Assembly: GCF_039545135.1 (NCBI RefSeq)
Contig: NZ_BAABRU010000004.1
Coordinates: forward strand, 194,427 to 258,426
Origin: Herpetosiphon gulosus
GTDB lineage: Bacteria > Chloroflexota > Chloroflexia > Chloroflexales > Herpetosiphonaceae
Direction: 5' to 3'
DNA: 64,000 nt
Shown: in pieces, positions 1-64,000 of the stretch
How the letters are laid out: each line of letters starts with the position of its first letter
Position numbering within the stretch: position 1 is the first letter of the stretch
Translations under genes and position numbers: made by a program
Notes under the pieces: model-generated
The model's input: only the letters and a program-made list of their open reading frames with translations
The model's database searches: none
What the model was told of the DNA's origin: nothing

Positions 1-843
1 TAGTGGTTCGGGCTTGCGCACCTTGACGCAGCCAAGCCAACTCACGGCGCACCTCGTTGCGATGGTCAAGTTCAGCCTTGGCGCGTTGGCGTTCGCGCTC
101 AATTCGCTCGACCACAAAACGCTCGTAATTACCAGGGTAGGAAAAGAGTTGATGATCTTCAAGCTCAACAATCGCCGTCACCACCCGATCCAAGAAATAG
201 CGATCGTGGGTGATCAGCAGCAACGCGCCTTGCAAATTGGCTAAATAACCTTCCAGCCAAGCCACAGTGGTTGGGTCGATATGGTTGGTTGGCTCATCGA
301 GAATTAGCAAATCGGGCTTTTCGATCAGCACTCGTGCCATTGCCACGCGCTTGCGTTGGCCGCCAGAGAGCGTGCCAAGTGGGGCATCAAGCGTGGTAAT
401 ACCGAGCCGCGAAAGCACCGTGCGAGCACTCAACTCGGTATCCCAAGCATCAAGCGTGGTCAAACGTTCGCTCAACTCGGCCACAGCCGCCAGCGCTTTA
501 GCATCGTTGGGGTCTTGCTCAAGCTGCACGCTGGCGAGGGTATATTGGCTGAGCAAATTTGCGCCTTCGCCCGCCGCCGCATAAACATAGTCCAACACCG
601 TTTGGTTGGCATCCATCGGCGGATCTTGAGCCAAATAGCCGATTCGGCAATCTTTGCGCAAGGTTACGCGGCCAGTATCTGGTTGTTCTAAACCAGCAGC
701 AATTTTTAATAAGGTCGATTTACCACTGCCATTGACCCCGATTAAGCCAATTCGATCGCCGCTTGCTAAGCCCAAGGAAATATTTTCAAACAACACTTTA
801 GGGCCATAGGCTTTGGAAATAGTTTCTAAATTGATAATGTTCA
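1..843 (-). CDS. ABC-F family ATPase (EttA-like), N-terminal part; the gene runs off the window start
   Basis: Reverse-strand translation from ATG at 843 gives MNIINLETISKAYGPKVLFENISLGLASGDRIGLIGVNGSGKSTLLK...LSGGQRKRVAMARVL...LILDEPTNHID. This has Walker A, the ABC signature LSGGQ and Walker B, followed by a coiled linker, which is typical of ABC-F. The plus-strand ORFs in the track are antisense artefacts. Confidence 0.8.
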
Positions 844-864
844 TGCATTCCTAACACATCTAGC

Positions 865-3444
865 TTATGGTGCAACAGCCTGTGCACACCGAAAACCAAC
901 ATTGATATTGGCAAGGTCGGGACGGAACGAATTGCGGCCTGTGGTATGCGCCGACATCAGATCATCGAACCACGAACCACCGCGCAACACCCGCGAACCT
1001 GCGCCAGTCGGCAACTCGCGCCCATCATTGGGATGATAGGGATAGGGAATATACAGCGATTGCGTCCATTCCCACACGTTGCCTGCAAGATCTAGTGTGC
1101 CATAGGGGCCAGCGTTTGGCAATGTGCCAACAGGCATGGTTCGGCCTGGCCCAAAATCCTTGTTGTTGAGCAAACTCGCGTCAGCTTGATCGCCCCATGG
1201 GAAAATCGTGCGTTGATCGCCACGCGCTGCTCGTTCCCATTCGGCTTCGGTCGGCAAGCGCTTGCCACGCCATTCGCAATAGCTGCGGGCATCATCCCAA
1301 GTTACATTAACAACTGGATGTTGGCTCAGCGAGATTGGCACTGTGCGATCTGGCAGCCACAACGAAAGCCCAACCGGATCAAATGAATTGGTCGGGACAG
1401 CACGATCGGTTGCATTAATAAATTCAGCATAGGCTTGGTTGGTCACTTCAGTACGATCAAGATAAAAGGCCGTGGTCGAAATTGGGGTTGCTGGTTCTTC
1501 GTTTTGTAAGCCTTGCCAGCTATAGACTTCTTTGTAATGCGCCAAATCTTCGGCGGTCGCGCCCATCGTCCAGCGCCCACCTGCAATAAAATCCATGCCT
1601 TCGGGCACATAAAAATCATTGGTGACGCAGCGAAAGCCAATAATATTCAAGGGCAATTCAGGGTCACGCCGTTCGCGCACCGCCGCCCGAGCATTCTCAG
1701 GATTCGTGCCACTAAAACTACCGCGCACAATTCGCGAGCCAGGCTGGGTTGGCACTTCGCGACCATCAGCAGCATTGTAGGGGTAGGGCAAATCAAGACT
1801 GCTCGTCCATTCCCAAACATTGCCTGCTAAATCTAAAACGCCTTCAGGCGTAGCACCATTGGGATAACTGCCAACCGCTTGGGTATCGCCAGCAACCCCA
1901 GCGCCCCAAGCATTCAGCAAACTGGCATCCCACTGGTTGCCCCATGGATAGATACGACCGTCAGTGCCCCGCGCCGCCCGCTCCCACTCGGCCTCGCTGG
2001 GCAAGCGTTTATTTTGGGCTTGGCAGTAGGTCAAGGCTTGTTGCCACGAAACATTAATCATCGGGTATTCAGCATATTGAGCGTTATCATAATAATCAGT
2101 AACCGTCAGCGAACTACGATCAACTGGCTCGCTACAGCGTTGTTGCTCGACACAGGCACGATAGGCCGCTACCGTCACTTCAGTGCGATCAATATAAAAA
2201 GTTGGCAGATAGCCACGGCCAACTGGCTGCTCGTTGGGCGAGCCAGCATCGCTGCCAATCACAAATGTGCCACCTGGAATCGCCAGCATCCCCGGCGGAG
2301 CTGGCCCAATCACGATTGGCACGACTGTCGCCTCGATCGGAGTTGGCTCAGCGAGGCTGGGGGTAATTTGGGCCACGCTGGTTGGCTGAACATCGGGTTC
2401 AAACACGCCAAACGTGCGGGCCAGCAAGAAGCCAATCAAACCAATGCCAATCAAGGCCATTGCTAGCCACCACCAATTTGAGGGTTTGGGTTTGGCAAGC
2501 GTCGCTTGATGCAGCACCGTGGCTTCGGGCAAGGCGGCAACCTGATTTAATGAATGATCGACTGCCATCTGAAAATCACGCATCGATTGATAACGCTCAT
2601 CAGGCTCAGGGTGCATGGCGCGATGTAGCACCTCGCTCAAAGCAGCTGGCACGGCGCTACGCAAATTATGCGCCAACGGCGGGCGAGTACTCTCACGTTT
2701 GGCTGGCTCAAAACGGGTCAACAATTCGTGAATCACCATCGCCAAACTATAAATATCCGAGCGATGGTCGGTTTGGCCGAAGCCATATTGCTCAGGCGGC
2801 GCATAACCAGGCGTGCCATAAATCACCGTATCGCCTTCTTGACCATGTTTGAACAAGCGAGCGATGCCAAAATCGATCAGGGCAATCCGGCCATCAGGGC
2901 GCAGCATAATATTTGGTGGTTTGAGATCACGATAAATAATCGGTGGATTTTGATTATGTAAATATTGCAGCACGGTAGTTAATTGGCGCATCCAATCGAT
3001 CACCGTTTCCAAGGCCAATGGCTCAGTGCGGCCTTCCATTTCGGCGCGGAGCGTTTGGCCCTCGACGTATTCCATCACCAAAAATTCATTTTCGTCATGG
3101 CGAAATTGGTCGATCACGCGTGGCAAATTGGGGTGGCTTAGCCGCGCCAAGAGCGAAGCCTCACGCCGAAACTCGCCAACTGCGCGTTCCCAAGCATCGG
3201 TATCGCCTGGTTGATGCAAACCTGTCATCTCTTTGAGTGCAACCGGAGCATCACCAAGCCGCCGATCGGTTGCCAAATAAACCGCACCCATGCCACCACG
3301 GGCCAACGGGCGCACCACCACATAGCGATCAATCAATACATCGCCATTGGCAAGGCGGCCAGTCCAACGGGGCAGACCAGCACCACACTTGGGGCAAAAG
3401 CGTGCCCCAGTTTTCAATTCGGTTGAACAGCGTGGACAAACCAT
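865..3444 (-). CDS. Ser/Thr protein kinase with a single TM segment and two C-terminal FGE-sulfatase (SUMF1/formylglycine-generating enzyme-like) domains
   Basis: N-terminal CPRC...CPKC zinc ribbon, Hanks kinase motifs (GGMGAVYLA, YRDLKPPNIML, DFG, APE) and a hydrophobic TM (WWWLAMALIGIGLIGFLLA). Then two repeats each carrying RGGSW/RGSF and GNVWEWT motifs that are characteristic of FGE-sulfatase domains. Confidence 0.85.
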   Translation of the reverse strand: MVCPRCSTELKTGARFCPKCGAGLPRWTGRLANGDVLIDRYVVVRPLARGGMGAVYLATDRRLGDAPVALKEMTGLHQPGDTDAWERAVGEFRREASLLARLSHPNLPRVIDQFRHDENEFLVMEYVEGQTLRAEMEGRTEPLALETVIDWMRQLTTVLQYLHNQNPPIIYRDLKPPNIMLRPDGRIALIDFGIARLFKHGQEGDTVIYGTPGYAPPEQYGFGQTDHRSDIYSLAMVIHELLTRFEPAKRESTRPPLAHNLRSAVPAALSEVLHRAMHPEPDERYQSMRDFQMAVDHSLNQVAALPEATVLHQATLAKPKPSNWWWLAMALIGIGLIGFLLARTFGVFEPDVQPTSVAQITPSLAEPTPIEATVVPIVIGPAPPGMLAIPGGTFVIGSDAGSPNEQPVGRGYLPTFYIDRTEVTVAAYRACVEQQRCSEPVDRSSLTVTDYYDNAQYAEYPMINVSWQQALTYCQAQNKRLPSEAEWERAARGTDGRIYPWGNQWDASLLNAWGAGVAGDTQAVGSYPNGATPEGVLDLAGNVWEWTSSLDLPYPYNAADGREVPTQPGSRIVRGSFSGTNPENARAAVRERRDPELPLNIIGFRCVTNDFYVPEGMDFIAGGRWTMGATAEDLAHYKEVYSWQGLQNEEPATPISTTAFYLDRTEVTNQAYAEFINATDRAVPTNSFDPVGLSLWLPDRTVPISLSQHPVVNVTWDDARSYCEWRGKRLPTEAEWERAARGDQRTIFPWGDQADASLLNNKDFGPGRTMPVGTLPNAGPYGTLDLAGNVWEWTQSLYIPYPYHPNDGRELPTGAGSRVLRGGSWFDDLMSAHTTGRNSFRPDLANINVGFRCAQAVAP

Positions 3445-3778
3445 GAATTCAGCCTCTTGTGCAGCAGCATTGTCATCCTATTGTAGCACCCCGATCAAGC
3501 CATCTCAATCGTTAGAATGGGCTATTTAGCACTGATAGTCAGCTGAAAACCCTTGACACTCAACCCCTAGAGGGGATTCGCATTGGATCGCCCAAGCAAA
3601 CAGGCAAGTTGGCCCTTGTTGATAGCTGCTCGAAAGCGTTTGATGTTAAAACTACCGCGCCTCAATTCTTAGCACAATCAAATGAGCACGATCTGCGTTA
3701 GTGCTTCCAGTTATGATCATTGACTTATCATTCCAACATGTGCTATACTCGATTTTAAAGAGGAGTATAAGACGACTT

Positions 3779-4360
3779 ATGGCAGGAAAGAAAGCATTTG
3801 AGCCTCAACGGGTTCTCGAAAAAGCCATGAACGCCTTTTGGGAACGTGGTTACGAAGGGCTATCAATTGAAGATCTCGTCCACGTTACGGGAATCGGGCG
3901 CGGTAGTCTCTATGGAACGTTTGGCGATAAACATGCACTGTACCTAGCGGCTCTTAACCAGTATACTGCCGCTATTAAAGCCCAGACTACGGCTATTTTG
4001 GAGCAAACTGGCTCACTCCAAGTTGTATTAGGCCAGCTTTTCCAAGCCCAAGTTGATGCTTTGCTGCACGACCCAGCGCGGCGTGGATGTTTTTTGGTTA
4101 ATGCATCCTTAGAAATTGCTCCGCATGATCATGCCGTTAACGAGATTATCCAGTCAGCATTGAATGAGTTCGAAGAAGCACTCTATCGGCTGCTGATCAA
4201 AGCGCAGGTTGCGGGTGAACTCTCGTGGCAACACGATCCCCATCAATTAGCGCATTTCTTGGTAGCAACCTTTGTCAGCCTGCGCGTGCTGGCGCGGAGC
4301 CAGCAACAGCGGGGAATGTTCGACGATATCGTAAAAACAGCGTTATCGATTTTAAACTAA
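3779..4360 (+). CDS. TetR/AcrR family transcriptional regulator
   Basis: N-terminal HTH LSIEDLVHVTGIGRGSLYGTFGDKHALY. RBS AAGAGGAG sits upstream of the ATG at 3779. The track ORF starts earlier at 3701 but has no RBS. Confidence 0.85.
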   Translation: MAGKKAFEPQRVLEKAMNAFWERGYEGLSIEDLVHVTGIGRGSLYGTFGDKHALYLAALNQYTAAIKAQTTAILEQTGSLQVVLGQLFQAQVDALLHDPARRGCFLVNASLEIAPHDHAVNEIIQSALNEFEEALYRLLIKAQVAGELSWQHDPHQLAHFLVATFVSLRVLARSQQQRGMFDDIVKTALSILN

Positions 4361-4422
4361 ATTTTTTTGATTTCATGTTTGAATAATCATTCAAACATTA
4401 CCATTCATAAAGGAACAAATTA

Positions 4423-5232
4423 ATGACATCGCAGCAAAAGGTTGTGCTCATCACGGGCGCATCATCAGGGATTGGGCAAGCAACAGCAGAATTACTAGCC
4501 GCCAATGGATTTCGGGTCTTCGGCACGAGCCGCAACCCGATTTCGCACAAGCACTCATTTACTTGGCTACCGCTGGATGTCCGATCGGACGATTCGGTAT
4601 ATGCAGCGGTTCAATCGCTGCTCGGCCAGACCGGACGGCTTGACATCCTTATCAATAATGCAGGCTATATGCAGGTTGGGGCGGTTGAGGAAAGTAGTAT
4701 TGCCGATGTGCAGGCTCAGTTCGATACTAATCTGTTCGGTATTATCCGCATGATCAAGGCGGTAATGCCGATTATGCGCCAGCAAGGCAGCGGACACATT
4801 ATCAATGTTAGCTCGATTGTCGGACATATTGCGCCTCCATATGGTGGCCTGTATAGTGCAAGCAAATTTGCCTTGGAAGGCCTGAGTGAATCCCTTAGTG
4901 CCGAGGTTCGGCAATTCGGCGTGAGCGTCTCGTTGGTCGAGCCAAGCTATGTGAATACGCCGTTCGTCGCGCAGCCGCCGACTACCCTGATTGGCGACTA
5001 TTCCCCAGGTCGCCAACGTGCCCAACAAAGCTTCGCCACGAATACCAAGAAAGGTCTGGAGCCTGGCGCAGTGGCTCGCGCGATCCTGCAAGCAGCCACG
5101 AGCCAGCCCCGGCTACGCTACCCCGTTGGACGGGATGGAAAAATAGTCCTGATGCTGCAACGAGTGCTTCCAGAGGCAGCATTTGAGGCGCTCAAACGCC
5201 GCTTGTTCAGCAGTGAAAAGACCGCTGCCTAG
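4423..5232 (+). CDS. Short-chain dehydrogenase/reductase (SDR)
   Basis: VVLITGASSGIGQATA Rossmann motif, NNAG, and the Y-x3-K catalytic dyad (YSASK). Confidence 0.85.
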   Translation: MTSQQKVVLITGASSGIGQATAELLAANGFRVFGTSRNPISHKHSFTWLPLDVRSDDSVYAAVQSLLGQTGRLDILINNAGYMQVGAVEESSIADVQAQFDTNLFGIIRMIKAVMPIMRQQGSGHIINVSSIVGHIAPPYGGLYSASKFALEGLSESLSAEVRQFGVSVSLVEPSYVNTPFVAQPPTTLIGDYSPGRQRAQQSFATNTKKGLEPGAVARAILQAATSQPRLRYPVGRDGKIVLMLQRVLPEAAFEALKRRLFSSEKTAA

Positions 5233-5317
5233 TCTCATACACTGCGAACGGCAGCACGCTGATGGGAAAAGAAATTCCCATCAGCAGCGCCACATCCAAC
5301 GATAGGAGCAAAACCGT

Positions 5318-6322
5318 ATGATGAAAGCCTTCTTCATTGAGCGCTATGGCAACAAGGATCGGGTGCGGACTGGCGATCTGCCAATTCCAGAACTGCGGGA
5401 TACTGATCTATTGATTCAGATCCACGCTGCTGGAGTTAACCCGTTGGATACCAAAATCAGGGACGGCGCGTTCAAAGCCATCTTGCCATATCGCTTCCCG
5501 CTCATTTTGGGCAATGATGTCGCTGGGGTTGTGGTTAAGGTTGGAGCAAAGGTGCAGCGATTCAAGCTGGGCGATGCGGTTTATGCTCGGCCAGCTGCCG
5601 ACCGCATTGGGACTTTTGCCGAATTTATTGCAATCAACGAAGCAGATGTCGCGATCAAACCAAAAGAACTGAGCATGGCCGAAGCGGCTTCCTTTCCGCT
5701 GGTTGGCCTGACTGCTTGGCAAGCCTTGATTGAACAAGCACAGCTCAAAAAAGGGCAAAAAGTTTTCATTCAGGCAGGTTCCGGTGGGGTTGGGACAATT
5801 GCAATTCAGCTGGCCAAACATGTGGGTGCGATTGTCGCGACAACCACGAGCAAGGCAAATTTTGATTTTGTGAAGCGCCTCGGGGCCGATATTGTGATTG
5901 ATTACAAGACCGAGGATTTCGAAACAATCCTGAAGGACTATGATGTGGTCCTGAATAGTCAAGAGGGAACAATCATCGAAAAATCGCTTCGCGTGTTAAA
6001 ACCTGGCGGAACGTTGATCTCGATTTCGGGACCACCTGATCCCGCGTTTGCCCAAGAAATTGGCGCGAAGTGGCCCGTTCGCATGCTTTTGGGCGTTTTG
6101 AGCTATCGCATTCGCAAAAAAGCTCAACAACAGCAGGTACGCTATTCATTTCTGTTTATGCGGGCGAGCGGTGAGCAGCTCGGCGAGCTTAGTTCGTTGA
6201 TCGACGCTGAAATTATCCAGCCGGTTGTGGATCGGAGCTTTGCCTTCGAAGCAACCAAAGAGGCCTTGGATTACGTTGAAACAGGCCGAGCCAAAGGCAA
6301 GGTCGTCGTCACGATGCGCTAA
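5318..6322 (+). CDS. Medium-chain dehydrogenase/reductase (quinone oxidoreductase / zinc-type ADH family)
   Basis: GroES-like N-terminal domain, GAGGVG-like nucleotide-binding motif (QAGSGGVGTIAIQLAK), and a KGKVVV C-terminus typical of the MDR family. Confidence 0.8.
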   Translation: MMKAFFIERYGNKDRVRTGDLPIPELRDTDLLIQIHAAGVNPLDTKIRDGAFKAILPYRFPLILGNDVAGVVVKVGAKVQRFKLGDAVYARPAADRIGTFAEFIAINEADVAIKPKELSMAEAASFPLVGLTAWQALIEQAQLKKGQKVFIQAGSGGVGTIAIQLAKHVGAIVATTTSKANFDFVKRLGADIVIDYKTEDFETILKDYDVVLNSQEGTIIEKSLRVLKPGGTLISISGPPDPAFAQEIGAKWPVRMLLGVLSYRIRKKAQQQQVRYSFLFMRASGEQLGELSSLIDAEIIQPVVDRSFAFEATKEALDYVETGRAKGKVVVTMR

Positions 6323-6393
6323 GCCGTGCTTCGTTGCAATTGAGTAGATGGAATATCCATTTAAATAAACAAATGTGCCCATCTACCAAAGCA

Positions 6394-7386
6394 TCAGAGT
6401 GTCATGCGGAGCGCCTTCGCTGCAAACTCATGCATAAGCGCCTTCAATTCAGCTGGTTGCCGAATCGTAGCTGACAGATCGATCTGTAACAAGCGGTGGG
6501 CAATCGAGGTTAATTCGTAGGTTTCCCGCCGCCAAATAATCCCAACGTCGCTTTCCTCAAAGGTTCCAGCCGCTGGTGGCAGCACATGGCGCACCTGTTC
6601 GATAGTTGCTGCAAAAATAACCTCAACCGCATATGGCCCTGCCATGGTGGCCAACGTAGTGTGCATGTGTTGTAACGCATCGAAGTCTTGGGGATGCTCA
6701 AATGGCTGATTGAGCAACTTCAAGGCTTGAATGCGATCAATGCGAAATGTGCGCAGATCATTGCGTTGGTGACAATAGCCAACGCAGTACCAGTACCCCT
6801 GATAATAGACTATTCCATAGGGATCAAACACCCGTGCCGATTCCTCGCCATTGTATGTTTGATAGCTCAGCCATACCTGCTGTCGCGTATGCACCGCCAC
6901 ACTTAAGCTGGCGACGATGCTTGGCTGCAAAAAGGCAGGCGGTGGAGCAACATGAAACGTAATCGCCTCTTGGAAAGCCCTTACCTGATCAAGCAGAATT
7001 GTTGGCATAACCCGTTCAAGTTTGGCGATTGCACCCTCGATTGCGGTCGCATCAGCTGGAAATTGCAAAGCCTGAATCATGCGTAATCCCAATACCAGTG
7101 CCATGGCCTCAGCCGGATTAATCATCAGGGGCGGGATGGTATAGCCGCGCCCAAGATAGTAAGCACCATCAGGGCCGCGCTCAGCCTCAATCGGAATGCC
7201 CATATCTTGCAACATCACCACATAGCGGCGCACTGTTCGTTGGCTAATTTCGAGGCGGCTGGCAAGTTGAGCACCGCGCATCCGCTGGTGCGATTGTAAG
7301 AGTTCAAGGATGGTTAGCAAGCGGGTTGTTGGGCTATACATCGATTTATAGCTCCTTGGATTAATTAGGTCTGATTCTGACCGCAT
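6394..7386 (-). CDS. HTH + WYL domain transcriptional regulator (YafY/PafBC-like)
   Basis: N-terminal HTH (TRLLTILELLQSHQRMRGAQLASRLEISQRTVRRYVVMLQDMGIPIE) and a central WYL-type segment (YYQGYWYCVGYCHQRNDLRTFRIDRI). The true start may be the internal M at about 7341. Confidence 0.75.
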   Translation of the reverse strand: MRSESDLINPRSYKSMYSPTTRLLTILELLQSHQRMRGAQLASRLEISQRTVRRYVVMLQDMGIPIEAERGPDGAYYLGRGYTIPPLMINPAEAMALVLGLRMIQALQFPADATAIEGAIAKLERVMPTILLDQVRAFQEAITFHVAPPPAFLQPSIVASLSVAVHTRQQVWLSYQTYNGEESARVFDPYGIVYYQGYWYCVGYCHQRNDLRTFRIDRIQALKLLNQPFEHPQDFDALQHMHTTLATMAGPYAVEVIFAATIEQVRHVLPPAAGTFEESDVGIIWRRETYELTSIAHRLLQIDLSATIRQPAELKALMHEFAAKALRMTL

Positions 7387-7471
7387 TATACTCTATACTC
7401 ACAGAGTAAAACCGATTTATCAACGACTGGCATAGCAAATAGTGCCAGCCGTGAATGACCAAGGAGCAATT

Positions 7472-7918
7472 ATGACAATCGCAGTAACCCCCCATCTCAA
7501 CTTTCATGGCAATGCCCGTCAAGCGCTTGAGTTTTATCAAACTGTGTTTGGAGGAGAGTTGGTGCTTACGACCTACGCTGATGTTGGTGCACCAAAAGAC
7601 ACGCCGATCGCTGATACGATCATGTGGGGACAAGTAACGACGACCAGCGGTTTCGGCTTGATGGCCTACGATATTCCAACCACAGAGCAGCCAGCAGCGC
7701 TACAGACCGTGACATCTCGCGCCAATGGCCTAACCCTGACCCAAGCATCATTCTTTATCTCGCTCCGTGGGCAACAGGTTAACGAGGTTATGGAGCTGTG
7801 GGCAAAACTGGTTGAGCAGGCAACAATCATCGAGCCGCTTGCCCAAACACCTTGGGCGCAGCTATTTGGCATGCTTACCGATCGTTTTGGGATTACCTGG
7901 GTTGTCGATGTGGTATAG
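7472..7918 (+). CDS. VOC/glyoxalase-fold protein (PhnB-like)
   Basis: MTIAVTPHLNFHGNARQALEFYQTVFGGEL is typical of PhnB/VOC family proteins. RBS AAGGAG at 7461-7466 precedes the ATG at 7472. Confidence 0.7.
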   Translation: MTIAVTPHLNFHGNARQALEFYQTVFGGELVLTTYADVGAPKDTPIADTIMWGQVTTTSGFGLMAYDIPTTEQPAALQTVTSRANGLTLTQASFFISLRGQQVNEVMELWAKLVEQATIIEPLAQTPWAQLFGMLTDRFGITWVVDVV

Positions 7919-7973
7919 GGTTTAAACCAACAATTAGTATATCCAGACACATTAATCAGCAGCTCTAATATAC

Positions 7974-8015
7974 GACGGAATAGGTTCTTGACAAGAAAAA
8001 GAATGCTATTCCGTC
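7974..8015 (+). promoter_or_regulatory. 10-bp inverted repeat (GACGGAATAG / CTATTCCGTC) bracketing a TTGACA hexamer; candidate operator/promoter upstream of the two-component operon
   Basis: The arms and the -35-like hexamer were read directly from the sequence, about 190 nt upstream of the histidine kinase start. Confidence 0.3.
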
Positions 8016-8207
8016 ATATTGCAACCCCAATCATGACCGATACAGTGTGGTCACACTAAAAATCGATTGATCAATTAGCGCTAAATTGCAATCACATACA
8101 ACTAGTAAAATCACCCCTATTCCTATAGCCAATCGGCTGTTGCATCACCCGTACAGCGTGCTATACTTCAGATCTCAGAACTAGCACCATGTAGGAAGGA
8201 AGTCCTT

Positions 8208-9221
8208 GTGGCCGATGCAGCAGCGTTACTTGCACAAGCACAGACCCAATTGGCAAATGCCTTGCAGGCCTTGCGAGGTGAGGCCGCCCAACTGCGTGAG
8301 CGCCATACGGCGATTGCCCAGCAAGGTCGCCAGATGTATCGAACTGCCGATGAGCTAGCGGTTCAGCGCACCTTCGCTGAGCAACTTGGCACACCAGCGG
8401 TCGGGCGTTTGCGCCAACAAGAGGCCGAACTGCGCAGCAAAATGGCCAACCTCGATGCTGAAACCAGTGCCACCGCCGAAGCCCTCAAGCGGCTCGAACA
8501 ATTGATTCGCCAGATCGAAATGAGCAGCACCAGCCTCAGTGGCACAACCACAATTGGCCAACAAAATGACCCGTGGGCTTTGGCCTTACGTGGTCAAATT
8601 ATCCAAGGCCGCGAAGACGAACGCTTACGCCTGGCCCGTGAAGTCCACGATGGGCCAGCCCAAGTTTTAGCGAACGTGCTGATGGGCTTGGAACATGCCA
8701 TGAATCTGCATCAAAGTAATTCGCCGCAGATGGAGCCATTTTTGCACGAATTGCGTAGCGCCGCTCGCCAAGGCTTGCATGAAGTTCGCGGCTTTATCGC
8801 CGATTTACGGCCAGGTGCGCTCGACCAAGGCTTCCCAACTGCCCTCGCTGATTATGTTCAAAAATACCAACAAACGACCAAGGTCAAAGTTACGATTGAC
8901 CTGCTCCACTGGCCAAACCGCCTTCCGGCTGAAGCTGAGATTGTGCTCTATCGGGTAACACAAGAAGCATTGCAAAATATTCATAAACATGCTCGCAATG
9001 CCAATGTTTTGATCCGCAGTATGTTGCAAGGCAACCTGCTGATCGTCACCATCCGCGACGATGGCCCGGGCTTTGATCCACGAGAAGTTGTGCGGCGCTC
9101 TGGCAAAGAGAGTTGGGGATTGACCAGTATGCGCGAACGAGTCGCCTTACTTGGCGGAGATTTTGCAATTGCTTCACGCCCCGGGGCTGGCACTGAAGTT
9201 ACCATCCGGATTACCATCTAA
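8208..9221 (+). CDS. Cytoplasmic sensor histidine kinase, HisKA_3/NarL-DegS type
   Basis: Coiled-coil N-terminus, H-box EDERLRLAREVHDGPAQ, and HATPase_c motifs (GPGFD, GGDFAIASRPGAGTEV). Confidence 0.85.
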   Translation: MADAAALLAQAQTQLANALQALRGEAAQLRERHTAIAQQGRQMYRTADELAVQRTFAEQLGTPAVGRLRQQEAELRSKMANLDAETSATAEALKRLEQLIRQIEMSSTSLSGTTTIGQQNDPWALALRGQIIQGREDERLRLAREVHDGPAQVLANVLMGLEHAMNLHQSNSPQMEPFLHELRSAARQGLHEVRGFIADLRPGALDQGFPTALADYVQKYQQTTKVKVTIDLLHWPNRLPAEAEIVLYRVTQEALQNIHKHARNANVLIRSMLQGNLLIVTIRDDGPGFDPREVVRRSGKESWGLTSMRERVALLGGDFAIASRPGAGTEVTIRITI

Positions 9222-9243
9222 GCTCATCCAGAAGGAGATACCC

Positions 9244-9966
9244 ATGGAGCTAATTCGTGTTCTTATCATCGATGATCACCCACTTTTTCGCCAAGGCATC
9301 TGCTGGAGCCTCGGCCAAGAAAAAGATATTGAGGTGATTGGTCAAGCAGAAAATGGCGCTGAGGCTATCAAGCTTACCGAAACCCTCAGTCCCAATGTTG
9401 TGTTGCTGGATATTAATTTGCCTGGCTTGAATGGTTTGGAAGTTGCTCGCGTGCTCAAACGCCGCGCTCCACGCATGGGCATTATCGTACTTAGCATTCA
9501 CGACGATGATGAACAATTGTTCAACGCAATCAAGGCTGGCGCTGCCGCTTACGCTTCCAAGGAAATCGATCCCACCCAGCTCGTCGGCATGATTCGCGAT
9601 GTGGCTCATGGCCGTTATGTGATCAACGAAAGCGTTATGTCCAAGCCGCATGTGGCCACCCGCGTGCTCAACCAATTCCGTGAGCTTTCGAATGTTGCCA
9701 ACAACAGCGAAGATACCTCGTCGATGTTTGCCCCATTGACCAGCCGCGAAATTGAAATTCTCGATTGTATCGCGCGTGGTCTTTCCAACAAAGAAATTGC
9801 CAACCAGCTGTCGATCAGTGGCCAAACCGTCAAAAACCATATCACCTCAATTCTCAGCAAGCTCCAAGTCAACGACCGCACGATGGCCGTTATTCACGCT
9901 ATTCAACAAGGCTGGATCAAACTAGGCTATGATGAAAGTCGCGAAAGCCGCAGCCGCACCGCTTGA
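9244..9966 (+). CDS. Response regulator, NarL/FixJ (LuxR-type HTH) family
   Basis: Receiver domain (MELIRVLIIDDHPLFRQGI...VVLLDINLPGLNG) and a C-terminal LuxR HTH (LTSREIEILDCIARGLSNKEIANQLSISGQTVKNH). RBS AGAAGGAGA precedes the ATG at 9244. The longer track ORF from 9151 overlaps the kinase and is rejected. Confidence 0.85.
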   Translation: MELIRVLIIDDHPLFRQGICWSLGQEKDIEVIGQAENGAEAIKLTETLSPNVVLLDINLPGLNGLEVARVLKRRAPRMGIIVLSIHDDDEQLFNAIKAGAAAYASKEIDPTQLVGMIRDVAHGRYVINESVMSKPHVATRVLNQFRELSNVANNSEDTSSMFAPLTSREIEILDCIARGLSNKEIANQLSISGQTVKNHITSILSKLQVNDRTMAVIHAIQQGWIKLGYDESRESRSRTA

Positions 9967-10054
9967 CGAACCAGCCTGCTCTCGGTTAAAGTTGGCCCAT
10001 CGCTGTTAATTCGCAGCCTCGCAGTAGCGAGGCTGTTCTTTTTGGAGCAGAGTA

Positions 10055-11161
10055 ATGTCGATCGCATTTAACGACCTTGGGCGACATGTCGCCACTATGG
10101 CCGAGGAGATCGAAGCAGCCAGCACCCGGGTGTTGCGCAGCGGTTGGTTTGTTTTAGGTCCAGAAGTTCGCGCCTTTGAAGCAGAATGGGCAGAATATTG
10201 TGGCGCACGCCATTGCATTAGCCTAGCAACTGGCACTGATGCCTTGATTTTAGGCCTCCGTGCCTTGGGCTTGCAAGCTGGCGACGAAGTGTTGACCGTG
10301 GCCAATGCTGGCAGTTACACCACCTTCGCCACCCATACCGTTGGCGCAACCCCACGTTATGTCGATGTTGATTCAGCGAGTTATACGCTTGATCCCAGCC
10401 AATTGGCCGCCGCGATTACCCCACGCACCAAAGTGATTGTGCCGGTGCATTTGTATGGTCAGGTTGCTGATCTTTCGGCGATTTTGGCGATTGCCGCTGA
10501 CCATCAATTACCAGTGCTCGAAGATTGTGCTCAAGCCCACGGGGCACGCTACCAAGGCCAGCACGTCGGCACATTCGGCGCTTTAGCCACATTTTCGTTC
10601 TATCCAACCAAAAATTTGGGCGCGTTGGGCGATGGCGGGGCAATTATTACCAACGACGATGGCTTGGCCGCCCAAATCAAGCAATTGCGCACCTATGGCT
10701 GGGCCAATAAATATCAAGTAACCCTCGAAAAAGGCACCAACAGCCGTCTCGATGAACTTCAAGCAGCTATTTTGCGGGTCAAATTAGCTCATCTTGATGC
10801 CCAAAATAGCCGCCGTCAAGCGCTTGCTGCCCGTTATAACGCTGGCTTAGCCGCAACTCCGCTGCAATGCCCACAGCTCGATAATGCTCAGCATGTCCAG
10901 CATTTGTATGTGGTGCGGGTTGCCGCCGAACAACGCAATGCCCTGCGCCAACATTTGCAAGCAGCAGGCATCGGCAGCGACGTGCATTACCCAATCGCCG
11001 ACCATCAACAGCCAGCTTGGGCCGAGCGCTATCAGGATGTGCATTTGCCGATCACCGAAGCGCTGAGCAATGAAATTCTGTCGTTGCCATGCTACCCTGA
11101 GCTAAGCGATGCCGAAGTTGATCAGGTGATCGACTGCATTCAAGCTTTTTTTGCCGCTTAA
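10055..11161 (+). CDS. DegT/DnrJ/EryC1/StrS family PLP-dependent sugar aminotransferase
   Basis: Typical fold-type I aminotransferase motifs, including ...[22 protein letters not shown] (PLP lysine region). Confidence 0.85.
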
Positions 11162-11327
11162 TACCTCGTACCATGAATCAGGCAGCAGCCACCCAATCAT
11201 TCCCCCGCCTCGCTGCTGCCAAGCCTGCTGAGTTACTTTCGTTTAATCAGCAATCTGCCCGATTGACAAGCAACCCGCGCCTGAATATAGTTGACAGTCA
11301 GCAGCCTTCAAGCCTTGGGGTAAATGT

Positions 11328-13226
11328 ATGCAGCAAATTGAAACCTTATATCTGCCCAACTTAAAACGTAAAGATGATAAACAAGACCCGTATTTGGTTC
11401 AGCGTATTGATGATAACGAAGCAGATACTCCAACCTTAGTTCCTTTGACTCAACTCGATAGCCTCTCACGGGTCAATATTTTAGTTGGTACGAATAATTC
11501 AGGTAAAAGTAGATTTATGCGCTTGTTAACTGAAACAACCAATTTTTCAGTTCGATTAAGAGATGTTGATTTTATCAATCGTACTATAGGAAATGCTATT
11601 GATAAAATTATCAGTACTTATACTTTCATAGGACATACACAAATTAGCAAATATGATACTTCCTTCCTCACGAAATTAAAATCGAAACTGATAACTAAAA
11701 ATAATACAAATACAAGTACTAACTATCAAAATATTTTTGATGTATTTAATCATTTATCAGAATACAATTCAATATATGATCAACTTAAAGACATTAAAAA
11801 TATTTCAAAAGAAATAGTTGAAATTTTAAAATCTACTCAATTAAATCTAACAAAAAATATCTATATCCCAACTATCCGTGGCTTGCGACCCTTAAACAGC
11901 AACTATACTGATTTTTATAAGATGCAAACTATTCAAAGCTATTTTAAAGATGCTGAACATAAACCTGAAATTTTCACAGGTTTAGGGCTTTATCAAGAAC
12001 TACGCCATTATTTGCTTGGTAATAATGATCAGCGTACAAAAATTAGAAAATATCAAGAATTTATCTCGAATAGCCTGTTTGAAGGCAAAGAAGTTACGCT
12101 AATTCCAAGCGAAGAACAAAAGATTGTGGTGGTTAAAATCGGTAATGAGCTTGAACGGCCAATCCATGAGCTTGGCGATGGGATTCAATCAGCAATTATC
12201 TTGACTTTCTTGCCATTTGTAAGTCTTGAGAATTGCATTTTCTTTATCGAAGAACCAGAGCTTTTTCTACACCCCAGCATGCAGCGCAAAATTCTGGAGT
12301 TTTATCATTCTTTAGATCGCCACTTGTTCTTTATGACAACCCATTCTAATCATTTGCTAGATATTACGATTGATATTCCTGAAATTTCAATCTATAGCTT
12401 TCGAAAATTGCTTACCAGCAGCGACGATGACCAAATGCCACAATTTGTTGTTGAGAATGTTGATAACAATCAGAGCAGCTCCTTAGAATTATTGGGGGTA
12501 CGAAATTCATCAGTCTTGTTGGTTAATGCCACAATTTGGGTTGAGGGAATAACCGACCGTTGGTATTTGCGTGAAATGCTCCGAATGTATATGGAAACTT
12601 TGCCAAACCCAAAACCCAAGCTCGAAGAAGATATTCATTATGCTTTTGTCGAATATGGTGGCGATAATATTAACCATTTTTCATTCTTGGATATGGAAGA
12701 GCATCCTATTATCGTAGATCGTTTATGCGCCAAAGCAATTGTTATTATCGATCAAGATGATGAGCAGAAAAAATTAGATCGTAAGCAGCAACTTCAGGCT
12801 AAACTAGGCGATCGTCTAATCATTTTACCCTGTCGTGAAATTGAAAATAGCCTACCGCCAGAAGTTATTCGCTCAGTTGTAATTGAGTATGAAACAACTA
12901 AGCAAAACCCAAAACCCGAATTAAATTCTTTTATATATGCAGATTATCAAAATGAGCCATTAGGGAATTTTATTAAGGATCTTATAATTAAAGGAGCACA
13001 ATCTCGTAGAGGTTGTTATAGTAGTGGATCAGGAACTATTACTCAAAAACTAGATTTCTGCAAAAGAGCACTTAAGTATATTAATCCATTAACCGATGCA
13101 GAATTAGCAAAATTAGACACAGAGGAACGTCAATTGAGGCATCTGGAGTTATTTCAGGCACTACCAGAATCAACTCAACAGATAATTATAAAACTCTATG
13201 ACTTTATCAAAGCACGAAATATTTGA
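11328..13226 (+). CDS. OLD-family ATP-dependent nuclease (ABC-type ATPase + Toprim), standalone (class 1-like)
   Basis: Walker A VGTNNSGKS, ABC-like signature/Walker B region (ELGDGIQSAIILTF...IFFIEEPELFLHP), then Toprim-like motifs (IWVEGITDRW and a DxD in IVIIDQDDEQ). Gene GC is far below its neighbours (roughly 33% versus 55-60%). Confidence 0.65.
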   Translation: MQQIETLYLPNLKRKDDKQDPYLVQRIDDNEADTPTLVPLTQLDSLSRVNILVGTNNSGKSRFMRLLTETTNFSVRLRDVDFINRTIGNAIDKIISTYTFIGHTQISKYDTSFLTKLKSKLITKNNTNTSTNYQNIFDVFNHLSEYNSIYDQLKDIKNISKEIVEILKSTQLNLTKNIYIPTIRGLRPLNSNYTDFYKMQTIQSYFKDAEHKPEIFTGLGLYQELRHYLLGNNDQRTKIRKYQEFISNSLFEGKEVTLIPSEEQKIVVVKIGNELERPIHELGDGIQSAIILTFLPFVSLENCIFFIEEPELFLHPSMQRKILEFYHSLDRHLFFMTTHSNHLLDITIDIPEISIYSFRKLLTSSDDDQMPQFVVENVDNNQSSSLELLGVRNSSVLLVNATIWVEGITDRWYLREMLRMYMETLPNPKPKLEEDIHYAFVEYGGDNINHFSFLDMEEHPIIVDRLCAKAIVIIDQDDEQKKLDRKQQLQAKLGDRLIILPCREIENSLPPEVIRSVVIEYETTKQNPKPELNSFIYADYQNEPLGNFIKDLIIKGAQSRRGCYSSGSGTITQKLDFCKRALKYINPLTDAELAKLDTEERQLRHLELFQALPESTQQIIIKLYDFIKARNI

Positions 13227-13449
13227 ATCTAATCGTATATTCAGCCCATAATCCTGATCCACGAAGGACACGAAGATTGAAACCACGAAGAACGCGAAGA
13301 GCGCGAAGACTGCTTATTCCAACGTCCTGACCCCTGACTGCTGACATCTAATCTCCTCATTTTTCTCTGCGCCTCTGCGTTAAATGCTAATTTCTAATCT
13401 CTGATCTCTACCCTGCGTTTCATCCTTCATCCCTCATAATTCATCCTTA

Positions 13450-13492
13450 AAAAACTACCCCTCACCTCAATATCGAGGCAAGGGGCGTTTTT
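13450..13492. terminator. Bidirectional intrinsic terminator hairpin (CCCCTCACCTC...GAGGCAAGGGG) with flanking T/A runs; terminates lon (minus) and possibly the OLD gene (plus)
   Basis: GC-rich stem read directly, followed by CGTTTTT on the plus strand and preceded by AAAAAA (T-run on the minus strand). It lies 25 nt past the lon stop. Confidence 0.45.
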
Positions 13493-13510
13493 GATTGCGA
13501 TCAGCTTAAT

Positions 13511-15943
13511 TTAGCTGGCGATAACGTCTTGGCGAATAAATGGCATCAGCGCAATTGTCAGCACTTCGTCCATGGTTTCAACCGGAATCAATTGCAGATC
13601 TTGACGCACCTTTTCGGGCAGATCAACAATATCTTTGGCGTTTTCCTTGGGCAAAATGAAGGTTTTGATGCCTGCGCGATGGGCTGCCAAGGTTTTTTCT
13701 TTCAAGCCACCAATTGGCAAGACCCGCCCGCGCAAAGTGACTTCGCCAGTCATGGCTACATCGCGGCGCACAGCCCGACCAGTCATAGCGGAAATCAACG
13801 CAATCGTCAGGGTAATCCCAGCCGATGGGCCATCCTTGGGCACTGCACCTTCGGGCACGTGGATATGGATCGAATGCTCGTCAAAGTAATTTGGCTCAAT
13901 GCCCAACTCTTTGGCACGATAACGCACATACGACATCGCTGCCTGAGCCGATTCCTTCATTACATCGCCCAATTGACCAGTGAGGCGCAATTCGCCTTTG
14001 CCAGTCAATGGCAAGACTTCGAACGAAAGAATATCACCACCCGTTGGTGTCCAAGCAACCCCAGTCGCTACCCCAATTTGATCAGCAACTTCGGCCATGC
14101 CAAAACTGAAATGTTCAGGCCCAAGGTAGATTGGCACATCAGCAGCGTCAATCAAGAACTTGGTTGGCTCGACTTTTTTGGCCTTCTTGCGGCGCTTCTT
14201 GCCTTCTTGCGGTGCTTCTTCATCCTGCGATTCAGCTACCTTGCGGGCAATTTTGCGACACAAGGCCGCAACTTCGCGCTCAAGGTTACGCACACCAGCT
14301 TCGCGGGTATATTCACGAATCAACTTCAAGATCGCAGCATCGGTTAATTCCAACTGGCTGCTTTCGAGGCCATGGAACTCGCGTTGCTTGGGCAACAAGA
14401 AGCCTTGAGCAATCGCTAGTTTTTCATCCTCGGTATAACCGCCAATCTCGATAATTTCCATGCGGTCGCGCAGTGGCGCTGGAATTGGCTCAAGTTGGTT
14501 GGCGGTTGCCACAAACACTACTTGGCTCAAATCAAACGGAATTTCCAAATAGTGATCTGAGAAGGTGTTGTTTTGCTCCGGATCAAGCACTTCTAGCAGT
14601 GCCGAAGTTGGGTCGCCCCGGAAATCATTGCCAATTTTGTCAATTTCATCAAGCATAAAGACTGCTTGACGCGATTTGGAGGTTTTCATGCCTTGAATAA
14701 TCCGGCCTGGCATGGCTCCGATGTAGGTGCGGCGGTGGCCGCGAATTTCGGCCTCGTCGTGTACACCACCCAGCGACTGACGCACGAATGGGCGATCCAA
14801 GGCGCGAGCAATCGAGCGCCCAAGGCTGGTTTTACCAACCCCTGGCGGGCCGACGAAGCACAAAATTGGTGAACGCATTTTGCTACCAGCGAGCTTGCGC
14901 ACCGCCAGATATTCCAAAATCCGCTCTTTGACTTTTTCCAAGCCATAGTGATCTTCGTCAAGCACTTGGCGCGATTGCACCAACGAAATTGCGGCGACTT
15001 GATCAGCATTCCATGGCAAAGCAATAATCCAATCAAGGTAGGTGCGAATCACGCCAGCCTCGGGCGAATTCATGCCTTGTTGGGCGAGACGCTTAATTTC
15101 GTGCAAAGCTTGATCTTTGACATATTGCGGCGCGTTGAGTTCATTGACTTTGCGGCGCAATTCATCAATTGGATCATCACCATCGTCATCTTCGCCTAAT
15201 TCGCGGCGAATTACCCGCATTTGCTCGCGCAAGAAATACTCTTTTTGACCTTGATCAAGCACTTCTTTGGTGTCGGATTGAATTTTGGCGCGGAGCCGCA
15301 ACAGCTCTAATTGACGGGCCAAGATCACCTGCACCCGATTCAAACGTGCCAATGGCTCCATTTCATTCAACAATTCCAAGCGATCTTGGAATGAGAAAGC
15401 GGGGCCGTAGGTCACCAAATCGGCCAAATGGCCAGGTGTCGTAATGCGGTGCACAAAGGCAACTGCTTCTTGAGGAATTTCGCCTAAATAATCGACAAAT
15501 TCAGTAATTTGCTGTTTGACCGTATCCATCAAGGCATCGACTTCGATGCCCTTGGGTTCTTGATCGGGCAAGTAGCGGCAAGCTACACGATAGAAGGGAT
15601 CGCTCTGAACACAATCAACAATCTCAGCGCGGGTAATCCCTTCGAGCACAATTTTTACCGTGCCATCGGGCAATTGGGAGAAATCTTCCAAGCGAGCGAC
15701 CACGCCAACTTTGGGTAGTTGTTGGGGTTCGTGGCCTTTATAAGCTTCAATTTCAGCCTCAGAAACAAAGATCAACAAAACATGTTGATCGTCTTCCATA
15801 GCTTGTTCCATGGCCCGATAAGACTTGCCCTGCCCAACCTGGAGCGGCACAGTCATGTGCGGCATGATCACAATTTCGCCCAATACCACCAACGGTAAAG
15901 TGCGCTCGGTTCCTGTACGAGGGCGGTCTTTTTCTCGGGTCAT
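13511..15943 (-). CDS. lon: ATP-dependent Lon protease (La)
   Basis: Lon N-domain, AAA+ module (GPPGVGKTS, Walker B FMLDEIDK), and the proteolytic domain with the PKDGPSAG serine motif. Confidence 0.95.
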   Translation of the reverse strand: MTREKDRPRTGTERTLPLVVLGEIVIMPHMTVPLQVGQGKSYRAMEQAMEDDQHVLLIFVSEAEIEAYKGHEPQQLPKVGVVARLEDFSQLPDGTVKIVLEGITRAEIVDCVQSDPFYRVACRYLPDQEPKGIEVDALMDTVKQQITEFVDYLGEIPQEAVAFVHRITTPGHLADLVTYGPAFSFQDRLELLNEMEPLARLNRVQVILARQLELLRLRAKIQSDTKEVLDQGQKEYFLREQMRVIRRELGEDDDGDDPIDELRRKVNELNAPQYVKDQALHEIKRLAQQGMNSPEAGVIRTYLDWIIALPWNADQVAAISLVQSRQVLDEDHYGLEKVKERILEYLAVRKLAGSKMRSPILCFVGPPGVGKTSLGRSIARALDRPFVRQSLGGVHDEAEIRGHRRTYIGAMPGRIIQGMKTSKSRQAVFMLDEIDKIGNDFRGDPTSALLEVLDPEQNNTFSDHYLEIPFDLSQVVFVATANQLEPIPAPLRDRMEIIEIGGYTEDEKLAIAQGFLLPKQREFHGLESSQLELTDAAILKLIREYTREAGVRNLEREVAALCRKIARKVAESQDEEAPQEGKKRRKKAKKVEPTKFLIDAADVPIYLGPEHFSFGMAEVADQIGVATGVAWTPTGGDILSFEVLPLTGKGELRLTGQLGDVMKESAQAAMSYVRYRAKELGIEPNYFDEHSIHIHVPEGAVPKDGPSAGITLTIALISAMTGRAVRRDVAMTGEVTLRGRVLPIGGLKEKTLAAHRAGIKTFILPKENAKDIVDLPEKVRQDLQLIPVETMDEVLTIALMPFIRQDVIAS

Positions 15944-16082
15944 ATCAAAAATCCCTCATTTCGCTGTGGCAGAATAGCCACACAGAGTGGGTTAAAAGCA
16001 TCATAATACGTCTTTATAGTATACGCTAACTTATCTTAACGGCAAGCATCGATTGTCCTATTTTGGCGTAATCTTGCTAATT

Positions 16083-17888
16083 TTAATACTCTGTTAGCAC
16101 AGATCCAGTACTTTCGTTGGTTTCAAATTGCAATTGATACAAACGAGCGTATGTACCAGCTTGGGTCAAAAGCTCGCTATGGCTGCCAAGCTCGGTTACT
16201 TTGCCCGCCTCAATCACGGCAATTCGCGTGGCATTTTTGACGGTCGAAAGTCGATGGGCAATCACAAAAGTCGTGCGACCTTGCATCAAGCGTTCTAAGG
16301 CTTCTTGGACCAAACCTTCCGATTCGCTATCCATGGCCGACGTTGCTTCATCGAGAATTAAAATGCGCGGGTTTTTGAGCAAAGCCCGAGCAATTGCGAC
16401 GCGCTGACGTTGCCCACCAGAGAGTTTAATCCCACGTTCGCCGACGATCGATTCGTAGCCACCCTCGAAATTGCTAATAAATTCATGGGCATTGGCAGCC
16501 TGGGCAGCTTCAATCACTGCTTCCATCGGCGCATCAAGGTTGCCATAACGAATATTATCGGCAATCGTACCACTGAATAATAGGGTTTCTTGCGGCACAA
16601 TCCCAATCTGGGAGCGTAACGAGGGCAAATCGACATCGCGAATATCAAAGCCATCAACCGTAATTCGCCCCGCGGTTACATCGTAAAAACGTGGAATGAG
16701 ATTAACTAAAGTTGATTTGCCAGAACCACTTGGCCCGACAATCGCCATAACCTCGCCAGGCTCAACTTTGAGGTTGATGTTGCTCAAAACAGGGGTATTG
16801 CTTTCGCCATAGTTAAACGATACATCTTCTAAATAAATTTCGCCTTCGATTGGCGGTAAGTTGATTGCATTGGTTTTGCTGGCGATTTCGGGAGCTGTAT
16901 CCAAAATGCCGAATACCCGGGCAGTCGAACCAAGTGCCTCTTGCAATTGGCTGTACAAGCTGGTAAATGTGCCCAGCGAGCCAGCAATCACGGCAGCATA
17001 CAACAAGAAAGCGATTAAATCGCCAAGCTGCATCGTGCCATTTAATACTTGACGACCACCAAACCAAAGCACAAACACCAATGCCCCAAAGCCCGAAAAC
17101 GAGACAATTGGCACAAACTGAGCACGAGTTTTGGTCCGGCGCATCGAGGCCGAAAACGCATGTTCAATTGCTCCGCTAAATCGCTCAACTTCGTATGGCT
17201 CACGGGCAAATGATTGCACGATTCGCACGCCAGAGATGGTTTCTTCCAGCACCGATGAGGCTTCAGCCATGCGATCTTGGACTTCGGTGGACATATTGCG
17301 AATCCGACGGCCATAGATAATCGCCAGCACAATCAACAAGGGAATCAGCAATAGGGTAATCGCAGTTAGTTGCCAACTGAGATTAATCATCATAATGAAG
17401 CTACCGATAAAGGTAATACCATTTTGCAGAAACGCGGCAACCGCATTTGTGCCGATCCCCTGAATCACCGTAACATCGTTGGTGACCCGTGAAGTTAATT
17501 CGCCGACACGGCGTTCGCTGAAAAAGGCCAACGACAGCCGTTGTAAATGCGAATAGACCTCAATTCGCAAGTCGGCGACTGCTCGTTCGCCAACGTAGGT
17601 CAAAAAATAGCCTTGAATATAGTTAAACACCATTTGGGCAATAAATACACCCATCAAGCCAATCGCAACGTTGTCTAAGGCGGCGGTGCTTGAAGCATCT
17701 TTGACCGTTTCAACCAAATTGCGAATTGCTAATGGCATAACCAGGCCAATGCCACTGGAAATTGCCAAACACAGCAGCGCCAAGCCTAAGCGCCAGCGAT
17801 AGGGATAGACATATTGAAACATGCGCCGCAACTCTAAATGGCGCAAATTTCCCAATTGTTTCGGTGCTTGTGCCAGCATCACATCCAT
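16083..17888 (-). CDS. ABC transporter, fused permease/ATPase exporter (MsbA-like)
   Basis: Six-TM N-terminal half and a C-terminal NBD with GPSGSGKST, LSGGQRQR and ILILDEATSAMD. Confidence 0.9.
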   Translation of the reverse strand: MDVMLAQAPKQLGNLRHLELRRMFQYVYPYRWRLGLALLCLAISSGIGLVMPLAIRNLVETVKDASSTAALDNVAIGLMGVFIAQMVFNYIQGYFLTYVGERAVADLRIEVYSHLQRLSLAFFSERRVGELTSRVTNDVTVIQGIGTNAVAAFLQNGITFIGSFIMMINLSWQLTAITLLLIPLLIVLAIIYGRRIRNMSTEVQDRMAEASSVLEETISGVRIVQSFAREPYEVERFSGAIEHAFSASMRRTKTRAQFVPIVSFSGFGALVFVLWFGGRQVLNGTMQLGDLIAFLLYAAVIAGSLGTFTSLYSQLQEALGSTARVFGILDTAPEIASKTNAINLPPIEGEIYLEDVSFNYGESNTPVLSNINLKVEPGEVMAIVGPSGSGKSTLVNLIPRFYDVTAGRITVDGFDIRDVDLPSLRSQIGIVPQETLLFSGTIADNIRYGNLDAPMEAVIEAAQAANAHEFISNFEGGYESIVGERGIKLSGGQRQRVAIARALLKNPRILILDEATSAMDSESEGLVQEALERLMQGRTTFVIAHRLSTVKNATRIAVIEAGKVTELGSHSELLTQAGTYARLYQLQFETNESTGSVLTEY

Positions 17889-18042
17889 CCTTCAGCCAAC
17901 AATACCCTCGTTGGCACGTATATACGTGCTTGCCCAGCAACCAGCAAGCGCTGTATGATCAATCAATCGGTTACTGATGATTGTACGTGGCTGATGGGTG
18001 ATGTCAATCGCTGTGTTGGTTAGCAGATGTTACCACCAGCCG

Positions 18043-19557
18043 TTATTCGGTTCGGCGCGGACGATATTGGAGTGCTTCGGCTAAATGCGCTGGTTGAATT
18101 TGCGCAAGATTGGCTAAATCGGCGATGGTTCGGGCCAATTTAAGCACGCGATGATAACTACGGGCTGAGAGTTGTAATTGTCGCATGGCGGCTTTCATCA
18201 AGCTTTGGCTCGCCGAATCTAGCTCGCAGGCATGGCGTAACTGGGCTGGCCCCATATCACTATTGGTCAATATATGGTGTTTGCCAAAACGCTCGGCTTG
18301 GCGTTGACGAGCTAAAACCACGCGATCACGAATTTGCTCCGATGGCTCGCTACTACGCACACTCGCAAGTTTTTCATACTCCAGCCGTGGCACTTCAATA
18401 TGAATATCAATCCGATCGAGCAATGGCCCTGAGATGCGTTTTTGATAACGGGCAATTGCGGCTGGCGGGCAAACGCATTGGCGGGTGGGGTCGCTATAGT
18501 AGCCACATGGGCAAGGATTCATGGCTCCTATTAGCACAAAGTTTGCCGGGAATGTTAGCGTGCCCGCTGCCCGACTAAGCACTACCGTATGATCTTCGAG
18601 CGGCTGGCGCAGCACTTCGAGCACTTGTTGGCTAAATTCCGGCATTTCGTCGAGAAATAACACCCCTCGATGAGCCAGCGAAATCTCGCCTGGCTGAGGC
18701 GTGCGGCCACCGCCAACCAAGCCAGCATTAGAAATTGTGTGGTGCGGCGCACGAAATGGTCGGGTACGAATAAAGGGCATGTCGTTGGGCAACAAGCCTT
18801 TAACTGAATAAATTTTGGTCACATCTAAGGCTTCGTCGAGGCTGAGCGGCGGCAAAATTGAAGGTACGCAGCGGGCGAGTAAGGTTTTGCCAGAACCAGG
18901 CGGGCCGCTCATCAAGACATTATGCCCACCAGCTGCGGCCACTTCCAAAGCGCGTTTCACGTGTTCTTGGCCTTTGACATCGGCAAAATCAACGTTATAG
19001 CTCAGGCTTTCGGCGGCTGGGGGCTGGCCCTCGTAGGCTTCGATGTAGCGCTCGCCATTGAGATGGGCGGCAATATCGACGATTGAACGCACTGGAATAA
19101 CGGTAATGCCACTGAGCAAGGCCGCTTCGGCTGCATCGCAATGGGGCACATAGGCGGTTTGCAAGCCTTCGCGCCGCGCAATTGTGACCATTGGTAAGAT
19201 GCCATCAGTATGCCGCACTGCGCCATCAAGCGATAGTTCGCCGACAAACAAGGCTTGGCTTACATCGGCAGCAATTTGGCCTGAGGCTAACAAAATGCCG
19301 ACGGCTATTGGTAAATCGTAGGCTGGGCCAGCTTTGCGTAAATCGGCTGGAGCCAAATTGACGGTGAGCCGCGAATCGGGAAACGAGCCGCCGCTGTTGC
19401 GCACTGCTGCTCGCACTCGCTCTTTGGCCTCCTGCACAGCGGTATCGGGCAAGCCGACAATTGTGAATGATGGCAGGCCACGACTGAGATCAACTTCGAC
19501 TTCAACTAACGCGCCATCTAAACCCACAACGGCGCAGCTCCAAACTTTCGCCAACAT
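18043..19557 (-). CDS. YifB/ComM family Mg-chelatase-like AAA+ ATPase
   Basis: Lon-like N-terminal subdomain, Walker A GPPGSGKT, Walker B LFLDEMPEF, a C4-like CPCGYYSDPTRQCVC insert, and a ChlI C-terminal region. Confidence 0.9.
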   Translation of the reverse strand: MLAKVWSCAVVGLDGALVEVEVDLSRGLPSFTIVGLPDTAVQEAKERVRAAVRNSGGSFPDSRLTVNLAPADLRKAGPAYDLPIAVGILLASGQIAADVSQALFVGELSLDGAVRHTDGILPMVTIARREGLQTAYVPHCDAAEAALLSGITVIPVRSIVDIAAHLNGERYIEAYEGQPPAAESLSYNVDFADVKGQEHVKRALEVAAAGGHNVLMSGPPGSGKTLLARCVPSILPPLSLDEALDVTKIYSVKGLLPNDMPFIRTRPFRAPHHTISNAGLVGGGRTPQPGEISLAHRGVLFLDEMPEFSQQVLEVLRQPLEDHTVVLSRAAGTLTFPANFVLIGAMNPCPCGYYSDPTRQCVCPPAAIARYQKRISGPLLDRIDIHIEVPRLEYEKLASVRSSEPSEQIRDRVVLARQRQAERFGKHHILTNSDMGPAQLRHACELDSASQSLMKAAMRQLQLSARSYHRVLKLARTIADLANLAQIQPAHLAEALQYRPRRTE

Positions 19558-19653
19558 AATGACACCCCCGTAACAATTTGCTATCGGGAGTTAGAGCCAC
19601 ATGTTGGCGATTTTTGGCATGGAGTCGGCGAAATTGAGGAAAATTGCCAAAAC

Positions 19654-19956
19654 TTAGTTGACAGCGACCCAATCGAGCTTTACCAATTTATCGGCGACGC
19701 TGTTCATGTCGGCACAACGGCAGGCTGGCTGGCGCTGGACAACAATTTGCCAAGCACGACAAACGGTTTGCACTGGCCAACAATCTTGGCTGGGTACTTG
19801 ATGCGCAGCACTCACATGGTTGATAATTTCTTCAGCAACCATGTAGGCATCGTTATCGTTGATGCCTTCAGCTTCGCGAACAATCACGGCTAATTGGACT
19901 ATATGGCTTGCTAATTTGAGCAAGACTCCACGGCTTTTAACACGTTCGGTTTGCAT
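19654..19956 (-). CDS. Hypothetical protein (100 aa), adjacent to the mini CRISPR array
   Basis: ORF with an AAGGA RBS upstream of ATG (MQTERVKSRGVLLKLASHIVQLAVIVREAEG...). I found no recognisable domain. Confidence 0.4.
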   Translation of the reverse strand: MQTERVKSRGVLLKLASHIVQLAVIVREAEGINDNDAYMVAEEIINHVSAAHQVPSQDCWPVQTVCRAWQIVVQRQPACRCADMNSVADKLVKLDWVAVN

Positions 19957-20059
19957 GTTCTGCGATCCTTTGGCACGAAGGATTGATAGGACGTTTATGG
20001 CAAATACCACGAATGGTATGCGTAAAAATCAATAAAAATAGCGGTACGGAATGGTATCA

Positions 20060-20170
20060 CGTACAGCTAGGCACAAATCCAACCCATTTGCTCAAGACCT
20101 TGTACTTGCTCGCCGACGGCGGCGAGGCCAAGGCGTACAGCTAGGCACAAATCCAACCCATTTGCTCAAG
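20060..20170. CRISPR. Mini CRISPR-like array: two identical 37-nt direct repeats (CGTACAGCTAGGCACAAATCCAACCCATTTGCTCAAG) separated by a 37-nt GC-rich spacer
   Basis: Exact 37/37 repeat at 20060-20096 and 20134-20170 with a unique 37-nt spacer (ACCTTGTACTTGCTCGCCGACGGCGGCGAGGCCAAGG). A 228-nt AT-rich leader-like stretch (20171-20398) lies on the high-coordinate side. Orientation is unresolved. Confidence 0.45.
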
Positions 20171-20398
20171 TAGTCGAATGCAAGGTAGAGCGTTGCTAAA
20201 GAGCATTATTATCTCTAAATCTTTCTCTTATTAATAGTAAAACATTCGTAGCCGAATTTCAATAGATTTTTGGTCAAATTATTATCCAAATAATAAATCG
20301 TTAATAAAATTTGATTATCCCAAAGCCAATAACTATTTGTACTAGCATTTGATAAATAGCACAATAGTTCTGATTATTACTCATAAGGAGATCAATTC

Positions 20399-21130
20399 AT
20401 GGCCCAATTTGCTGCTGAGTTAATTCAAACGTTGCGCCAAGCTCAATCGTTGGTGGTTTTGACAGGTTCAGGAATTTCGGCTCCCAGCGGAATACCGACC
20501 TATCGCAGTGCCGCCGCCGATGCCCGTTGGACGGCCTATGACCCTGATAAAGTTGCGACATTCGCGGGCTTTGAGCGTGATCCAGTTGGGGTTTTTCAGG
20601 TGTATCAAGCCATGAAACGCCAGTGTGAGCAGGCTCAGCCAAATGCTGGTCATTATGCACTTGCCCAGCTAGAGCAACTAGTTGGGCAATTTAAGCTATT
20701 TACTCAAAATATTGATAGTTTGCATCAACGGGCTGGCTCAAGCCAGGTTTACGAGGTGCATGGCAGTTTGGCTCGAACAATCTGTTCGCGCGAAGGCAAC
20801 TTGGTTGAAACCTGGAATCCTGAGCAGCCAATTTGCCCTAAGTGTGGTACGCCGTTGCGGCCTGATATTGTTTGGTTTGGCGAATTGTTGGATGCAGCAA
20901 TTTTGCAAGCGGCCAAAGCTGCGTTTGATACAAGCGATGTGGCTTTGGTGATTGGCACATCGGCGCTTGTTGAGCCAATTGCTTCGTTGCCACATCGAGC
21001 CTTGCGGCGCAAAAAAACGGTGATTGAAATTAACCCTGATATGCCGTTGCGGGGAATTGCGACTTTTTCGTTGGCAGGCAGCGCTGATGCGGTGTTGCCA
21101 CAATTGATTAAAGAGGTTTGGAAGCTTTAA
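20399..21130 (+). CDS. NAD-dependent protein deacylase, Sir2 family (CobB-like)
   Basis: GSGISAPSGIPTYRS NAD-binding motif, a Cys4 zinc ribbon (CSREG...CPKCG), and GTSALVEPIASLP. Confidence 0.85.
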   Translation: MAQFAAELIQTLRQAQSLVVLTGSGISAPSGIPTYRSAAADARWTAYDPDKVATFAGFERDPVGVFQVYQAMKRQCEQAQPNAGHYALAQLEQLVGQFKLFTQNIDSLHQRAGSSQVYEVHGSLARTICSREGNLVETWNPEQPICPKCGTPLRPDIVWFGELLDAAILQAAKAAFDTSDVALVIGTSALVEPIASLPHRALRRKKTVIEINPDMPLRGIATFSLAGSADAVLPQLIKEVWKL

Positions 21131-21133
21131 ATG

Positions 21134-21173
21134 CCCTCACCCCAACCCCTCTCCCGCTGCGGCAGGCGAGGGG
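21134..21173. repeat. REP-like GC-rich palindromic unit (CCCTCACCCCAACCCCTCTCCCGCTGCGGCAGGCGAGGGG), copy 1, at a convergent gene junction
   Basis: Same about 41-nt unit recurs at 26907-26947 (reverse orientation) and twice at 38139-38249. Confidence 0.6.
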
Positions 21174-21252
21174 CCTTGCTTATGTTTTTAGGCTGCTCTG
21201 CGCTTTGTGTCCTTCGTGTCCTTTGTGGATCAATCTGCTCCCCAAATGTTGG

Positions 21253-22026
21253 TTATTGCTGCCACCAACGCACAATCGGCCCTAAAATGTGATCAAAGCG
21301 GCGATTGACTGAGGCAGTGCCCTGCAAAATTGGCTGAAAGTTGGCAAGTTCTTGCTGATTCCAATCGTCACGTAGTTGATCGGCGGCACGAGTTAGGTTG
21401 GTTGCTAATTGCGGTTGCAGCTGTTCACGGGTGGTGTCGGCATCAATCCAGGTTGGCTCGCCGCACCGAATTAAGGCAACTGGCCGTTGTTCGCCAGCAA
21501 ATTCGTAGCGCAAGGCGATTGGCAAACACCACAAATTTCCTGTGCGAGTAGCAATATCGGCAACCCCACGAAAAAGTTGGAGCGGACGACGATCTGGCGG
21601 TATAATCTGACCCTGCGGAAAGATCCAAACTAAAGACTGTTTTTGTTGGAGCAGGCTGCTGGCGTAGCGAATTGAGCGCAAGGCTTCGCGTGGTTCTTGG
21701 CGATTAACCGAGAAACAGCCGCACCAACGAAAGAAGAAATAGCGGGCCAACTGGGCTTCTTCCATCATTAAATAGTGGCGGCGTAGGTAGATAGAACGAA
21801 ATAGCTCGAACGCCAAATGCCCATCCCACCAGCTTGTATGGGTTACATAGGCCAAAATTGGCTCGCGACTACGCAAAATGTCAGCGGTTGACCCAACATT
21901 CAGCAATACTTGATCAAAGGTTTTGCGCAATGCAGGCCGAATCAAGGCCCGATAAACCAACCAAGCACCCAAGCGATTCGGTTGGGCTGGCAAACGTGGT
22001 TGATTCTTGCTAGGGCTTGGTGGCAT
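21253..22026 (-). CDS. Lysophospholipid/1-acyl-glycerol-3-phosphate acyltransferase family protein (PlsC-like)
   Basis: HxxxxD acyltransferase motif (VTHTSWWDGHL) and a PQG-type motif IFPQGQI. Confidence 0.7.
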   Translation of the reverse strand: MPPSPSKNQPRLPAQPNRLGAWLVYRALIRPALRKTFDQVLLNVGSTADILRSREPILAYVTHTSWWDGHLAFELFRSIYLRRHYLMMEEAQLARYFFFRWCGCFSVNRQEPREALRSIRYASSLLQQKQSLVWIFPQGQIIPPDRRPLQLFRGVADIATRTGNLWCLPIALRYEFAGEQRPVALIRCGEPTWIDADTTREQLQPQLATNLTRAADQLRDDWNQQELANFQPILQGTASVNRRFDHILGPIVRWWQQ

Positions 22027-22087
22027 AATTAAGCTCTCATACTAGTGACAATCTGTCCAAATAGTAGCATAGCTAAAGGAGCCTGGA

Positions 22088-23437
22088 ATGGCTAGCGAAC
22101 GGGTGATCGTGATTGGAGCCGTCGCCGCCGGAACGAGTGCTGCTGCCAAGGCCAAACGCACAAATCCCGATTTAGATATTTGCGTGTATGGCCGCGAAGC
22201 CCATGTTTCCTACTCTGCTTGTGGGTTGCCCTATTTGATTAGCGGAGCAGTGGCTGATTATCAAGCCTTAATTGCCCGCACTCCAGCCCAATTTGCTCGC
22301 GATGGCGTAACCGTCAAAACCGAACATGAAGTAATCGATCTTGATGTGGCGGCAGGGCGAGTGACTGTGCGCGATTTGGCTAACAATAGTACGTTCCACG
22401 ATCATTTTGATCGTTTGGTGATCGCAACTGGCGCAAGGGTCAATTGTCCACCAGTACGAGGGATTGAACTACAGGGGGTCTTTCGGTTACGCTCAATGCA
22501 TGATGGTTTAGCAATTCAAACCTACATTAGCCAACAGCAACCAAAACAGGCGGTCGTGGTTGGCGCTGGCTATATTGGGCTAGAAATGGCCGAGGCCTTG
22601 CTCGATCGTGGGATTGGCGTAACCTTGGTCAATCGCAGCAAAACCGTGTTAAGCTCACTTGATAATGATATGAGCAGCCAGATTATCAGCCGACTTGAAG
22701 CTGCGGGCGTGCAATTGGCGCTTGGTTGTGGCTTGGAAGGCCTCGAAGGTAAGGCCGATAAAGTAACCCATGTGGTTGCTGGAGGTCGCGATATCCCTGC
22801 CGAATTGGTGATTATCGCGACTGGAGTGCAGCCAAATAGCGAATTAGCGCAAAGTTGTGGCGCTGAGCTTGGCGATTATGGTGCAATCAAAATCGACCAA
22901 TTAGGCCGTACTAGCGTCGATAGGGTGTATGCCGCTGGCGATTGCAGTACCGTTGATCATCGAATTCTGAATAAGCCCGTGTATTTACCACTGGGCACGA
23001 CTGCTAATAAACAAGGTCGGACGCTTGGAGCCTATCTCGCAGGCCACGAGCGCCCATTTCGCGGAGTTGTGGGCACAGCAGTCACCAAATTTGCTGATTT
23101 ACATATTGCCGCAACTGGATTAAGTGTTGAGCAAGCTCTCCGCCATGGCTACCATGTTCGTAGCAAAATCATCCATTCAACCGATCATGCGGGGTACTAC
23201 CCCAATGCTCGGCCAATAACGGTTAAGTTGGTTGCTGATGCAGCCGACGGCACATTGTTGGGTGGCCAAATTATTGGCTACGACGATGTAGCAAAGCGGG
23301 TTGATGTGGTAGCGGTGGCACTCGCGGGAAGAATGACGGTAGATGAGTTTGCTTGGCAAGACCTGAGTTATGCACCCCCATTTTCATCGGTGTGGGACCC
23401 ACTGTTGGTTGCTGCCCAAGCATTGGCTAAAGGCTAA
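22088..23437 (+). CDS. FAD-dependent pyridine nucleotide-disulfide oxidoreductase, CoA-disulfide reductase/NADH oxidase family
   Basis: GAVAAGTSAAAKA FAD motif, active-site Cys in SYSACGLPY, and a second Rossmann VVVGAGYIGLEMAEA. Confidence 0.8.
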   Translation: MASERVIVIGAVAAGTSAAAKAKRTNPDLDICVYGREAHVSYSACGLPYLISGAVADYQALIARTPAQFARDGVTVKTEHEVIDLDVAAGRVTVRDLANNSTFHDHFDRLVIATGARVNCPPVRGIELQGVFRLRSMHDGLAIQTYISQQQPKQAVVVGAGYIGLEMAEALLDRGIGVTLVNRSKTVLSSLDNDMSSQIISRLEAAGVQLALGCGLEGLEGKADKVTHVVAGGRDIPAELVIIATGVQPNSELAQSCGAELGDYGAIKIDQLGRTSVDRVYAAGDCSTVDHRILNKPVYLPLGTTANKQGRTLGAYLAGHERPFRGVVGTAVTKFADLHIAATGLSVEQALRHGYHVRSKIIHSTDHAGYYPNARPITVKLVADAADGTLLGGQIIGYDDVAKRVDVVAVALAGRMTVDEFAWQDLSYAPPFSSVWDPLLVAAQALAKG

Positions 23438-23439
23438 GC

Positions 23440-24180
23440 TTGAAAGGACATTCTGTGAGCATCGAAACGCTTTTTGCCCATGCCCGTGCCGCCATAAGCA
23501 CTGGCCGGAAGGAGGAGGGGCGCAGCTTATTAATTTCAATTATTCATGAAGACCCCGATTTTGCGCCAGCGTGGCTCTGGCTCAGCGGGGTTTTGGAGGA
23601 GCCAGAAAAACGCCGCGATTGTTTGCAACGGGTGCTTGAACTTGAGCCAACCAATGAAGCCGCGCTCATGGGCTTAGAGTTTTTGCGCTTGCAAGTCGTT
23701 GTTGATCAAACGCCACCAACTCCGCCGGTTGAAAAATCAGTCGCAGTGGTTAAGCGTTTGGGCGAATATTTGGTTGAGCAAAAGTTTATTAAGCAAATCC
23801 AACTTGATGCTGCTTTAAGCGAGCAGGCCCAAGAAGCGCGTTATGGCCGCATCGTGCCGCTCGGCGATATTTTGTTGCGGCGGCGTTGGCTCACCACCCA
23901 AGCGCTCGGCAAGGTTTTGGAAGTGCAAAAAATGGCGCGTGCTCAGGGTGGCCACGCCAGCACAATCAATCGACTGGGCGAACATTTGATTGAGCAAGGC
24001 CTGATCACGCGGACGCAGCTGAATCAAGTAATTGCCCGTCAAGCCGATTTGAAGGTACGCGGCCAGAATTTCCAGGTTGGTGAGTTGTTGGTGCTTTCGG
24101 GCATGCTCTCGCGCAATCAATTGCAACAAGCAATCGATGAGCAGCAACATACCTTTATGAACGAGTTACCCCAACGCTAG
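23440..24180 (+). CDS. Protein with an N-terminal TPR-like region and two MshEN/T2SSE_N-like domains (candidate c-di-GMP receptor)
   Basis: Two copies of the RLGEYLVEQKFI..QL / RLGEHLIEQGLITRTQL pattern that resemble the GspE/MshE N-terminal domain consensus. Confidence 0.5.
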   Translation: MKGHSVSIETLFAHARAAISTGRKEEGRSLLISIIHEDPDFAPAWLWLSGVLEEPEKRRDCLQRVLELEPTNEAALMGLEFLRLQVVVDQTPPTPPVEKSVAVVKRLGEYLVEQKFIKQIQLDAALSEQAQEARYGRIVPLGDILLRRRWLTTQALGKVLEVQKMARAQGGHASTINRLGEHLIEQGLITRTQLNQVIARQADLKVRGQNFQVGELLVLSGMLSRNQLQQAIDEQQHTFMNELPQR

Positions 24181-24333
24181 CTTTCCTGGTGTCGCAACAT
24201 TATTTTGATTCTTCGCTTCCAACGCGACCCAAAAGCTCGTTATAATACGACAGCATGGTGCAAGCCATGCTGTTTGTTCATTCAGCGCAAGCATCTGGGC
24301 CTCGGCTGAGATGGTTGTGAGGCAGCGAGCCAG

Positions 24334-26073
24334 ATGAATTTGCTTGTGCCATTGGGTTTAATTGGCTTAATTGCCTTGCCGATCATCGTGGTATTGCATA
24401 TGGTGCGTCAGCGCCGCCAACGGGTACGCATTCCGACGATTCGGCTGTGGGCGGCATTAACCCCACCACCTGAGCGCCAACAACGCACCTTGCCCTTAAC
24501 CTTGCTGTTGGCTTTGCATTTGCTGGTCGCTACTTGTTTGGCCTTGAGCCTAGCCCAACCTGCTTGGATTTTTGGAGCCGCTGCGCCGCGCCACCTCGTG
24601 ATTATTCTCGACACTACCTCTAGCATGGCCGCCAATCGCTCATTTACCCAAGCTCAACAACAAACCGATGATTTGATTAATGATTTGGGACGTGATGATA
24701 GCCTGGCGATTGTTGAGCTAAATCATGAAGCTCGTTTACTTGGTTATGGTGGTTATGCTGAACGCCAACAACTACGCCAAATTGTGGCCGAGCTGGCTCC
24801 CGCTGGTAATAATGCTAACTTGGCCCAATCGCTGAGCATTGCCAATGCCACCCTCGCCAACGATCGCCAAAACCAGTTGATTGTGCTGAGCGATGGCGCT
24901 TTGCCTGCCAACAGCACGCCATTATCGGTTGCCGCCGAATTAGAGTGGCGCATGCTGGGCGAAAGCACCGCTAACAGTGGCATTGTTAATTTTGCTAGCC
25001 GCCGCTTGCCCAACCAACGCAATGCCCTGTATGCCCGTGTGACCAATTTTAGTGATTTGCCCGCTGCCCGCACCTTGACTCTTTTGGTTGATGGCGAGGT
25101 TGAATCGGAGCAAAATCTGGTGATTCAGCCTGGTGGCAGCGAGGAGCGCACTTGGGAAGTAGCCAACGGCGAGCTGGCCGAATTGGAGCTTAGCCCTAAC
25201 GATGGTTATACGCTTGACGATCGGGCGGTGCTTGCACTCAGTCGCTCTGGCTCGTTGCGAGTTCATTTGGCCACATTAACGCCCTCGCCACTGGAACGCA
25301 TGCTGCGCAGTTTGCCGAATATCGAGCTAAGCGTTGGCTCAACCGTCAGCAACCAACGGGTAGATTTGACCGTGTTGAATGGAGTTTTACCGCAGCAATT
25401 GCCAACCAGCGCATTGTTGATTGTCAATCCGCCGAGCGACCCACGCTTGCCAACCCAAGACAGTGTTTTAGGTGAGCAGGCTAGCAGCGCTGTCTTGGAT
25501 GCCGATTTTGCTGGTATCGACCTTTCGAGTGTGCAATGGGGTGGTCGTCGCCCGATCAACCGTGATGAGATTCCAGCAGGCTTGAATAGTGTGATCGAAA
25601 CTGATACTCAGTCGCCCTTGGTGCTGCGTGGCACGTGGCAAGAGCATGCCACCATCGTTTGGCTGTTTAATTTGGATAATGCTAACCTCAGTGCAAAATT
25701 GGCCTTTCCCTTATTAACAGCGGCTAGCATCGCCAACTTAACAGGCGGATCACTGCCTGAGCAACTGGCGGCGGGCAGTTTTGCCCCCAACACACCGCTA
25801 ACCCGCCCTGATGGCGAGGCTCAAGCACTCGATCAGCGCCTGAATCAAGCGGGTTTGTATCGGGTCGTTGGGAGTAATCGTGGCGGGATTGCAGTCAACT
25901 TTGGTGATCCACAAGAGTCAAATCTGCAACAACAAACCCAACCAATGATTAGCCAAAGCCCGCAACCTGAGGGCGATCGCTTGCCGCCTCAAGGCACGCC
26001 ATTATGGCCGCTGCTGGTTGGTTTGGCCTTGGTCGCCTTGATTTTTGAATGGTGGTATAGCTTTCGCTCATAG
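24334..26073 (+). CDS. BatA-like membrane protein with vWA domain (N-terminal double-TM, C-terminal TM)
   Basis: N-terminus MNLLVPLGLIGLIALPIIVVLHMVRQRRQRVRIPTIRLW is typical of BatA N-terminal double-TM proteins. It has a central vWA-like DxTxS (ILDTTSSM) and a C-terminal hydrophobic segment. Confidence 0.65.
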   Translation: MNLLVPLGLIGLIALPIIVVLHMVRQRRQRVRIPTIRLWAALTPPPERQQRTLPLTLLLALHLLVATCLALSLAQPAWIFGAAAPRHLVIILDTTSSMAANRSFTQAQQQTDDLINDLGRDDSLAIVELNHEARLLGYGGYAERQQLRQIVAELAPAGNNANLAQSLSIANATLANDRQNQLIVLSDGALPANSTPLSVAAELEWRMLGESTANSGIVNFASRRLPNQRNALYARVTNFSDLPAARTLTLLVDGEVESEQNLVIQPGGSEERTWEVANGELAELELSPNDGYTLDDRAVLALSRSGSLRVHLATLTPSPLERMLRSLPNIELSVGSTVSNQRVDLTVLNGVLPQQLPTSALLIVNPPSDPRLPTQDSVLGEQASSAVLDADFAGIDLSSVQWGGRRPINRDEIPAGLNSVIETDTQSPLVLRGTWQEHATIVWLFNLDNANLSAKLAFPLLTAASIANLTGGSLPEQLAAGSFAPNTPLTRPDGEAQALDQRLNQAGLYRVVGSNRGGIAVNFGDPQESNLQQQTQPMISQSPQPEGDRLPPQGTPLWPLLVGLALVALIFEWWYSFRS

Positions 26074-26096
26074 CATGTGCTTGAAGGAGTAGCTCA

Positions 26097-26855
26097 ATGA
26101 TCGATAATCGTCAGCGATTCAGCAATCGGGTGGCCGATTATGTACAGTTTCGCCCAAATTACCCTAGCGAAATATTCGTGCCCTTGCAACAACACCATGG
26201 CTTTGGCCAAAACTCAGTCGTGGCCGATATTGGAGCGGGCACGGGGATTTGGAGTGAGCAACTGCTCCAGCATGGGGCAACTGTCTATGCAATTGAACCC
26301 AACGCACCGATGCGTGAAGCCAGCTTGCAACTTACCGAGCGTTATCCCACATTTCAAGCTGTTGATGGCAGTGCCGAAACCACTGGTTTGGCCGATCAGA
26401 GCGTCAATTGGATCACGGCGGCTCAAGCATTTCACTGGTTCGAACCACAAGCAACCCGCCGCGAATGGCAACGAATTTTACGACCTGAGGGCTGGGTAGG
26501 CTTAATTTGGAACCAACGTTCGCTTGATGGCACAGCGTTTTTACAGCAATACGAAGCACTATTACACCAATTTGGCAGTGATTATGCCACCGTCAAACAT
26601 ACCAACATCGAACCGCAACGGATTGCCGATTTCTTTGGCAACCAACCAGCTTGCTACACCGCCCAAAACGCCCAATATTTTGATCAAGCTGGCTTGTTGG
26701 GTCGGGCATTTTCCTCGTCGTACACGCCCACGCCTGAACAACCCAATTATCAACTGCTACGCCAAGGCCTGATTGAGGCTTGGAAAGAGCATCAGGTTGC
26801 AGGCAAAGTGGCCTTTTTATACACAACCACGGTGTACGTCGGGCGGTTTAGCTAG
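26097..26855 (+). CDS. Class I SAM-dependent methyltransferase
   Basis: Motif I VADIGAGTGIWS, plus motif II/III spacing typical of the Methyltransf_11/25 family. Confidence 0.75.
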   Translation: MIDNRQRFSNRVADYVQFRPNYPSEIFVPLQQHHGFGQNSVVADIGAGTGIWSEQLLQHGATVYAIEPNAPMREASLQLTERYPTFQAVDGSAETTGLADQSVNWITAAQAFHWFEPQATRREWQRILRPEGWVGLIWNQRSLDGTAFLQQYEALLHQFGSDYATVKHTNIEPQRIADFFGNQPACYTAQNAQYFDQAGLLGRAFSSSYTPTPEQPNYQLLRQGLIEAWKEHQVAGKVAFLYTTTVYVGRFS

Positions 26856-26906
26856 ATTAACTGTAATATTGTTCCCTGTTCTTCTAGCCTACTACATATC
26901 CAAAAG

Positions 26907-26947
26907 CCCCTCGCCCGCCGCAGTGGGAGAGGGGTTGGGGGTGAGGG
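26907..26947. repeat. REP-like GC-rich palindromic unit, copy 2 (reverse orientation), between a convergent gene pair at the end of the cmr operon
   Basis: CCCCTCGCCCGCCGCAGTGGGAGAGGGGTTGGGGGTGAGGG is the reverse complement of the unit at 21134. Confidence 0.6.
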
Positions 26948-26962
26948 AATTCAACCAATCAG

Positions 26963-27352
26963 CTACAGTTTGGGAATCCGGCGAGTGCGGGCGACTTGAC
27001 GGATTGCATCCAAATTGCAAATCTCGCCTACCTCAAAAACGGTTGGAGTGGTATTAGGAATAGGGCGCATATTGATGATTGGCATAAAATAGCCGGAGCG
27101 CCCATGCAACTCAGCGATGACCGCCAAGGCCAATGGAGCCAAGCCTGGCGGATTGATAATAATTGGGATGGTTTGCCAATCGGCGGTTTTTAAGCCAACG
27201 CTTTCAATCAAATCGTAAGCGACCTCAGCCAAAGGCCGCATGCGGCTAACTTGGGTATCGACAAAGCGAATTTCGGGGGTTTCATCGACAAGCGCTACAA
27301 CTTGTGCAAACTGTTTATCAGTCAATGGATGGGCAAAGTTAATCAGAAGCAT
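26963..27352 (-). CDS. Small uncharacterised protein (129 aa), terminal gene of the cmr operon; possible type III accessory (Csx15/Csx16-size class; family not verified)
   Basis: Same strand, 34 nt downstream of the CARF-nuclease gene, and followed directly by the REP terminator element. No motif I can assign. Confidence 0.4.
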   Translation of the reverse strand: MLLINFAHPLTDKQFAQVVALVDETPEIRFVDTQVSRMRPLAEVAYDLIESVGLKTADWQTIPIIINPPGLAPLALAVIAELHGRSGYFMPIINMRPIPNTTPTVFEVGEICNLDAIRQVARTRRIPKL

Positions 27353-27386
27353 AGCTGTTCCTTTGTTAAATTCTACTCGAATAGTA

Positions 27387-28241
27387 TCACTTAATAATAT
27401 TTAATATTTTTGCTTTAGAATCTTCATCTATAGTAGAGCCATCAAAATTAACTGAAAGAATTTGTACATTTGATGCATCTGCAAGGGCTAATTGGGATTT
27501 CCCGGGGTTTTCCGTAATAATCAGTATTTTATTCGAATAAATACCTAAGTGTAAACCTGTTGTATTAAGTTGTCTTATACCTTCAATTTTCTTACCTTTT
27601 TCTCCAAATTTCACTTCAATAATTCCAAAATGATTACCCCTACGATAAATGACATCTAAATCTATCTGCCCTGAGAAAGACCGTACAGCTGATAAAATTT
27701 CGATATTATTTTCTTCCAATATATCTATAACTGCTTGTTCAAAAGGCTCTTTTGCTTGCTCGATAGACCAATTTCCTAAACCTAACTGAACATCTAGCCA
27801 ATCCTCTAGGGTTATACAAGGTGGTATAGAAGTTTCTTGTACTAGATGAAATTCAAAATCTTTCCAATCATATGTATACAATTTACTTTTGCCTGCTTCG
27901 CTCTCAAGATAAACCACAGGAAAGTTAAATTTCCGTGCCACTTGGGAAGCAGCAAATGACATCGGTTTTGTTCCACCAGTAACATTAAAGTAAAGCTCAT
28001 TACCTTCTTTCAGATTAGCAATACTTTCCTCTATCTGTCGGGTAATCTTTGGGATATCGTAAGAATCTGTACATATAATTTCAGTTTCAATATTTTTTGA
28101 CTTTAGAAGTGCTGCCGTATTATGAGCTTTTTTAACTGTTCCATCAGTATAAATAAGCAATGCTAAATCTGGTTCGAGGTGATAGATAGGAATAAGGTTC
28201 GGCAAAGGTTGTGCCCCAACTAGGGATAAAAGAATTTTCAT
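27387..28241 (-). CDS. CARF-domain protein with C-terminal PD-(D/E)xK-like nuclease motif (Card1/Can2-like cOA-activated effector)
   Basis: N-terminus MKILLSLVGAQPLPNLIPI is typical of CARF Rossmann starts in Card1/Can2/Csm6. C-terminus IDLDV-x12-IIEVKFGEK fits D...ExK spacing. RBS AAGGAG is present. The gene is AT-rich (about 33% GC) relative to neighbouring cmr genes. Confidence 0.6.
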   Translation of the reverse strand: MKILLSLVGAQPLPNLIPIYHLEPDLALLIYTDGTVKKAHNTAALLKSKNIETEIICTDSYDIPKITRQIEESIANLKEGNELYFNVTGGTKPMSFAASQVARKFNFPVVYLESEAGKSKLYTYDWKDFEFHLVQETSIPPCITLEDWLDVQLGLGNWSIEQAKEPFEQAVIDILEENNIEILSAVRSFSGQIDLDVIYRRGNHFGIIEVKFGEKGKKIEGIRQLNTTGLHLGIYSNKILIITENPGKSQLALADASNVQILSVNFDGSTIDEDSKAKILNIIK

Positions 28242-28307
28242 CGATGACTCCTTAAGTGAAAATAAAAATTAATGAAGAACCTTTTCAATTCATCATTAAA
28301 ATCGCTC

Positions 28308-29216
28308 TTATTTTTTATTCAAACGTTGAAGTAGGGCTTCGATTTGTTGCTCGCTCTTACACATTTCCCCAAGCTCCATCCGACCATAGCCACTTGATGT
28401 TTTGGCTCCAATGCCCATATGCGTAAGGCCATTAGCGAGCAAGGTGCGGGCGGCATTACACCAATTAGGGTCTCCGCTGAGTGCCACTAAATAGTGACCA
28501 GTTGCGCTCAGAAACGGAATAATCGTTGGACTATCCCAGTCGGCTGGCGGGGTTGAATTGCCTTGATAATACGTAGGATGATGTACAGTAATCACATCGG
28601 AATGTAAGGGACCGCCAGCTTGGGCCGTACCAGGAATATACAAGGCATCGTAAAAGCTGACACAGCCACTTAGCTCGGTTGTGCCAAATAATTCGCGATG
28701 AAATTCGCCGCCTTTGGCCCACTTTGGTGTAGCGCCATCTTCAGCTATGCCTTGACCAAGGCGTTGATGGGCAAAACTTGAGGCCAAGCCTTTCAAGCCA
28801 CTGCCTGGAATGTAAGGCAAGCCATAGGTGCGCTGCAAGGCGATTGAGTTTTCGAGCACACTCTCGGCTCCCAGCCCTACGACCATACGACCCTCGACTT
28901 TCGCCTTCAATAAACAAATATCGGGAATCTCCTTTAACGTGTTCAACCAACGGGTAAAAAATGCTCGATAGAGGTTTAATACTGGTTCTTTTCTGGCAAT
29001 CTGCGAACCTCTACAAAAATGTTCAGTTAATGGATTATCTGATGTGCATTCATCAGGTTTAACTGTAGATCCTCGGCCTAGTGCATTATTCGGACGTTGC
29101 TGATTTGCTTTATTTTCAGGATCGGGCTGTTGGGGCAAATAGCGGTCAAGCCATAAGCCTGCATGGGCTACGTTGTCTACTGTGACGTTATTTAGCCTAT
29201 CACGCCGACTATTCAT
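28308..29216 (-). CDS. cmr6: Cmr6 (type III-B Cas7-family RAMP)
   Basis: N-terminal AHAGLWLDRYL motif and G-rich loop GLPYIPGSGLKGLASS, both characteristic of Cmr6. Confidence 0.8.
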   Translation of the reverse strand: MNSRRDRLNNVTVDNVAHAGLWLDRYLPQQPDPENKANQQRPNNALGRGSTVKPDECTSDNPLTEHFCRGSQIARKEPVLNLYRAFFTRWLNTLKEIPDICLLKAKVEGRMVVGLGAESVLENSIALQRTYGLPYIPGSGLKGLASSFAHQRLGQGIAEDGATPKWAKGGEFHRELFGTTELSGCVSFYDALYIPGTAQAGGPLHSDVITVHHPTYYQGNSTPPADWDSPTIIPFLSATGHYLVALSGDPNWCNAARTLLANGLTHMGIGAKTSSGYGRMELGEMCKSEQQIEALLQRLNKK

Positions 29217-29230
29217 AAATACCTCGATGC

Positions 29231-29677
29231 TTATTGAATTGAATCAGTTGACTTAATATCAAGAATGCTTTGGGCAAAACGCTTGTACCAAAGTAATGCA
29301 TCTAAGATTTGCTGGGTACGATACATATAATCGGCTAGTTCTAATTTAGCGATGTTAGCAGCAAACTCTTGAGCTTTACAGGTAAAGCCAATGGTTATGG
29401 CAAGATGCTTTAGAAATAGGTTGATCTCTGGCTTGTCGCGTGATTGGGCGAATGCTAAAGCTTGAACTAAACCAGCACTTCTAATTAAGATTGGTAATTT
29501 ATGCGCCATCGAGCCATATACATTGCGACTGGTTTGGTGTTCTATGGCGATTTGCCTAACCTTTTCTCCCTTTGATCTAATATCTAACTCAGGATATTTT
29601 TGTAAAACTATTTCAATATGACCATGAGCCGATTTTGCATAATCTTGATCACGAGTTTGAAAGACTGGGTTACTCAT
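29231..29677 (-). CDS. cmr5: Cmr5 (type III-B small subunit, Cas11 family)
   Basis: 148-aa all-helical protein positioned between cmr4 and cmr6, with an LPILIRSAGLVQALAF core resembling Cmr5. Confidence 0.65.
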   Translation of the reverse strand: MSNPVFQTRDQDYAKSAHGHIEIVLQKYPELDIRSKGEKVRQIAIEHQTSRNVYGSMAHKLPILIRSAGLVQALAFAQSRDKPEINLFLKHLAITIGFTCKAQEFAANIAKLELADYMYRTQQILDALLWYKRFAQSILDIKSTDSIQ

Positions 29678-29687
29678 TATGCTGCTC

Positions 29688-30569
29688 CTATTTCACAATC
29701 ACGCGACAAATTCCGCGCCCGACGGTTGCCTTGCCTCCAAGCTGAATTGGTTTTTGCCACAGTCGGGGTAGCTCGGCATTGATGCTTTCTCCTAAGTCTG
29801 TTTTTGAGGCTGGTGGAGCAATCAACATCAAGCCAGTCAAAATCGATTCAGCAGGTAAGGCTTCTTCATACCAAAGTTGGCCATCAGCAACTGTTTTGGT
29901 TTCATCGTTGAGCCGAATGCGGGCGGTTATTTCGGTGGCAGTATTCAAAAGAAAACTAAACACATCATCATTGACGATGCAGAAACGCTCAACAAACATC
30001 GTTTGCCAGTCTGGTGAATCATCAAAAATGCGCGCTTTGAGCCAATCAGCCCATTGGGTCACTAGCTCAGCTTGATCCGATTGAGATTCAAAATCCAAAT
30101 CTTCTAAATAAATGTCCTTGTGCTTTTCTGATTTTGGTAAGTTTGATTTAAGTGCTGATTTTGTAGCAACAAGACATTGATCGCCATCAGGATTTTTGAT
30201 CCAGCTTGGTGGGATGTTTTCAGCCACAAGATTTTTGATTTCGCGGGCAAGGCGATTGAGAATGTAGGGCGAGGTAACCCATGCGAAGGTGCCATACAAA
30301 CTGCGCACCGGCATGCACAACAAGCGCAGATCAGAAAATTGCACAAAGCCTGCATTACCAGTGGCGTTATCTGATGCTGTTCCAAAGATTTCATCTTTAC
30401 GAGCGCCATTGTAACTATCGCGCAATGGGCCTTTGAGCGATGAGCCAGGCAAATAGGGCAAATTGGTGGCTTTTTCGCGGGCAATCGGCAAATCGATAAC
30501 TCCAGCGCCTTGGCCAGTGCCAGCATGAAGTGGTGAAAGTGCATGGACAAAAACGAGTTTGGTGGTCAT
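29688..30569 (-). CDS. cmr4: Cmr4 (type III-B Cas7 backbone RAMP)
   Basis: VHALSPLHAGTGQGAGVIDLPIARE...LPYLPGSSLKGPLRD G-rich loop and Asp-containing catalytic region typical of Cmr4. Confidence 0.85.
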   Translation of the reverse strand: MTTKLVFVHALSPLHAGTGQGAGVIDLPIAREKATNLPYLPGSSLKGPLRDSYNGARKDEIFGTASDNATGNAGFVQFSDLRLLCMPVRSLYGTFAWVTSPYILNRLAREIKNLVAENIPPSWIKNPDGDQCLVATKSALKSNLPKSEKHKDIYLEDLDFESQSDQAELVTQWADWLKARIFDDSPDWQTMFVERFCIVNDDVFSFLLNTATEITARIRLNDETKTVADGQLWYEEALPAESILTGLMLIAPPASKTDLGESINAELPRLWQKPIQLGGKATVGRGICRVIVK

Positions 30570-30639
30570 TATCGTAGCTCCTTCGCAAGATACGCTAAAA
30601 ATGCTTTGAGAACAGTATTTTTTACCTAGTAACAGTAGA

Positions 30640-32121
30640 TTATTTCGGCATTTTTTCCTTAAGATAGGCTAAAAATGCTTCAAGGATATTCCCTTCTACA
30701 GATATTGAATTTATATTAAGAACTTCATCAGCTCTCAATAAAAACCTAAGATCCTCTGGTTTCGGAGATATAGGGTGGACACTAGCCTTCAGTGATAACT
30801 TCATTTTTGGAGATAATTCGGTTCCTGATAAAATAAATGCTAAGCCAATAAGGTCTCCATTTGCACATTGGAAGGTTTTTAAGATAAGTGGGCTGGCTAA
30901 ACGCTCATTATCTTTTGTTGAATCATTGGGATTTACTAATCCAAGAGTTGTAGGACGAGGATCTAAATCTTTCCGATTAGATCCATATCTATTACCTTTA
31001 AACTGAAAAATGATTGGTAATCCAAACTGAGCACGAGGGAATGCCTTGATTATCTTATACTGCGGACTTGCTTGAACATTATCTGGATTATGATGCTTAA
31101 GATGTTGTTTTGTAATTCTACGAATCTGATTTGGTTCAGGCCAAAGACTTGTTCCATTAGTATTTTTTGCTTGCCGAAAATATTTTAATTTTTCTATCAA
31201 ATCCCTCCACATTCCAAATAAACCTTGTTTTCCTGTTTTATAAAAGATCTTAAATCGATTACTATTACTTATATCTCCTAAAATTGGTAGATCAGGATGA
31301 AAATAAGTGTTTTTATAGTATTTTGTATAATTTCCTAACAGCCAAGACTTAAAATTGTTGGCATTTTTCGGATGTTCTTTATTATCGCATCGAGTAACAG
31401 AACCAAAACCTCTTCTTGTTCTACCTCCAATGCCCCCAAAAGTTTCCCAAGCCCAGAGTGTAGCATCAACTTCAATTTTAATGCCTTTGTGATAAGTAAT
31501 CTTTAGGTTAAATATGACCTCGTTACGAATGGTTTTGATGGGGGTTTGCATTCCATATTTTTTTACGGTTTCCCTGTCAGGTTTAATTGGGAAAGATGCA
31601 TATTCATGAGCAACTTCAGATAGCCCATATGCATTAAATTTCCCTTTTGTCATTCTAATTTCATAGGGTTTCTGCTCCTCCCCATCAGAAATTATCTCAA
31701 CTGAGATTTGAATAGGAATGATATTTTTTAATTTATTATTTTCTTGATTTTGATCATCTACTAGATTACTAGAATCTTGATTCACCTTTTTCTTTTCAGA
31801 AGAGGACGAAGTGCTGGCACTACCCCAAATCTCGGCTTCTCGTTGCCGCATATCATCAAGCCGTTGAGAATCGGTAAAATTTGGATCGGTACTTCCACCA
31901 CGGATAGCACGCCACCAAAAACGCAGTTGGCCGCGAATGCCACTGGCCCGAATTCGCGTGATTGGGTCATTCACCCCAGCTTCAACCCCGCCACCAAACA
32001 ATGGGGTGATCAGCTTGTAGCTGCGGGTTTCGGTGATATAGGTTTGCCCGCCAATGGTAAATTCATTTGGTGCTTGATACTCTATAGGATCTGGTGCAGA
32101 AATAGTTGGTTTACGATTCAT
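30640..32121 (-). CDS. cmr1: Cmr1-like RAMP (Cas7 family, 493 aa)
   Basis: LITPLFGGG...IRASGIRGQLRFWWRA motifs are typical of Cmr1. It overlaps the cmr3 stop by 4 nt (translational coupling). Lower GC than cas10/cmr3. Confidence 0.65.
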   Translation of the reverse strand: MNRKPTISAPDPIEYQAPNEFTIGGQTYITETRSYKLITPLFGGGVEAGVNDPITRIRASGIRGQLRFWWRAIRGGSTDPNFTDSQRLDDMRQREAEIWGSASTSSSSEKKKVNQDSSNLVDDQNQENNKLKNIIPIQISVEIISDGEEQKPYEIRMTKGKFNAYGLSEVAHEYASFPIKPDRETVKKYGMQTPIKTIRNEVIFNLKITYHKGIKIEVDATLWAWETFGGIGGRTRRGFGSVTRCDNKEHPKNANNFKSWLLGNYTKYYKNTYFHPDLPILGDISNSNRFKIFYKTGKQGLFGMWRDLIEKLKYFRQAKNTNGTSLWPEPNQIRRITKQHLKHHNPDNVQASPQYKIIKAFPRAQFGLPIIFQFKGNRYGSNRKDLDPRPTTLGLVNPNDSTKDNERLASPLILKTFQCANGDLIGLAFILSGTELSPKMKLSLKASVHPISPKPEDLRFLLRADEVLNINSISVEGNILEAFLAYLKEKMPK

Positions 32122-33584
32122 TTGGTTACTCCCTTAATTTCAGCGAACGTCCCATCCCAAGCTCCGAGCACTGCTAACCCAAAGCCATCGCGGCGATCTT
32201 GCTCTGCATCGCTTATGCACTGCATCCAAAACTTGGTTATCCAAACTTCAATCGCAGGTTTTTCGCCTACTAGCGAGAGGAACAAGACCGTACCAGCAGG
32301 AGCTAGGCGGCGAGTTGGTTTAGGCTTATGAATTGCTAAATCCCAGCCTGAAATAGCTTGAGCACGCTTGATCGCGATTGCTTCAAGCGTTGGCTGCACC
32401 CCATCAACCTCGCGGCATAGCCAAGTTGGGCGATAGCCCTTTTCAAACATCGCTGGGGTGAGCAAAATCACGCGGCATGCTTGATCTTTTACGATTGCAT
32501 CAACGATAACTTGATCGCATGCTGGCAATGGATGCTCAGTTGGCTCCCAACGAGCCAAACGGCGCTCGCCGCCCAAGGGTGCAATGCTTGGTTGTGGAAT
32601 GCTTAAACCAGTTGTATCGCGGTAATCAGTGCTCACATATAAGGCCAAACGCTGCGCTTTGGCCAATTGTTGCTCGTTGGCTTGGGTAAAGCTTAGACCA
32701 CGAGTTTGAAACAAATGCCCATCTTCAGCTTGTTGAGTATTAGGCTGAATTTCAACATGCGTCCGTTGATCAATTGGCAAGCCTTTAATTCCCAAGTCAG
32801 TACTTTTTTGCACTAAGGAAGTTTGGGTTTGATCAATCAATGCTTCTGGATCTTGCAACCATTGCAGAAAATGTTCCCAATACCAAAATTGCGGTTGCTC
32901 TTTGGCGGGCTTACGCCGATCAACCTCGCCTGAACCAACCAAGCCAAGTTCATTAAAATCGCTGACAAACCCCGCAGGAGCCAGAATTGGCACTAAGCGG
33001 CGGAGCCAAGGCACAGATGTTGTGGGTTCTGCTGGTTGATCGTCGGATGCTTTTGCTTCGGTTTTTGATTCAGGCTCAAACAACAGTGCATCGGCAGGTG
33101 CAGGGCATAAGAATCTCAGGCTATCTTTGGTTTCGTTTGGTTCTAGCAATTCAACTAAGACTGGCCCATAAATTTGAATTGGCTGTAATTTATTTCCCTG
33201 CGCTTGATTAAACTTAGGATCTTTGTTAAATCGAAGGTTTGAAGCATAGGCAGTTTGGGAGCGAATAACCCCAGCCAAAACTGATGGCGGCGGGAACGAC
33301 TGGGTATAGGCACGTGCGCCAGGCGTATTGTTAAATGGTCGGCCATCGCGCACAATCAAGGGGTCACGCGGCTCGATGAGCCACGCTTGCTGAGTTGTAG
33401 TTTCAGCTTTGGTTGGTTGATATGAGTTTGCCTCAACTTGAATTGGTTTAGCAGGCTCACTTATTAATTCAGCTGCTTGATCGCTGCCTAGCGCTGCTGA
33501 AGTTTGCTCAACGAATTGAGTATTGGTGCTGTTTTGCTTTTTGGTTTGTTGCTTTTGCTTAGAACGTTCGCGGCGTGTAGTCAT
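32118..33584 (-). CDS. cmr3: Cmr3 (type III-B Cas5-family subunit) with low-complexity N-terminal extension
   Basis: LIEPRDPLIVRDGRPF is the hallmark Cmr3 N-terminal motif. Start assigned to the ATG at 33584 with a GGAGG RBS. The track ORF from 33674 would overlap cas10. Confidence 0.8.
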   Translation of the reverse strand: MTTRRERSKQKQQTKKQNSTNTQFVEQTSAALGSDQAAELISEPAKPIQVEANSYQPTKAETTTQQAWLIEPRDPLIVRDGRPFNNTPGARAYTQSFPPPSVLAGVIRSQTAYASNLRFNKDPKFNQAQGNKLQPIQIYGPVLVELLEPNETKDSLRFLCPAPADALLFEPESKTEAKASDDQPAEPTTSVPWLRRLVPILAPAGFVSDFNELGLVGSGEVDRRKPAKEQPQFWYWEHFLQWLQDPEALIDQTQTSLVQKSTDLGIKGLPIDQRTHVEIQPNTQQAEDGHLFQTRGLSFTQANEQQLAKAQRLALYVSTDYRDTTGLSIPQPSIAPLGGERRLARWEPTEHPLPACDQVIVDAIVKDQACRVILLTPAMFEKGYRPTWLCREVDGVQPTLEAIAIKRAQAISGWDLAIHKPKPTRRLAPAGTVLFLSLVGEKPAIEVWITKFWMQCISDAEQDRRDGFGLAVLGAWDGTFAEIKGVTK

Positions 33585-33609
33585 AGCAATCCTCCGAAAA
33601 CTTGTTGGA

Positions 33610-35421
33610 TTAATTTCCATTGGCGAGCTTTTGTGCTTCAGCAATAAATTCGGCAATAATGACTTCATCAGCAAATTGTTGAATAATGGAATGAGGCTTG
33701 GTAGTTTGATCTAATAACAAATCATCAATCATTTTGAGTAACTGCTCGGCAATATCGTCCTCAACTTTTTTACCGTTACTCGTATACTTGCGCTCAATGA
33801 TGCGTTTGGCTTCGGCGCGGAGAATACTGGCGGGCAAGTCTTTTAATCGAATAGATAAATCATGCAGTTCAAAGGCAAAACCAAGGGGAATTTGATCATA
33901 TTGATGTAACTCGATTAGGCGCGTCAGCCGCTCATATAACGAAAACTGACCTTCAGGTTTAGCCCACGATCCGGCGATAATTCGATCTGCACCGCCACGT
34001 TTGCTGAGGTTGATTGCCAACGCATTTTTGCCTTTTATGCCTTTGGCTTGCTGCTCAGCTTTACGCGCTAAATCTAAGGCATCGGATAATGGTTCGAGGT
34101 GATGGACAATTGCAATGCCGACCGAGAGTGATACCATTGGGTCAACAAGCGCCTGTTTAAAAGCAGTGGCTAAATCAGCGGCACAATCAAAGACTGTGGC
34201 TAAACGTTTATTATTACCTTCTTGAATTACGTGACTACTCGTTAGTGGTAAAAATGCTAAAACATCATCCCCGCCCGAATAGACTAAGGCTCCTTGATGG
34301 TTTTCGACGATCGACTTAACATTTCCCGCAAATCTAGTTAATTTTTCGGAAATACCTTGATGTTCATCCATCCCATGGGCGGTATTAATAAATCTTCCCA
34401 TAGCATCGCCATCAGCATGCAGAATGGCATAGTAGGGAATGGGAATTGTAGTATCTAGAAATGGTTTTAAGAAATCTTGCAGATATTTTTGAGCCTTTTT
34501 AAGATCTTCTCCTACTAAGGCATCATTGAAACGCTCGGCAAAGAGAAGTGAGCCGTCATAATACTCAAAAATATCATGGTATATCGGTGTTTTTTCGTTT
34601 TGAATATATTCTTTGGCCGATTCGAGTAATTTTAATGCACAAATATAATCCTTCCATAACCTAGTAACAGCTTTAGGATTTTTCTCACTTTGATCTAGTA
34701 AGGTTAGATAATTAAAAACAGGTGTCGCAGCTATATGTGAGGTGCTTGGAAACCTTGAATCGACACCTTTTTGACCATGCCGTTTGAGAATATCAACGCC
34801 TGATAAATGCTCACCAATATTGATTCCATACTCGCGGTACATGGTTAATTCTTGGCCTTTTAGCTCACGGTTATCAATCACCGATTCACGTTCGCCATCG
34901 ATTGAAGATTTTGGAGCGTTTGTGCCCCACGTCACCGCGCTAAAATTACGGGTATTTTTGCGAGCTGCCATCAGGTGTTCAAGCTGCTCGCGGGTTGCAC
35001 AATACACATCATCACTTGCTAAATGCAATGCAACCCAACTAAATTCAATCAAAGCAGCAATTTGAGCTTTGGCTCGGGTTTGATCAAACACACCAGTTAC
35101 TTTTGCAAACGCGCCATCGCGAATCTCATTTACACGAGTATCTAAGGCTTGTTTGGCGGCATCGGCAATCATTTTGACATCGCCCTCTACCTTGGCCAAA
35201 ATTTTGTTGGGCACATTGAAAGCGCTGTTTGGCGCTAAATCTTGGGCTGGATCGGTTGGATAGGGAAAGATCAAATTACCTTTAGCTTGATAAACGCTTT
35301 TTGCCACCGCTTTGGACAACTCGCTGAGTAGCCACGAACCAAACCAGAGGTCGCGGGTGCGGCGAGCGCTGGCGATGAAATCTTGAACTGGGCCAATCGC
35401 GATTAGGATTAAATGAGACAT
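33610..35421 (-). CDS. cas10: Cas10/Cmr2 (type III large subunit), apparently HD-less, with intact GGDD cyclase motif
   Basis: N-terminus MSHLILIAIGPVQDFIASARRTRDLWFGSWLLSEL (Cas10 palm-domain start). GGDD motif in LVYSGGDDVLAFLP. Length is only 603 aa and I found no HD motif. RBS GGGGAG is present. Confidence 0.85.
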   Translation of the reverse strand: MSHLILIAIGPVQDFIASARRTRDLWFGSWLLSELSKAVAKSVYQAKGNLIFPYPTDPAQDLAPNSAFNVPNKILAKVEGDVKMIADAAKQALDTRVNEIRDGAFAKVTGVFDQTRAKAQIAALIEFSWVALHLASDDVYCATREQLEHLMAARKNTRNFSAVTWGTNAPKSSIDGERESVIDNRELKGQELTMYREYGINIGEHLSGVDILKRHGQKGVDSRFPSTSHIAATPVFNYLTLLDQSEKNPKAVTRLWKDYICALKLLESAKEYIQNEKTPIYHDIFEYYDGSLLFAERFNDALVGEDLKKAQKYLQDFLKPFLDTTIPIPYYAILHADGDAMGRFINTAHGMDEHQGISEKLTRFAGNVKSIVENHQGALVYSGGDDVLAFLPLTSSHVIQEGNNKRLATVFDCAADLATAFKQALVDPMVSLSVGIAIVHHLEPLSDALDLARKAEQQAKGIKGKNALAINLSKRGGADRIIAGSWAKPEGQFSLYERLTRLIELHQYDQIPLGFAFELHDLSIRLKDLPASILRAEAKRIIERKYTSNGKKVEDDIAEQLLKMIDDLLLDQTTKPHSIIQQFADEVIIAEFIAEAQKLANGN

Positions 35422-35620
35422 TACAACTCCCCAAAGAACTAACTGGCAACAGAGAGTGGTATAGTTGGAGTGGCTTGGTGGAATGCTAGGAGTTAAGTCT
35501 TATCCTACCAAGGATTGTCAAGCACAGCCTGTACTAGGTATAGATGCAATTTGGCGTGATTTTTTTGCAGCCAATTTGCGCATGTTTGCTTAATTGTTGA
35601 TTAATGGTTGCCACTACCCT

Positions 35621-35650
35621 TTGACTTTTGGCGTATCAATCGTTGATAAT
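35621..35650 (+). promoter_or_regulatory. Sigma70-like promoter (TTGACT - 17/18 nt - GATAAT) upstream of the Ser/Thr kinase gene, in the divergent intergenic region shared with cas10
   Basis: Hexamers read directly, about 35 nt upstream of the GTG start at 35686. Confidence 0.3.
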
Positions 35651-35685
35651 ACAGGCTACGCAATCATGTAGCGGCGGGGGAAACT

Positions 35686-37197
35686 GTGTTTGCTGATTTG
35701 CTGCCTGATGGCACGATCCTTCAAGGACAACACGATCAATATCGGATTCTCGGCATCATCGGGCGCGGGGGCATGGGCGCGGTCTATCGCGGCGAACGCC
35801 TCAGCGATGGCTCAACCTGGGCGGTTAAAGAGATGCGCCCACCAGCCGAGGCCGCTCCCGAGGAAATTGCCGAAAATCGCAAGCTCTTTGACCAAGAAGC
35901 GCAATTATTGCAAACGCTCGATCATCCCAACTTGCCCAAAGTCGTCGATTCATTTGAGCAGGCTGGTCGCCCCACGCTGGTGATGGAATTTGTCCAAGGC
36001 AAAACGCTCGAAGATAAGCAGCGTGAAATGAATGCGCCATTTTTTCAACGTGATGTGCTAAATTGGGGCGTGCAGATTGCGCGGGTGCTCAATTATTTGC
36101 ATAGCCAAAATCCCCCAATTATTTTTCGCGATATGAAGCCGCCGAATGTGATGCTTACGCCTGAAGGCATTATTAAGCTGATCGATTTTGGGGTGGCGCG
36201 AACCTACAAAACCAATAAAAGTAAAGATACAGTGGCCATGGGTTCGGCTGGCTATGCGCCGCCTGAGCAATATGGTAAGGGTCAAACTGATGCGCGAGCC
36301 GATATTTATGCCTTGGGCGCAACCTTGCTGCATATGTTGACCAATCTGCCGCCTGTGCCGCTGCAAACGCCCAAAGATGGCTCGCTGATTAAACATAATC
36401 AATCGGTTACGCCGGAGATGGAGCAGGTGATTATTCGATCGATGGCGATGGATCGCGAGAAGCGCTTTCAGACGATGGCTTCGTTTGAGCAAGCATTGTT
36501 GGCGGTTGATCGCGGGGTGATTGTGCCCGATAAGCGTGATGATCCGACCATGTTGCCCACGCCAGCCCCTGTCTTTAACAATCCGAACCCAAATCCTGCG
36601 CCAGCATGGGGCAATCCCAATCCAAATCCTGCGCCAGCATGGGGTAATCCGAACCCAAATCCTGCGCCAGCATGGGGTAATCCTAATCCGCCACAGTATC
36701 AGCAGCCAATGCCACAACCTGTGCCACAGCCAGCCCCACCATCGTGGGCACCGCCAGTCCAGACCCCAGCGTGGTCGCCACCGCCACAGGCCAATGGCCC
36801 AATTTGTGATCAGTGTGGCCGTATGAATAAACCTAATGCGCGGTTTTGTGCTGGTTGTGGCGCGGCAATCAAACGGGCTGTGCCAAAGCTAGTGATTACC
36901 TCGCCCCGTGCGGTTTGGGAATTGGCATTAACCCACTTTCCTTGCCGCATTGGGCGGCGTGATCCAGCACAAAATCATCATCCTGAGATCGATTTGGCTG
37001 AGCATGATCGAGGCGTGGCCTCGCGTCGCCATGCTGTCATCGAACAACAGGGTGATCATCATTTATTAATTGATTTGGGCAGCATCAATGGCACAAGCAT
37101 CAATGGTGTGCCGATGACTGCCTATCAACCGCACCATCTGCGGCCTGGTGACCGTATTCGGATTGGTGATGTTGAGATGGTTTTTAGTATCGAGTAA
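35686..37197 (+). CDS. Ser/Thr protein kinase with Pro-rich tandem repeats, zinc ribbon and C-terminal FHA domain
   Basis: Kinase motifs (GRGGMGAVYRG, FRDMKPPNVML, DFG, APE). Three NPNPNPAPAWG repeats. CDQCG...CAGCG zinc ribbon. FHA-like end (FPCRIGRR...SRRHAVIE...GSINGTSINGV). Confidence 0.85.
   Translation: MFADLLPDGTILQGQHDQYRILGIIGRGGMGAVYRGERLSDGSTWAVKEMRPPAEAAPEEIAENRKLFDQEAQLLQTLDHPNLPKVVDSFEQAGRPTLVMEFVQGKTLEDKQREMNAPFFQRDVLNWGVQIARVLNYLHSQNPPIIFRDMKPPNVMLTPEGIIKLIDFGVARTYKTNKSKDTVAMGSAGYAPPEQYGKGQTDARADIYALGATLLHMLTNLPPVPLQTPKDGSLIKHNQSVTPEMEQVIIRSMAMDREKRFQTMASFEQALLAVDRGVIVPDKRDDPTMLPTPAPVFNNPNPNPAPAWGNPNPNPAPAWGNPNPNPAPAWGNPNPPQYQQPMPQPVPQPAPPSWAPPVQTPAWSPPPQANGPICDQCGRMNKPNARFCAGCGAAIKRAVPKLVITSPRAVWELALTHFPCRIGRRDPAQNHHPEIDLAEHDRGVASRRHAVIEQQGDHHLLIDLGSINGTSINGVPMTAYQPHHLRPGDRIRIGDVEMVFSIE
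36580..36692 (+). repeat. Three tandem 33-nt repeats (AATCCGAACCCAAATCCTGCGCCAGCATGGGGY) inside the kinase gene, encoding NPNPNPAPAWG x3
   Basis: Near-identical units at 36580, 36613 and 36646, plus a partial fourth. Confidence 0.8.
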
Positions 37198-37199
37198 GT

Positions 37200-38084
37200 A
37201 TGAAACGTAAATTTTTGGTTGGGGCGGGACTGAGTGCCGCCGCTAGTGCGCTTGCTGGCATCGCGGCCTATGCCGCCCATCGTTTAAGTGGCCCAACTGC
37301 CGCGCTCAAACGTGAAACGCTGTTTGCTTTTACGCCATTTGAAACCGGGGTCGATTGGGAAGAAGTCAGTTTTAATTCGGTCGATGGCTTGCAAATTCGC
37401 GCGTGGTGGCTTGGTCGCCCTGAAAGCAAACGCGTCGTGATTGGCTGCCATGGCCATCGCGGTCGCAAAGACGAGTTGCTCGGCATTGGTTCAGGCTTGT
37501 GGCGAGCAGGCATGAATGTATTAATTTTCGATTTTCGTGGGCGCGGCGATAGCGATGATTCGATTTGTTCGCTGGCCTATCACGAGGTTGGCGATTTGCA
37601 TGGCGCGATCAAATATGTTGAATCACGCTTGCCTGAAGCGCAAATTGGGGTGATTGGCTACTCGATGGGCGCAGCAGTCAGCCTGTTGGGCAGCGCCGAT
37701 CAGCCTGCGGTTAAGGCGGTAGTTGCTGATAGCAGCTTTGCCGAAATGGCCAATTTAGTTGATTTTGCTTTTGCCAATCGGCGTTTGCCACGTCGCCCAC
37801 TGCGAGCTTTAGCTGACCAGATTACTGCTCAACGCTATGGTTATCGCTTCGAAGCGGTGCGGCCAATCGAGGCCTTGATTCGCTATGGGCAACGGCCATT
37901 GCTGGTTATTCATTGCACGGGCGATACGGTGATTCCAGTGGTCGATGCCTACGATTTATATGCCGCCGCCCAAGGTCCAAAAGAACTGTGGATCGTTGAA
38001 GATCTGCCACATTGCGGAGCCTATTTCGCTGATCGCCCAGCTTATGTTAAACGAGTCGCCGGGTTTTTCGAGCGCTATTTGTGA
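37200..38084 (+). CDS. Alpha/beta hydrolase fold protein
   Basis: HGHRG oxyanion-region motif, nucleophile elbow GYSMGA, and C-terminal Asp/His positions. Confidence 0.75.
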   Translation: MKRKFLVGAGLSAAASALAGIAAYAAHRLSGPTAALKRETLFAFTPFETGVDWEEVSFNSVDGLQIRAWWLGRPESKRVVIGCHGHRGRKDELLGIGSGLWRAGMNVLIFDFRGRGDSDDSICSLAYHEVGDLHGAIKYVESRLPEAQIGVIGYSMGAAVSLLGSADQPAVKAVVADSSFAEMANLVDFAFANRRLPRRPLRALADQITAQRYGYRFEAVRPIEALIRYGQRPLLVIHCTGDTVIPVVDAYDLYAAAQGPKELWIVEDLPHCGAYFADRPAYVKRVAGFFERYL

Positions 38085-38138
38085 CGTGGGGCTAGGATTC
38101 TGGTGTAATGGTTTATTGCATGAACAACGGCCAGCATG

Positions 38139-38249
38139 CCCTCACCCCCTAGCCCCCTCTCCCGCATGCGAGGCGAGGGGGAACCATCCCACCATGAAGC
38201 TTGGAACTCCCCTCGCCAACCGCAGTGGGAGAGGGGCTGGGGGTGAGGG
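38139..38249. repeat. Two REP-like units in inverted orientation (38139-38181 and 38209-38249) forming a long imperfect palindrome between convergent genes
   Basis: CCCTCACCCCCTAGCCCCCTCTCCCGCATGCGAGGCGAGGGGG ... CCCCTCGCCAACCGCAGTGGGAGAGGGGCTGGGGGTGAGGG. Confidence 0.6.
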
Positions 38250-38368
38250 TACGGTACAATTGGTTGTTACCCCAATGAACTATTACCTTCAGGGACTAGG
38301 GGTCAGAAATTGAGAATTAGCGCTACTTTTTCTGCCCCCTGCCAACTAGCCCCCTGCCCCCTCGCAAA

Positions 38369-40894
38369 CTACTGCATCAACGGTACGCGCAGATAATCGT
38401 TGGGAATAAACAAGCTGCCTTGGGTGATACCCTGCGGCGCTGCATTGCGCAATTGCTCGGCCAAAACACTGCTTGGTTGCTGGCCTTGCAAGGTGCGATC
38501 AAAGGCTGCGATGATCGCGGCTACTTGTTCAGCCGTTTCGTGCACAAATTCCAAGCGATAATGCACGATTCCGGCGGCTCGCCAGGCATCAAGATGCTCC
38601 ACGGCAGTTTGAGCTTCAGCCCCAAAAACCGTATTGCGACAGCCCACGTCGGCCATCACCGGATGCGCCCGCCCATTCAGATCACGCAACTCCACCCGAT
38701 GCTTCTCGCAGGGATGGCCGCAATCTTTGAAGCTCGTGCCATTTGAGAGGAAGCGGCAAAACACACAGTGCTCGGTATGGAATACAGGCAAATGTTGATA
38801 GGCGATCACTTCAACTGCTGCACTGCCCAATTGCTGAGCCAAAGCCGTCACTTGGGCCGCATTCAAATCGTGGGTCGGCGTAATCCGCTCTAGGCCTAAT
38901 TCGAGCAGGGTGTTGGCAGTAATGCTATTGGCGGCATTCAGGCTAAAATCGCCAATCAAGGCGGGGTGTTGCTCCTGGCGCAAGGCTTCGAGCAAGCCCG
39001 TTGAACGTACCACAATTTCGCAACCAAGCTTGAGCAAAAAGTGGATAATCCGTTGCTCGCTGGGTTTGAGCACCCGTGGGCTAGCGACACGCACCGTAAT
39101 TCCATGCGATTGGACTAATTCGACCGCTGGCTTCAACCCATACAATTCCAAATAATCGAGGGTGATGCTGGCAGGTTTGGCGGCGATTGCTGCTTGCAAT
39201 TGCTCAGGCGTGCGCACCAAAATATGCAATTGGGGAGCATTGCTTGGGTTTGGTGCTGCTTGAACCGCTTGTTGTGCTTGGGCCAAAACCTCAAGTGGCG
39301 CTTGGATTTGGCGGATTGGCGCGGCGGCTTGCAAGGCACTAAGTTGCTCGATCGCTTGGCGGCGCAGGTTATTCAGCAACGAGCTTGGCACAAACGGCTG
39401 ACCGCTAATATCGATGCTCATTTCGGCCAAACTATAGGCGGTGTTGCCCAAACGGCTGGCTTGATCAAACAGAAATTCGTTGGTCAAGCCGCGATTTTGC
39501 GAGCGTGGCAATGGCTCAGGTGATTGCACGGTTACGCTGAATTGAGGATAATTGCTGACCGTCCAGGTTAATTGTAAAGGCTGGCCTTCGTGGGCAACCA
39601 CATGCAGTTGCAATGGTTGTTTGGCGACAGGCGCGGCGGCCTCTAAAAATGGCTTGGCAGCGCGATCAAGCTCAGGGTCGTGGCTACGCCAAATCAAATC
39701 GCCGATGCGAATCCGATTGGGCTTGATTGCTTGCGGGCCGAAGCGTAATTCAATTTCGCCGGTTGGCAAGGCTTCGATTCCATAAATTCGCCCGCCTTCT
39801 TCACGTTCTTCAGGGCTGCGCCAGTTGGCGGCATCAAATACCACGCCATCGCCAGCCTTGAGTGGAGCAATCACGTGATTTTCGTGGGGCTTGAGCACAA
39901 TCCGTTCGCCATAGATATCGCTGACATAGCCAATTAATACGCCACGGTGACGCGGTGCACGGCCATTGACCACGGTTTGATGATTGGTTCCGCCAATGAA
40001 AAATGTGCCCAAGCCGCGTGAATAGACTTGCTCTAATTGCAACTCTTCGGCAGGCGTGATGCTCAAGGGCAAGCCAGCCCAAGCCTCATCAACCGCCTTG
40101 CGATAGGCGCTAGTGGTCAAGGCCACATAATCGGCATCTTTGTAGCGGCCTTCGATCTTCAGCGACGAAATACCCAATTTGATAATATCGTGCATCAAGG
40201 GCACGGCATATAAATCGCCGGGTGAGAGCAAATAACGGGCATCGGCCAAGGGTTTGTGTTTACCATCAACCAACAATTGGTAGGGCAAACGACAGGCTTG
40301 AGCACATTGGCCGCGATTGGCACTGCGCCCGCCCCAGGCTTCCGAGGAGAAACATTGGCCAGAATACGAGACACACAAGGCTCCATGGACAAACATTTCT
40401 AGCTCGCAATCGGTGGCTTGGCGAATTGCGGCAATTTCAGCCAGCGATAATTCACGAGCTAAAACCACCCGATTAGCCCCAAAACGACGGGCTAATTCAA
40501 CACCCTCGGCGCTAGTGATGCTCATTTGGGTGCTGCCATGCACTTCCATTTCGGGGGCAATTTGGCGGGCAAGTTGGGCAATACCAATATCTTGCACAAT
40601 CACCGCATCGGCTCCAGCCTCGGCAATCGCCGCCAACGAGCGGGTGGCTTCGCGCAGTTCGTGTTCAAACACCAAGGTATTGAAGGTCACAAACCCACGC
40701 ACACCGCGTTGATGCAGGGTACGCATTACTTCGGGTAATTCGCTCAAGGTAAAGCCCACCTTAGCGCGGGCGGTAAAATGCTTCAAACCAAAATAAACCG
40801 CATCTGCACCTGCTTCGATTGCGGCATGCAACTGCGGCCAATAGCCCGCCGGACTCATCACCTCGGGCTTGGAAAAACGGCGTTGTTCGCTCAT
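38369..40894 (-). CDS. U32 family peptidase (collagenase-like, PrtC/YegQ family) with C-terminal extension
   Basis: N-terminus AGADAVYFGLKHFTARAKVGFT...GVRGFVTFNTLVFEHEL, and the conserved E-x-F-x-H-G-A-L-C-V-x-Y-S-G-x-C region (EMFVHGALCVSYSGQC). Confidence 0.85.
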   Translation of the reverse strand: MSEQRRFSKPEVMSPAGYWPQLHAAIEAGADAVYFGLKHFTARAKVGFTLSELPEVMRTLHQRGVRGFVTFNTLVFEHELREATRSLAAIAEAGADAVIVQDIGIAQLARQIAPEMEVHGSTQMSITSAEGVELARRFGANRVVLARELSLAEIAAIRQATDCELEMFVHGALCVSYSGQCFSSEAWGGRSANRGQCAQACRLPYQLLVDGKHKPLADARYLLSPGDLYAVPLMHDIIKLGISSLKIEGRYKDADYVALTTSAYRKAVDEAWAGLPLSITPAEELQLEQVYSRGLGTFFIGGTNHQTVVNGRAPRHRGVLIGYVSDIYGERIVLKPHENHVIAPLKAGDGVVFDAANWRSPEEREEGGRIYGIEALPTGEIELRFGPQAIKPNRIRIGDLIWRSHDPELDRAAKPFLEAAAPVAKQPLQLHVVAHEGQPLQLTWTVSNYPQFSVTVQSPEPLPRSQNRGLTNEFLFDQASRLGNTAYSLAEMSIDISGQPFVPSSLLNNLRRQAIEQLSALQAAAPIRQIQAPLEVLAQAQQAVQAAPNPSNAPQLHILVRTPEQLQAAIAAKPASITLDYLELYGLKPAVELVQSHGITVRVASPRVLKPSEQRIIHFLLKLGCEIVVRSTGLLEALRQEQHPALIGDFSLNAANSITANTLLELGLERITPTHDLNAAQVTALAQQLGSAAVEVIAYQHLPVFHTEHCVFCRFLSNGTSFKDCGHPCEKHRVELRDLNGRAHPVMADVGCRNTVFGAEAQTAVEHLDAWRAAGIVHYRLEFVHETAEQVAAIIAAFDRTLQGQQPSSVLAEQLRNAAPQGITQGSLFIPNDYLRVPLMQ

Positions 40895-41341
40895 GAAGTT
40901 CCTAAATCTATTGTGGTAGCAATTGGGATTGCATGGGATTAATCATCGTTGAGATTAAGCTTAACACATTTTAGCCAATTGGTTATTTCACGATCTTCTC
41001 TTTGAGCCATGATATCGGTTCTCTAGCTCCTCGTTTCGCCACCCTTCCGTCCCTCCGCCGGAGGGAAACACAGTGGGTTTTCATCCCCCTGCACCCCCTA
41101 AAGTTCAATTGTTGATTTGCAGTGGTTGCCTGATGAACCTAAAGTTGTGTGATTCCCGATCTCCAGCCTTCGCGATCTTCGCGTTCTTTGCGGTTTCGGT
41201 AACTAATCTGGCAATCCCTATGATTCCAAATGTGCCCAAGATTGTGCATCAAGCATGGCCCAACTTCTGCTACAATAGAAGTGGGAACCGTGTGTTGATG
41301 CGTGCAAAGTCGCATCCTTGAGATCAAAAGGAGTCCATACA

Positions 41342-41944
41342 ATGGCTTTTGAACTGCCAGCGTTGCCCTATGCAACCGATGCCTTAGAAAAAGCAATCGA
41401 TGCGCAAACCATGGAAATTCACCATGGCAAGCACCACGCTGCCTACGTGAATAACCTCAACGCTGCCTTGGAAAAATATCCCGAATTGCAAAGCAAATCA
41501 TTGCACGAGTTGATCAGCGATTTGAACAGCTTGCCCGAAGATATTCGCACTGCTGTGCGCAATAACGGCGGCGGCCACGCTAACCACAGCTTGTTCTGGA
41601 ACATCCTCAGCCCAAACGGCGGCGGTGAACCAACAGGCAAACTTGGCGATGAAATCAACGCCACCTTTGGCTCACTCGATGCCTTCAAGGAACAATTTGC
41701 TAAGGCTGCAACCACTCGCTTCGGCTCAGGCTGGGCTTGGTTGGTGCGCACCAGCGAAGGCAAATTGGCCGTAACCAGCACCGCCAACCAAGATTCACCA
41801 GTTATGGAAGGCCAAACTCCCTTGTTGGGCTTGGATGTTTGGGAACACGCATACTACTTGCGCTACCAAAACCGCCGCCCCGACTACATCAAAACCTGGT
41901 GGGAAGTCTTGGATTGGAACAAAGTCGCTGAAAACGATAAGTAA
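41342..41944 (+). CDS. sodA: Fe/Mn superoxide dismutase
   Basis: [16 protein letters not shown]...[14 protein letters not shown] and DVWEHAYYL metal-ligand motifs. RBS AAAGGAG is present. Confidence 0.9.
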
Positions 41945-42014
41945 GTCTGATTAACCACAGGTTTGAGCACGGGTGGTTGTTGCCATCCGTGCTTTTGAGT
42001 TAAGGAGCATACGA

Positions 42015-42416
42015 ATGGCTTTTTGGTTGCTCAAAACTGAGCCAAACGAGTTTAGTTGGGATGATTTGCTGCGCGATGGTTCGACGGTTTGGAATGGAGT
42101 AACCAACGCCCAAGCCTTAATTAATCTCCGGGCCATGCAGCTTGATGACCAATGTTTGATCTATCATAGTGGCGATGTACGGGCAGCTGTTGGCATTGCA
42201 CGAGTTAGCCGCACCGCCTACCCCGACCCCAACAGCGAAAATCCCAAGCATGTAGTAGTAGAAATTGAGCCAGTTGGTCCGCTTGCTCAGCCGGTAAGTT
42301 TGGCTCAGATCAAAGCCGAGCCAAGCTTGGCCGATTGGGCCTTGGTACGCCAATCGCGGCTTTCGGTTGTGCCATGCAGCCCCGAACAATGGGCTTGGAT
42401 TATCGCCCAAGATTAA
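42015..42416 (+). CDS. EVE (PUA-like) domain protein
   Basis: MAFWLLKTEPNEFSWDDL...VWNGVTNAQALINLRAMQLDDQCLIYHSG matches the EVE/DUF55 signature. RBS AAGGAG precedes the ATG at 42015. Confidence 0.8.
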   Translation: MAFWLLKTEPNEFSWDDLLRDGSTVWNGVTNAQALINLRAMQLDDQCLIYHSGDVRAAVGIARVSRTAYPDPNSENPKHVVVEIEPVGPLAQPVSLAQIKAEPSLADWALVRQSRLSVVPCSPEQWAWIIAQD

Positions 42417-42518
42417 TGCTCACCATGCCGTTACCAGATTGGGAACAATCTAGCTAGCTAGCACGTTAGGCTAGTGCAATTGCAAACAACGAGAACGTTC
42501 TCCCGTGGAAATCTGGCA

Positions 42519-43139
42519 ATGGAGCTAAAATACATGATCCGTCAATCAATTCTCGGTTTGGGACTTGGGCTGTGTGCAAGCCTCTTGATCGCTTGTGGCG
42601 CGAATCAGCCAACCGCTGTGCCTGCGGCCAATATGGCCAATCCTGCTTCAGCATTTTGTACTCAAAACGGCGGTACTCACAGCATTCGCCAAGATGCTGC
42701 TGGCAATCAAACGGGTTTTTGTGGTTTTCCCGATGGCAGCGAATGTGAAGAATGGGCCTTTCAGCGTGGCGAATGTCGCCCAACCAGCCAAAATCAAGCA
42801 AGCAGCGATGCCAGCGTCAAACGATTGACCATGCAAGATAACAATAGCAAAATTACCCTGAAAAAAGGCGAAATCATCGAAATTGTGCTGGAAAGCAATC
42901 CCAGCACGGGCTTTGCTTGGAGCACTGGCCCTGATGCTGGCAAACTATTGCAGCAACAAGGCGCAGCGCAATTTCAATCCTCAGACCCTAATCCGAAACC
43001 AGGCTCTGGCGGCACTGAAACCTTCTATTTCCAAGCAGTCGAAGTTGGCTCAGGCAGTTTTGCCTTAGCTTACCAGCGTGGCTTTGAGAATACTGACCCC
43101 AACCAACTCTTTTTAATTGAGGTTGAGGTTACCGAATAA
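42519..43139 (+). CDS. Lipoprotein with DUF333-like Cys-rich domain and chagasin-like (I42) protease-inhibitor domain
   Basis: Lipobox LLIAC|G. NPASAFC...GFCGFPDGSECEEWAFQRGEC pattern. NPSTGFAWS motif resembling I42 NPTTGYxW. Confidence 0.55.
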   Translation: MELKYMIRQSILGLGLGLCASLLIACGANQPTAVPAANMANPASAFCTQNGGTHSIRQDAAGNQTGFCGFPDGSECEEWAFQRGECRPTSQNQASSDASVKRLTMQDNNSKITLKKGEIIEIVLESNPSTGFAWSTGPDAGKLLQQQGAAQFQSSDPNPKPGSGGTETFYFQAVEVGSGSFALAYQRGFENTDPNQLFLIEVEVTE

Positions 43140-43185
43140 CCAGACTTGCCAAGCAAACCCTTCTCTCGCTTGTGGGAGAAGGGTT

Positions 43186-43872
43186 TTACTTTGGTTTGGT
43201 GGTGATAATTGCCGCCACCCGCAAGACTTGATTGCTGGTGCTTGTGTTGATAATCGCGATCTCCAGCTGCGGATTTGAACGCAGGCGTTTATCAATCTCC
43301 TCGTTGAGGGTTGAGCTAAGCATATTTTCAATGACCGAACCTGGGATACTCAGCCGACCATTTTCGCCTAGACCAACGTTTTCGGTTGTTACCACCAATT
43401 TGCCATCGATCGCGGCAATTTGAGTGCGGGCTTGAATATCTTGCACACCAACTAAGGGCAACGGATAGCCTAACGTGACGGTCATTGCCACTCCGCCCTT
43501 GGGGTGGTTACCCAAAATCACTTGGGGATTTTGAAAATCGGGGTTGGTAGCAATCGCCTGTTCGATATAGCTGTGATCAATATCAACGCTGATATCAGGG
43601 CGTTCATCGGGCACTGGCGATGGGGTGCGAGCCGCATTCGTGCCACCAAAAATCCATAAAGCGATAATGCCGACGAGCGGCAAGATCAAGCCTGTGCTTA
43701 AAACGCCCAGCATAAAGCTCCACCACGATTTCACCCAGCGCCGCCGTGGCTTGGCTACTTTGGCTTGCGGCAATGGTCCAGTTGCGGCACTTGGCTGATT
43801 AATTTTTGCACCACAGACAGTGCAATGCTGGGCTGTATCCCGAACGTTGGCTTGGCACGCGCTACAAATCAT
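43186..43872 (-). CDS. Hypothetical zinc-ribbon membrane protein
   Basis: MICSACQ...CTVCG zinc ribbon, one TM (MLGVLSTGLILPLVGIIALWIFG), then an extracytoplasmic domain. RBS GGAGGA before the ATG at 43872. Confidence 0.55.
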   Translation of the reverse strand: MICSACQANVRDTAQHCTVCGAKINQPSAATGPLPQAKVAKPRRRWVKSWWSFMLGVLSTGLILPLVGIIALWIFGGTNAARTPSPVPDERPDISVDIDHSYIEQAIATNPDFQNPQVILGNHPKGGVAMTVTLGYPLPLVGVQDIQARTQIAAIDGKLVVTTENVGLGENGRLSIPGSVIENMLSSTLNEEIDKRLRSNPQLEIAIINTSTSNQVLRVAAIITTKPK

Positions 43873-43903
43873 GCTTCCTCCTGCACGGATTGCGCCAGAA
43901 CAG

Positions 43904-44812
43904 TTAGCGGGCGAGATAGACGGCCACAATCACCGCTGCAATTACCAGGCGGTAAATAATAAACGGCAAAAACGAGTTGGTACGAACATAGCGTAGCAAA
44001 AAGCCAACCGCTAATGCTCCCACCACAAATGAGACGCTAATTCCAAGCCAAAAGGGTGCAGTCAATTGCGAGCTATCAATATCGCGCAATTTGAGCACAC
44101 CAGCCCCAAAGGTGATTGGAATTGCCATCAAAAACGAGAAACGTGCGGCGGTTTCGCGGGTAAAACCCAAAGCTCGACCCATAGTCATGGTGCTGCCAGA
44201 GCGTGAAACCCCAGGAATTAAGGCCAAGGCTTGAGCGCAACCAACCAACAAAGCATGTTTCCACGTTAGGTCGCTCAGTTCATAACGGCGCGGCGCAAAA
44301 CGGTCAGCGATGTAGAGCACAACCCCCATGATGCTCATCGTGCCAGCAATCACTAAATATTTATCAAGAAAATACTCTTCCGCCAAACTATCTAAGAGCA
44401 AACCCACAATTCCAGCTGGAATTGATGCCAGCACAATAAACCAAAACATGCGCCCTTGTTGGCTACGAGGTTGATGCATATGCAGCAGCAAATTCAACCA
44501 ATCGCGCCAAAAAAACAACAGCAAAGCAATTAATGTGCCCATATGCAGGGCAACATCAAAGGTTTGGGTTTGAAAAAAGGGATCTTGCCAATCAAAAAAC
44601 CATGGCACAACAATTAAATGCGCCGATGACGAAATTGGTAACGGCTCGCCCAAGCCTTGCACAATGCCCTTGCCAGCAGCAATTTGATACTGGCCAGTTA
44701 AAAAGAAGGCTGTCACAATCGTCAAAAGCAGCACAATCCCCAAGGGAATCCAGAGTTGTAAGGCCTCGCGACGTGGCGACAAGTCAGTTTGTTCGAGTGA
44801 TGTCTGAGCCAT
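43904..44812 (-). CDS. uppP: Undecaprenyl-diphosphatase (UppP/BacA)
   Basis: Polytopic membrane protein with SSSAHL and PGVSRSGSTM motifs, both characteristic of UppP. Confidence 0.8.
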   Translation of the reverse strand: MAQTSLEQTDLSPRREALQLWIPLGIVLLLTIVTAFFLTGQYQIAAGKGIVQGLGEPLPISSSAHLIVVPWFFDWQDPFFQTQTFDVALHMGTLIALLLFFWRDWLNLLLHMHQPRSQQGRMFWFIVLASIPAGIVGLLLDSLAEEYFLDKYLVIAGTMSIMGVVLYIADRFAPRRYELSDLTWKHALLVGCAQALALIPGVSRSGSTMTMGRALGFTRETAARFSFLMAIPITFGAGVLKLRDIDSSQLTAPFWLGISVSFVVGALAVGFLLRYVRTNSFLPFIIYRLVIAAVIVAVYLAR

Positions 44813-44933
44813 ACCTCATCCTTGAAATGTTCAAATTAACGATCATCGAACCGATGATCAGCGTTTGCATTATACGCAGGTTACTTAAGATGGCAACCTA
44901 GCCCAGCACTGATGACGATCAGCTTCACGCTGC

Positions 44934-45851
44934 TCACGAATGGCGTGCTAGCAAGACGACAGCTATAAGAATGAGCAAGCCACCGCCAAGTTGCCAGAAG
45001 CTAATCGGTTCGTGCAAAACGACGACCGCAGCTCCGACTGATACCAAAGGTTCCAATGCTGAGATCGTCGATCCCGCAGTCGGGCCAATCCGTTCGAGAC
45101 CAACAAAAAACATAACAATCGCCAGCACGGTGGAAATCAGGGCAATGCCAACGATTGCTAACCAGCCAGCGCTCGTTGCTGGCCACACGGGGCCACGGGC
45201 AAGCATAATCCCAATATACACCACCGCCGCCGCACTCATAATTACCGTCGATGAAGGAATGGCTCCGGCCTGCGCGGTAATTCGGCTCCCCGCCGTGATA
45301 TAGATAGCATAGATCACCGCTCCGCTGATTGCGAAAACGATGCCTAGCGGCTTACCACCACCAATCGGCCCGATTGCCAAGGCCGAGCCTGCCAATGCCA
45401 ACACGAGTGCCAGCACCATACGTGGGGTCAGTCGTTCCTTAAAAAATACAACCGAGATTAAGGTAACCAGACCAGGATAGAGATAGAGCAACACCGCGAC
45501 TAGGCCAGCCGAGGCCATGGTGAGCGCAACAAAATAGGCCATCGACTGGGCGACATAGCCGATTCCACCAAGCAGGATCAAGCCAAGCAGCAGCTTCCCA
45601 CGCGGGAGCTGCTCACCACGAACGCGCAGAATACCAACCATGACCACAGCGGCAATGCTGAAGCGCAAACATAACACCGTGATCGGTTCAGATCCGTCAT
45701 CATAGGCTAGTCGCGCAAATACTCCCAACCAGCCAAAAGCGATCGCCGAAAGCAACATGGCCGCAATCCCAAGCCAGCGCTGGCGGCGAGCGGATGGGTC
45801 GGCGTGATGGGGTGACAAAGAAACCGATGAATCATCAACAGCCTGCTTCAT
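44934..45851 (-). CDS. DMT superfamily (EamA-like) transporter
   Basis: Ten predicted TM helices arranged in two EamA-like halves. Confidence 0.75.
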   Translation of the reverse strand: MKQAVDDSSVSLSPHHADPSARRQRWLGIAAMLLSAIAFGWLGVFARLAYDDGSEPITVLCLRFSIAAVVMVGILRVRGEQLPRGKLLLGLILLGGIGYVAQSMAYFVALTMASAGLVAVLLYLYPGLVTLISVVFFKERLTPRMVLALVLALAGSALAIGPIGGGKPLGIVFAISGAVIYAIYITAGSRITAQAGAIPSSTVIMSAAAVVYIGIMLARGPVWPATSAGWLAIVGIALISTVLAIVMFFVGLERIGPTAGSTISALEPLVSVGAAVVVLHEPISFWQLGGGLLILIAVVLLARHS

Positions 45852-46161
45852 AACATCCTTTCTTGGGATGATCCAAGAGCTTTACAATTAAACATAAAGG
45901 GTCTGGATGATCGTATTCAATATTGAGGAAATTGCAAAAGACCTGTTAAATTTTTCGCCTAAAAAAGTAGCACTGACCCAATTTCAACAGACTAATGAAG
46001 GTCTGAGAATTGGATCAGCGTTCTATTATTTTTTCTTCAATGATCGCCTGATGTGGATAAATAAGCAGGTTTGCATATCTATTCGGGCAATGGGGAGATG
46101 CAATAATATAGACCGTGTAGCGCCTGCCGACCGTGCCGTCTCCACCGTTCTCGCTATTCCC

Positions 46162-46860
46162 TTATGTGCGCATATGGTTGTTCTGAATTGTTCTTATGCC
46201 CACCCGAATGGATTCACTTAGCATAACTGGTACATTCAGTCCAAACTGTGCTGCACGCAGATGCAAATCATGCAACAACCGACACGCCCGTTCAGCGTCC
46301 ATATGAACGATCTCTTCCCACTGCGCTTGGGTTGGATAGATATCCCAGATGCGTGGTTGAGGCAGGGTTGCTGGATCATGCTGCGTTATGACGACATGGG
46401 CGGCATGATAGGCCACAATACTTCTAAGTGTGGCAATCTCTGCCATAGCGAAACCGTGCCGATAGACACGCAAATACAACTGATGAATAAGGCTATGGGC
46501 GAGCTGCGGCTGAGATACGAGAAGCTGCATCCACTGCGAGCCATCAGGAACGCCATCATGGGGCAACATATTGGATGGAAAGTTCGGGTTGTCACCCATC
46601 TTGCTGGAGAGCTGCTGCGCCTCCGCTTCAATGTGCTCAAGTGTAAAAAACTGGGGAGCTGGAGTCGGCGGCAGGCCTGACCGTGATGATCGTCGCCACC
46701 AAATAAGCAGGATGGTACCGATACTCCCAATCGCCATCCATATGAGTTCCCATGCCATGAATGGTTCCTCCTTGTCATGTCTCAGGTAAAACAGCAATGA
46801 TGCGCTCCAGCACCAAGGCAGGGTTACGTCACCATACGCCCATTGTACATAACTCGCCAC
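46162..46860 (-). CDS. Hypothetical protein (N-terminal TM), tRNA-proximal
   Basis: ORF only. A likely internal start is MAWELIWMAIGSIGTILLIWW. No domain recognised. Confidence 0.35.
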   Translation of the reverse strand: MASYVQWAYGDVTLPWCWSASLLFYLRHDKEEPFMAWELIWMAIGSIGTILLIWWRRSSRSGLPPTPAPQFFTLEHIEAEAQQLSSKMGDNPNFPSNMLPHDGVPDGSQWMQLLVSQPQLAHSLIHQLYLRVYRHGFAMAEIATLRSIVAYHAAHVVITQHDPATLPQPRIWDIYPTQAQWEEIVHMDAERACRLLHDLHLRAAQFGLNVPVMLSESIRVGIRTIQNNHMRT

Positions 46861-46997
46861 AACGATGTAGCTCGGTGGTCGAGTCCCTACGATTCGACCA
46901 CCGAGCTGTCTACTCTGTCCCTAGAGGGTTCTGTGATCCAAGTTAACGTATTATCCACATTTTTGACAAAGCATACCCATACCTTAGATGAAATTAT

Positions 46998-47231
46998 GTG
47001 GCGAAGAAAATTCAAGTCACAGATTTGTCCAAGCGAACAAATATCTCTCAATCTCGAATATCGGCTATCAAAAATAACCCCTATATCAACCGCACAAGCG
47101 ATACAATTGCTCGTTTTTGTGAGGCTTTAGGGATCTCGCTGGCCGATTTTGGCGAGTTAGTTTACCTTGAAGATTCAGCGGAAAATTCAGAATCTAAAAT
47201 AGAACTGGCCCAACTTCAGCAGACTAACTAG
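46998..47231 (+). CDS. XRE-family (Cro/C1-type) HTH transcriptional regulator, GTG start
   Basis: VTDLSKRTNISQSRISAIKNN...TIARFCEALGISLADF helix-turn-helix pattern. Confidence 0.55.
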   Translation: MAKKIQVTDLSKRTNISQSRISAIKNNPYINRTSDTIARFCEALGISLADFGELVYLEDSAENSESKIELAQLQQTN

Positions 47232-47254
47232 TGTCTGATAGTTGGGCCAGTTCT
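47201..47254 (+). terminator. Perfect 15-bp inverted repeat (AGAACTGGCCCAACT / AGTTGGGCCAGTTCT) spanning the stop codon of the XRE gene; terminator-like hairpin without a T-run
   Basis: Arms read directly. The loop is 24 nt and contains the TAG stop. Confidence 0.35.
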
Positions 47255-47553
47255 ATTGCGATATACGCTTTGTGTTTGGCGACCGTCAGCTATATCGCGA
47301 GTGGAGTATCCTCTGTAAACTAACGCACCTTACCAATTGAATCGATAAAGGGGACAAGATTCTTGGCATGCTGAGATCGCTGTAGGAATGGTAGCCATTC
47401 ATGCGACCGCTGCCAGTTGTTCAGATCAGGAATACGGTGGTTACCCCTGATGATGTATTGATACCAAGCGACTGTGTTTGACGCAGTGCTTTTATTTTTT
47501 GTGCTTAATGGACAAACGCCCACATGATTACTCAGATGGACGCTTGTTGGTTG

Positions 47554-47629
47554 TGGCTCCCTGACTAGGACTCGAACCTAGGACATGCTGATTAACAGTC
47601 AACCGCTCTACCAACTGAGCTATCAGGGA
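47554..47629 (-). tRNA. tRNA-Asn (anticodon GTT), CCA encoded
   Basis: Reverse complement folds as a cloverleaf: acceptor TCCCTGA/TCAGGGA, D-arm GCTC-AGTTGGTA-GAGC, anticodon loop CTGTTAA, T-arm CTAGG-TTCGAGT-CCTAG, discriminator G, then CCA. Confidence 0.85.
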
Positions 47630-47650
47630 TTATGCATTTGTAAAAAGAAG

Positions 47651-47695
47651 TGGCTCCCTGACTAGGACTCGAACCTAGGACCCATTGATTAACAG
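47651..47695 (-). repeat. 45-nt duplicate of the tRNA-Asn 3' end (from anticodon loop to CCA, 2-4 mismatches in the variable loop): candidate att site of the integrated element
   Basis: TGGCTCCCTGACTAGGACTCGAACCTAGGAC..TGATTAACAG matches 47554-47598 of the intact tRNA. It lacks the 5' half, so it is not a second gene. Confidence 0.6.
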
Positions 47696-48624
47696 GTTCG
47701 CCTAAAATGCGAAGCAAGCACCCTGTTTCAACAGGCTGCTTTGAAGGAGGTTTGGTATTTGTTTGCTCGCCAGCAACACCACATTGCTGCAATGCACTGT
47801 CGCCCTAACCAGCATTTTCTTAGAGATCGTTAACGTTCTGCTGGAGTAGGATATGGTACGCTGAAGCCTAACTTGACTCGACACATTCGAGCTTACCAAC
47901 AGGACTATTGATAACGGGTGCTTTAGTACATCAATAGTCTTCCCATTGGCTCTAGCATGCGCTCGTTGCTAGAAACCCAATAACAGGTGGTTGATGCTAT
48001 GACACGCCACCTGCTGGATAAGCAGGACAGATGCTATGACACGCTGCTTATCACCACGCTTCATGGGAATTCAGGATCATTGAATCCATGGAGCTTTACC
48101 ATAGGTCGTCTGGGAGTCCTGCTCACCGACTTCTTTATTTACGAACGCCGCTTGCGGCCTTCATAATTCAATGCGCTCCGGCTTTAACCAATTCATAAAA
48201 GATGGCCGTTCGGAGATTGACGGCCATCGCTCGCCATCGACACAATGCAAGGTTACGATGGTTGAGTTTGATATACCCATGACCTTGACTCAGTGTGTTT
48301 CCTGTCTTCCTCACACCTATTGGTGAATGACGGTTGGCTTTGTGTTGCCGCCAATTTGGAACGGTAACCCTCGCCACAGCCCTTTGCCAGTACCAAACGT
48401 GTAGGTTGCTTTGCTATACCCAAAAAATGGCGACCGCCATTGCTGGTTGTGCAAGCACCCCTTAACGCGGTGTGTCTGAAGACCTGTCATGAGATACCCC
48501 TTTAGCACCACCTGCGGGGGTATCCCATCACATACTCTTTCCGCTCCGCGCGGCCTCGAGTCGAGTATCTGCGAACGCACACGCTATCCCAGTGGGATAC
48601 CGCGATAGATCGAGGTCATGATTA

Positions 48625-49488
48625 ATGATTACGCAATGGATCGAAGAATATTTGTCCGCCAAAATCGCCGAACGCCGCAGCCCTGCTACCATCACTACCT
48701 ACCGTATCCGGTTAGGACGGTTTGGTGCTTGGGTCGTTGAACAACCCAATCAGGTGCTCACTCGTGCGTTATTGCGGGCCTACAGTGCGTACTTAGCCCA
48801 ACAAAACATCAGCATTGCCAGTCACTATAGTTATCTCAACGATGCCCTCGTCCTCGTGCGCTGGCTTGCTGAAGAAGGTTATATTCAACCCATTAAGACC
48901 GATAAACTCAAACCCCGATTACCCAAGCGCTTGCCTGCCCACTACACGATGGATCAAATTAAGCGCCTCCTGCTGGTTGCCGAGCTTCGTGAAAAAGCCA
49001 TGCTCTGTGTCTTACTGGATACCGGCGTTCGGGTCAGTGAACTGATTCAACTCCGCCGGACTAGCTTTGACTCGGAAGGCTGCGCCATGATTCTTGGCAA
49101 AGGCAGCAAGGATCGGTATATCTGGATTTCATCCGTGACCCAAGAAGTCCTTCGAACCTACATCGCCAGTCGGACGGATACGAACCCTGCGCTGTTTGTC
49201 AGCCATCGCCAGCAAAAAACGCTGACGATTAGCGGCGTACACCAGAGCTTCGATCGCTTAGCCTCCGACGCGGAGATCCGCAACGATGTGCGGCGTTTGA
49301 TTCACTCCTTTCGTGCCACCTTCGCCCGCGAACTGATCAAGAAAGGCCTTGATGCAGAAAGTCTACGGGTGTTGATGGGCCATGAAACGATTCAAATGTC
49401 TCTGCACTATGCACAACTCTCATCCCATGAGGCGACCCAAAATCGGCAAGGCGTGAACCTCCTCGAGAAGGTGGAGTCATGCTTATAA
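48625..49488 (+). CDS. Tyrosine recombinase/integrase (XerC/D-like)
   Basis: N-terminal SAM-like domain. Catalytic-domain motifs DTGVRVSEL (R), KGSKDR (K), HSFRATFA (HxxR), LMGHETIQMSLHYAQLS (catalytic Y). Confidence 0.85.
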   Translation: MITQWIEEYLSAKIAERRSPATITTYRIRLGRFGAWVVEQPNQVLTRALLRAYSAYLAQQNISIASHYSYLNDALVLVRWLAEEGYIQPIKTDKLKPRLPKRLPAHYTMDQIKRLLLVAELREKAMLCVLLDTGVRVSELIQLRRTSFDSEGCAMILGKGSKDRYIWISSVTQEVLRTYIASRTDTNPALFVSHRQQKTLTISGVHQSFDRLASDAEIRNDVRRLIHSFRATFARELIKKGLDAESLRVLMGHETIQMSLHYAQLSSHEATQNRQGVNLLEKVESCL

Positions 49489-49497
49489 GCCTCCAGT

Positions 49498-50151
49498 ATG
49501 CCCACCTATCCCGGTAGAAACAAGGGAAAAAGTGTACAGAAAGTCAGCACGTTTTTGACAAAAAACGTGCTGATAGGGGGATCTATGCCCATCGATGTTG
49601 GAATTGGTTTGGCCATGGCCACGATGCTGTATGCCGTGGTGCTTGAACGCTACAAGCACTATTTGGAGCCAGATTGGACGTGGATTGAAGTGGTTGTCGG
49701 AACCCTGCTGTGCGTGACTGCCGCAGGGATCGCCATCCGCCTTACGCCGAACGCCAGCTGGCCCCAGTATGAGCACCAGATCATCGCCAGCTTTGGCATT
49801 GGTGGTGGGGTCATTATTACGTGGCAAGTCTGGCGCATGATCAAACGTCGCCAACAAACCCGTGCGGTTGTCTTTGACCTCGTAAATGGCGACCACCAAG
49901 AAAGGGATGTGGATGCCACGGCGACGACTCCGTTGGCCGAACGTGGTGAACGAACATCGACTCGAAGCGCTAGCGAACGCCGCGCAATCGTCGAAGCAAG
50001 CTATCCGAGCCAAAGAGTTGCTCAACCAAGTGGTGCATCAGCGCTATCACTTGAACAATCCCGAAGCCGTCGAACTTATCCTGACCAAGATCGCCCTGCT
50101 GCTCGCAGAGATCGAGGCCAATCAGGAACGAATTCAGCGCCTCTTGATTGA
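49498..50151 (+). CDS. Hypothetical membrane protein (frame uncertain; overlaps alternative ORF 49886-50188)
   Basis: The first third has two hydrophobic helices (GIGLAMATMLYAVVL, VVGTLLCVTAAGIAI). The rest is Arg/Ser-rich. The alternative frame 49886-50188 encodes a helical 100-aa protein and could be an Xis-like factor. I cannot resolve the two from sequence alone. Confidence 0.3.
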   Translation: MPTYPGRNKGKSVQKVSTFLTKNVLIGGSMPIDVGIGLAMATMLYAVVLERYKHYLEPDWTWIEVVVGTLLCVTAAGIAIRLTPNASWPQYEHQIIASFGIGGGVIITWQVWRMIKRRQQTRAVVFDLVNGDHQERDVDATATTPLAERGERTSTRSASERRAIVEASYPSQRVAQPSGASALSLEQSRSRRTYPDQDRPAARRDRGQSGTNSAPLD

Positions 50152-50304
50152 TGCAGCCCACGGCGAAGAGAAAACGCCCGAGTCGTAAAACCCAGTTGCC
50201 CCAATGGCCATGTGCGATTGGGGCAGCATCCTCATTCCTTGCCCTTCGATAGAGATAGTAGTGTGCTGTGGTGAGTATCCTCCCGCAGCACCGAGGATAG
50301 ATCA

Positions 50305-51900
50305 ATGACGACACCGTTATATGCGCAGGTGCGCACTGCTATTCAGCAGTTGCTGGCAGGCCAGACCCTTGACCTGACCCGTGATTGGGGCGAATGGCTA
50401 TCGATGATCCAAAGTTTAGTCTATGCCTTTGAACAGGGCGGCTCGGCTGCCGTCCAAACCGCACTGGAAACCGCGATGCGGGTTGATAGTCGCGTTGCGG
50501 CGCTGGTGGTTGACCCTGCACCACCCACAGCCTTGCGCACCATGCCACCCTTACCGAGTGAATTGAGCAAAGCCATCCGGCAGCACGGCGCATGTGGCCA
50601 CTGGCTCGATACCTATATCGGCTATGCCAGTTATGCCAGTCCGGTCACGCCCGCGATTTTTCATGAAGCGGCAGGCCTCTTTTTGGCGGCGACCGCGATC
50701 GCGCGGCGGCTGTATCTGCAAATTGGCGAAACCTACTACTACCCCAATGTCTATGCGCTATTTGTGGCTCCTCCTGGGCGCTATGCCAAATCGACGGCGA
50801 TGAAGGTCGTCGAGCGGGTATTGCGTCGCGCAGGTCTTGGCCATTTGCTACTACCCGACAAAAGCACGCCCCAGTCGCTGCTCCAGCAGTTTTCGACCGT
50901 CATTCCTGACAAACTGGACAGCTACAGTGATTACGACCGTGAGCAATGGCTACTCGCTCGCGCTCAAGCGGCCCAACGGGCATGGTTGCTTGATGAAGCG
51001 GGATTTCTCTTCAGCGATATGAAGAAAGAGTATATGGCCGAGCTGCTCTCGCTCTTACTCAAGCTGTTTGATAATCCCGAATACTTGGCCCACGAAACCA
51101 TCACCCATGGCCGAACAACCATCCGTGATGCCAGTCTTTCATTCCTTGGCGCAACCACACCGAAAAACATCGAGGAGCATCTGCGCAGCGAAAAGCTGTG
51201 GGATGAAGGCTTATGGAGTCGCTTCGCGATTCTGATTCCTGAGCACGACCCGATTTATGCCGAGTTTCCTGATGAACTCACCATGCCCCCGGCGCTGCTC
51301 GATGGCCTGAAACACCTCGATTTGCTGTTTCCGAAGCCCGACGCTGAACTGGTTGATGACGTACCCGAGGAAAATATCAAGCGCTTTGTGCGGATCTATA
51401 ACGAGCATCCCCCCAGCGCTATCCGCCTCGCGCCCGGGGTCATGAGTCTCTGGAAACGCTATGACAAGGCCGTCCGGTTTGACCTGCCCAATAACGGCTT
51501 ACCCGACACGCTGTATGCCAGCTATGCCCGTTTCCCGGGGCATGTGTTGCGGGTGGCCATGATTCTGGCCGCCATGGATTGCCCTGAGTTACCCGTGATG
51601 ATGCAGCTCGATCACCTCAAACGCGCAATCACGATCGTCGAGCGCTGGCGCAGCGACTTGCATCGGATTTGGAGCGATGGGATTCGGAGTGAAGAAACCA
51701 AGCTGGGAGATAAATTGGTCGGCATGCTCAAAGCCTCGCTCTCGGGCTTGACTGTGCGCGATATCTGCCGCCAAACCAACCAATCCAAAAAAGAGATCAC
51801 CGAAGTCCTTGAAGTCTTACGCCTCGCAGGCCAAATTGACGTGCTGGAGACCAAAGCCGCCAACGGTCGGGTGATGCAACTGTGGAGATATAGCGCATGA
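50305..51900 (+). CDS. Hypothetical replication-associated protein (DUF3987-like; family assignment tentative)
   Basis: 531-aa ORF just upstream of the iterons and the primase gene. No Walker A. Family recall is weak. Confidence 0.45.
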   Translation: MTTPLYAQVRTAIQQLLAGQTLDLTRDWGEWLSMIQSLVYAFEQGGSAAVQTALETAMRVDSRVAALVVDPAPPTALRTMPPLPSELSKAIRQHGACGHWLDTYIGYASYASPVTPAIFHEAAGLFLAATAIARRLYLQIGETYYYPNVYALFVAPPGRYAKSTAMKVVERVLRRAGLGHLLLPDKSTPQSLLQQFSTVIPDKLDSYSDYDREQWLLARAQAAQRAWLLDEAGFLFSDMKKEYMAELLSLLLKLFDNPEYLAHETITHGRTTIRDASLSFLGATTPKNIEEHLRSEKLWDEGLWSRFAILIPEHDPIYAEFPDELTMPPALLDGLKHLDLLFPKPDAELVDDVPEENIKRFVRIYNEHPPSAIRLAPGVMSLWKRYDKAVRFDLPNNGLPDTLYASYARFPGHVLRVAMILAAMDCPELPVMMQLDHLKRAITIVERWRSDLHRIWSDGIRSEETKLGDKLVGMLKASLSGLTVRDICRQTNQSKKEITEVLEVLRLAGQIDVLETKAANGRVMQLWRYSA

Positions 51901-52185
51901 GAAGTGTCATAAGTGTCATGAAGTGTCATAAACGGTTTATGACGCTAAAAACCCACTTGGGGAGCCGCTTCCTTGAGAAGTGTCATAGTGTCATAAGGGG
52001 ACATGTCCAATTTAATAAGGAACATGTACGCGAGACCGATGAGACCACACAAAATCAAAAAATAGCATGACACTTCTGACACTATGACACTTCTCCGTTC
52101 TATCCCATTGGAAAGCCCTAAATCGTTGATTTTGGCTGCATGACACTTCTCTGACACTTCATGACACTTCTCGTGGGAGGGTTCA
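51901..52185. promoter_or_regulatory. Iteron field: at least 10 copies of AAGTGTCAT / ATGACACTT in direct and inverted orientation (candidate origin or primase/initiator binding sites)
   Basis: Direct copies at 51901-51930 and 51977-51996. Inverted copies at 52067-52096 and 52141-52172. Read directly from sequence. Confidence 0.55.
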
Positions 52186-53322
52186 ATGATTGAACATCTT
52201 TCGGGCGATGATTTTCTTTCTTTGGTTGGCCAGCGCACCGCCCTGCGCAAAGTGGCCGCAACCAATGGCGGTGAATGGGCGGGAGCATGCCCTTTGTGTG
52301 GAGGGAAGGATCGCTTTCGGGTGCAACCGCATGGGGATCGTGGTGGCCGCTGGTGGTGTCGCAGTTGTCGCGATGGCCAGCCGTGGGCTTCGGATATTGA
52401 TTTTGTCTTTCTACGCGATCACGGCTTTATCCCCAGTACCGATCATCCAGAGTGGCCTGCGTTGATCAAAGAGGCTTTTGCCACACTGGGGTTGACGATC
52501 GAGCAATCACGACCATCGACGAAGGTCGTCCCTGACCCTGAGCCACCGAATGATTGTGAGCCACCCGCTGCGCTTTGGCAACAAGCCGCCCTGAGTTTTC
52601 TTGGCTACGCGGTTGATATGTTGTGGAAGGATGGGGATAGCCAGCCCTCGCCACGCACCTACTTACACCAGCGTGGCCTGACCGATCATACGCTCCGCGC
52701 TGCCGCGATTGGCTACAACCCCAAACCGCTCTACCGTCCGCTGCACAAGTGGGGACTGACAGACCCGAAGAAAGATGGCGTGTGGTTGCCTGCGGGCTAT
52801 GTGATCCCATGGTTTTGTGATGGGCAGCTCTGGAAGCTCTCGATTCGCCAAACGACCCCGCGCGACGAGGGCATGAAATACGTGACGATTGCTGGCAGCA
52901 GCAATGTGCCCTATGGCATTGATACCTTCCGCGCAGGCCGCCCGGGTATTCTGGTGGAAGGGCCGATTGATGCGTTGGTGGCCCAACAAGCACTTGGCCA
53001 ATTCGAACGCCATGGGCAACCACTCAGCGGGGTTGCGGCGATTGGCACAACCCAAGGGCGCGGCTTTCGTTGGCTCGTCCAATACAGCCTCTGTCAGCCG
53101 CTCTTCATTGCCACCGATGCCGATCAGGCAGGCGATAAGGCCGCTGCCTATTGGCTCGATATCTTCAAAGGCAAAGAGGTTGCCCGCATGCGGCCCGACC
53201 CGCACGATTTTGGCACGATGGCGGTGCAGTGTGGCATGGATTTACGGTCGTGGATTGCCACCCATCTTGATCGCTGGTGGACGGGCGACCTCGCCCCTAG
53301 CCCGATTCAATCAGTTGCCTAA
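52186..53322 (+). CDS. DNA primase, zinc-finger + Toprim type (DnaG-like, element-encoded)
   Basis: CPLCGGKDRFRV...WWCRSC zinc-binding motif. Toprim Glu in ILVEGPIDAL and DxD in FIATDADQAGDKAA. Confidence 0.7.
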   Translation: MIEHLSGDDFLSLVGQRTALRKVAATNGGEWAGACPLCGGKDRFRVQPHGDRGGRWWCRSCRDGQPWASDIDFVFLRDHGFIPSTDHPEWPALIKEAFATLGLTIEQSRPSTKVVPDPEPPNDCEPPAALWQQAALSFLGYAVDMLWKDGDSQPSPRTYLHQRGLTDHTLRAAAIGYNPKPLYRPLHKWGLTDPKKDGVWLPAGYVIPWFCDGQLWKLSIRQTTPRDEGMKYVTIAGSSNVPYGIDTFRAGRPGILVEGPIDALVAQQALGQFERHGQPLSGVAAIGTTQGRGFRWLVQYSLCQPLFIATDADQAGDKAAAYWLDIFKGKEVARMRPDPHDFGTMAVQCGMDLRSWIATHLDRWWTGDLAPSPIQSVA

Positions 53323-53394
53323 GACCTGAATGTTTTCTCCTGATATTTAGCGGCGATGGGTGGGTGTATCCCATCCATCGCCGAGGAGCCTGTT

Positions 53395-54384
53395 ATGACC
53401 ACTCTCGTCCATGGGGCCAATATTGGCCATGGCTATGTCAAATATACGATCAATGCTGGTGATCACGAAGAAACAATTATTTTCCCAGCGCTGGTGGCTC
53501 CCGCCAGTAGCACCGATGGCAATCTGCACGATGTGCCCACCGTGGACGTTCACGGCACACTCTGGTGGACAGGTGATGATGCCCTGTTGCACCCCGCGCC
53601 CTTATCACTCCGCTCGCAACAACGGCTCTACGATCGCCACATTATCCCTGCGCTGGTCAAAGGAGCGTTACAGCGCCTCAAGCAGCCCTGTGGTGGCGCA
53701 TGTGTGACTGGACTCCCTGCGGCCTGGTCCGGCGAACGGGATTTAGCGGTGGCCTTGGGGTCGCGGCTGCGAGATGCGGTTGCAACCCAGTACTATCACG
53801 GCACAACCCTGAAAACGGGCATCCGCGTGATTAGTGAACCGCTTGGCGCGTTGTATGGCGTGTTGCTCGACCCCAGTGGGGCGATTACCACTAGTGGCTA
53901 TGAGATGAGTCGGGTTGGGGTGATTGACTTGGGCCACAACACCGTGGATGCCTGCATTGTCCAAGCGATGAATGTGGTGCCCGAAAGTGCGATTAGCTTC
54001 GAGTTGGGTAGCGCCAGTCCGCTCCAGCAGCTCCAGACCAAGATTAGCGGGCGCTACAACCTTGATCTGACTTTACACGAAGTTGATCACGCGGTGCGGG
54101 CAGGCTATGTACGGGTCGCGGGTGAGGAATGCGATCTGCCAACCGGATGGGATCGCCCATGGCTGGCCAATGGCCAACAGGTCGCGGATGCGCTTGTGCG
54201 AGCGTGGGGCAGCGGCGCGAAACTGGCGGCGATTATTGTGGCGGGTGGTGGTGCAGAAATGCCCATGCTGGTTCAAGCGATTCACCAGCGTTTCCGCCAA
54301 ACGATCGTTGCACCCAACCCACAAACGGCGATCGCCCGTGGCTATGCCCGCCGTGCGCGGCGCTACGAGGAGTTTGGCCAATGA
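53395..54384 (+). CDS. Actin-like ATPase (ParM/StbA family) segregation protein
   Basis: Phosphate-1-like VHGANIGHGYVK and phosphate-2-like GVIDLGHNTVDA motifs. RBS GAGGAG upstream of the ATG at 53395. Confidence 0.55.
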   Translation: MTTLVHGANIGHGYVKYTINAGDHEETIIFPALVAPASSTDGNLHDVPTVDVHGTLWWTGDDALLHPAPLSLRSQQRLYDRHIIPALVKGALQRLKQPCGGACVTGLPAAWSGERDLAVALGSRLRDAVATQYYHGTTLKTGIRVISEPLGALYGVLLDPSGAITTSGYEMSRVGVIDLGHNTVDACIVQAMNVVPESAISFELGSASPLQQLQTKISGRYNLDLTLHEVDHAVRAGYVRVAGEECDLPTGWDRPWLANGQQVADALVRAWGSGAKLAAIIVAGGGAEMPMLVQAIHQRFRQTIVAPNPQTAIARGYARRARRYEEFGQ

Positions 54385-54773
54385 GTTTTGATGAACGCCT
54401 GACGACGCGCAGCTCCGGCGTGCTGAGCGCGATGATTGCCAGTCTCGGCAATGAATCCGCCGTACTTCGCGCCCTTGTGATTATTGGCTTGCACACCTGT
54501 GGCAAAAACATCCAGCTATTCACTGCCGATGCCTTGGCCAGCGTCGCCCGCCTTGATGATCACGCCGTGCGGGACACTTTGCTGGCGGTGCTGATGAAAC
54601 CTGTTGAACAAGCGTTGCACCCACGTTCCCCCAGCGTTGAACCCGTGTTACACGCCAGTACACCATCTGTTGAACACACGTTGCACACCAGTACACCACC
54701 TGTTGAACAAATCCCAGTTCCGCCGCCCACGACGCTCGATCTTCCGCCTGATCCCGAGTACCAAGATGTGTAA
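54381..54773 (+). CDS. Hypothetical protein, translationally coupled to the ParM-like gene (ATGA overlap); possible ParR-like adaptor
   Basis: Start ATG overlaps the upstream stop. Pro/Thr-rich C-terminal tail with repeated PSVE(P/H)xLH. Confidence 0.35.
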   Translation: MSFDERLTTRSSGVLSAMIASLGNESAVLRALVIIGLHTCGKNIQLFTADALASVARLDDHAVRDTLLAVLMKPVEQALHPRSPSVEPVLHASTPSVEHTLHTSTPPVEQIPVPPPTTLDLPPDPEYQDV

Positions 54774-55644
54774 ATGAAAGGGAACTGCTATGACTTCACC
54801 TTCAGCCGTGCTGGCTCGGATTGAAACAATCACGCGTGTTTTGCAGGACGTGGTTCAAGGATTACAGGGAAAGCCCTTCCACTGGGGCGGAGGGCAACGC
54901 GAACACTGGATGCCCTTACTGGCAACCATGGGCTTCCATTTGATCACGAAAACCCAAATCGCCAAACAAGGCTATCGCTTAAAACGGGGGGCGCAGCCTG
55001 TGGGCACAGTCTACTACGACGCACCCTTGCAACGCTATGCCGATGTCTATCTCCGTGAATGCCAGTGTGTCGCGCTTACTGATTCCGCATCGGCAGATGA
55101 TTCGGCGCTTGACCAACAAAAAACCGCCGATGAATAAGCATCGGCGGCGTGCATCACCGGAGAACACCAAAGTGATGCAGCGCTAGTATACCAAAGGAGA
55201 ACACCATGACAACATCGGATGTGTTATTTGATCTGCACCGCCTTGATCCTAGCCGCAAACTCATCAAAGGCCTCGCCTGCACGCTCGGCTGGGGCAATAG
55301 CATTGTTACCACCGTCTCGACCCTGAGCGATTTTCAGCATTGGCTGTGGGGAATTCGTGATTATCGCGGCATCCTCGCGGGGCTGGGGGTCGCGCTGTTT
55401 CTCTTCCTTGGCCAACTCTATACCTTGCGCCGGACTGCGTGGGGCTATGGCTGTTTTCTGGCTCCCGATGCCATGATTACGGCCTATAAATGGTGTGAAT
55501 GGTTGTTTTACCCCATCGCCTACAAACTGGCTTCCGGCCTGCCAGCGCTGGCCCTCGCGTGGGGTGCAGGCTTGGCGCTCGGGGTTGTCTCAGCGCGGTG
55601 GCCCGAATATCTGGCCTTTGGCCGCACTGTACAGGAGCATCCGC

Positions 55645-56757
55645 ATGGATATTAATTCGCCGTGGCTCTATCCGTTGATTTTTCTGTTTGCCTGTAGTTT
55701 TGTTGGCACGTTTCTGTGGTGGCATGCACGCACCCCTACCAGCGAACGCCGCCATGCCGCTGCGCCTACCGCACCCGTGCGTGCGACAAATCCGGCACGG
55801 CCAGTCGTGGTGGAGCGTCCGCGTGGTGAAACCTCACCGGAACCCACGACCACCAGTTTATCAACCTATTCATGGCCCATGCTGCTCGACACCTTGGCCA
55901 AGCGCCCGCATATTGGGATTGCTGGCCCCTCGCGCCAAGGCAAGTCGGTACTGAGTATGGCCCTGACCTATCTTCGCGCCGTCGATGGTCACCAGCTGGT
56001 GATTCTCAACTCACATGCGCGACCGAATGATTACGGCGGCTTGCCACAAATCTATGACTATCCGGCGATCAACCGCGTGATGAAAGCGTTGCTGGCTGAG
56101 CTAGGGCGACGCAAGGCCGCTGCGGCCACAGGCGTGAATCATTTTGATCCGATTACGGTGGTGTTGGAAGAAGCGCCTGATGTCATGAGCAAGGTGCATG
56201 GCGAAGATGGCTCAGCCGCCAAACCTAAAGTGCCTGTTGCGCAGCGCTTTGTGGGCGAAATGCTCCGCCAAGCCGCCAAGTATCGCATGCATCTGATCCT
56301 TGTGACCCAAACCACCTTAGTCAAACCACTGGGCATTGAAGGCGATAGCGAAGCACTCGATAACTTGCTCTGGATTGCGATTGGCGATCGGGCCTTGGAG
56401 AAAATGAAGTCGCCCCTCGTTGCCCCATGGCCTGCGGCGATTGAGTGGAATTGTCAATGGTTTTGGTGCAATCGCGAACCGGCGTGGATGTTATCGACCC
56501 GCCCGATTGACCCAGCACGCCTGTGGCGAGTTCCCGATTCCATGGGAGATCCCGCAGGTGATTCCCCGCTTGGAACCATGGGAACTAGCGATGAGAGCCT
56601 GATTGATGAGGCCACGTTGACCGATGTCATCCTGATTACCAAGCTCATCCTTGCTGGCAAAAGTGGCAACGAAATTATTGACAGCTTGGGTGGCAAACGC
56701 ACGCGCCGTCTCAGCCAAATTCGCCATGTCAAGCAGGTGCTTGATCTTGGCGCTTAA
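55645..56757 (+). CDS. Membrane-anchored P-loop ATPase, FtsK/SpoIIIE/TraB-like (candidate DNA-transfer protein)
   Basis: N-terminal TM (WLYPLIFLFACSFVGTFLWW), Walker A GIAGPSRQGKS, and a hydrophobic Walker-B-like HLILVTQT. RBS AGGAG upstream of the ATG at 55645. Confidence 0.5.
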   Translation: MDINSPWLYPLIFLFACSFVGTFLWWHARTPTSERRHAAAPTAPVRATNPARPVVVERPRGETSPEPTTTSLSTYSWPMLLDTLAKRPHIGIAGPSRQGKSVLSMALTYLRAVDGHQLVILNSHARPNDYGGLPQIYDYPAINRVMKALLAELGRRKAAAATGVNHFDPITVVLEEAPDVMSKVHGEDGSAAKPKVPVAQRFVGEMLRQAAKYRMHLILVTQTTLVKPLGIEGDSEALDNLLWIAIGDRALEKMKSPLVAPWPAAIEWNCQWFWCNREPAWMLSTRPIDPARLWRVPDSMGDPAGDSPLGTMGTSDESLIDEATLTDVILITKLILAGKSGNEIIDSLGGKRTRRLSQIRHVKQVLDLGA

Positions 56758-57554
56758 TACCGAAAGGAATCATTCTTATGACCACGACACCGATGACCAT
56801 TACCTTGACCGAAACCCTTGATCTGCCGAAACACGGCCAGCATACCGTGCAAATCACCGTGACCCCACCGAGCACCGAGCCGCACGATCTCGCTCCCTTG
56901 CTGCAACAGGCGACCATGACCCTCTTTCAGCAACTGGATGCTGCCCTGATTCGTGTTCAGCAGCCACCGCGCTATCTGTGTGGTGCACTGTGTAGCGTGC
57001 TCGTCTGCCCATTTCTTGGGTTGTATCTGCGTGTTCCCCAAAGCACGCCGCTCGAAACCCTGCTGGCGGAAACGGTGATCGATGCCAAGGGCGATGCTCA
57101 CCAGCTCTGGACGGTCGCACTGATGGCCGTTCCGCCAGCGCTTGTCTTGCCGCATATCCCTGTGCTTATTCATGCTTTTTCGATCCAAGGGGCGAAGTCA
57201 TGGCGGGAATATCGCGGCGAAGGTGATACCCTGCTTGCAGAACGCTTGCATGAGTGGCAACACGCTATTCCTGAACCAGTACGAACCGATGAACACTGGC
57301 TTAGTGGACTTTAATTGAGTATTCGAGGCCGTGGCTGCTACATTAAGCAAGCCACGGCCATTTGGTGATCAGGATGCTTGCGGCATTCTTGCCCATTCAT
57401 ATCGTGTTCAAACCGTGTTCATATCGCGTTCAGATGGTCTACAAATCGCCAAGTAAAAAATAGCGCACTAGAATCGCCTAAATTGGCTATTTGGTCGTGC
57501 CGACATTCTTTAACAGGCTGCACAGCCACCAATTATCGTGTGAGGAGTGATTGA

Positions 57555-58490
57555 ATGACAACCCATACCTCCGTTGGCCTTAATCCCACTGAGCTGCACA
57601 TCCTGCTGCTCGTTGCTCGGCTTGGTCGCTTGCTGTCACGCCACCTGCGCACCGCGTGGGGCCATCCGTTTACCGTGACGATTCAGACCGTCAATCGCAC
57701 GTTGGCCAAGCTGGTTGATGCCAAGCTGCTGATCTATTGCGAACACTTTCAATCGCATGGCTATGATCCGCGTGGTGCGATCGGGTGGACACGCCATGGC
57801 CGCTTATATAGTCTCACGCCCCTTGGCTGGGAGATCGTCAAACAGGCCTTTCCCATGCTGGAGGAAGGCAGTGAGCGGCTGGCTCCCACGATGTTTAATC
57901 CCCAACATCAAGCCGAACACCAAATTGAGTATGCCGAGTTCATCACCAGCTTGATTCAGTCGCTACCGTATGTGCCTGGTATTGTCGGCATGAGTAGTTA
58001 TATTGAGATGGACTTAGGCCCAACCGCACGGCCACGCGCTGATGGCATTGTTGTGGTGCGGCGCTGGGCCGATGCGACGCAGCCCGATTCTGAGCGCTCG
58101 TCGTTGTATCCATGGCTTGGGATTGGCCAACAGCAAGGGCAAATTGATCAACTGTATGCGATTGAAATCGATCGGGGAACCGAGGAGTTGAGTATTATTA
58201 CGGGGAAAGCCCATTCGTATGGGGAATTATATCGATCGAAGTATTGGGAAGGGCGCTATAGCTGGCCTTTAATTGCCTTTACCGTGCCGAGCGAACGCCG
58301 CAAACGGGCCGTGCTTGATGCGTGGGAAATCGGCTGGCCCGGCAGCCAGCTGCTCATTGCGACCATCGACGATGTGCGTGAGTCGGGTATTCTCACGCCG
58401 ATATGGACGACCCAGTACACCAAGCAAGGCCAACGGATTCAGCAATCGCATCGGTTTTTGCGAGCTGCTTGGTTTGAAAAGGTTATATGA
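57555..58490 (+). CDS. Hypothetical wHTH protein (possibly replication-relaxation family)
   Basis: N-terminal segment LHILLLVARLGRLLSRHLRTAW...VNRTLAKLVDAKLL resembles a winged helix. Family assignment is weak. Confidence 0.35.
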   Translation: MTTHTSVGLNPTELHILLLVARLGRLLSRHLRTAWGHPFTVTIQTVNRTLAKLVDAKLLIYCEHFQSHGYDPRGAIGWTRHGRLYSLTPLGWEIVKQAFPMLEEGSERLAPTMFNPQHQAEHQIEYAEFITSLIQSLPYVPGIVGMSSYIEMDLGPTARPRADGIVVVRRWADATQPDSERSSLYPWLGIGQQQGQIDQLYAIEIDRGTEELSIITGKAHSYGELYRSKYWEGRYSWPLIAFTVPSERRKRAVLDAWEIGWPGSQLLIATIDDVRESGILTPIWTTQYTKQGQRIQQSHRFLRAAWFEKVI

Positions 58491-58519
58491 TTCAATAATC
58501 ATTTAAAATAAATTACATT

Positions 58520-59521
58520 TCATAAATATTCATCTATATCTATAATTATATTTTTATTTTTCTTCATATATAATTTGAATTCATCAATAAAATTTTCAGT
58601 GGCAAAAATAAGAGTTAATATATCGTTTTTATTTATTTCTATATCAATGAATGCCTCGTGAACTATTTTATGTCTTATTGTTATATATTTAGCTATTACT
58701 TTTTTGATATTTATTTCTTTTTTATTGAATATTTTGTTTACATTAAGTATTTTCTCTATATCTATCTCAATTTCATTAAATGCGCTTATTATTTTTGGAA
58801 TATTTTGAAATGATGTTAATCTTGCATATTCATCTCCAATTGTTACCTTTTTTGTATACATATTCTTGAAGCTATGTAAATCTAATTTTTTTAATATATT
58901 CTTCTGAATAGACTCTTGGTTATTGACATAAATTACAAAGAAATTTTTTAGAAACTCTTCTATTGAAGATACTATGTAAGGAATGATTAGATTATTTATA
59001 ATAATACCTTTATCAAATCTTAACATCCATGGTAAATTCTCTTTTTTATAATTAAATTCATCAATATCATCTTGAACAGCTATTTTTGATGTAATTATAT
59101 TATTTATGAAATTTCTATAGACTATAGAGCATCCGCGTTCAATAACAGTAAATTCTGGTATTTCATAATAAAGATATGAACACACTCCTTCTTGAGGATT
59201 ATATAGACTTCCTAGAAAAGCTTTTTTTAATTGTTTAATTACATTATTTTGTGCCTCCAGATCTGCAAAAGAACGTCCAGCATTTGAATAGGCATGAAAA
59301 ACTACTTTTGTATCCTTGGGAACATTTTCAACCGGATTATAGTCAATAAATAGCCAACATCCACGGGTAGACTCATAATTATTCTCATTGAACCAGTAAT
59401 AACTTAGACCTTTGTAACCAGAATAATAGGTTGCTTTTTTCCATCCTAATGGAAATATAATTTTTTCAATTTGCCGACGAGTAGGCTGATTTTTAGTTCT
59501 AAGAAATAAATCAATACTCAT
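58520..59521 (-). CDS. AT-rich hypothetical protein (333 aa) with C-terminal Rx4H (HEPN-like) motif
   Basis: About 25% GC. C-terminal ...AKYITIRHKIVHEAF... contains R-x4-H. No other recognised domain. Confidence 0.5.
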   Translation of the reverse strand: MSIDLFLRTKNQPTRRQIEKIIFPLGWKKATYYSGYKGLSYYWFNENNYESTRGCWLFIDYNPVENVPKDTKVVFHAYSNAGRSFADLEAQNNVIKQLKKAFLGSLYNPQEGVCSYLYYEIPEFTVIERGCSIVYRNFINNIITSKIAVQDDIDEFNYKKENLPWMLRFDKGIIINNLIIPYIVSSIEEFLKNFFVIYVNNQESIQKNILKKLDLHSFKNMYTKKVTIGDEYARLTSFQNIPKIISAFNEIEIDIEKILNVNKIFNKKEINIKKVIAKYITIRHKIVHEAFIDIEINKNDILTLIFATENFIDEFKLYMKKNKNIIIDIDEYL

Positions 59522-59600
59522 TACTTGCTCCTAGAATCTGGAATTAATGATTTAGGTTCTTTCTGATAATCCATGCTAGACTATCCGACAGGAGGTACGC

Positions 59601-60135
59601 ATGGCTCTCCATGAATTGACCAATACCCAATTTGCCGTGATTGCACCGATCCTACCGACCGAAACCTGCCGTGGCCGCCCATGGAATGACCACCAATGCG
59701 TGGTTAATGGCCTATTTTGGCAACGCAATACCATGATTCTATGATGCGATATTTCCGACCGCTTTGTACTCTGGTAACACGGCGGAACCTGGGAATGCAT
59801 CCTTACCTCCTTGCATATGTCCTTAAATGCCATGGATGCCTCGAGTGGCAGTAATTGACCATCGATGGCATGCTTATTTGCGTCGGTCGTACCGTTGCGG
59901 CGCATGAAAAAAATCTTTGATGACACATGAATCCACTAACCAAACCCTCGGATGTTTCTACGGCAGATTCGGTACCAAATCCACCTCCTTTAGTTTAGAT
60001 GGTCGTGTACATCCGTTATCCTCCTGTCTTACGCCTAGACAGATCCACGAAGGCACCGCGTTCGAAACCCTGATCGTTATGCTCCAGCAGCACGGACAAC
60101 CCGGCACCCGTCCACACTCATTGGTTGATGATTGA
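59601..60135 (+). pseudogene. Degraded IS5-family (IS427/IS1031-like) transposase remnant, multiple frameshifts/stops
   Basis: MALHELTNTQFAVIAPILPTETCRGRPWNDHQCVVNGLFWQ matches the conserved N-terminus of IS5-family transposases (L..EQW..IEPLLP...GRPR.D.R.VLNGI). Downstream fragments lie in other frames. Confidence 0.6.
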
Positions 60136-60791
60136 GGCGATGATGACCGTTGTATCAGACAGTGGACTCAGCAATATGGGATTCGGTCGGTGATTCTGCC
60201 ACGCCGACGACGCGGTGAATGCAAGGCTGTCCGTCCAGTTTCTATGGCTAACAGGCTTGCCATGCCCGCACTGTGGTTGAGCCCGCCAATGGCGGGCGCA
60301 AGGAGTGTCGGTTGGTTGAGAAGAGAAACTGGCTCTGAATTATCTTGTATTGATGCATCTAGCCATGATTCAACGATTGGTTCGTATCATTGTACCGTTC
60401 ATATAGCCATCCTGAATTATAAGGCCTACGGTAATATGCTATTAAAGTAAAGGTGCTGTTTTTGATCATTTTCGTGGTATTCTGAATCTTTCCAATGGAA
60501 GCTTAAGGAATTAAATTATCAAACAAAATATATTCTCCAGCCTCTTCCTACTGTCAATGTGTTGTGATTAACTGGAGTCAGTGTGCCTTTAGAATCCATT
60601 ACTGCCAATACATCCCATGATATCCAAACGTATCTGGATACAAGATCACTATCAAAATGAGGATAACAGTACTTATCAGAACTTACTTTATACGTTTTAA
60701 TTTAACTATTTAACTAGTTGGCTTGACATACCTGATAGGATATAGCAACTAGAATTACACCTTAATCTTATAAAAACATCATAACATTTCT

Positions 60792-62846
60792 ATGCACTTG
60801 AAGGAGTTACCTATGATCTCAGATGTAGAGAAAAAACGTTCTATTTTACTTACGACAAAACTAAGGTTTTCTCCAGAAATTCAACCTTTAAAACAGACTG
60901 TTATTAATAATATTATTTTACAAATAATTTATACAAATTCATCATTAAATAGGTGGAGGATAGAAACTATTAATGAAAAAATCTATTCTCAGATTGGACA
61001 TCAGATTAATAATGATGATTTAAACTTATCTTTAAAAAGTCTTATTTCTCAAGAAATGATTGAGGAACTAAATAATGGAGGGCATAAAACATATAAACTA
61101 TCTGATATAGGAAAAAAGTTAATAGATAAGCATCAAATTGAGGCAGAGAATAGGTTGGATAGGGTTCTACATGAACTTTTTTCGAATTCAGAAATACACT
61201 CATCTTTATATACCGATCCTTTCCTTGATGTTATATCAAGAATATTTTCAAAAATAGGTGAAGATAATGCTCGTTTAATAAAAGGAGATTTATCTAATGA
61301 AGATTTATTGAATTATATATCATTACCAGATATAATAAAGGGGGTAGTTTTTAAATCTTCAAATATTAATTATGCTGTATTTGAATCTGGAATAAATAAT
61401 TTTTTTAGAAAAAATGACCCTGATTTTGATATTATTAAATGGAATATGGCTCAGAATTATTATATAACAAAATCTTTAGGAATTGATCCTTCTGGATCAA
61501 TCCTTTCTAAAGAATTATATGAAAATGCTGTTTTCTATCTTGATACTAATATAATTATTACAGCATTAGAAGAAAATCACGAGTATCATCATAGTTTTTT
61601 ATTTTTTATTGAAATGTGTAGTAAATTGAATATATCAATCAATATTTGTCAAATATCACTAGATGAAATGAATGAATGGTTATCATATCAGAGAGAGATA
61701 ATAGAAAAAACTATAAGCAATATACCTGATGGACTGTCAAGTAAAATCAATTCACTGATATATGATATATATCTTAAGAAAGTAGAATTACATAATTATG
61801 AAAATATAGATGATTTATTTACTAGTTTTTCTAATGCATCAAATAAGTTAGAGTCTGAATTTGAAATAAAATTATTTCATAATGATTGGTTTTCTAATAA
61901 TAATGATAAACCGGAAGTGAATAATTTTGCTGAAAAGATTAGAGATAGATATTTTAAAACTCGTAATAGAAAAAAATCTCGTAGAGCACCAAAACATGAT
62001 GCTTTATTATTAATGTGGATAGAAAAAGAACGGAGAGAAAAATCTTTAAACACATGGCTAATTACAGCTGATTCTTCTTTACCAGGTATAGTACCTAATA
62101 GATCAATAGATTCTTCTTTAGCTATTACTATGGATGCAATTATCCAATGGATATCTCCTGTAAATATTTCCAATGAAGATGAATTTAGTTCTATATTCTC
62201 AGAAATGATAAAATTAAGACTATTTCCTCAGAATAAAATATTTATGCTAGAAGATTTTCTTATTTTTCATGAAATGAATATTTCATGCAAAGAGTTACCT
62301 ATTGAAGATGTAGAACAATGCATTAGATATATTAAGAGGAATATTCCAAATATGGATATATCTAAATCATCTGATAGAGAAAGATTACACTATGAGATGA
62401 GTAGATTTTTTAAAGATCCAAGTCGAAAATATCAAGAAGAGTTATCAAAGCTCGAAAGAGAGAAATCAGAAATGAGTATGAATTTTGAAAGAGAGAAATC
62501 AGAAATGAGTATGAATTTTGAAAGAGAGAAATTAGAAATAAATAATTCTATTTCTGATTTTAGAGAAAAACTATCTAATATGGAAAGTGAAATAAATATA
62601 AATAAAATAAAAAGTATAGTAAATAAAAAAATGTTCAGAAGTGTGTTGCTACTTTTTATAGTAATTTCTATAACAGTCTACATTGCCGAAGGAAACACCT
62701 TCTACGAAAAGATTAGTGGGTGGTGGCAAGTGTATACTTTTATCTTTGGAGTATGGATTTTTCTTGTTTCTATTTGGATAGGGAAAGAAGGACTTAGAAC
62801 GCTTGGATGGCCATTTACCAAAATTTTTGGAATAGAAGATAAATAA
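60792..62846 (+). CDS. AT-rich large hypothetical protein (684 aa) with PIN-like motif and C-terminal double TM; candidate defense/abortive-infection cargo
   Basis: About 24% GC. NAVFYLDTNIIITALEE resembles a PIN/DUF4935 first strand. Tandem EREKSEMSMNF repeats. C-terminal hydrophobic helices (VLLLFIVISITVYIA, VYTFIFGVWIFLVSIWIG). Confidence 0.55.
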   Translation: MHLKELPMISDVEKKRSILLTTKLRFSPEIQPLKQTVINNIILQIIYTNSSLNRWRIETINEKIYSQIGHQINNDDLNLSLKSLISQEMIEELNNGGHKTYKLSDIGKKLIDKHQIEAENRLDRVLHELFSNSEIHSSLYTDPFLDVISRIFSKIGEDNARLIKGDLSNEDLLNYISLPDIIKGVVFKSSNINYAVFESGINNFFRKNDPDFDIIKWNMAQNYYITKSLGIDPSGSILSKELYENAVFYLDTNIIITALEENHEYHHSFLFFIEMCSKLNISINICQISLDEMNEWLSYQREIIEKTISNIPDGLSSKINSLIYDIYLKKVELHNYENIDDLFTSFSNASNKLESEFEIKLFHNDWFSNNNDKPEVNNFAEKIRDRYFKTRNRKKSRRAPKHDALLLMWIEKERREKSLNTWLITADSSLPGIVPNRSIDSSLAITMDAIIQWISPVNISNEDEFSSIFSEMIKLRLFPQNKIFMLEDFLIFHEMNISCKELPIEDVEQCIRYIKRNIPNMDISKSSDRERLHYEMSRFFKDPSRKYQEELSKLEREKSEMSMNFEREKSEMSMNFEREKLEINNSISDFREKLSNMESEININKIKSIVNKKMFRSVLLLFIVISITVYIAEGNTFYEKISGWWQVYTFIFGVWIFLVSIWIGKEGLRTLGWPFTKIFGIEDK
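62454..62540 (+). repeat. Two and a half tandem 33-nt repeats (GAAAGAGAGAAATCAGAAATGAGTATGAATTTT) within the AT-rich gene
   Basis: Exact duplicate units at 62454 and 62487, with a diverged third copy. Confidence 0.8.
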
Positions 62847-63069
62847 TTTAGTGAATTATTTATCTTCTATTCCAAGCCCTTGATAATTACAGTGATCAAG
62901 GGCTTCCTTAACTATATGTAGGTTCTATTTGATCATTCAAGATATCGCATACCGTCGCAAAACCTCATTGATATGCTGATTGGGACGGTATTCTTGGTCA
63001 TTTTCTCATGTACATTATGGTATTTGTGCCTTCCCAAGTCCCAAGGGAGGCTTAAGGATTTATCAGTAT

Positions 63070-63975
63070 CTAAATCAATGAGTGACTATTTGCCATTACC
63101 ATCTCCAATAACGGCAGCGGCTCCTCGGGCACGAGCTGCACTGCTGCCAGATTGAAGCCATCCACTTGGACTTCGGCCAAGACAAAGCCATTCAGGCGAT
63201 TGGCCACCGCGCTACTGGTGGGCAGCACATCGCGGAACAGCAGCATGTCCCCCGGTCGCGCTTCCGTCGCTGGATAGACCATGCCATCCACGGTCTCCAG
63301 TACCGCACATGTCAGGCTGGCCGCAGCTTCGCCTTTGGCCGCGTCACTCAGAAACACACTGGTTCGTTGCGTGGCCACGGCGAGCGTCCCGCCGTCAACG
63401 GGCAGCGCCGTGCGCCGAACCAATCCGCTATTGGCCAGCGCTTGGGCATCGGTTTGGATGGGCGTGCGCTGGCGTTGGCCCTGCTCATCCTCATAGACCC
63501 CATAGCCACTCGTCCAGCGTCCATCGCTATTGCCGCCTTGGGTATAGCTGCATTGCTCGGTACTGACATACCACACCCGCCCCGACTGGCGCGGACGCAC
63601 GAACAGCACGCCATCCTCATCAACACCCCAGACCCATGGACGGTTGCTGGTATCCCCCAGCTGCACCTGCTCGCTCAGGATGGTGGCCCACGGCTGATCG
63701 TCCGCTGCAAGATTCGCAATATCGACGAGCGGACTTTGCACTTTGCCATCGCTGTTGAAGACTGCCCATGGATTGACCGCCAATACCTCACTCAAGGCAT
63801 ACTTGGCCACTTGATCGAGTGTCACGGTTGGCGTGGTGACGGCTTTGACCCGCACGTTAGTGATCACCAACTCAATATCGCCATCATTGCCATCCCACAG
63901 CGGCTCCACCAGATCGCTGCCAAGGTGGGCATTGCGAAACACGGCGGTAAAGGTCGTCGCGGTCGTGGCCGTCAC
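63070..63975 (-). CDS. Hypothetical protein (301 aa) of the integrated element; possibly a structural protein
   Basis: GTG start with a GGAGGA RBS. The sequence is Thr/Val/Gly-rich and resembles beta-rich phage structural proteins, but I found no diagnostic motif. Confidence 0.4.
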   Translation of the reverse strand: MTATTATTFTAVFRNAHLGSDLVEPLWDGNDGDIELVITNVRVKAVTTPTVTLDQVAKYALSEVLAVNPWAVFNSDGKVQSPLVDIANLAADDQPWATILSEQVQLGDTSNRPWVWGVDEDGVLFVRPRQSGRVWYVSTEQCSYTQGGNSDGRWTSGYGVYEDEQGQRQRTPIQTDAQALANSGLVRRTALPVDGGTLAVATQRTSVFLSDAAKGEAAASLTCAVLETVDGMVYPATEARPGDMLLFRDVLPTSSAVANRLNGFVLAEVQVDGFNLAAVQLVPEEPLPLLEMVMANSHSLI

Positions 63976-64000
63976 GACGACTTCCTCCGGCTCCGCGCCG

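Follow-up and report, generated by a model that had tools for sequence, protein, structure and literature searches.

Results

A gene of low GC content between degT and lon

The window, i.e., the whole 64,000-nucleotide stretch of Herpetosiphon gulosus DNA that was analysed, carries at 11328-13226 on the forward strand an open reading frame (ORF) which, according to the ORF list of the window, starts with ATG and encodes 632 aa. Upstream lies a 368-aa ORF (10055..11161, forward strand) with the Pfam DegT_DnrJ_EryC1 domain (E 4e-118), and downstream, in convergent orientation, an 810-aa ORF (13511..15943, reverse strand) that matches Pfam Lon (Lon_C, E 3e-91). The 284 bp separating the gene from lon contain no ORF. 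A 63-aa ORF (11173-11364) overlapping the start of the gene had no family match and was taken as spurious. With DegT, lon and a two-component system around it, the 632-aa ORF does not lie in a defence island.

Sliding-window analysis gave a GC content of 0.27-0.38 over positions 11250-13250, as compared with approximately 0.51-0.55 on either side. The gene itself has a GC of 0.339 and a GC3 of 0.276, the corresponding values being 0.539 and 0.526 for degT and 0.508 and 0.524 for lon. A preliminary description of this DNA had reported a 632-aa protein with the motifs GTNNSGKS, VEGITD and IIDQDD, encoded by a gene of far lower GC than its neighbours, and all of these points were confirmed. Its statement that no partner helicase or second gene lies nearby also holds for the window, where the ORFs and their Pfam matches revealed no helicase, reverse transcriptase or second co-oriented gene adjoining the ORF. 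The coding sequence and the parts of the protein discussed below are as follows:

11328..13226, forward strand: coding sequence of the 632-aa OLD-family ATPase-Toprim protein
11487..11510, forward strand: Walker A motif (P-loop) GTNNSGKS, aa 54-61, with G54, N56, N57, G59, K60 and S61 invariant in 38 homologues
11526..11852, forward strand: hypervariable four-helix insertion, aa 67-175, from Walker A to the IPTLRGLR motif
12171..12353, forward strand: signature-like LGDGIQS, Walker B-like FFIEEPE, D-loop LHP and H-loop TTHSNH, aa 282-342
12525..12857, forward strand: Toprim core, aa 400-510, with proposed ligands E406, D475 and D477 (site A) and D410, E504 and E506 (site B)
12858..13223, forward strand: C-terminal helical region, aa 511-632, with invariant R560, Y564 and K574, delimited by secondary structure, pLDDT and alignment

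The N-terminal half is a predicted ABC-type ATPase

Two Pfam families matched the N-terminal half above their cut-offs, namely AAA_15 (62.1 bits, cut-off 32.1, E 9.4e-17) and AAA_21 (54.8 bits, cut-off 27, E 2e-14). Within the aa 282-342 block, which aligns with TsOLD (6p74) and AriA, LGDGIQS occupies aa 282-288 and FFIEEPE aa 305-311, and the columns G283, D284, G285, E308-E311, H315, P316 and H339-H342 are invariant in the 38 homologues. Amongst solved structures, the family profile matched TsOLD 6p74 (E 2.3e-9), AriA (E 4e-6) and also PtuA; in sequence searches of these structures, with either the single sequence or the family profile, the matches were confined to the ATPase half. Judged by these motifs, the N-terminal half is an ABC-superfamily ATPase with a Walker A lysine, a Walker B acidic residue and an H-loop.

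The segment that follows Walker A is exceptional in its variability. Over aa 67-175, identity to the homologue P0001 is 11%, as opposed to 79-100% in the flanking segments, and the mean over 37 homologues is 13%. At the nucleotide level, the blastn match between the window and a related locus, L085, is interrupted exactly at 11528-11852. This insertion is the best candidate for a specificity or oligomerisation module.

The C-terminal half resembles the Toprim domain of OLD nucleases

The C-terminal half contains WVEGITDR (aa 404-411) and IIDQDD (aa 473-478), together with an invariant block specific to the subfamily, EDxHYxFVEYGGxN (aa 434-447), which follows the first strand and precedes the DxD motif. 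Across the 38 homologues E406, D410, D475, D477 and E506 are invariant and E504 is conserved in at least 90%, the motifs being E-x3-D, DxD and ExE. The ligand layout of TsOLD is E-x3-D / DxD / SxE, formed by E377/D381/D431/D433/S478/E480 (PMC7049728), and the proposed two-metal acidic ligands of the window protein match this layout.

The Pfam model OLD-like_TOPRIM (PF20469) scored 13.8 bits (E 0.09, aa 400-452), below its cut-off of 23.2, and 20 of the 38 family members gave similarly sub-threshold matches, the best with an E of 0.002. Because this threshold was missed, the Toprim assignment depends on structure and profile comparison. When aligned by hhalign with a canonical OLD protein that itself passes OLD-like_TOPRIM (E 3.7e-16), the family gave a probability of 95.5%, with VEGITD placed opposite VEGDTE and E406 and D410 opposite E and E. 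The C-terminal part of the AlphaFold model has a pLDDT of 85.9. Foldseek searches with the full-length model retrieved the retron-Eco8 OLD (E 5e-12), TsOLD (6e-9) and GajA (1e-8); with the C-terminal model alone, GajA and retron Eco8 ranked at the top, the best E of 0.03 not being significant. Matches to the PADLOC models Old, GajA and AriAB reach into the Toprim region (E approximately 1e-14), no PADLOC or NCBIfam model matched over the full length, and NCBIfam yielded nothing informative, its best hit being the MADS3 ATPase (31.6 bits, cut-off 420). On the strength of the model and these comparisons, the C-terminal domain is predicted to have the OLD-type Toprim fold. The OLD architecture put forward in the preliminary description, an ABC ATPase followed by an OLD-type Toprim domain, is thus upheld by AAA_15/AAA_21, profile alignment, structural matches and acidic motifs. 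The HMM search that it had proposed as a check agreed in part: AAA_15 and AAA_21 exceeded their cut-offs, but OLD-like_TOPRIM did not (13.8 bits vs 23.2) and DUF4435 was absent.

It could be argued that any anti-phage or toxic activity is due to the ATPase half, with the Toprim domain being dispensable, or else that the protein has a non-defence chromosomal role like that of archaeal Cran1. There are precedents for both, given that the phage phenotypes of E. coli YbjD/OldB require the ATPase domain but not the Toprim domain (PMC13261556) and that OLD proteins can, as in Cran1, have cell-cycle roles (PMC12796447); the lack of a defence island around the gene would also fit. However, the 38 homologues, diverse as they are, all keep the Toprim acidic residues and several other C-terminal residues, and this points to a catalytic site under selection. 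A housekeeping role is likewise disfavoured, since the gene is patchily distributed and AT-rich, varies in its locus and has copies on plasmids and in a prophage. We therefore consider this explanation improbable.

Beyond the Toprim core, the model contains seven helices in aa 511-630. In BpOLD the active site is reached by K562, and R560 or K574 of the helical tail might do likewise in the window protein. A 19-aa insertion in this region, DAELAKLDTEERQLRHLEL (aa 590-608, nt 13095-13151), was present in none of 37 aligned homologues.

A mobile cassette and a missing NUDIX gene

Comparison with related loci delimited a larger unit around the gene, with the following features:

11243..13250, forward strand: surviving AT-rich mobile cassette (approximate extent), comprising promoter, OLD-like gene and junction lacking a NUDIX gene
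11263..11291, forward strand: sigma-70-like promoter TTGACA-17-TATAGT, 11/12 matches, ending 37 nt before the ATG
13227..13246, forward strand: junction without the NUDIX gene, from comparison of the window with L085
13259..13309, forward strand: short CCACGAAG / CGCGAAGA direct repeats in the downstream spacer, common to L085 and partly to L001
13457..13486, reverse strand: GC-rich hairpin with T-runs on both strands, the lon terminator

Homology with the copies at an EamA locus (L083 and L001) starts approximately 85 bp 5' of the ATG. The promoter is followed by a GGGG ribosome-binding site, and both of its hexamers are kept in all four cassette copies, across two different loci. The hairpin at 13457..13486 probably also terminates the OLD transcript. 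No transposon- or integron-like ends, tRNA or integrase were found adjoining the gene, where only short chance-level repeats and CGAAG repeats occur. Based on this comparison, i.e., the same cassette with a conserved promoter at two loci, the gene is horizontally mobile.

In all four of the closest homologues (60-94% identical), at two loci, a NUDIX gene follows the OLD gene at a distance of 8-12 bp. By tblastn with the four NUDIX proteins, neither such a gene nor a remnant of one was detected in the window. Within approximately 17 nt of the OLD stop codon, the window meets sequence that in L085 is found at and just past the stop codon of the NUDIX gene (11905-12390 in L085), window positions 13238-13447 matching L085 positions 12377-12588. 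Most likely, a NUDIX gene of approximately 490 bp was lost from the window copy by deletion. The claim of the preliminary description that this is a single-gene system is therefore apt for the window copy, but not for its closest clade.

These observations raise the question of whether the gene is one half of a two-gene OLD-NUDIX system, of which the window copy would be a non-functional, decaying or unregulated remnant. The presence of the NUDIX gene in 4/4 closest homologues at two unrelated loci indicates that the pair moved as a unit, and further points in favour of this reading are the missing NUDIX gene and unique 19-aa insertion near the C-terminus of the window copy, as well as the L083 copy of the OLD-like gene, which is split within the variable segment. 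On the other hand, the window ORF is intact with all family-invariant residues kept, and its promoter is likewise intact. Moreover, none of seven more distant relatives has a NUDIX gene and five of the seven have no adjacent co-oriented gene at all, so that the OLD-like protein is evidently able to work alone; no NUDIX partner was found beyond the closest clade in approximately 90 other loci. The GC of the NUDIX gene (0.52, host-like, vs 0.35 for the OLD gene) is consistent with a co-mobilised passenger. On balance, such a remnant of a two-gene system seems quite unlikely.

Relatives and distribution

The proteins of the subfamily are approximately 620 aa long, typically 610-630, and are encoded by single genes in variable, often defence-rich neighbourhoods. 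At E <= 1e-30, 431 clusters (50% identity) matched the C-terminal domain, and nearly all of the matches listed are approximately 600-650 aa proteins with the domain at their C-terminal end. The hosts are bacterial and include Chloroflexia, Acidobacteria, Bacillota and Vibrio. Neighbouring genes of relatives encode TIR and DUF4365 proteins, GmrSD and a second OLD protein; further relatives lie on Bacillus plasmids and in a 186-like Vibrio prophage, the latter adjoining a PD-T4-1-like gene. The seven more distant relatives share no conserved partner, the co-oriented neighbour in the Vibrio prophage being an unrelated defence-type gene. When metagenomes were scanned with the family alignment, most of the proteins retrieved were distant AAA_15 proteins and only about six loci were true family members, so that the result is of little use for neighbourhood statistics.

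With regard to the history of the locus, the nearest available genome, L002, has a lon product 98% identical to that of the window (88% at the nucleotide level), with nuoN/M/L downstream of lon; it is rearranged at window position 13414, where synteny resumes, giving a synteny break but no clean empty site. Nor did the EamA gene of the window provide one, as BacA follows it in place of the flanking genes of the L083 cassette. The homologue in Herpetosiphon geysericola lies at a different locus. The neighbourhood comparison suggested in the preliminary description thus disclosed no lineage-wide synteny, with nuoN/M/L beside lon in L002 and the H. geysericola gene elsewhere. Its view that the gene was recently acquired is not established, however, given that a relative with flanks approximately 92% identical in nucleotide sequence carries the gene at the same DegT locus. 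Low GC cannot date the arrival either, because every subfamily member examined has a gene GC of 0.30-0.37 whatever the GC of its host (0.30-0.52).

Comparison with known OLD classes

The protein shares several traits with Class 1 OLD proteins (P2 Old, Thermus scotoductus OLD 6P74, Vibrio cholerae Vc OLD and E. coli YbjD/OldB), i.e., a gene in variable neighbourhoods that is standalone in the window and has no conserved partner in the seven more distant relatives, a glutamate Walker B (EEPE) with a degenerate ABC signature, and the acidic ligand layout E-x3-D / DxD / x-E. It differs from them in length, at 632 aa as compared with a range taken as 500-600 aa (PMC12392090), and in falling below the cut-off of OLD-like_TOPRIM. 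In addition, it has an approximately 120-aa helical region beyond the Toprim core, whereas TsOLD is without a C-terminal helical domain (PMC7049728); it adds the invariant EDxHYxFVEYGGxN block and the hypervariable helical insertion after Walker A; and the closest relatives of the gene carry a NUDIX partner. The earlier assignment to class 1 accordingly suits the gene context seen in the window, but not the length or the helical region.

Identity to the Class 2 (Gabija) GajA proteins (BpOLD C-terminal region 6NK8, BcGajA 8SM3) is just 15-18%, and neither the window nor any of the relatives examined has a UvrD/PcrA-like gajB next to the gene. The Class 3 retron Eco8 effector is the top Foldseek match of the full-length model (E 5e-12), and the Vibrio prophage homologue is annotated 'Retron_I_B ATPase_TOPRIM COG3593'; no reverse transcriptase gene was present beside the OLD-like gene, either in the window or among the relatives that were examined. 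Class 5 (Cran1) is archaeal (Sulfolobales) and forms an operon with a membrane-protein gene (PMC12796447), unlike the present subfamily, whose hosts are bacterial and which has no conserved membrane-protein partner.

As regards Class 4, or PARIS (AriA and AriB, or fused AriAB), the preliminary description had likened the architecture to that of AriA, which is imprecise in that AriA is the ATPase only, with the Toprim domain in AriB (PMC12392090). The window protein is fused rather than split and might be taken for a fused AriA-AriB protein, in which case phage anti-restriction proteins would be the trigger and tRNA would be cleaved. AriA models were indeed matched, but the top two equal Pfam AAA_21 and AAA_15 in length and alignment and are thus not PARIS-specific. 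Of the 694 positions in the AriAB model, only approximately 250 (297-545) were matched, and the Old and GajA models scored equally well. DUF4435, the AriB-type Toprim, was absent from the window protein and the 38 relatives even at E <= 1, and BpOLD and TsOLD surpassed AriB as structural matches. A PARIS-type protein is hence very improbable.

Discussion

The gene, which encodes an ABC ATPase, a Toprim domain and a helical tail, belongs to the OLD (overcoming lysogenization defect) family as a divergent member. The explanation that we favour, and hold with considerable confidence, is that of a divergent OLD ATPase-Toprim nuclease, likely serving phage defence, in an AT-rich cassette whose copy in the window has lost its NUDIX gene. 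By analogy with the behaviour of the OLD family, the most likely function of the protein is that of a nuclease in phage defence or abortive infection. In such a mechanism, ATP binding or hydrolysis by the ATPase heads would control the Toprim site, which, once a phage cue is sensed, would cut nucleic acid, either by nicking DNA or by cleaving tRNA. The gene moves in a small AT-rich cassette that has a promoter of its own and consists, in the Herpetosiphon-like clade, of the OLD and NUDIX genes; the window copy, now devoid of NUDIX, resembles the standalone arrangement of the remaining subfamily. If the NUDIX protein is an obligate partner, the window copy may be inactive.

A bolder reading, to which we attach a rather low probability, is that the OLD and NUDIX genes constitute a functional two-gene defence system and a further OLD 'class', with the helical insertion as a swappable phage-sensing module. 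In that case the NUDIX hydrolase would have a regulatory or complementary function alongside the nuclease; it might, for instance, clear a nucleotide signal, or act on the 5' ends of RNA or on molecules derived from NAD. Were this so, the window copy would be a natural NUDIX-less derivative showing whether the partner is dispensable.

Within this widespread defence family, standalone OLD nucleases are, to our knowledge, the branch about which least is understood, only a few (P2 Old, Vc OLD, YbjD) having been tested. Those tested differ in substrate, with DNA nicking in one and tRNA cleavage in another. At least 11 uncharacterised clades appear in a recent OLD phylogeny (PMC12796447). The large subfamily described here escapes both the Pfam Toprim model and the PADLOC system models. 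Knowledge of how OLD systems work is left unchanged by these findings, their value lying in annotation and in the choice of constructs. They also offer two natural experiments, one in alleles that share a locus and differ from one another in little but the helical insertion, and a second in copies with and without the NUDIX partner gene.

The OLD-like gene and its neighbours

The open reading frame claimed in the preliminary description was found on the forward strand, and all of the motifs quoted for its product were located where they had been placed.

Features of the OLD-like region of the window
10055..11161: DegT/DnrJ/EryC1 aminotransferase gene, 368 aa, upstream of the OLD-like gene (Pfam E 4e-118)
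11263-11291: near-consensus promoter TTGACA-17-TATAGT, kept in 4/4 cassette copies
11328..13226 (+): OLD-like gene, ATG start, 632 aa
13511..15943 (-): Lon protease gene, 810 aa, downstream of the OLD-like gene and convergent with it

By sliding-window analysis, GC content fell to 0.27-0.38 across 11250-13250, with 0.51-0.55 on both sides. The OLD-like gene itself has a GC of 0.339 and a GC3 of 0.276, as against 0.539/0.526 for degT and 0.508/0.524 for lon, in agreement with the earlier statement that its GC lies far below that of its neighbours. The gene is equipped with a promoter to itself and a terminator that it shares.

A WYL-domain HTH regulator gene (PafC-like; 6394-7386, reverse strand) lies 4 kb upstream, a position kept in L085, a contig carrying a close homologue. 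WYL regulators are frequent companions of defence genes; no link between this regulator gene and the OLD-like gene was found. Just upstream of the regulator gene, a three-gene block (3677-6402; TetR-family regulator, short-chain dehydrogenase, zinc alcohol dehydrogenase) is missing from L085, a contig otherwise about 92% identical, and is therefore an accessory indel.

Assignment to the OLD family

Both Pfam AAA_15 (62.1 bits) and AAA_21 (54.8 bits) matched aa 46-345 above the Pfam cut-offs. The ATPase motifs look competent; their invariant residues were read from an alignment of 38 homologues (38-68% identity).

Motifs with invariant residues in the 38-homologue alignment
aa 54-61: Walker A GxNNxGKS
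aa 180-188: IPTLRGLR motif
aa 282-288: signature-like LGDGIQS
aa 305-311: Walker B-like FFIEEPE
aa 314-316: LHP
aa 337-342: H-loop TTHSNH

The 38-homologue profile best matched TsOLD, the Class 1 OLD (overcoming lysogenization defect) nuclease of Thermus scotoductus (6p74, E 2.3e-9), followed by AriA and PtuA, all of these matches being confined to the ATPase half.

The proposed Toprim HMM check formally failed: Pfam OLD-like_TOPRIM reached 13.8 bits at aa 400-452 (E 0.09) against a cut-off of 23.2, with sub-threshold matches of the same kind and in the same place in 20 of the 38 relatives. The fold was therefore tested directly. The full-length AlphaFold model was confident (pLDDT 84.9, pTM 0.82), and that of aa 349-632 had a pLDDT of 85.9. 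Foldseek with the full-length model returned the retron-Eco8 OLD (E 5e-12), TsOLD (6e-9) and GajA (1e-8); the C-terminal model alone gave nothing significant (best E 0.03), with GajA and retron Eco8 still on top. By profile-to-sequence hhalign, a canonical OLD protein of Paenibacillus sp. FSL H7-689, which passes Pfam OLD-like_TOPRIM at E 3.7e-16, was matched with a probability of 95.5% from the signature motif to the first Toprim strand, placing WVEGITDR over IVEGDTEY. Within the 38-homologue alignment, E406, D410, D475, D477 and E506 do not vary, and conservation at E504 is at least 90%. This layout of acidic residues reproduces that of the TsOLD ligands, namely E377/D431/D433 for metal A and D381/S478/E480 for metal B (PMC7049728), and we infer that E504 and E506 serve metal B. 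The OLD architecture recognised from the sequence was thus upheld, its ATPase half by AAA_15/AAA_21 and its OLD-type Toprim fold with conserved acidic ligands by Foldseek, hhalign and the acidic residues. We conclude that the window protein is an OLD-family ATPase-Toprim protein.

A divergent subfamily

The Toprim core (about aa 400-510) is followed in the model by a helical region of about 120 aa, within which R560, Y564 and K574 are invariant. TsOLD has no C-terminal helical domain, whereas that of Class 2 enzymes supplies K562 to the active site (PMC7049728); the window protein thus differs from TsOLD in possessing such a region. It is also longer, at 632 aa (typically 610-630 aa in its family), than the 500-600 aa taken as the Class 1 range (PMC12392090). 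Between its first strand and the DxD motif, the Toprim domain carries an invariant EDxHYxFVEYGGxN block. The PADLOC Old, GajA and fused AriAB models aligned only partially (aa about 270-530, about 52 bits each), and the two best 'AriA' models had the same lengths and alignments as Pfam AAA_21 and AAA_15. DUF4435 (AriB) had no match in the Pfam search of the window protein and its relatives. Taken together, these features therefore place the subfamily about equally far from Classes 1, 2 and 4.

The C-terminal 284 aa were searched by phmmer against 1.84 billion cluster representatives, of which 431 matched at E <= 1e-30 and 1155 at E <= 1e-10; among the matches listed, nearly all were 600-650 aa long with the domain C-terminal. 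On these numbers the subfamily is large. A recent OLD phylogeny recognises at least 11 uncharacterised clades besides Classes 1-5 (PMC12796447), to one of which the subfamily probably belongs. The family itself is known, and the window protein belongs to a divergent, uncharacterised clade within it.

A mobile OLD-NUDIX cassette

The window is 87% identical to H. geysericola at the nucleotide level over 7 kb, and its Lon protein shares 98% identity with the Lon of a Chloroflexia MAG. Of the four closest homologues, one is from H. geysericola (60% identical) and the others are from assembled contigs (65%, 79% and 94%). In all four, a NUDIX hydrolase gene (160-178 aa; Pfam NUDIX E 7e-11; REVAEE core of the NUDIX box intact by eye) starts 8-12 bp downstream; none was found beside more distant relatives. 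The pair occupies two settings, behind an EamA transporter gene in the H. geysericola locus (L001), in contig L083 and probably in contig L082, and behind DegT in L085. The genes preceding the L085 pair (WYL regulator, glyoxalase, HisKA_3 kinase, response regulator, DegT) share about 92% nucleotide identity with the window. Between the two settings, homology starts about 85 bp 5' of the ATG, promoter included, and stops about 25 nt past the NUDIX stop codon; promoter, OLD and NUDIX therefore moved as one unit, and the cassette is mobile between loci. The NUDIX proteins of the two loci are 84% identical, and the NUDIX GC (0.52) is host-like, whereas that of the OLD gene is not. Neither an integrase or tRNA gene nor terminal repeats were found at the cassette flanks, and homologous or illegitimate recombination is our default assumption.

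The L083 homologue (1355-3216) is split into 129-aa and 489-aa ORFs by stop codons within the hypervariable segment; either it is a pseudogene or the AT-rich sequence was misassembled. The window EamA gene (44934-45851) is followed by BacA instead of the cassette. Beside this locus, which hosts the cassette in other genomes, window 47515-54772 is 87% identical to L001 1-7254, a stretch with genes for a phage-type integrase and for DUF3987, primase-like Zn-ribbon/Toprim and ParM-like proteins. With tRNA-Asn at 47554-47629, it looks like an integrated element adjoining that tRNA gene.

Probable loss of the NUDIX gene in the window

Within about 17 nt of the OLD stop codon (13224-13226), the window continues with sequence that lies at and just past the NUDIX stop in L085 (13238-13447 matches L085 12377-12588; L085 NUDIX gene, 11905-12390). 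No NUDIX remnant was detected anywhere in the window by tblastn, and the more parsimonious account is that the window lineage underwent a deletion of about 490 bp. That no second gene lies nearby, as originally described, is true of the window sequence and represents a derived state.

Syntenic conservation across the lineage, which would have spoken against the preliminary reading, was not seen. The nearest genome in the species collection, a related MAG (locus L002), is 88% identical at the nucleotide level across lon and beyond, and carries nuoN, nuoM and nuoL downstream of lon, with identity to the window from 13414. Given this different gene order, the OLD-like gene is thus not lineage-wide. 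The L002 junction is a rearrangement breakpoint rather than a clean empty site.

The interval separating the OLD-like gene from lon is filled with short CCACGAAG / CGCGAAGA direct repeats (13259-13309) and TC-rich motifs such as TTCATCCTTCATCCCTCATAATTCATCC (13339-13450). Since similar motifs turn up in L085, L001 and L002, these sequences may represent a small intergenic repeat dispersed in such genomes. Elsewhere, a 67-nt stretch (41035-41101) is 94% identical to two nearby copies in L002 (2611-2677 and 2790-2856) and is a dispersed repeat.

A hypervariable insertion

Comparison of the window protein with its L085 counterpart, encoded at the same locus, revealed allelic mosaicism.

Identity of window protein segments to the L085 copy
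aa 1-66: 87-95%
aa 67-175: 11%
aa 176-399: 79-100%
aa 400-520: 74%
aa 521-590: 56%
aa 591-632: 29%

The blastn match between the two was interrupted at exactly 11528-11852. Over 37 homologues, mean identity across aa 67-175 was 13%, and in the model this segment forms four helices inserted between Walker A and the RGLR motif. The sharp boundaries of this hypervariable module suggest that it was exchanged like a cassette or that diversifying selection acted on an oligomerisation or trigger-sensing surface. A 19-aa insertion (aa 590-608) was present in the window protein and in 0/37 other sequences.

Neighbourhoods of distant relatives

No conserved partner gene was found across seven more distant relatives; defence-type neighbourhoods are frequent among them.

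Neighbours of more distant relatives
One distant relative: DUF4365 and TIR genes
Priestia megaterium: GmrSD and T5orf172
Paenibacillus: second, canonical OLD gene
Bacillus cereus plasmid: adjoining TrlF-like ATPase gene
Two other genomes: housekeeping genes
Vibrio phage 10N.286.45.F8_PE002 (L169), 4926-8134: family member, 33% identical, in a 186-like prophage

The canonical Paenibacillus gene (L173, 8554-10287, reverse strand) lies 1.7 kb from the subfamily member, and two different OLD-type genes therefore share one small island. The L169 member is flanked by the cI/endolysin region and an integrase gene and overlaps by 4 nt a DUF3427/NOV_C gene matching PADLOC PDC-S36 and PD-T4-1; here the ATPase-Toprim protein may be part of another two-gene arrangement.

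Subfamily genes had a GC of 0.30-0.37 in every host examined, with host flanks ranging from 0.30 to 0.52. Low GC therefore characterises the family as a whole and gives no evidence of the recent acquisition that had been read from it.

Proposed mechanism and significance

By analogy with characterised OLD proteins, the ABC heads would dimerise, and ATP binding or hydrolysis would gate a two-metal Toprim nuclease that would act on nucleic acid and so stop phage replication or kill the infected cell. Substrates differ among the characterised proteins: Vc OLD nicks DNA (PMC12392090), the target of P2 Old is the anticodon stem of tRNA-Thr, which it cuts (PMC12445682), and AriB cleaves tRNA. In E. 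coli YbjD the Toprim domain was dispensable (PMC13261556). The preliminary reading was correct in outline, save that the single-gene state is a derived, NUDIX-less one and that low GC does not indicate recent arrival. Worth pursuing are the OLD-NUDIX cassette, its natural NUDIX-less derivative in the window and the hypervariable insertion.

Follow-up and report, generated by a model that had tools for sequence, protein, structure and literature searches.

A lineage-specific 74-bp insertion near a type III-B cmr operon of Herpetosiphon gulosus, with the geometry of off-target CRISPR spacer integration

Two direct repeats that enclose a unique spacer of their own length lie 7.2 kb from a complete type III-B cmr operon in Herpetosiphon gulosus. 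Such a structure raises a simple question: is it a minimal CRISPR array that supplies guides to the neighbouring Cmr complex, or has an ordinary piece of chromosome acquired the shape of an array by another route? The analysis was carried out on a stretch of 64,000 nucleotides, hereafter called the window, and on orthologous loci from related genomes. The features of the locus are collected in Table 1.

Table 1. Positions of the repeat-insert-repeat structure and of the surrounding features in the window.
Feature	Position	Strand	Remarks
ComM/YifB-like ATPase	18043-19557	-	
100-aa hypothetical gene	19654-19956	-	gene record P0001 equal in length; downstream of the repeat-insert-repeat
Terminator-like hairpin	20024..20068	-	AGCTGTACG, 11-nt loop, CGTACCGCT (20068..20040), then ATTTTTATTGATTTTT (20039..20024)
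37-mer copy 2	20060..20096	-	its final 9 nt (20068..20060) make up the 5' arm of the terminator-like hairpin
37-bp insert ('spacer')	20097..20133	-	minus-strand sequence CCTTGGCCTCGCCGCCGTCGGCGAGCAAGTACAAGGT
37-mer copy 1	20134..20170	-	AT-rich side, first in minus-strand reading; perfect repeat
AT-rich region	20171..20398 (228 nt)	.	divergent promoter region between sir2/cobB and the 100-aa gene; 28% GC
Promoter-like TTGAAA-17-TACTAT	20262..20234	-	kept in relatives
Promoter-like TTGATA-17-GATTAT	20349..20377	+	
Sir2-family NAD-dependent deacylase (CobB-like; sir2/cobB)	20399..21130	+	transcribed away from the AT-rich region
Type III-B cmr operon	27387..35421	-	Cas10/Cmr2, Cmr3, Cmr1, Cmr4, 148-aa Cmr5 candidate, Cmr6, CARF protein

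The 37-nt sequence CGTACAGCTAGGCACAAATCCAACCCATTTGCTCAAG was found as two direct copies, 100% identical and 74 nt apart from start to start. Since the bases bordering the two copies differ on both sides, the repeat measures exactly 37 nt and the spacer between the copies, called the insert below, also exactly 37 nt. The insert has a GC content of 67.6% and is unique in the window. Even when up to 3 mismatches were allowed, the window contained no third copy of the 37-mer (matches at this threshold arose in 0 of 100 shuffles), and a scan for other array-like repeats in the window found none. The locus thus combines direct repeats within the 23-55 nt expected of CRISPR arrays with a unique spacer of similar length, in the minimal case of a single spacer. 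An earlier note on this DNA had described these elements correctly, namely two perfect 37-nt repeats around a unique GC-rich 37-nt spacer, no other candidate array in the window, a 100-aa gene beside the repeats and a cmr operon about 7 kb away. One of its figures was wrong: the GC background that it gave as 55-60% was measured at 48.9% over the window. The AT-rich flank of 228 nt has 28.1% GC, with 24-27% in 100-nt windows.

The gene next to the structure is Herpetosiphon-specific: among 5.8 billion proteins only two clusters of homologues of the 100-aa protein were retrieved. The protein has no match in Pfam or NCBIfam and no sequence match in the PDB; its predicted structure is helical (pLDDT 80.5), with no significant fold match in the PDB. 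No cas1, cas2 or cas6 gene was detected in the window. The window also contains an att-type partial duplication at a tRNA-Asn, beside an integrase gene, the two copies of which are 91% identical. Compared with H. aurantiacus DSM 785, the region shows 91-94% nucleotide identity. Its Cas10 matches the H. gulosus protein GAA5527593.1 (WP_345721214.1) with 100% identity.

Orthologous loci were found through the contigs encoding homologues of the 100-aa protein and through scans with a conserved 19-mer of the repeat, ATTTGTGCCTAGCTGTACG. Four independent relatives sharing the gene order were obtained: a Chloroflexia MAG (L001/L007), H. llansteffanensis (L008), H. aurantiacus DSM 785 (L009) and a 604-kb JGI metagenome contig (L016, Ga0209460_1000007). 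The intergenic region, AT-rich stretch included, could be aligned end to end between the window and each of them. In each of them the 37-mer occurs once and the insert has no counterpart, as is expected of orthologous empty sites if the structure is an off-target product of Cas1-Cas2. With respect to these relatives, the window displays a clean insertion of 74 bp, consisting of the 37-bp insert and a second copy of the 37-mer. By comparison of the aligned sequences, these 74 bp show themselves to be a derived insertion, unique to this lineage and made of the insert and an exact duplication of its 37-bp target. The two copies of the window agree with each other and with that of DSM 785 throughout (37/37 positions for copy 1), and this identity of the copies indicates a recent event. 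In H. llansteffanensis the orthologous 37-mer shows 1 difference, in the Chloroflexia MAG 4. We also considered the opposite polarity, in which the repeat-spacer-repeat is ancestral and each relative has lost one unit by recombination between the repeats. Recombination between direct repeats of 37 bp would indeed remove exactly one repeat and the spacer. One gain in the window lineage is nevertheless favoured because at least two or three independent and precise losses would otherwise be needed. Moreover, the copies of the window have stayed identical while the orthologous 37-mer diverged between species, and the origin of the structure itself would be left unexplained. We regard this opposite polarity as very improbable.

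What was duplicated can be read from the distribution of the conserved 19-mer. Across 185,579 species genomes it matched the syntenic site alone, once per genome; it had 1 match in the JGI metagenomes, again a single syntenic copy, and no match in IMG/VR. No family of repeats, and no array built on this 37-mer, was found in these three collections. The earlier note had proposed an orphan array and had itself named such an outcome, no further copy of the repeat, as the one that would refute it. On this distribution, the 37-mer is native non-coding sequence and does not represent a family of CRISPR repeats. With the insertion left aside, the intergenic region shares 97.3-97.6% identity with those of DSM 785 and of the JGI contig, above the 91-94% of the flanking genes, and is thus under constraint.

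On the minus strand, a hairpin containing two compensatory pairs comes after the promoter-like site, and then a second, terminator-like hairpin, formed in the RNA by AGCUGUACG, the loop and CGUACCGCU and followed by a U-run. Across species the stem of the latter is conserved and its loop variable, and one change fits a G-U pair on the minus-strand RNA. A simple terminator scan passes over this hairpin because it allows loops of 3-8 nt only, against 11 nt here. As far as its conservation and predicted pairing tell, the terminator-like hairpin is a native feature and is intact after the insertion. From four sequences, we tentatively propose that the native region is a small RNA or serves the 100-aa gene as its 5' leader. 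No Rfam family was matched by the window or by the DSM 785 locus, which lacks the insertion, and the overall fold of the putative small RNA or leader was not unusually stable.

We compared the locus with the CRISPR systems of the genus. The Herpetosiphon type I-B modules comprise Cst1, DevR/Cas7, Cas5, Cas3, Cas6, Cas1, Cas2 and Cas4. The type I-B array of plasmid pHAU01 from H. aurantiacus DSM 785 contains 100 identical 37-nt repeats (ATTTCAATTACTCGATCCGATTAGAGGATACTGAAAC) with spacers of 33-38 nt, 16 of which are 37 nt long. The same architecture is found in H. giganteus, with 37-nt repeats and spacers of 32-38 nt. A Cas1 cluster (at least 90% identity) includes proteins from H. aurantiacus (pHAU01), H. 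giganteus, H. llansteffanensis and Herpetosiphon sp. NSE202; H. gulosus is not among its named members. The 37-bp duplication studied here therefore has the repeat length of the genus and the 37-bp insert falls within the range of 32-38 nt, as established on two arrays of the genus and not on H. gulosus' own. The likeness to these canonical arrays ends with the lengths. Unlike them, the locus has an unrelated repeat that lacks the ACTGAAAC 3' end and recurs in no other locus, a single spacer and no adjacent cas genes. Outside true arrays, the roughly 450 kb examined contained no further repeat-spacer-repeat of this kind.

The earlier note had further taken the AT-rich flank for a leader and the mini-array for the crRNA source of the type III-B module, and neither assignment survived the comparison with the relatives. 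The flank is conserved in the four array-less relatives and carries promoter-like sites of two divergent genes, and no leader specific to an array was found. In H. llansteffanensis and in GCA_020161265.1 (L020), an orthologous cmr operon occupies the same slot as in the window, with a Ser/Thr kinase-FHA gene on one side and a gene for a methyltransferase on the other. The Cas10 protein of L020 (P0124) has also been recorded on a contig of 604,596 bp, equal in length to the JGI contig L016. Both H. llansteffanensis and L016 have a single-copy 37-mer. In the Chloroflexia MAG the cmr operon is absent and the conserved intergenic region is still present. The single 37-mer of relatives that possess the operon, together with the intergenic region kept where the operon is missing, shows that the mini-array is no component of the cmr module and that the AT-rich stretch is no CRISPR leader. 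The repeat itself also appears unsuited to the production of guides. In register, it agrees with the canonical Herpetosiphon repeat at 10-11 of 37 positions. The latter finishes with GGATACTGAAAC and has a small ATCC/GGAT stem that borders its last 8 nt, whereas the 37-mer ends in CCTAGCTGTACG and its sole stem lies well upstream of the position of the last 8 nt. Judged on sequence, it offers neither the Cas6 hairpin nor the 8-nt 3' handle of a repeat that could be processed. Having no likeness to the canonical repeat, no 3' ACUGAAAC handle and no in-register Cas6-type hairpin, the insertion product would, we infer, be inert as a guide, and a crRNA or guide function of the element appears unlikely.

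Two readings that grant the element such a function have to be weighed against these observations. A genuine orphan CRISPR mini-array, with its AT-rich leader and a crRNA supplied to the neighbouring type III-B Cmr complex, would account for the CRISPR-like lengths of repeats and spacer, for the proximity of a complete cmr operon in a window devoid of any other array, and for a promoter-like site of the AT-rich flank that is directed into the array. It conflicts with a 'repeat' that is single-copy and native in the relatives, two of which have an orthologous cmr operon, with a 'leader' that is conserved where there is no array at all, and with the failure to find any array of this repeat in any collection searched. 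The poor agreement with the canonical repeat, the missing ACTGAAAC 3' end and the lack of cas6 in the window weigh in the same direction, and we give this reading very little credence. The other is a regulatory mini-array, producing a crRNA-like RNA whose spacer partly matches a cas promoter (Shmakov et al. 2023, PMC10120712). Mini-arrays of two repeats in the neighbourhood of cas loci form a known class, and the structure resembles them in its two repeats, its one spacer and its vicinity to cas genes (PMC10120712). In that class, the repeat-like sequences resemble the CRISPR repeat of their own locus and lie inside or beside the cas loci, their position is conserved among related loci, and the spacers partly match cas or toxin promoters; type III mini-arrays were judged degraded and non-functional (PMC10120712). 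Here, unlike in these cases, the repeat is unrelated to the canonical one, the position is not conserved, the element being missing from relatives with the same cmr operon, and the spacer has no significant partial match in the window, cmr region included. None of the features by which the class is recognised beyond its outline was found, and a regulatory mini-array strikes us as barely credible.

The origin of the insert bears directly on the mechanism. Aligned with the flanks of +/-500 nt on both strands, it gave a best local score of 16 for a shuffle mean of 15.96, and is thus not templated there. In the rest of the window it had no significant similarity and no partial match that could represent a self-targeting or regulatory target. 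The insert is consequently foreign to the locus, and the fallback proposed in the earlier note, a simple direct repeat or a protein-binding site, is inadequate for two copies with a foreign 37-bp insert between them. We searched for protospacers with the 111-nt unit (blastn) among INPHARED phages and PLSDB plasmids, and retrieved GC-rich chance matches only (E ~1). With sub-words of the spacer, 2 loci of IMG/VR matched a 20-mer only and diverged directly after it, and a scan of the JGI metagenomes with a spacer 20-mer found no protospacer. No mobile element matching the spacer and no protospacer with a PAM was therefore recovered from these collections. The comparison of the spacer with phage, plasmid and host sequences, which had been put forward as a check of the array, accordingly ended with no significant match in phages, plasmids, IMG/VR, JGI metagenomes or the window. 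The insert is a strong imperfect palindrome, with a predicted hairpin of -16.9 kcal/mol. This value was reached by 0 of 151 canonical Herpetosiphon spacers (minimum -15.0), by 0.4% of random 37-mers of the window and by 2% of GC-rich ones. An integration model does not account for the strength of this hairpin, and the insert may therefore have come from another source. A local template or a repeated hairpin element was considered as the source of the insert and rejected, no template being found nearby and the hairpin motif not being repeated in the window or in the other loci examined (about 0.45 Mb in all).

Several processes could in principle have placed a foreign sequence between two copies of a native one. 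The structure could be the remnant of an att-type site-specific integration or the product of another unrecognised insertion process, such as a mobile hairpin element making 37-bp target duplications. In the att version, an element with 37 bp identical to the chromosomal site would have created attL and attR and then been almost wholly deleted, leaving 37 bp. Like the duplications that tyrosine recombinases leave in RNA genes, the native direct repeats flank an insert, and the target coincides in part with the 3' portion of what may be a small RNA or leader. Small RNA genes are frequently entered by integrases at their 3' parts, and here the 37-mer stops within the terminator-like hairpin. The palindromic character of the insert, atypical of spacers, would also suit this reading or that of an unknown element, and the window does hold a second att-type duplication, that of the tRNA-Asn described above. 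Unlike attL/attR duplications, the structure has an insert of 37 bp with no element left, perfectly identical copies (100%, against 91% for the tRNA att copies) and two lengths that fit the CRISPR ruler. An att remnant would require two coincidences, a core as long as the 37-bp repeat of the genus and a remnant within 32-38 nt. Neither the insert nor its hairpin motif turned up elsewhere in the Herpetosiphon DNA examined, in IMG/VR or in the JGI metagenomes, and no transposase is known to make target duplications longer than about 15 bp. Altogether we consider an att remnant or another insertion process unlikely, although it is the main rival of the reading preferred below; a new hairpin mini-element that makes 37-bp target duplications independently of Cas1 would be a speculative form of it. 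Replication slippage or template switching, in which the site is duplicated locally and filler DNA is added with no part played by an integrase, was also envisaged. Slippage is favoured by direct repeats and by hairpins, and the insert can pair with itself. Slippage, however, yields tandem copies with no foreign insert, and the insert is unlike both its flanks and the remainder of the window. The boundaries of the repeats are also sharp, with no microhomology on either side. We hold slippage to be quite improbable.

The reading that we prefer, with moderate confidence, is a single off-target integration of a spacer by the Cas1-Cas2 CRISPR integrase, resulting in a one-spacer 'neo-CRISPR'. An exact target duplication around a short foreign insert is the signature of transposase-like integration. 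To our knowledge, Cas1-Cas2 are the only integrases that make duplications of this size, the duplicated unit being the repeat. The target would have been an ordinary stretch of the conserved non-coding region upstream of the 100-aa gene. Two staggered strand-transfer cuts, 37 bp apart as dictated by the ruler of the integrase on a real 37-bp repeat, would have opened this stretch; a 37-bp prespacer would have been joined between the cuts and gap repair would have doubled the 37-bp target. We infer that Cas1-Cas2 catalysed the event and that the H. gulosus strain has, or had, a type I-B Cas1-Cas2-Cas4 adaptation module. Read on the minus strand, the target matched the canonical leader (10 nt) plus repeat at 24 of 47 positions, at offset -1 only and with no likeness at the true register (offset 0). 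A score of 24/47 at offset -1 puts the site among the top 0.017% of positions in the window; once the choice of offset, strand and leader length is taken into account, p is about 0.002-0.01, which is suggestive at best. The CRISPR-like geometry pointed out in the earlier note therefore holds, with the adaptation machinery as the best candidate for its maker, whereas a working mini-array finds no support.

Off-target integration that makes new repeat-spacer-repeat units is established (Nivala, Shipman & Church, Nat Microbiol 2018, as described in other papers), and in vitro work on Pyrococcus furiosus has described off-target integration sites with repeat-like features (PMC6698737). According to these descriptions of the Nivala study, the neo-CRISPR loci share with the present one a spacer-sized insert, a flanking duplication of ordinary genomic sequence with the length of the resident repeat, empty-site comparators and a target with only a weak likeness to a leader-repeat junction, which in the present case appears at offset -1 alone. 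As presented there, the work relied on over-expressed type I-E Cas1-Cas2 of E. coli, with 28-bp duplications, and natural cases were backed by circumstantial evidence. By contrast, the event reported here is natural, concerns a member of the Chloroflexota with a 37-bp geometry, has struck a conserved non-coding element and has a putative integrase and no protospacer in the collections searched. On the best explanation, the locus is thus a new natural example of a known phenomenon, off-target spacer integration.

Such an integration could have consequences for the 100-aa gene. Provided that the conserved promoter of the minus strand is genuine, the insertion probably forms part of the transcribed 5' leader of this gene, to which it would add a hairpin of -17 kcal/mol while leaving the terminator-like hairpin intact; a regulatory effect on the gene may follow. 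A bolder reading sees here a CRISPR array at birth that is already in use, transcribed from the promoter of the conserved leader and acting either as a guide that Cmr can load or through a hairpin that rewires the leader of the 100-aa gene. We mention it as a speculation with only a slim chance of being right.

The origin of new CRISPR arrays and repeat families is still argued mostly from laboratory over-expression experiments. If off-target integration is the correct explanation, the H. gulosus locus would provide a natural case in which the direction of change is clear, with four empty-site relatives against one filled site. The locus also calls for caution, as an 'orphan array' of two repeats in the neighbourhood of a type III locus can be the scar of an integration instead of a source of guides. 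The conservation of the flank, as examined here, is a test that tells the two apart. Were the explanation to hold, it would mean that adaptation integrases scar ordinary, and even conserved, non-coding DNA outside model organisms.

The cmr operon, which encodes a type III-B module, is held in one syntenic slot across Herpetosiphon. Between genomes, Cas10 identity amounts to only 79% and 63%, against approximately 94% and 87% in the flanks, and the 8.7-kb module is wholly missing from the Chloroflexia MAG. In H. llansteffanensis, an additional 437-aa gene with an MJ1674_2nd domain is located between cmr6 and the CARF gene. No match was obtained in a family search with the C-terminal half of the CARF protein encoded by the cmr operon of the window, and this half may constitute an uncharacterised effector domain. 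At the cmr1/cmr4 junction, a 39-nt repeat is found, one copy being intergenic and the other lying within the 3' end of cmr1. The two copies are 74% identical, agree at 19 of their first 20 nt and have a start-to-start spacing of 74 nt, as in the doubled 37-mer.

Other repeats were recorded in the window and in the compared loci. Within the canonical CRISPR array of plasmid pHAU01 of H. aurantiacus DSM 785, a 144-bp unit made of two repeat-spacer units occurs in 2.3 perfect copies (L012, 6675-6999), which is an internal spacer duplication. Upstream of the superoxide dismutase gene, a 67-bp element is 94% identical to two copies in the Chloroflexia MAG, both positioned between sir2 and an acyltransferase gene; the element resembles a small repeat dispersed in this lineage. 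Located 20 nt upstream of tRNA-Asn is a partial copy of its 3' half, 46 nt long and 91% identical, and a tyrosine integrase gene is found 1 kb away. The partial copy is likely the att scar of an integrated element reaching rightward.

Main features and their coordinates (window positions unless a locus is named)
Feature	Position	Strand	Remarks
100-aa protein gene	19654-19956	minus	
Conserved non-coding element	20024-20262	minus	upstream of 100-aa gene; counterparts in H. aurantiacus DSM 785 (L009, ~6520-6715), H. llansteffanensis (L008) and Chloroflexia MAG (L001)
cmr module slot	26855-35586		cmr carried by GCA_020161265.1 (L020) and by L022, lacking in L001
CARF protein gene	27387-28241	minus	end of cmr operon; Card1-type CARF domain, residues 3-121
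39-nt repeat	30587-30625; 30661-30699		
67-bp element	41035-41101		L001 copies 8630-8696 and 8809-8875
tRNA-Asn	47554-47629	minus	tRNA and partial copy lie within 47553-47695
Tyrosine integrase gene	48625-49488		

Homologues of the 100-aa protein form two clusters among 5.8 billion proteins, in Herpetosiphon-like genomes only. Four cysteines are conserved. A helical fold is predicted (pLDDT 80.5, pTM 0.71), and comparing this model with PDB folds gave no significant match. At the doubled 37-mer upstream of this gene, a 503-bp ENA metagenome contig, 95.6% identical to the window, terminates exactly where the 37-mer meets the downstream sequence (20059|20060); either low coverage or a difference between strains at this site may account for the end point.

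In the non-coding element ahead of the gene, a promoter-like TTGAAA-17-TACTAT motif is followed by a 5' hairpin, in which two pairs are compensatory, and then by a terminator-like hairpin and its U-run. The intergenic region is 97% conserved, whereas the flanking genes are at 91-94%. The element has no match in Rfam and may represent a new Herpetosiphon small RNA or leader.

Follow-up and report, generated by a model that had tools for sequence, protein, structure and literature searches.

The eight genes that fill positions 26,963 to 35,421 of a 64,000-nt stretch of Herpetosiphon gulosus DNA (the whole stretch analyzed, hereafter the window) very probably form a working type III-B (Cmr) effector cassette that has no array of its own and defends its host by cyclic tetra-adenylate (cA4) signaling. 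All eight lie on the minus strand, in the order cas10/cmr2, cmr3, cmr1, cmr4, cmr5, cmr6, a gene for a 284-aa nuclease and csx15. An earlier note on this DNA had called a complete type III-B Cmr operon with this gene order, and our profile searches bear it out, with all six Cmr proteins scoring above the NCBIfam curated cut-offs. The same note had proposed defense by cyclic-oligoadenylate (cOA) signaling rather than by a Cas10 DNase. The Cas10 architecture found here, without an HD domain and with a GGDD motif, agrees with that proposal, although the signaling activity itself is predicted from this architecture.

The cas10/cmr2 gene (33,610-35,421, minus strand) encodes a 603-aa protein whose sequence matches the NCBI entry "type III-B Cas10/Cmr2 [Herpetosiphon gulosus]" with 100% identity. 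It scores 175.2 bits against TIGR02577 (cut-off 79.4) and contains the Pfam domains Cmr2_N (aa 4-100) and Cas10-Cmr2_palm2 (aa 330-469). Its N-terminus reads MSHLILIAIGPVQDFI, and the alignment to PADLOC Cas10 models begins at residue 2-3. No HD model matched the protein, family models align to it from residue 2-4, and a separate HD ORF has no space because the upstream gene is divergent and starts at 35,686. HADGD (335) and GGDD (383-386) are both intact. The HD-less, GGDD-bearing state noted earlier is therefore upheld, but lacking an HD domain is no oddity: it is the majority state, an HD domain being present in only 39% of 1113 type III Cas10 proteins (PMC11229360), and the biochemically characterized Thermus thermophilus Cmr2 is likewise HD-less. 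Over its full length, Cas10 is 37% identical to, and collinear from residue 1 with, T. thermophilus HB8 Cmr2, and the two GGDD motifs align; the closest solved Cas10 by sequence is 9arw (612 aa), a homology with which a non-cOA product would still be compatible. Judged from its sequence, the protein is predicted to be cyclase-competent. Since Cas10 has no HD nuclease, its sole output would be a nucleotide second messenger.

The remaining Cmr subunits are all encoded on the minus strand. Cmr3 (32,118-33,584; 488 aa) scores 103.9 against TIGR01888 (cut-off 100.4) and matches Pfam Cas_Cmr3 at 1.6e-77. The mechanically called cmr3 ORF opens at a TTG at 33,674 and overlaps cas10, but the start is likely the ATG at 33,584; a GGAGG lies 7 nt 5' of this ATG, and cmr3 orthologues begin 26-35 nt past cas10. 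Cmr1 (30,640-32,121) is a 493-aa RAMP protein with a low-complexity insert, scoring 64 against TIGR01894 (cut-off 28.65) and 1.4e-30 with PADLOC Cmr1. The backbone RAMP protein Cmr4 (29,688-30,569; 293 aa) scores 248.6 against TIGR02580 (cut-off 87) and shares 49% identity with its T. thermophilus counterpart. Its Asp26, within GVIDLPI, occupies what we take, after work on P. furiosus Cmr4, to be the position of the aspartate that cleaves target RNA, a role that is predicted here. The small subunit Cmr5 (29,231-29,677; 148 aa) scores 36.4 against TIGR01881 (cut-off 27.9) and matches Pfam Cas_Cmr5 at 1.2e-19, and the RAMP protein Cmr6 (28,308-29,216; 302 aa) scores 129.4 against TIGR01898 (cut-off 51.1).

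The gene after cmr6 (27,387-28,241, minus strand) encodes a compact Can2/Card1-like effector of 284 aa, with a CARF domain at about aa 1-125 followed by a PD-(D/E)xK domain. This identity, suggested before from the sequence, is now supported over both domains by profile matches and an AlphaFold model. PADLOC CARF4--CARF_PDDEXK matches the full length at 1.2e-108, and Pfam CARF_Card1 matches at 4e-13 (50 bits versus 24.6). In a 31-sequence alignment, the CARF motif N86-x-TGGTK92 is invariant; the nuclease-domain residues are E168, D196, E209-x-K211 and Q224, of which E168, D196 and K211 show no substitution, while at least 90% of the sequences keep E209. The AF2 model (pLDDT 94.4, pTM 0.88) has as its top Foldseek PDB matches Can2 (8bao and 7bdv), Cdn1, VC1899, Card1 (6wxw) and Can1, with E-values down to 5e-16 and TM-scores on the query of 0.66-0.75; the Can2, Card1 and Can1 matches cover both domains. 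At 284 aa, the protein sits inside a compact subfamily of 285-320 aa and therefore belongs to a distinct branch of the Can2/Card1 family. This subfamily (PADLOC PDLC01887) comprises 307 or more clusters when grouped at 50% identity, with E-values of 1e-30 or lower, and none of the structures matched is a solved structure under 300 aa from this compact branch. Can1, Can2 and Card1 are defined as cA4-activated (PMC11229360), and by analogy the 284-aa protein would act as a homodimer activated by cA4.

The terminal ORF (26,963-27,352, minus strand; 129 aa), previously regarded as unknown, is csx15, a member of a known and characterized family (NF040560; PMC13148439). The protein scores 138.5 bits against NCBIfam NF040560 (cut-off 35), in an alignment that spans the whole profile (positions 1-125 of 125), and matches PADLOC Csx15 at 1.8e-38. 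In the PDB, its sequence matches csx15 9teu (6.5e-14) and the Csx15 domain of CbCash 9ylu (8e-16). His8, His83, Phe106 and Arg118/122/125 are conserved and align with the 9teu chain, whereas position 7 is Ala in place of the conserved Ser9 of PfCsx15. Csx15 was described in 2026 as a sponge that is specific for cA4 and also acts as a slow ring nuclease; PfCsx15 and CliCsx15 are the only members reported to form filaments on binding cA4, whether or not they then hydrolyze it slowly (PMC13148439). The H. gulosus protein is accordingly annotated as a predicted cA4-binding sponge or slow ring nuclease.

Taken together, these components suggest the following model. Arrays at other places in the genome would provide crRNAs, a Cas6 that is likewise encoded at another locus would process them, and the products would be loaded into Cmr1-6/Cas10. 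Pairing with a complementary foreign transcript would then switch on the palm/cyclase site (GGDD) of Cas10. The resulting messenger, most likely cA4 by homology of its receptors, would bind the CARF dimer of the 284-aa protein and turn on its PD-(D/E)xK nuclease. If its substrates resemble those of its homologs, the activated nuclease would degrade nucleic acids non-specifically and cause growth arrest or abortive infection. Synthesis would stop upon Cmr4 cleavage of the bound target RNA, and Csx15, if it behaves as CliCsx15 does, would hold cA4 in head-to-tail filaments and hydrolyze it slowly, thus setting an activation threshold and resetting the system.

In one alternative to this model, Cas10 makes cA3, cA6 or SAM-AMP, and it is this product that both the CARF nuclease and Csx15 sense. 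HD-less type III-B systems with other messengers do exist: that of Vibrio metoecus signals with cA3 to NucC (PMC8682760), and that of Bacteroides fragilis, as cited in PMC11229360, signals with SAM-AMP. Additionally, the compact Can2-like subfamily has no characterized member among the structures matched. However, the Can2 entries among the best fold matches are structures of cA4 complexes, both studied Csx15 proteins are cA4-specific (PMC13148439), and extrinsic ring nucleases co-occur solely with cA4-dependent effectors (PMC12409355). Moreover, our scans of the window turned up no NucC, CorA, NrN or Csm6-type partner, and the orthologous operon of H. llansteffanensis has an additional Csx1 CARF-HEPN gene, Csx1 being a family defined as cA4-activated (PMC11229360). 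We therefore consider a different messenger quite improbable, and cA4 the most likely ligand.

The operon appears to depend on guides made by other loci. As the earlier note had stated, there is no cas1, cas2 or cas6 within the 64 kb: our scan of the 45 other window ORFs of at least 100 aa revealed no Cas6, Cas1, Cas2 or other Cas protein. The window holds no CRISPR array for the operon, and the copies of the operon in relatives have no cas6, cas1, cas2 or array closer than 10 kb. Because these genes are missing from both the window and the 10-kb surroundings in relatives, crRNAs are most likely supplied in trans. Such an arrangement has a precedent: T. thermophilus shows the same among annotated genes within 9 kb of its operon.

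The 37-nt repeat for which the earlier note suggested a genome-wide search lies in a one-spacer unit at 20,060-20,170. Were this unit the operon's own CRISPR array, it would supply crRNA without Cas6. The unit is an exact repeat-spacer-repeat of 37/37/37 nt, for which the chance expectation is none; it lies 6.8 kb from csx15 and adjoins an AT-rich stretch that might be a leader, and H. gulosus differs from its relatives by exactly one repeat-plus-spacer unit. However, four relatives (H. aurantiacus DSM 785 and the genomes or contigs L005, L007 and L008) carry just one copy of the 37-mer, at the corresponding intergenic site, and a 34/37 version occurs in a fifth genome, L006, which has no cmr operon. 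For these reasons, the 37-mer is not the repeat of an array belonging to the operon. The exact 37-mer has no other occurrence in 185,579 species genomes, nor its 22-nt core in the metagenome collection; the region gives zero Rfam matches, CRISPR-DR families included, and six housekeeping genes separate the unit from the operon. We consider an own array at this site very improbable, and supply in trans remains our preferred reading.

The 74-nt insertion in this unit comprises a 37-nt spacer and a second copy of a 37-nt segment; the intergenic sequence to which this segment belongs is conserved, otherwise single-copy and not a CRISPR. Should ectopic spacer integration be confirmed as the origin of this repeat-plus-spacer insertion, the observation would deserve more attention.

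In Herpetosiphon, the operon forms an 8.7-kb cassette that is either present or absent at one fixed site. Its approximate limits are 26,856-35,586, with junctions judged by eye, between a methyltransferase gene ending at 26,855 and a Ser/Thr kinase-FHA gene starting at 35,686; we count an operon-specific 5' region of about 165 nt (35,422-35,586) within it. GC content is 39-47% within the cassette versus about 52% in the flanks. At the empty site of L006, the methyltransferase gene is followed by the kinase gene after 108 nt. Within the operon, the tight spacing and 4-nt overlaps described earlier reduce to a single 4-nt overlap (cmr3/cmr1), the remaining gaps being 10-70 nt. The hairpin that had been described as REP-like and closing the operon does exist: a GC-rich hairpin followed by CUUUUGG lies 30 nt past the csx15 stop (26,908-26,933, minus strand) and is a candidate terminator, but its fold energy is no better than that of shuffled sequence (z = -0.26). 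Because it occurs once in the window, its REP nature is not demonstrated.

Another alternative is that the cassette is a decaying or repurposed orphan rather than an active immune effector. In that case, it would be a cassette without guides, because it has neither array nor Cas6. In every genome examined, the neighborhood of the operon is free of arrays, cas6 and adaptation genes. The cassette is missing from one relative (L006), and in a copy from a metagenome (L009) both cas10 and cmr1 are split. Compared with the nearest relative, Cmr subunits keep 53-92% amino-acid identity versus 95-99% for flanking genes, a strong divergence that relaxed constraint would also fit; however, rapid divergence is common for defense genes. 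Against decay, all eight ORFs are unbroken both in H. gulosus and in four or more other Herpetosiphon genomes or contigs, where the operon also keeps its synteny. The GGDD motif, Asp26 of Cmr4, the E-D-ExK residues of the nuclease, and His8 and His83 of Csx15 are conserved. The Cmr of Thermus, which is arranged in the same way, works with crRNAs produced in trans, and the genus Herpetosiphon is rich in arrays and cas genes: 11 arrays are present in H. aurantiacus, besides a cas cluster on a plasmid, and 33 cas genes in H. llansteffanensis. An orphan cassette is therefore unlikely, and a functional effector remains by far the better account.

A broader reading joins several of these observations. 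The Cmr complex, compact Can2 and Csx15 may constitute a self-contained module that works with the guides of other host CRISPR systems; the 74-nt insertion may represent the birth of an array by off-target Cas1-Cas2 integration; and the compact Can2-like branch could differ mechanistically from Can2/Card1, because about 75 inter-domain residues are missing. As a whole, this reading is conceivable but rather doubtful.

The operon is conventional, and each of its parts comes from an already described family. It carries little weight as a discovery: the Cas10 is already named at NCBI, T. thermophilus Cmr has this architecture too, and the accessory families are catalogued. Its modest value lies in offering a clean, natural example of a complete predicted cA4 circuit in one operon, comprising a sensor/cyclase, a nuclease effector from the compact Can2-like branch and an off-switch, Csx15, of a family characterized only in 2026. 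In addition, the cassette is present or absent at a fixed site and its Cmr proteins diverge fast; Herpetosiphon could therefore be used to study the turnover of type III effector cassettes.

Among the closest known systems is the Cmr of T. thermophilus HB8 (pTT27, TTHB160-165), which has the identical order cas10-cmr3-cmr1-cmr4-cmr5-cmr6. Its 584-aa Cmr2 is also HD-less and collinear with H. gulosus Cas10, there is no cas6, cas1 or cas2 among the annotated genes within 9 kb, and immunity depends on cOA-activated ancillary nucleases. The two differ in that the ancillary effectors of T. thermophilus lie outside the Cmr operon, with no Can2-like gene or csx15 after cmr6, and in that its operon is plasmid-borne whereas that of H. 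gulosus is a chromosomal cassette. The III-Bv system (CRISPR3) of Synechocystis sp. PCC 6803 is another Cmr-type locus without cas6, its crRNA being matured by the host RNase E. It has its own adjacent array, however, which the H. gulosus operon does not, and the Cmr4 proteins of the two are only 28.5% identical.

For the accessory proteins, Can2/Card1 (7bdv, 8bao, 8q3z and 6wxw) share with the H. gulosus nuclease the two-domain fold, a Card1-type CARF with GGTK and an E...D...ExK motif. The characterized proteins are 366-437 aa long as opposed to 284 aa, an estimated 75 or so residues between CARF and nuclease core being absent here, and their sequences share no more than 13-19% identity with it. 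Chlorobaculum limnaeum CliCsx15 and Pseudomonas fluorescens PfCsx15 (9teu) carry H13/H11, H90/H82, Y113/F106 and three C-terminal Arg, all of which have equivalents in H. gulosus Csx15. The CliCsx15 host locus is also type III, but III-A, whereas H. gulosus csx15 stands in a III-B locus with a Can2-like effector. Finally, the Cas10 of Vibrio metoecus also lacks an HD domain and depends entirely on an ancillary nuclease that cOA activates; that system is prophage-encoded and signals through cA3 to NucC (PMC8682760), whereas H. gulosus has cA4-type partners, namely its CARF nuclease and Csx15.

Profile searches unambiguously assigned all eight ORFs of the minus-strand operon at 26963-35421, each of which was found where the earlier note had placed it. 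The six Cmr proteins all scored above their NCBIfam cut-offs, confirming that the set is complete: Cas10/Cmr2 (TIGR02577, 175 bits vs a cut-off of 79), Cmr3 (103.9 vs 100.4), Cmr1 (64 vs 28.65), Cmr4 (248.6 vs 87), Cmr5 (36.4 vs 27.9) and Cmr6 (129.4 vs 51.1). The PADLOC model "CARF4--CARF_PDDEXK" covers the full length of the 284-aa protein (E = 1.2e-108), which also matched Pfam CARF_Card1, and the 129-aa terminal ORF matched Csx15 (NCBIfam NF040560, 138.5 bits vs 35). For cmr3, the most likely true start is an ATG (33584) that has GGAGG upstream and lies 25 nt past cas10, a spacing as in the orthologues. Of the 4-nt overlaps described by the earlier note, only that of cmr3/cmr1 was found, and elsewhere the genes are separated by gaps of 10-70 nt. 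The hairpin after csx15 is real, but the description "REP-like" was dropped because the window contains the motif at a single place and shuffled sequences fold just as well.

Comparison with relatives revealed that the operon occupies a fixed site. In GCA_020161265.1 it is flanked by the methyltransferase and kinase genes as in H. gulosus, with a Cas10 that is 79% identical; the same gene pair encloses it in H. llansteffanensis (63% identity by tblastn), and H. aurantiacus-like contigs (L007-L009) carry it at the same site with a Cas10 of 616 aa. The site is empty in L006, a related 3.69-Mb contig, in which 108 nt separate the methyltransferase from the kinase (10001-12366, compared with 26097-37197 of the window). 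Because of this empty site, the cmr-can2-csx15 operon is a presence/absence polymorphism of 8.7 kb whose locus is fixed. Reading of the junctions places the cassette limits at ~26856-35586, and its GC content is 39-47% vs ~52% in the flanks. A short GATTAA occurs near both junctions, which may be chance.

Inside the cassette, the proteins are mostly far less conserved than those of the flanks, which are 95-99% identical to the nearest relative. The corresponding identities are 79% for Cas10, 74% for Cmr3, 64% for Cmr1, 53% for Cmr5, 77% for Cmr6 and 89% for the Can2-like nuclease, with Csx15 (98%) and Cmr4 (92%) as the conserved exceptions. At ~28.9-29.4 kb and 31.4-31.9 kb, the DNA could not be aligned in the comparison with L002, H. 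llansteffanensis and L008. Judged from these comparisons, the divergence of the operon is mosaic and fast, as is typical of defence loci, and points to either diversifying selection or the replacement of alleles within a fixed cassette. The adjacent kinase-FHA gene has its own variable segment at 36579-36786, where in-frame tandem repeats of 33 nt and 30 nt encode a Pro/Asn/Ala/Trp-rich stretch in the kinase-FHA linker; this is the least conserved part of the gene among relatives.

The assignment of the 284-aa protein to Card1/Can2 was confirmed at the level of the fold. Its AlphaFold2 model is confident (pLDDT 94.4, pTM 0.88), and the best PDB matches are Can2 (8bao, 7bdv with cA4, 8q3z), Cdn1, VC1899, Card1 and Can1, at E-values as low as 5e-16 and TM-scores of 0.66-0.75 on the query. 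Across an alignment of 30 homologues (284-320 aa), N86-x-TGGTK92 in the CARF domain and E168, D196, E209-x-K211 and Q224 in the nuclease domain are invariant or nearly so. The protein is ~80-150 residues shorter than characterised Can2/Card1 members. This compact branch comprises at least 307 clusters (50% identity, E <= 1e-30); nearly all of the best 150 matches are full-length at 285-320 aa, and no solved structure of fewer than 300 aa was found for it among the PDB matches.

The terminal ORF, which the earlier note had called unknown, is identified as Csx15 by its match to NF040560. Csx15 is a CARF-superfamily dimer that holds cA4 between head-to-tail stacked dimers, and its expression in vivo cancels cA4-dependent immunity (Chi et al. 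2026, PMC13148439). Members differ in that some do no more than sequester cA4, whereas slow hydrolysis is seen in others such as CliCsx15, where catalysis requires H13 and H90 (PMC13148439). The H. gulosus protein matched the Csx15 chain of PDB 9teu (6.5e-14) and, within the Schlafen fusion CbCash, the Csx15 domain (8e-16), and it retains H8, H83, F106 and R118/R122/R125, whereas Ser9 of PfCsx15 is replaced by Ala. The orthologous operon of H. llansteffanensis encodes an additional 437-aa Csx1 (CARF-HEPN) between cmr6 and the Can2-like gene (L004, 9636-10949), and this locus thus combines two CARF effectors with Csx15. Because the effectors that accompany extrinsic ring nucleases are always cA4-dependent (PMC12409355), and because of the Csx1 in H. 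llansteffanensis, we infer that the messenger of the operon is probably cA4.

The sole CRISPR-like feature of the window is a 37-nt repeat/37-nt spacer/37-nt repeat unit at 20060-20170. As an array of the operon it was rejected, since the 37-mer is single-copy in four relatives and a near-copy of it is present in L006, which has no cmr operon. One copy occurs at the equivalent intergenic site in H. aurantiacus DSM 785 (L001, 6582-6618), in L005 (2953-2989), a 604-kb contig that carries the cmr operon as well, and in L007/L008 (~4037-4073); L006 has a 34/37 version in region 3672-4039. The earlier note had proposed a genome-wide search for arrays with this repeat; the genome and metagenome collections returned only these single-copy syntenic sites. 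Rfam scans of the whole window and of the 20060-20170 region detected only a tRNA-Asn, with no hit in the repeat region. Neither the operon DNA nor the repeat had a relevant match in a plasmid collection lacking H. aurantiacus pHAU01 under NC_009973.1, and exact matching of the spacer and its 22-nt core to viral contigs found no protospacer.

Compared with the relatives, H. gulosus has exactly one additional 74-nt unit, consisting of a novel 37-nt "spacer" (ACCTTGTACTTGCTCGCCGACGGCGGCGAGGCCAAGG, with an internal hairpin) and a duplicated 37-nt segment. The site, ...GGTATCA|CGTACAGC..., lies in highly conserved intergenic sequence, and the insertion resembles the acquisition of a single spacer at a conserved place that is not a CRISPR. 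Contraction of an array in all the other genomes is a less likely reading. The pattern is that expected of Cas1-Cas2 integration at a non-CRISPR site, the birth of an array, and could be an ectopic integration such as Nivala et al. 2018 reported, as cited in PMC6698737. This insertion is the most interesting loose end outside the operon finding. The surrounding intergenic region (20011-20398), between a 118-aa ORF that matches no family and cobB, is near-identical among genomes whose other flanking regions are ~91-95% identical in DNA, remains well conserved in L006, which is more distant, and may hold a conserved regulatory element or small RNA, although it has no Rfam match.

Two other regions of the window deserve mention. 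A 46-nt stretch at 47650-47695 directly repeats the 3' part of the preceding tRNA-Asn gene (47554-47629). Beyond it lie genes for a tyrosine integrase (48625-49488), a DUF3987 protein, a Toprim/zinc-ribbon primase and a ParM-like actin, and further on for a replication-relaxation protein (57555-58490) and a RiboL-PSP HEPN protein (58520-59521), with GC falling to 32-37% at 58-62 kb. The stretch from 47554 to beyond 59521 looks like a mobile element integrated at tRNA-Asn that reaches or passes the window end. At 11328-13226, where GC is low (41-46%), a 632-aa AAA_15/AAA_21 ATPase is encoded that resembles defence ATPases in its matches to the AriA, GajA and OLD models (best E = 9e-20); it may be a defence system of one gene or an incomplete one.

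Direct Pfam/NCBIfam scans of the 45 non-operon ORFs of at least 100 aa detected no Cas protein, in agreement with the claim that cas1, cas2 and cas6 are missing from the 64 kb. Both flanks are of housekeeping type: one encodes Lon, an ABC exporter, YifB, CobB/Sir2, an acyltransferase, CoA-disulfide reductase, a c-di-GMP-binding protein, BatA/VWA and the methyltransferase, and the other the kinase-FHA protein, a hydrolase, a U32 peptidase, SOD and an EVE-domain protein. An HTH-WYL regulator that fits the PADLOC "CRISPR-associated WYL" model (7e-59) is encoded at 6394-7386, ~20 kb away; no evidence ties it to the Cmr cassette. Thermus Cmr receives its crRNA in trans, and the most economical reading is that H. 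gulosus Cmr would do the same, given the many other CRISPR loci in Herpetosiphon genomes. There are 11 arrays in H. aurantiacus, together with a cas cluster on a plasmid (PMC3368417), and 33 cas genes in H. llansteffanensis (PMC6210107). An RT-Cas1 lead in Herpetosiphon proved irrelevant because the reverse transcriptase near a CRISPR locus in H. aurantiacus proved to be a group II intron.

Cas10 is 100% identical to an H. gulosus protein at NCBI, and the methyltransferase next to the operon also corresponds to an H. gulosus RefSeq protein. Cas10 begins with MSHLILIAIGPVQDFI, and Pfam Cmr2_N aligns from residue 4. Profile searches matched no HD model, while HADGD at 335 and GGDD at 383-386 are present, as the earlier note had stated for an HD-less Cas10 with intact GGDD; the protein has only three cysteines. 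A separate HD ORF is also absent, because the next gene upstream of cas10 is the divergent Ser/Thr kinase-FHA gene at 35686. Absence of the HD domain is common, as the identical Pfam architecture is shared by more than 2,500 homologues of ~600 aa, and only 39% of 1,113 type III Cas10 proteins have an HD domain (PMC11229360). Nothing relevant to the identity of 9arw, the closest solved Cas10, was found in the literature. The observation of the earlier note stands, and its functional reading, in which an HD-less, cyclase-competent Cmr complex takes its guides from elsewhere and signals to a Can2-like nuclease, is largely right. The traits that it presented as unusual are ordinary or have an explanation, and the terminal gene belongs to the known cA4 sponge/ring nuclease family Csx15. 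The pTT27 Cmr operon of T. thermophilus likewise has no cas6, cas1 or cas2 among the annotated genes within 9 kb, and its order, cas10-cmr3-cmr1-cmr4-cmr5-cmr6, is that of H. gulosus. The biochemically studied T. thermophilus Cmr2 also lacks an HD domain, and aligns with H. gulosus Cas10 from residue 1 at 37% identity.

Follow-up and report, generated by a model that had tools for sequence, protein, structure and literature searches.

Beside an intact tRNA-Asn gene in the Herpetosiphon gulosus chromosome lies a second, partial tRNA-Asn sequence, and a gene for a tyrosine recombinase follows it. Which tRNA gene was entered here, by what kind of element, and what became of the interrupted gene? 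We analysed the 64,000-nucleotide stretch that holds this locus (the window) and compared it with other genomes. Very probably, a temperate tailed phage of about 42–44 kb is inserted in the Herpetosiphon chromosome in the first (alpha) of two tandem tRNA-Asn genes, and the window contains its attR junction and its first 16.3 kb.

The tandem tRNA-Asn genes and the fragment

The junction has the following parts.

47496–47695: putative full att repeat block, comprising the alpha 3′ part, the spacer, the whole of beta and a terminator-like hairpin of about 58 nt
47554–47629, minus strand: beta tRNA-Asn(GTT), intact (ARAGORN, Rfam), the downstream gene of the native tandem pair
47630–47650: spacer between the tandem tRNA genes, 21 nt
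47651–47695, minus strand: alpha tRNA-Asn 3′ fragment, 45 nt, tRNA positions 32–76, core of the attR junction

The gene at 47554–47629 is the sole tRNA called in the window (ARAGORN, and Rfam at 68.6 bits), as the initial annotation had it. The second copy that it described 21 nt away was found again by a repeat search, as a direct repeat of 46 nt (47553–47598 and 47650–47695, 91% identity, 97 nt spacing). A 31-mer shared by beta and the fragment, TGGCTCCCTGACTAGGACTCGAACCTAGGAC, occurs exactly twice in the window and not once in 100 shuffles. Identity sets in exactly at C32, where the anticodon loop begins, and extends through CCA and one more base. Four mismatches, at tRNA positions 42, 43, 44 and 45, interrupt it. 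They had been described as confined to the variable loop; two do lie in the variable region, but the other two are in the 3′ strand of the anticodon stem.

The fragment had been taken for a duplicate of the adjoining tRNA, a view that comparison with other loci contradicts. It is identical at 45 of 45 positions to the alpha gene of L011, L012, L016, L018 and L019, versus 41 of 45 for beta. Alpha stands ahead of an intact beta gene in every Herpetosiphon genome examined, and in all Herpetosiphon loci compared the second tRNA of the pair has the same sequence as the intact gene in the window. A spacer of about 20 nt likewise separates the two genes at L012 and L019, which are empty sites, and at L011, L016 and L018, which are far junctions. 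By this comparison, the native locus is a two-gene unit of tRNA-Asn alpha, a spacer of about 20 nt, tRNA-Asn beta and a terminator, and the fragment is the remnant of a distinct paralogue, alpha, and no duplicate of beta. The integration target is alpha, not beta.

Two other identities for the fragment were considered and rejected. If it were the 3′ exon of an intron-split tRNA, a 5′ half would be expected to its right; none was found there, nor any group I intron or other Rfam match. A Y RNA-like (YrlA) match at 47574–47706 scored 35 bits against a gathering score of 69 and spans the two tRNA-like pieces, and we regard it as an artefact.

Occupied and empty sites in related genomes

We scanned one genome per species for tRNA-Asn loci with the 31-mer. 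There are two loci each in H. aurantiacus DSM 785, H. geysericola and H. llansteffanensis, and one each in H. giganteus (L019), strain NSE202 (L012) and a Chloroflexia MAG (L014). In the first three, ARAGORN finds alpha and beta complete at one locus and the fragment with beta at the other. The far junctions are L011, L016 and L018 (the last from DSM 785), and their paired near junctions are L015, L013 and L017 respectively. Complete alpha and alpha 32–76 stand at opposite ends in the same orientation, 39.9–49.4 kb apart (41,890 bp from junction to repeat in DSM 785, at CP000875 738067–779957, 39,949 bp in H. geysericola and 49,406 bp in H. llansteffanensis). In these occupied genomes the 5′ part of alpha thus sits 40–49 kb away and adjoins the opposite end of that phage. 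All four prophage copies, that of the window and those of the three relatives, have C32 as the first base of the identity and phage DNA abutting the fragment.

H. giganteus and NSE202 have an uninterrupted pair of alpha and beta, with flanks that match both occupied junctions and with neither fragment nor phage DNA. The left half of the H. giganteus site aligns with L018 and L016, two of the far junctions, and the part to the right, starting with alpha C32, aligns with the near junctions L017 and L013; the NSE202 site aligns with L018 and L017 in the same manner. The MAG has one uninterrupted tandem pair, both copies being beta-type, and its flanks fall outside the comparison. At each empty site examined, two tRNA-Asn genes follow one another in tandem at a distance of about 20 nt, and in genomes where the integrase is absent both tRNAs are intact and the 45-nt fragment is missing. 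Both observations agree with the initial annotation, which had named a tandem tRNA-Asn copy as the target and had proposed comparison with relatives lacking the insertion.

It had also placed the other junction beyond the window. No second att copy lies within the window at up to 3 mismatches, and in the three relatives the matching repeat is present on the far side of the element, 39,949–49,406 bp away. To judge from these close relatives, the far junction of the window's own prophage should lie about 43 kb to the right.

The repeat had been put at 45 nt, which proves too short. It is 200 nt at 96.5% identity between L018 (2067–2266) and L017 (3957–4155), 145 nt between L011 and L015, and 191 nt between L016 and L013. 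The block that is duplicated at the far end of the prophage in relatives is therefore 145–200 nt long, taking in the whole adjacent tRNA. At L011, L016 and L018 the phage end contains a beta-type tRNA-Asn(GTT) in full, and the element carries the terminator in two of the three genomes in which both junctions are visible. The sequence that follows beta at attL is of the same type in all three species, whereas at attR of H. llansteffanensis it matches the empty site of H. giganteus instead. The copy of beta at attL therefore belongs to the phage.

Very probably, then, the XerC/D-like tyrosine integrase of the phage recombined the phage attP with alpha, the shared sequence starting at C32. The attP carries the last 45 nt of alpha, the spacer and a complete beta-type tRNA-Asn, and in the same two of three genomes the terminator as well. 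Integration rebuilds the whole two-tRNA unit behind the host promoter at attL, outside the window, and displaces the host's alpha 3′ fragment and beta to the junction in the window. Recombination is of the classical kind, centred on the anticodon loop, with the crossover presumably somewhere inside the 45 nt; its point cannot be mapped, as these 45 nt of alpha are identical at both junctions. Beta is presumably co-transcribed with alpha, so that the phage-borne beta would keep the supply of tRNA-Asn intact.

The integrase and the rest of the element

To the right of the fragment, the window contains the following features.

47696–48624: phage arm that separates the att core from the integrase gene, 929 nt, ORF-free and hairpin-rich, with two ATGACAC motifs
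48625–49488, plus strand: tyrosine integrase, 287 aa, XerC/D/XerA-like (PF00589, 7e-25)
50305–51900, plus strand: DUF3987 protein resembling the helicase part of primase-helicases, replication module (PF13148, 5e-22; PHROGs 'DNA primase')
51904–52167: iteron array, (A)AGTGTCAT / ATGACACTT, nine in two inverted groups, putative origin or operator
52186–53322, plus strand: zinc-ribbon/Toprim DNA primase (PF08273, PF13155; PHROGs DNA primase)
53356–54384, plus strand: actin-like (ParM/ALP) partition protein (Pfam ALP_N and MreB-like_C; PHROG 691 'partition protein', 4e-24)
57555–58490, plus strand: replication-relaxation family protein (PF13814, 9e-9)
58478–63098: strain-specific low-GC cargo (27–39% GC) with a RiboL-PSP HEPN protein (58520–59521, minus strand) and a 684-aa protein without assigned function
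63098–64000, minus strand: 3′ part of a gene in the tail region, 91% identical to L027 13465–14367; the DSM 785 counterpart is 588 aa

The integrase gene starts 929 nt from the fragment, within the 1 kb given in the initial annotation, and its product scores 88 bits with the Pfam Phage_integrase model against a cut-off of 27.1. Its best PDB relatives are XerC-like 4a8e, XerA 5hxy and XerD 1a0p. The catalytic set R-K-H-R-H-Y is complete (R136, K162, H227, R230, H253 and Y262), in the motifs GVRVSE, GKGSKDR, HSFRAT, MGHET and LHY, which align with 4a8e. Pfam finds only a SAM-like core-binding domain (residues 6–85) and the catalytic domain (109–266). The extra N-terminal arm-binding domain of heterobivalent, lambda-type enzymes is absent by Pfam, and the length and alignment fit XerA and XerD.

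The gene adjoins the displaced fragment, not the rebuilt tRNA, and stands well away from the core. Both are less common arrangements, and we counted them against the proposed mechanism.

The arm has no ORF conserved across its four copies, and its indels are not multiples of three. We considered its small ORFs as candidates for an excisionase and rejected them, as their length and frame vary across the four copies and they have no Pfam match; no excisionase was identified. Folding gave z-scores of −3.85 and −3.39 on the two strands, and there are seven compensatory pairs versus about 2.5 in shuffles. Both strands fold equally well and have an equal number of compensatory pairs, so that neither is favoured as the strand of a putative RNA. 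The arm has no match in Rfam, among INPHARED phages or among PLSDB plasmids. A search for distant copies gave only a chance 19-mer in IMG/VR, and none in contigs with a 53% identical integrase. Large ornate RNAs occur beside tRNA genes in prophages, a comparable setting, and the arm might conceivably encode a large structured phage RNA of an undescribed family. We think this doubtful; the arm may simply be an att arm with regulatory DNA.

The element lies to the right of the fragment, as had been deduced from its orientation: 47696–58478 and 63098–64000 are collinear with the DSM 785 prophage at 88–97% identity. The cargo between them stands in place of 2.8 kb of that prophage, and PADLOC found no match to a defence system in it. 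The iteron array holds 9 of the window's 14 ATGACAC matches, and the inverted repeats I4 and I10 cover the same region. The replication-relaxation gene has 81–91% nucleotide identity to its counterparts in four other Herpetosiphon-type proviruses in IMG/VR. A provirus of 34.3 kb in IMG/VR ends at this integrase; the window is collinear with it, and its genes include the phage set given below for DSM 785. The prophage runs on past the end of the window, which contains only its first 16.3 kb. By the gene order of L027 and of the DSM 785 prophage (L032), the gene at 63098–64000 is next to one for a 1139-aa tape-measure-like protein. The DSM 785 prophage also encodes an amidase endolysin, a large terminase, an SPP1-type portal, a scaffold and a tail tube, and its major capsid protein matches PHROG 267 at 1e-78. 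With terminase, portal, capsid, tail and lysis genes present in its collinear relative, the element can be classed from its sequence as a tailed temperate phage (Caudoviricetes). It has no nucleotide match among deposited phage genomes, and the best integrase identity there is about 31%.

Taken by itself, the window might suggest an integrated plasmid or a mobilisable or conjugative element. Its genes from 48.6 to 58.5 kb encode only the integrase, a primase/helicase pair, a ParM-like protein and a replication-relaxation protein (Pfam, PHROGs), and neither database recognises a capsid or tail family in the window. Such an origin is very improbable, because the collinear element of DSM 785 goes on to genes for a terminase, a portal, a capsid, a tail tube, a tape-measure-like protein and an endolysin, and because 63098–64000 matches the DSM 785 tail region; moreover, neither a relaxase of a known MOB type nor any gene for type IV secretion came up, and there is no match in PLSDB plasmids. 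Hardly credible at all is that the 45-nt copy arose by local duplication in a tRNA array and decayed to a pseudo-tRNA, with the integrase nearby by coincidence. Tandem tRNA-Asn genes are native here, and slippage or deletion could in principle leave a truncated third copy, but at the empty sites there are exactly two genes, both intact, and the fragment is missing, the fragment begins exactly at C32 with phage DNA abutting in four genomes, and the 5′ part of alpha is found 40–49 kb away at the other end of the same phage.

A weightier objection, though we still consider it unlikely, is that the junction is real and the prophage a fixed, defective relic, inherited vertically from an ancestor of several Herpetosiphon species, lost elsewhere and incapable of excision. 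A prophage occupies the same site in four genomes, and no excisionase was recognised. We found no attP-containing or free-phage sequence, and a junction scan of JGI metagenomes, a collection that lacks samples known to contain the junction, was empty. PHAST called only a 16.2-kb 'incomplete prophage' in H. llansteffanensis (PMC6210107), which would also fit a relic and may or may not be the same element. Between genomes, however, similarity is 10–14 percentage points higher in the element than in the flanking chromosome (96.6, 92.0 and 88.0% versus 86.3, 78.0 and 76.6% in the EamA flank), and the element is mosaic between lineages from the att core through the integrase gene. In two species the sequence past the phage-borne beta tRNA departs from the native one. 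Both the catalytic residues of the integrase and the full set of structural genes are intact, and the cargo varies between strains. All of these point to recent horizontal spread, and the phage is probably still able to excise.

The left flank has a feature of its own.

46021–47494: 1.47-kb segment without a DSM 785 counterpart, homologous to the far (attL-proximal) prophage end

This segment includes a Cro/C1-type HTH gene (46998–47231, plus strand) and a 67-aa ORF (47320–47523, minus strand). Positions 46983–47695 of the window align at 85–86% with L016 3701–2990 and L011 2949–2238, and the HTH protein is 84.5% identical to the copies at L011 and L016, while its counterpart at the DSM 785 far junction, L018, is 56% identical to the window copy (Pfam HTH_26). 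The segment is probably the remnant of an earlier lysogeny.

Relation to known systems

Islander counts 2083 islands of its anticodon-centred class 'A' (PMC4383910). Of the features by which Islander recognises a tRNA-integrated prophage or island, we found the split tRNA ends (judged on the relatives, as the window shows the fragment end only), the internal tyrosine integrase, the uninterrupted target and the anticodon sublocation. As in class 'A', the target tRNA is split, the element carries the restoring sequence and the integrase, and the restored gene and displaced 3′ fragment mark the ends in direct orientation, with identity from the anticodon loop to the 3′ end. Unlike class 'A', the identity block here runs on through a second complete tRNA, with the terminator in two of three genomes, and the integrase gene adjoins the displaced fragment, with 929 nt between it and the core.

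Phage HP1 of Haemophilus influenzae integrates in tRNA-Leu, according to Hauser and Scocca (1992) as cited in PMC12540744. It differs from the Herpetosiphon phage in host phylum, target tRNA and integrase lineage, the HP1 integrase giving a weak match (1aih, E 8e-5). The HP1 enzyme is heterobivalent and binds arm sites, whereas that of Herpetosiphon is short and XerC/D-like. The HP1 attP reportedly shares about 180 bp with the host, comprising the 3′ part of the target tRNA and a neighbouring tRNA gene of the same cluster, and its integration is said to rebuild the whole cluster, the same logic as we propose here.

In the tRNA-dependent lysogeny of mycobacteriophages, phage and host share a common core of only about 10 bp, too short to restore the host tRNA (Guerrero-Bustamante and Hatfull 2024, PMC10865867). 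There too the phage enters a tRNA gene of the host and itself brings an entire tRNA gene of that isotype, which is able to compensate for the disturbance. The Herpetosiphon element falls outside that class, as 45 nt are shared and alpha is rebuilt intact at attL (ARAGORN).

This is a textbook, cleanly resolved tRNA-gene integration that leaves the known workings of such elements unchanged. It is a clear case of a phage that brings along one complete additional tRNA gene and thereby restores a unit of two tRNA genes when it integrates. It also defines an attachment site to the base, an integrase and a phage size for Herpetosiphon, a predatory filamentous member of the Chloroflexota. We know of no genetic tools for this genus, and the integrase and its attP could together be made into a vector that integrates in single copy.

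Three uncultured phage contigs (L020, L021 and L022) have integrases 41–44% identical to this one (tblastn), in the same integrase clade. They lack a second tRNA, and their fragment is of tRNA-Lys(CTT) and lies directly after the integrase stop codon, not 929 nt upstream. As in the window, it is a 45-nt tRNA 3′ fragment that starts at C32, next to the integrase gene and on the opposite strand.

Junctions at tRNA-Asn in the window and in related genomes

The sole tRNA of the window, as ARAGORN and Rfam agree, is the tRNA-Asn(GTT) at 47554-47629 on the minus strand. A repeat search of the window identified a 46-nt direct repeat (47553-47598 and 47650-47695, 91% identity), and a 31-mer common to both copies occurs exactly twice in the window compared with no occurrence in 100 shuffles. 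The second copy comprises tRNA positions 32-76, from the first base of the anticodon loop through CCA. These results confirm the initial annotation of a tRNA-Asn with a 45-nt 3' copy beside a tyrosine integrase. The mismatches had been placed in the variable loop alone; the four span positions 42-45, and only two of them belong to the variable region as described, the other two being in the anticodon stem. The tyrosine recombinase reported within 1 kb is a 287-aa gene (48625-49488, plus strand) starting 929 nt to the right of the fragment.

We scanned one genome per species for the shared 31-mer. There were two loci each in Herpetosiphon aurantiacus DSM 785, H. geysericola and H. llansteffanensis, and one each in H. 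giganteus, strain NSE202 and a Chloroflexia MAG. Each single locus contained a pair of complete tRNA-Asn genes in tandem, about 20 nt apart (ARAGORN). The first gene of the pair, alpha, has the anticodon stem AATTG/TCAAT and the second, beta, GGTTGA/TCAGC (H. giganteus and NSE202); as the differences at 27/43 and 28/42 are mutually compensatory, both fold as tRNAs. Both copies of the MAG pair are beta-type. All 45 positions of the fragment in the window agree with alpha, compared with only 41 for beta. All three two-locus genomes had complete alpha and beta at one locus, the far junction, and the 45-nt fragment plus beta at the other, the near junction seen in the window.

Flank alignments covered H. 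giganteus and NSE202. The left half of the uninterrupted H. giganteus site aligned with the alpha+beta junctions and the sequence from alpha C32 rightwards with the fragment+beta junctions; the NSE202 site aligned likewise with the DSM 785 junctions. The far-side repeat expected by the initial annotation is present in three relatives as the alpha+beta junction, at C32-to-C32 distances of 41,890 bp in DSM 785 (CP000875 738067-779957), 39,949 bp in H. geysericola and 49,406 bp in H. llansteffanensis. Rather than the same arrangement lacking an integrase, the single-locus genomes have the complete tandem pair. The relatives allow empty and occupied sites to be compared cleanly, and by this comparison the earlier interpretation, site-specific tRNA integration, was right. 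The window junction is that of a standard tRNA-integrated prophage.

The att repeat and the integrase

The two junctions have in common a repeat of 200 nt (DSM 785), 145 nt (H. geysericola) or 191 nt (H. llansteffanensis). The two longer blocks consist of alpha 32-76, the spacer, the whole of beta and a terminator-like hairpin of ~58 nt; the H. geysericola block stops at the end of beta. The sequence after the far-junction beta is of the same type in all three species, while that after the near-junction beta of H. llansteffanensis matches the H. giganteus empty site instead. The far-junction beta copy is thus part of the element. Its attP accordingly carries the 3' part of alpha, the spacer and a whole tRNA-Asn gene, to which a terminator is added in two of the three genomes.

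The spacer between alpha and beta is too short for a promoter, so the pair would form one transcription unit and insertion into alpha would orphan beta. The element would then re-create the entire two-tRNA unit downstream of the host promoter. Its long identity block, by which a neighbouring tRNA is rebuilt, is reminiscent of phage HP1. The element is not a member of the tRNA-dependent lysogeny systems (PMC10865867), because its target tRNA is rebuilt.

The integrase resembles XerC, XerA and XerD, has R136, K162, H227, R230, H253 and Y262, and lacks an arm-binding domain. Uncultured phage contigs encoding integrases 41-44% identical (tblastn) carry a 45-nt tRNA-Lys(CTT) fragment directly after int, which likewise begins at C32; the clade thus uses the anticodon-loop sublocation, class 'A' of the Islander database (PMC4383910). 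As the 45 nt are identical at both junctions, the crossover point cannot be mapped within them. No excisionase was recognised.

The prophage and its movement

The integrase is 98% identical to a protein of H. aurantiacus DSM 785, and the contigs encoding that protein have the EamA gene, tRNA-Asn, fragment and integrase in the same order. Features of the element and of the sequence beside its junction are:

46998-47231, plus: Cro/C1-type HTH gene, 84.5% protein identity to the H. geysericola and H. llansteffanensis copies
right of the integrase: DUF3987 helicase-like protein
51904-52167, between the DUF3987 and primase genes: iteron array of ATGACAC type, nine AAGTGTCAT / ATGACACTT in two inverted groups
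right of the integrase: zinc-ribbon/Toprim primase
right of the integrase: actin-like partition protein
right of the integrase: replication-relaxation protein
58520-59521, minus: RiboL-PSP HEPN protein, inside a low-GC block

The iteron array is a candidate origin or operator of the phage. IMG/VR includes a 34.3-kb provirus with one end at this integrase, encoding an amidase endolysin, large terminase, SPP1-type portal, scaffold protein, major capsid protein, tail tube and a 1139-aa tape-measure-like protein. By these structural and lysis genes the element is a temperate tailed phage. Collinearity between the window and this provirus is broken only at 58478-63098, a strain-specific low-GC block (27-39%) that takes the place of 2.8 kb in the DSM 785 copy; 63098-64000 already matches the provirus tail region. 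The window thus contains 16.3 kb of a prophage of ~42-44 kb. PADLOC found no match in the low-GC block. The block also encodes a 684-aa protein without a family match, which contains tandem repeats of 33 nt (62454-62552), and it has a perfect inverted repeat of 22 nt (62827-62875).

Identity between genomes is higher in the element (96.6, 92.0 and 88.0%) than in the adjacent EamA flank (86.3, 78.0 and 76.6%), and the stretch from the att core to the end of the integrase gene is mosaic, H. geysericola combining an aurantiacus-like integrase with a llansteffanensis-like arm. Both observations favour recent horizontal spread over a relic fixed long ago. A 1.47-kb insert (46021-47494) that DSM 785 lacks is found on the downstream side of the beta tRNA and shares homology with the prophage's far end. 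It contains the HTH gene, whose DSM 785 counterpart, 56% identical to the window protein, is the one assigned to Pfam HTH_26, and a 67-aa ORF. A 232-aa ORF (46162-46860, minus) had no homologue in the loci fetched. The inter-tRNA spacer of the window matches the phage-borne spacer of H. llansteffanensis. On the simplest reading, the insert is probably left over from an earlier lysogeny at this site.

A literature search found no paper describing this phage or its att site, no deposited phage resembled the element, and the H. llansteffanensis paper reports only a 16.2-kb 'incomplete prophage'. The 49.4-kb H. llansteffanensis prophage encodes a further tyrosine integrase (340 aa) close to its far end, at 6632-7654 of the far-junction locus L016; this gene could be the sign of a nested or tandem element. 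A second provirus contig (L028, IMGVR_UViG_2508501111_000003, 78.8 kb) comes from the same IMG genome as the DSM 785-type provirus (L026/L027), and its replication-relaxation gene has ~85% nucleotide identity to that of the window. Related proviruses occur in three other IMG genomes (L029-L031, 82%). The window-type integrase was absent from the stretches of L028-L031 fetched.

The spacer between att and int, and other repeats

The 929 nt between the fragment and the integrase gene (47696-48624) contain no ORF conserved across the four copies. They are hairpin-rich on both strands, with seven compensatory pairs compared with ~2.5 in column shuffles, and one hairpin loop differs between lineages, AGT becoming TTCG. 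A new RNA is made less likely by three results: the two strands score alike, mean identity between lineages (88%) is about that of integrase third codon positions (82-90%) and no further homologues were found for covariation. No Rfam family matched the spacer. A structured RNA is a low-probability alternative. The ~250 nt adjoining int are almost invariant in the four prophages, and the spacer has two ATGACAC motifs in addition to those of the array, at 47999 and 48036. The spacer is most likely an att arm together with the int control region.

Left of the tRNA-Asn junction, 10000-14000 and 26000-35000 are low in GC (37-45% compared with ~51% elsewhere) and may be other acquired regions. A GC-rich palindromic repeat of ~40 nt, CCCCTCGCC...GAGAGGGG...GGGGGTGAGGG, occurs at 21146-21186, 26907-26947 and 38209-38249; the copies are intergenic, in both orientations, and resemble interspersed repeats of the REP type. 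At 36580-36689 a 33-nt unit, AATCC[GC]AA[CT]CCAAATCCTGCGCCAGCATGGGG[CT], is repeated three times in tandem, and a related 19-mer is found at 26262.
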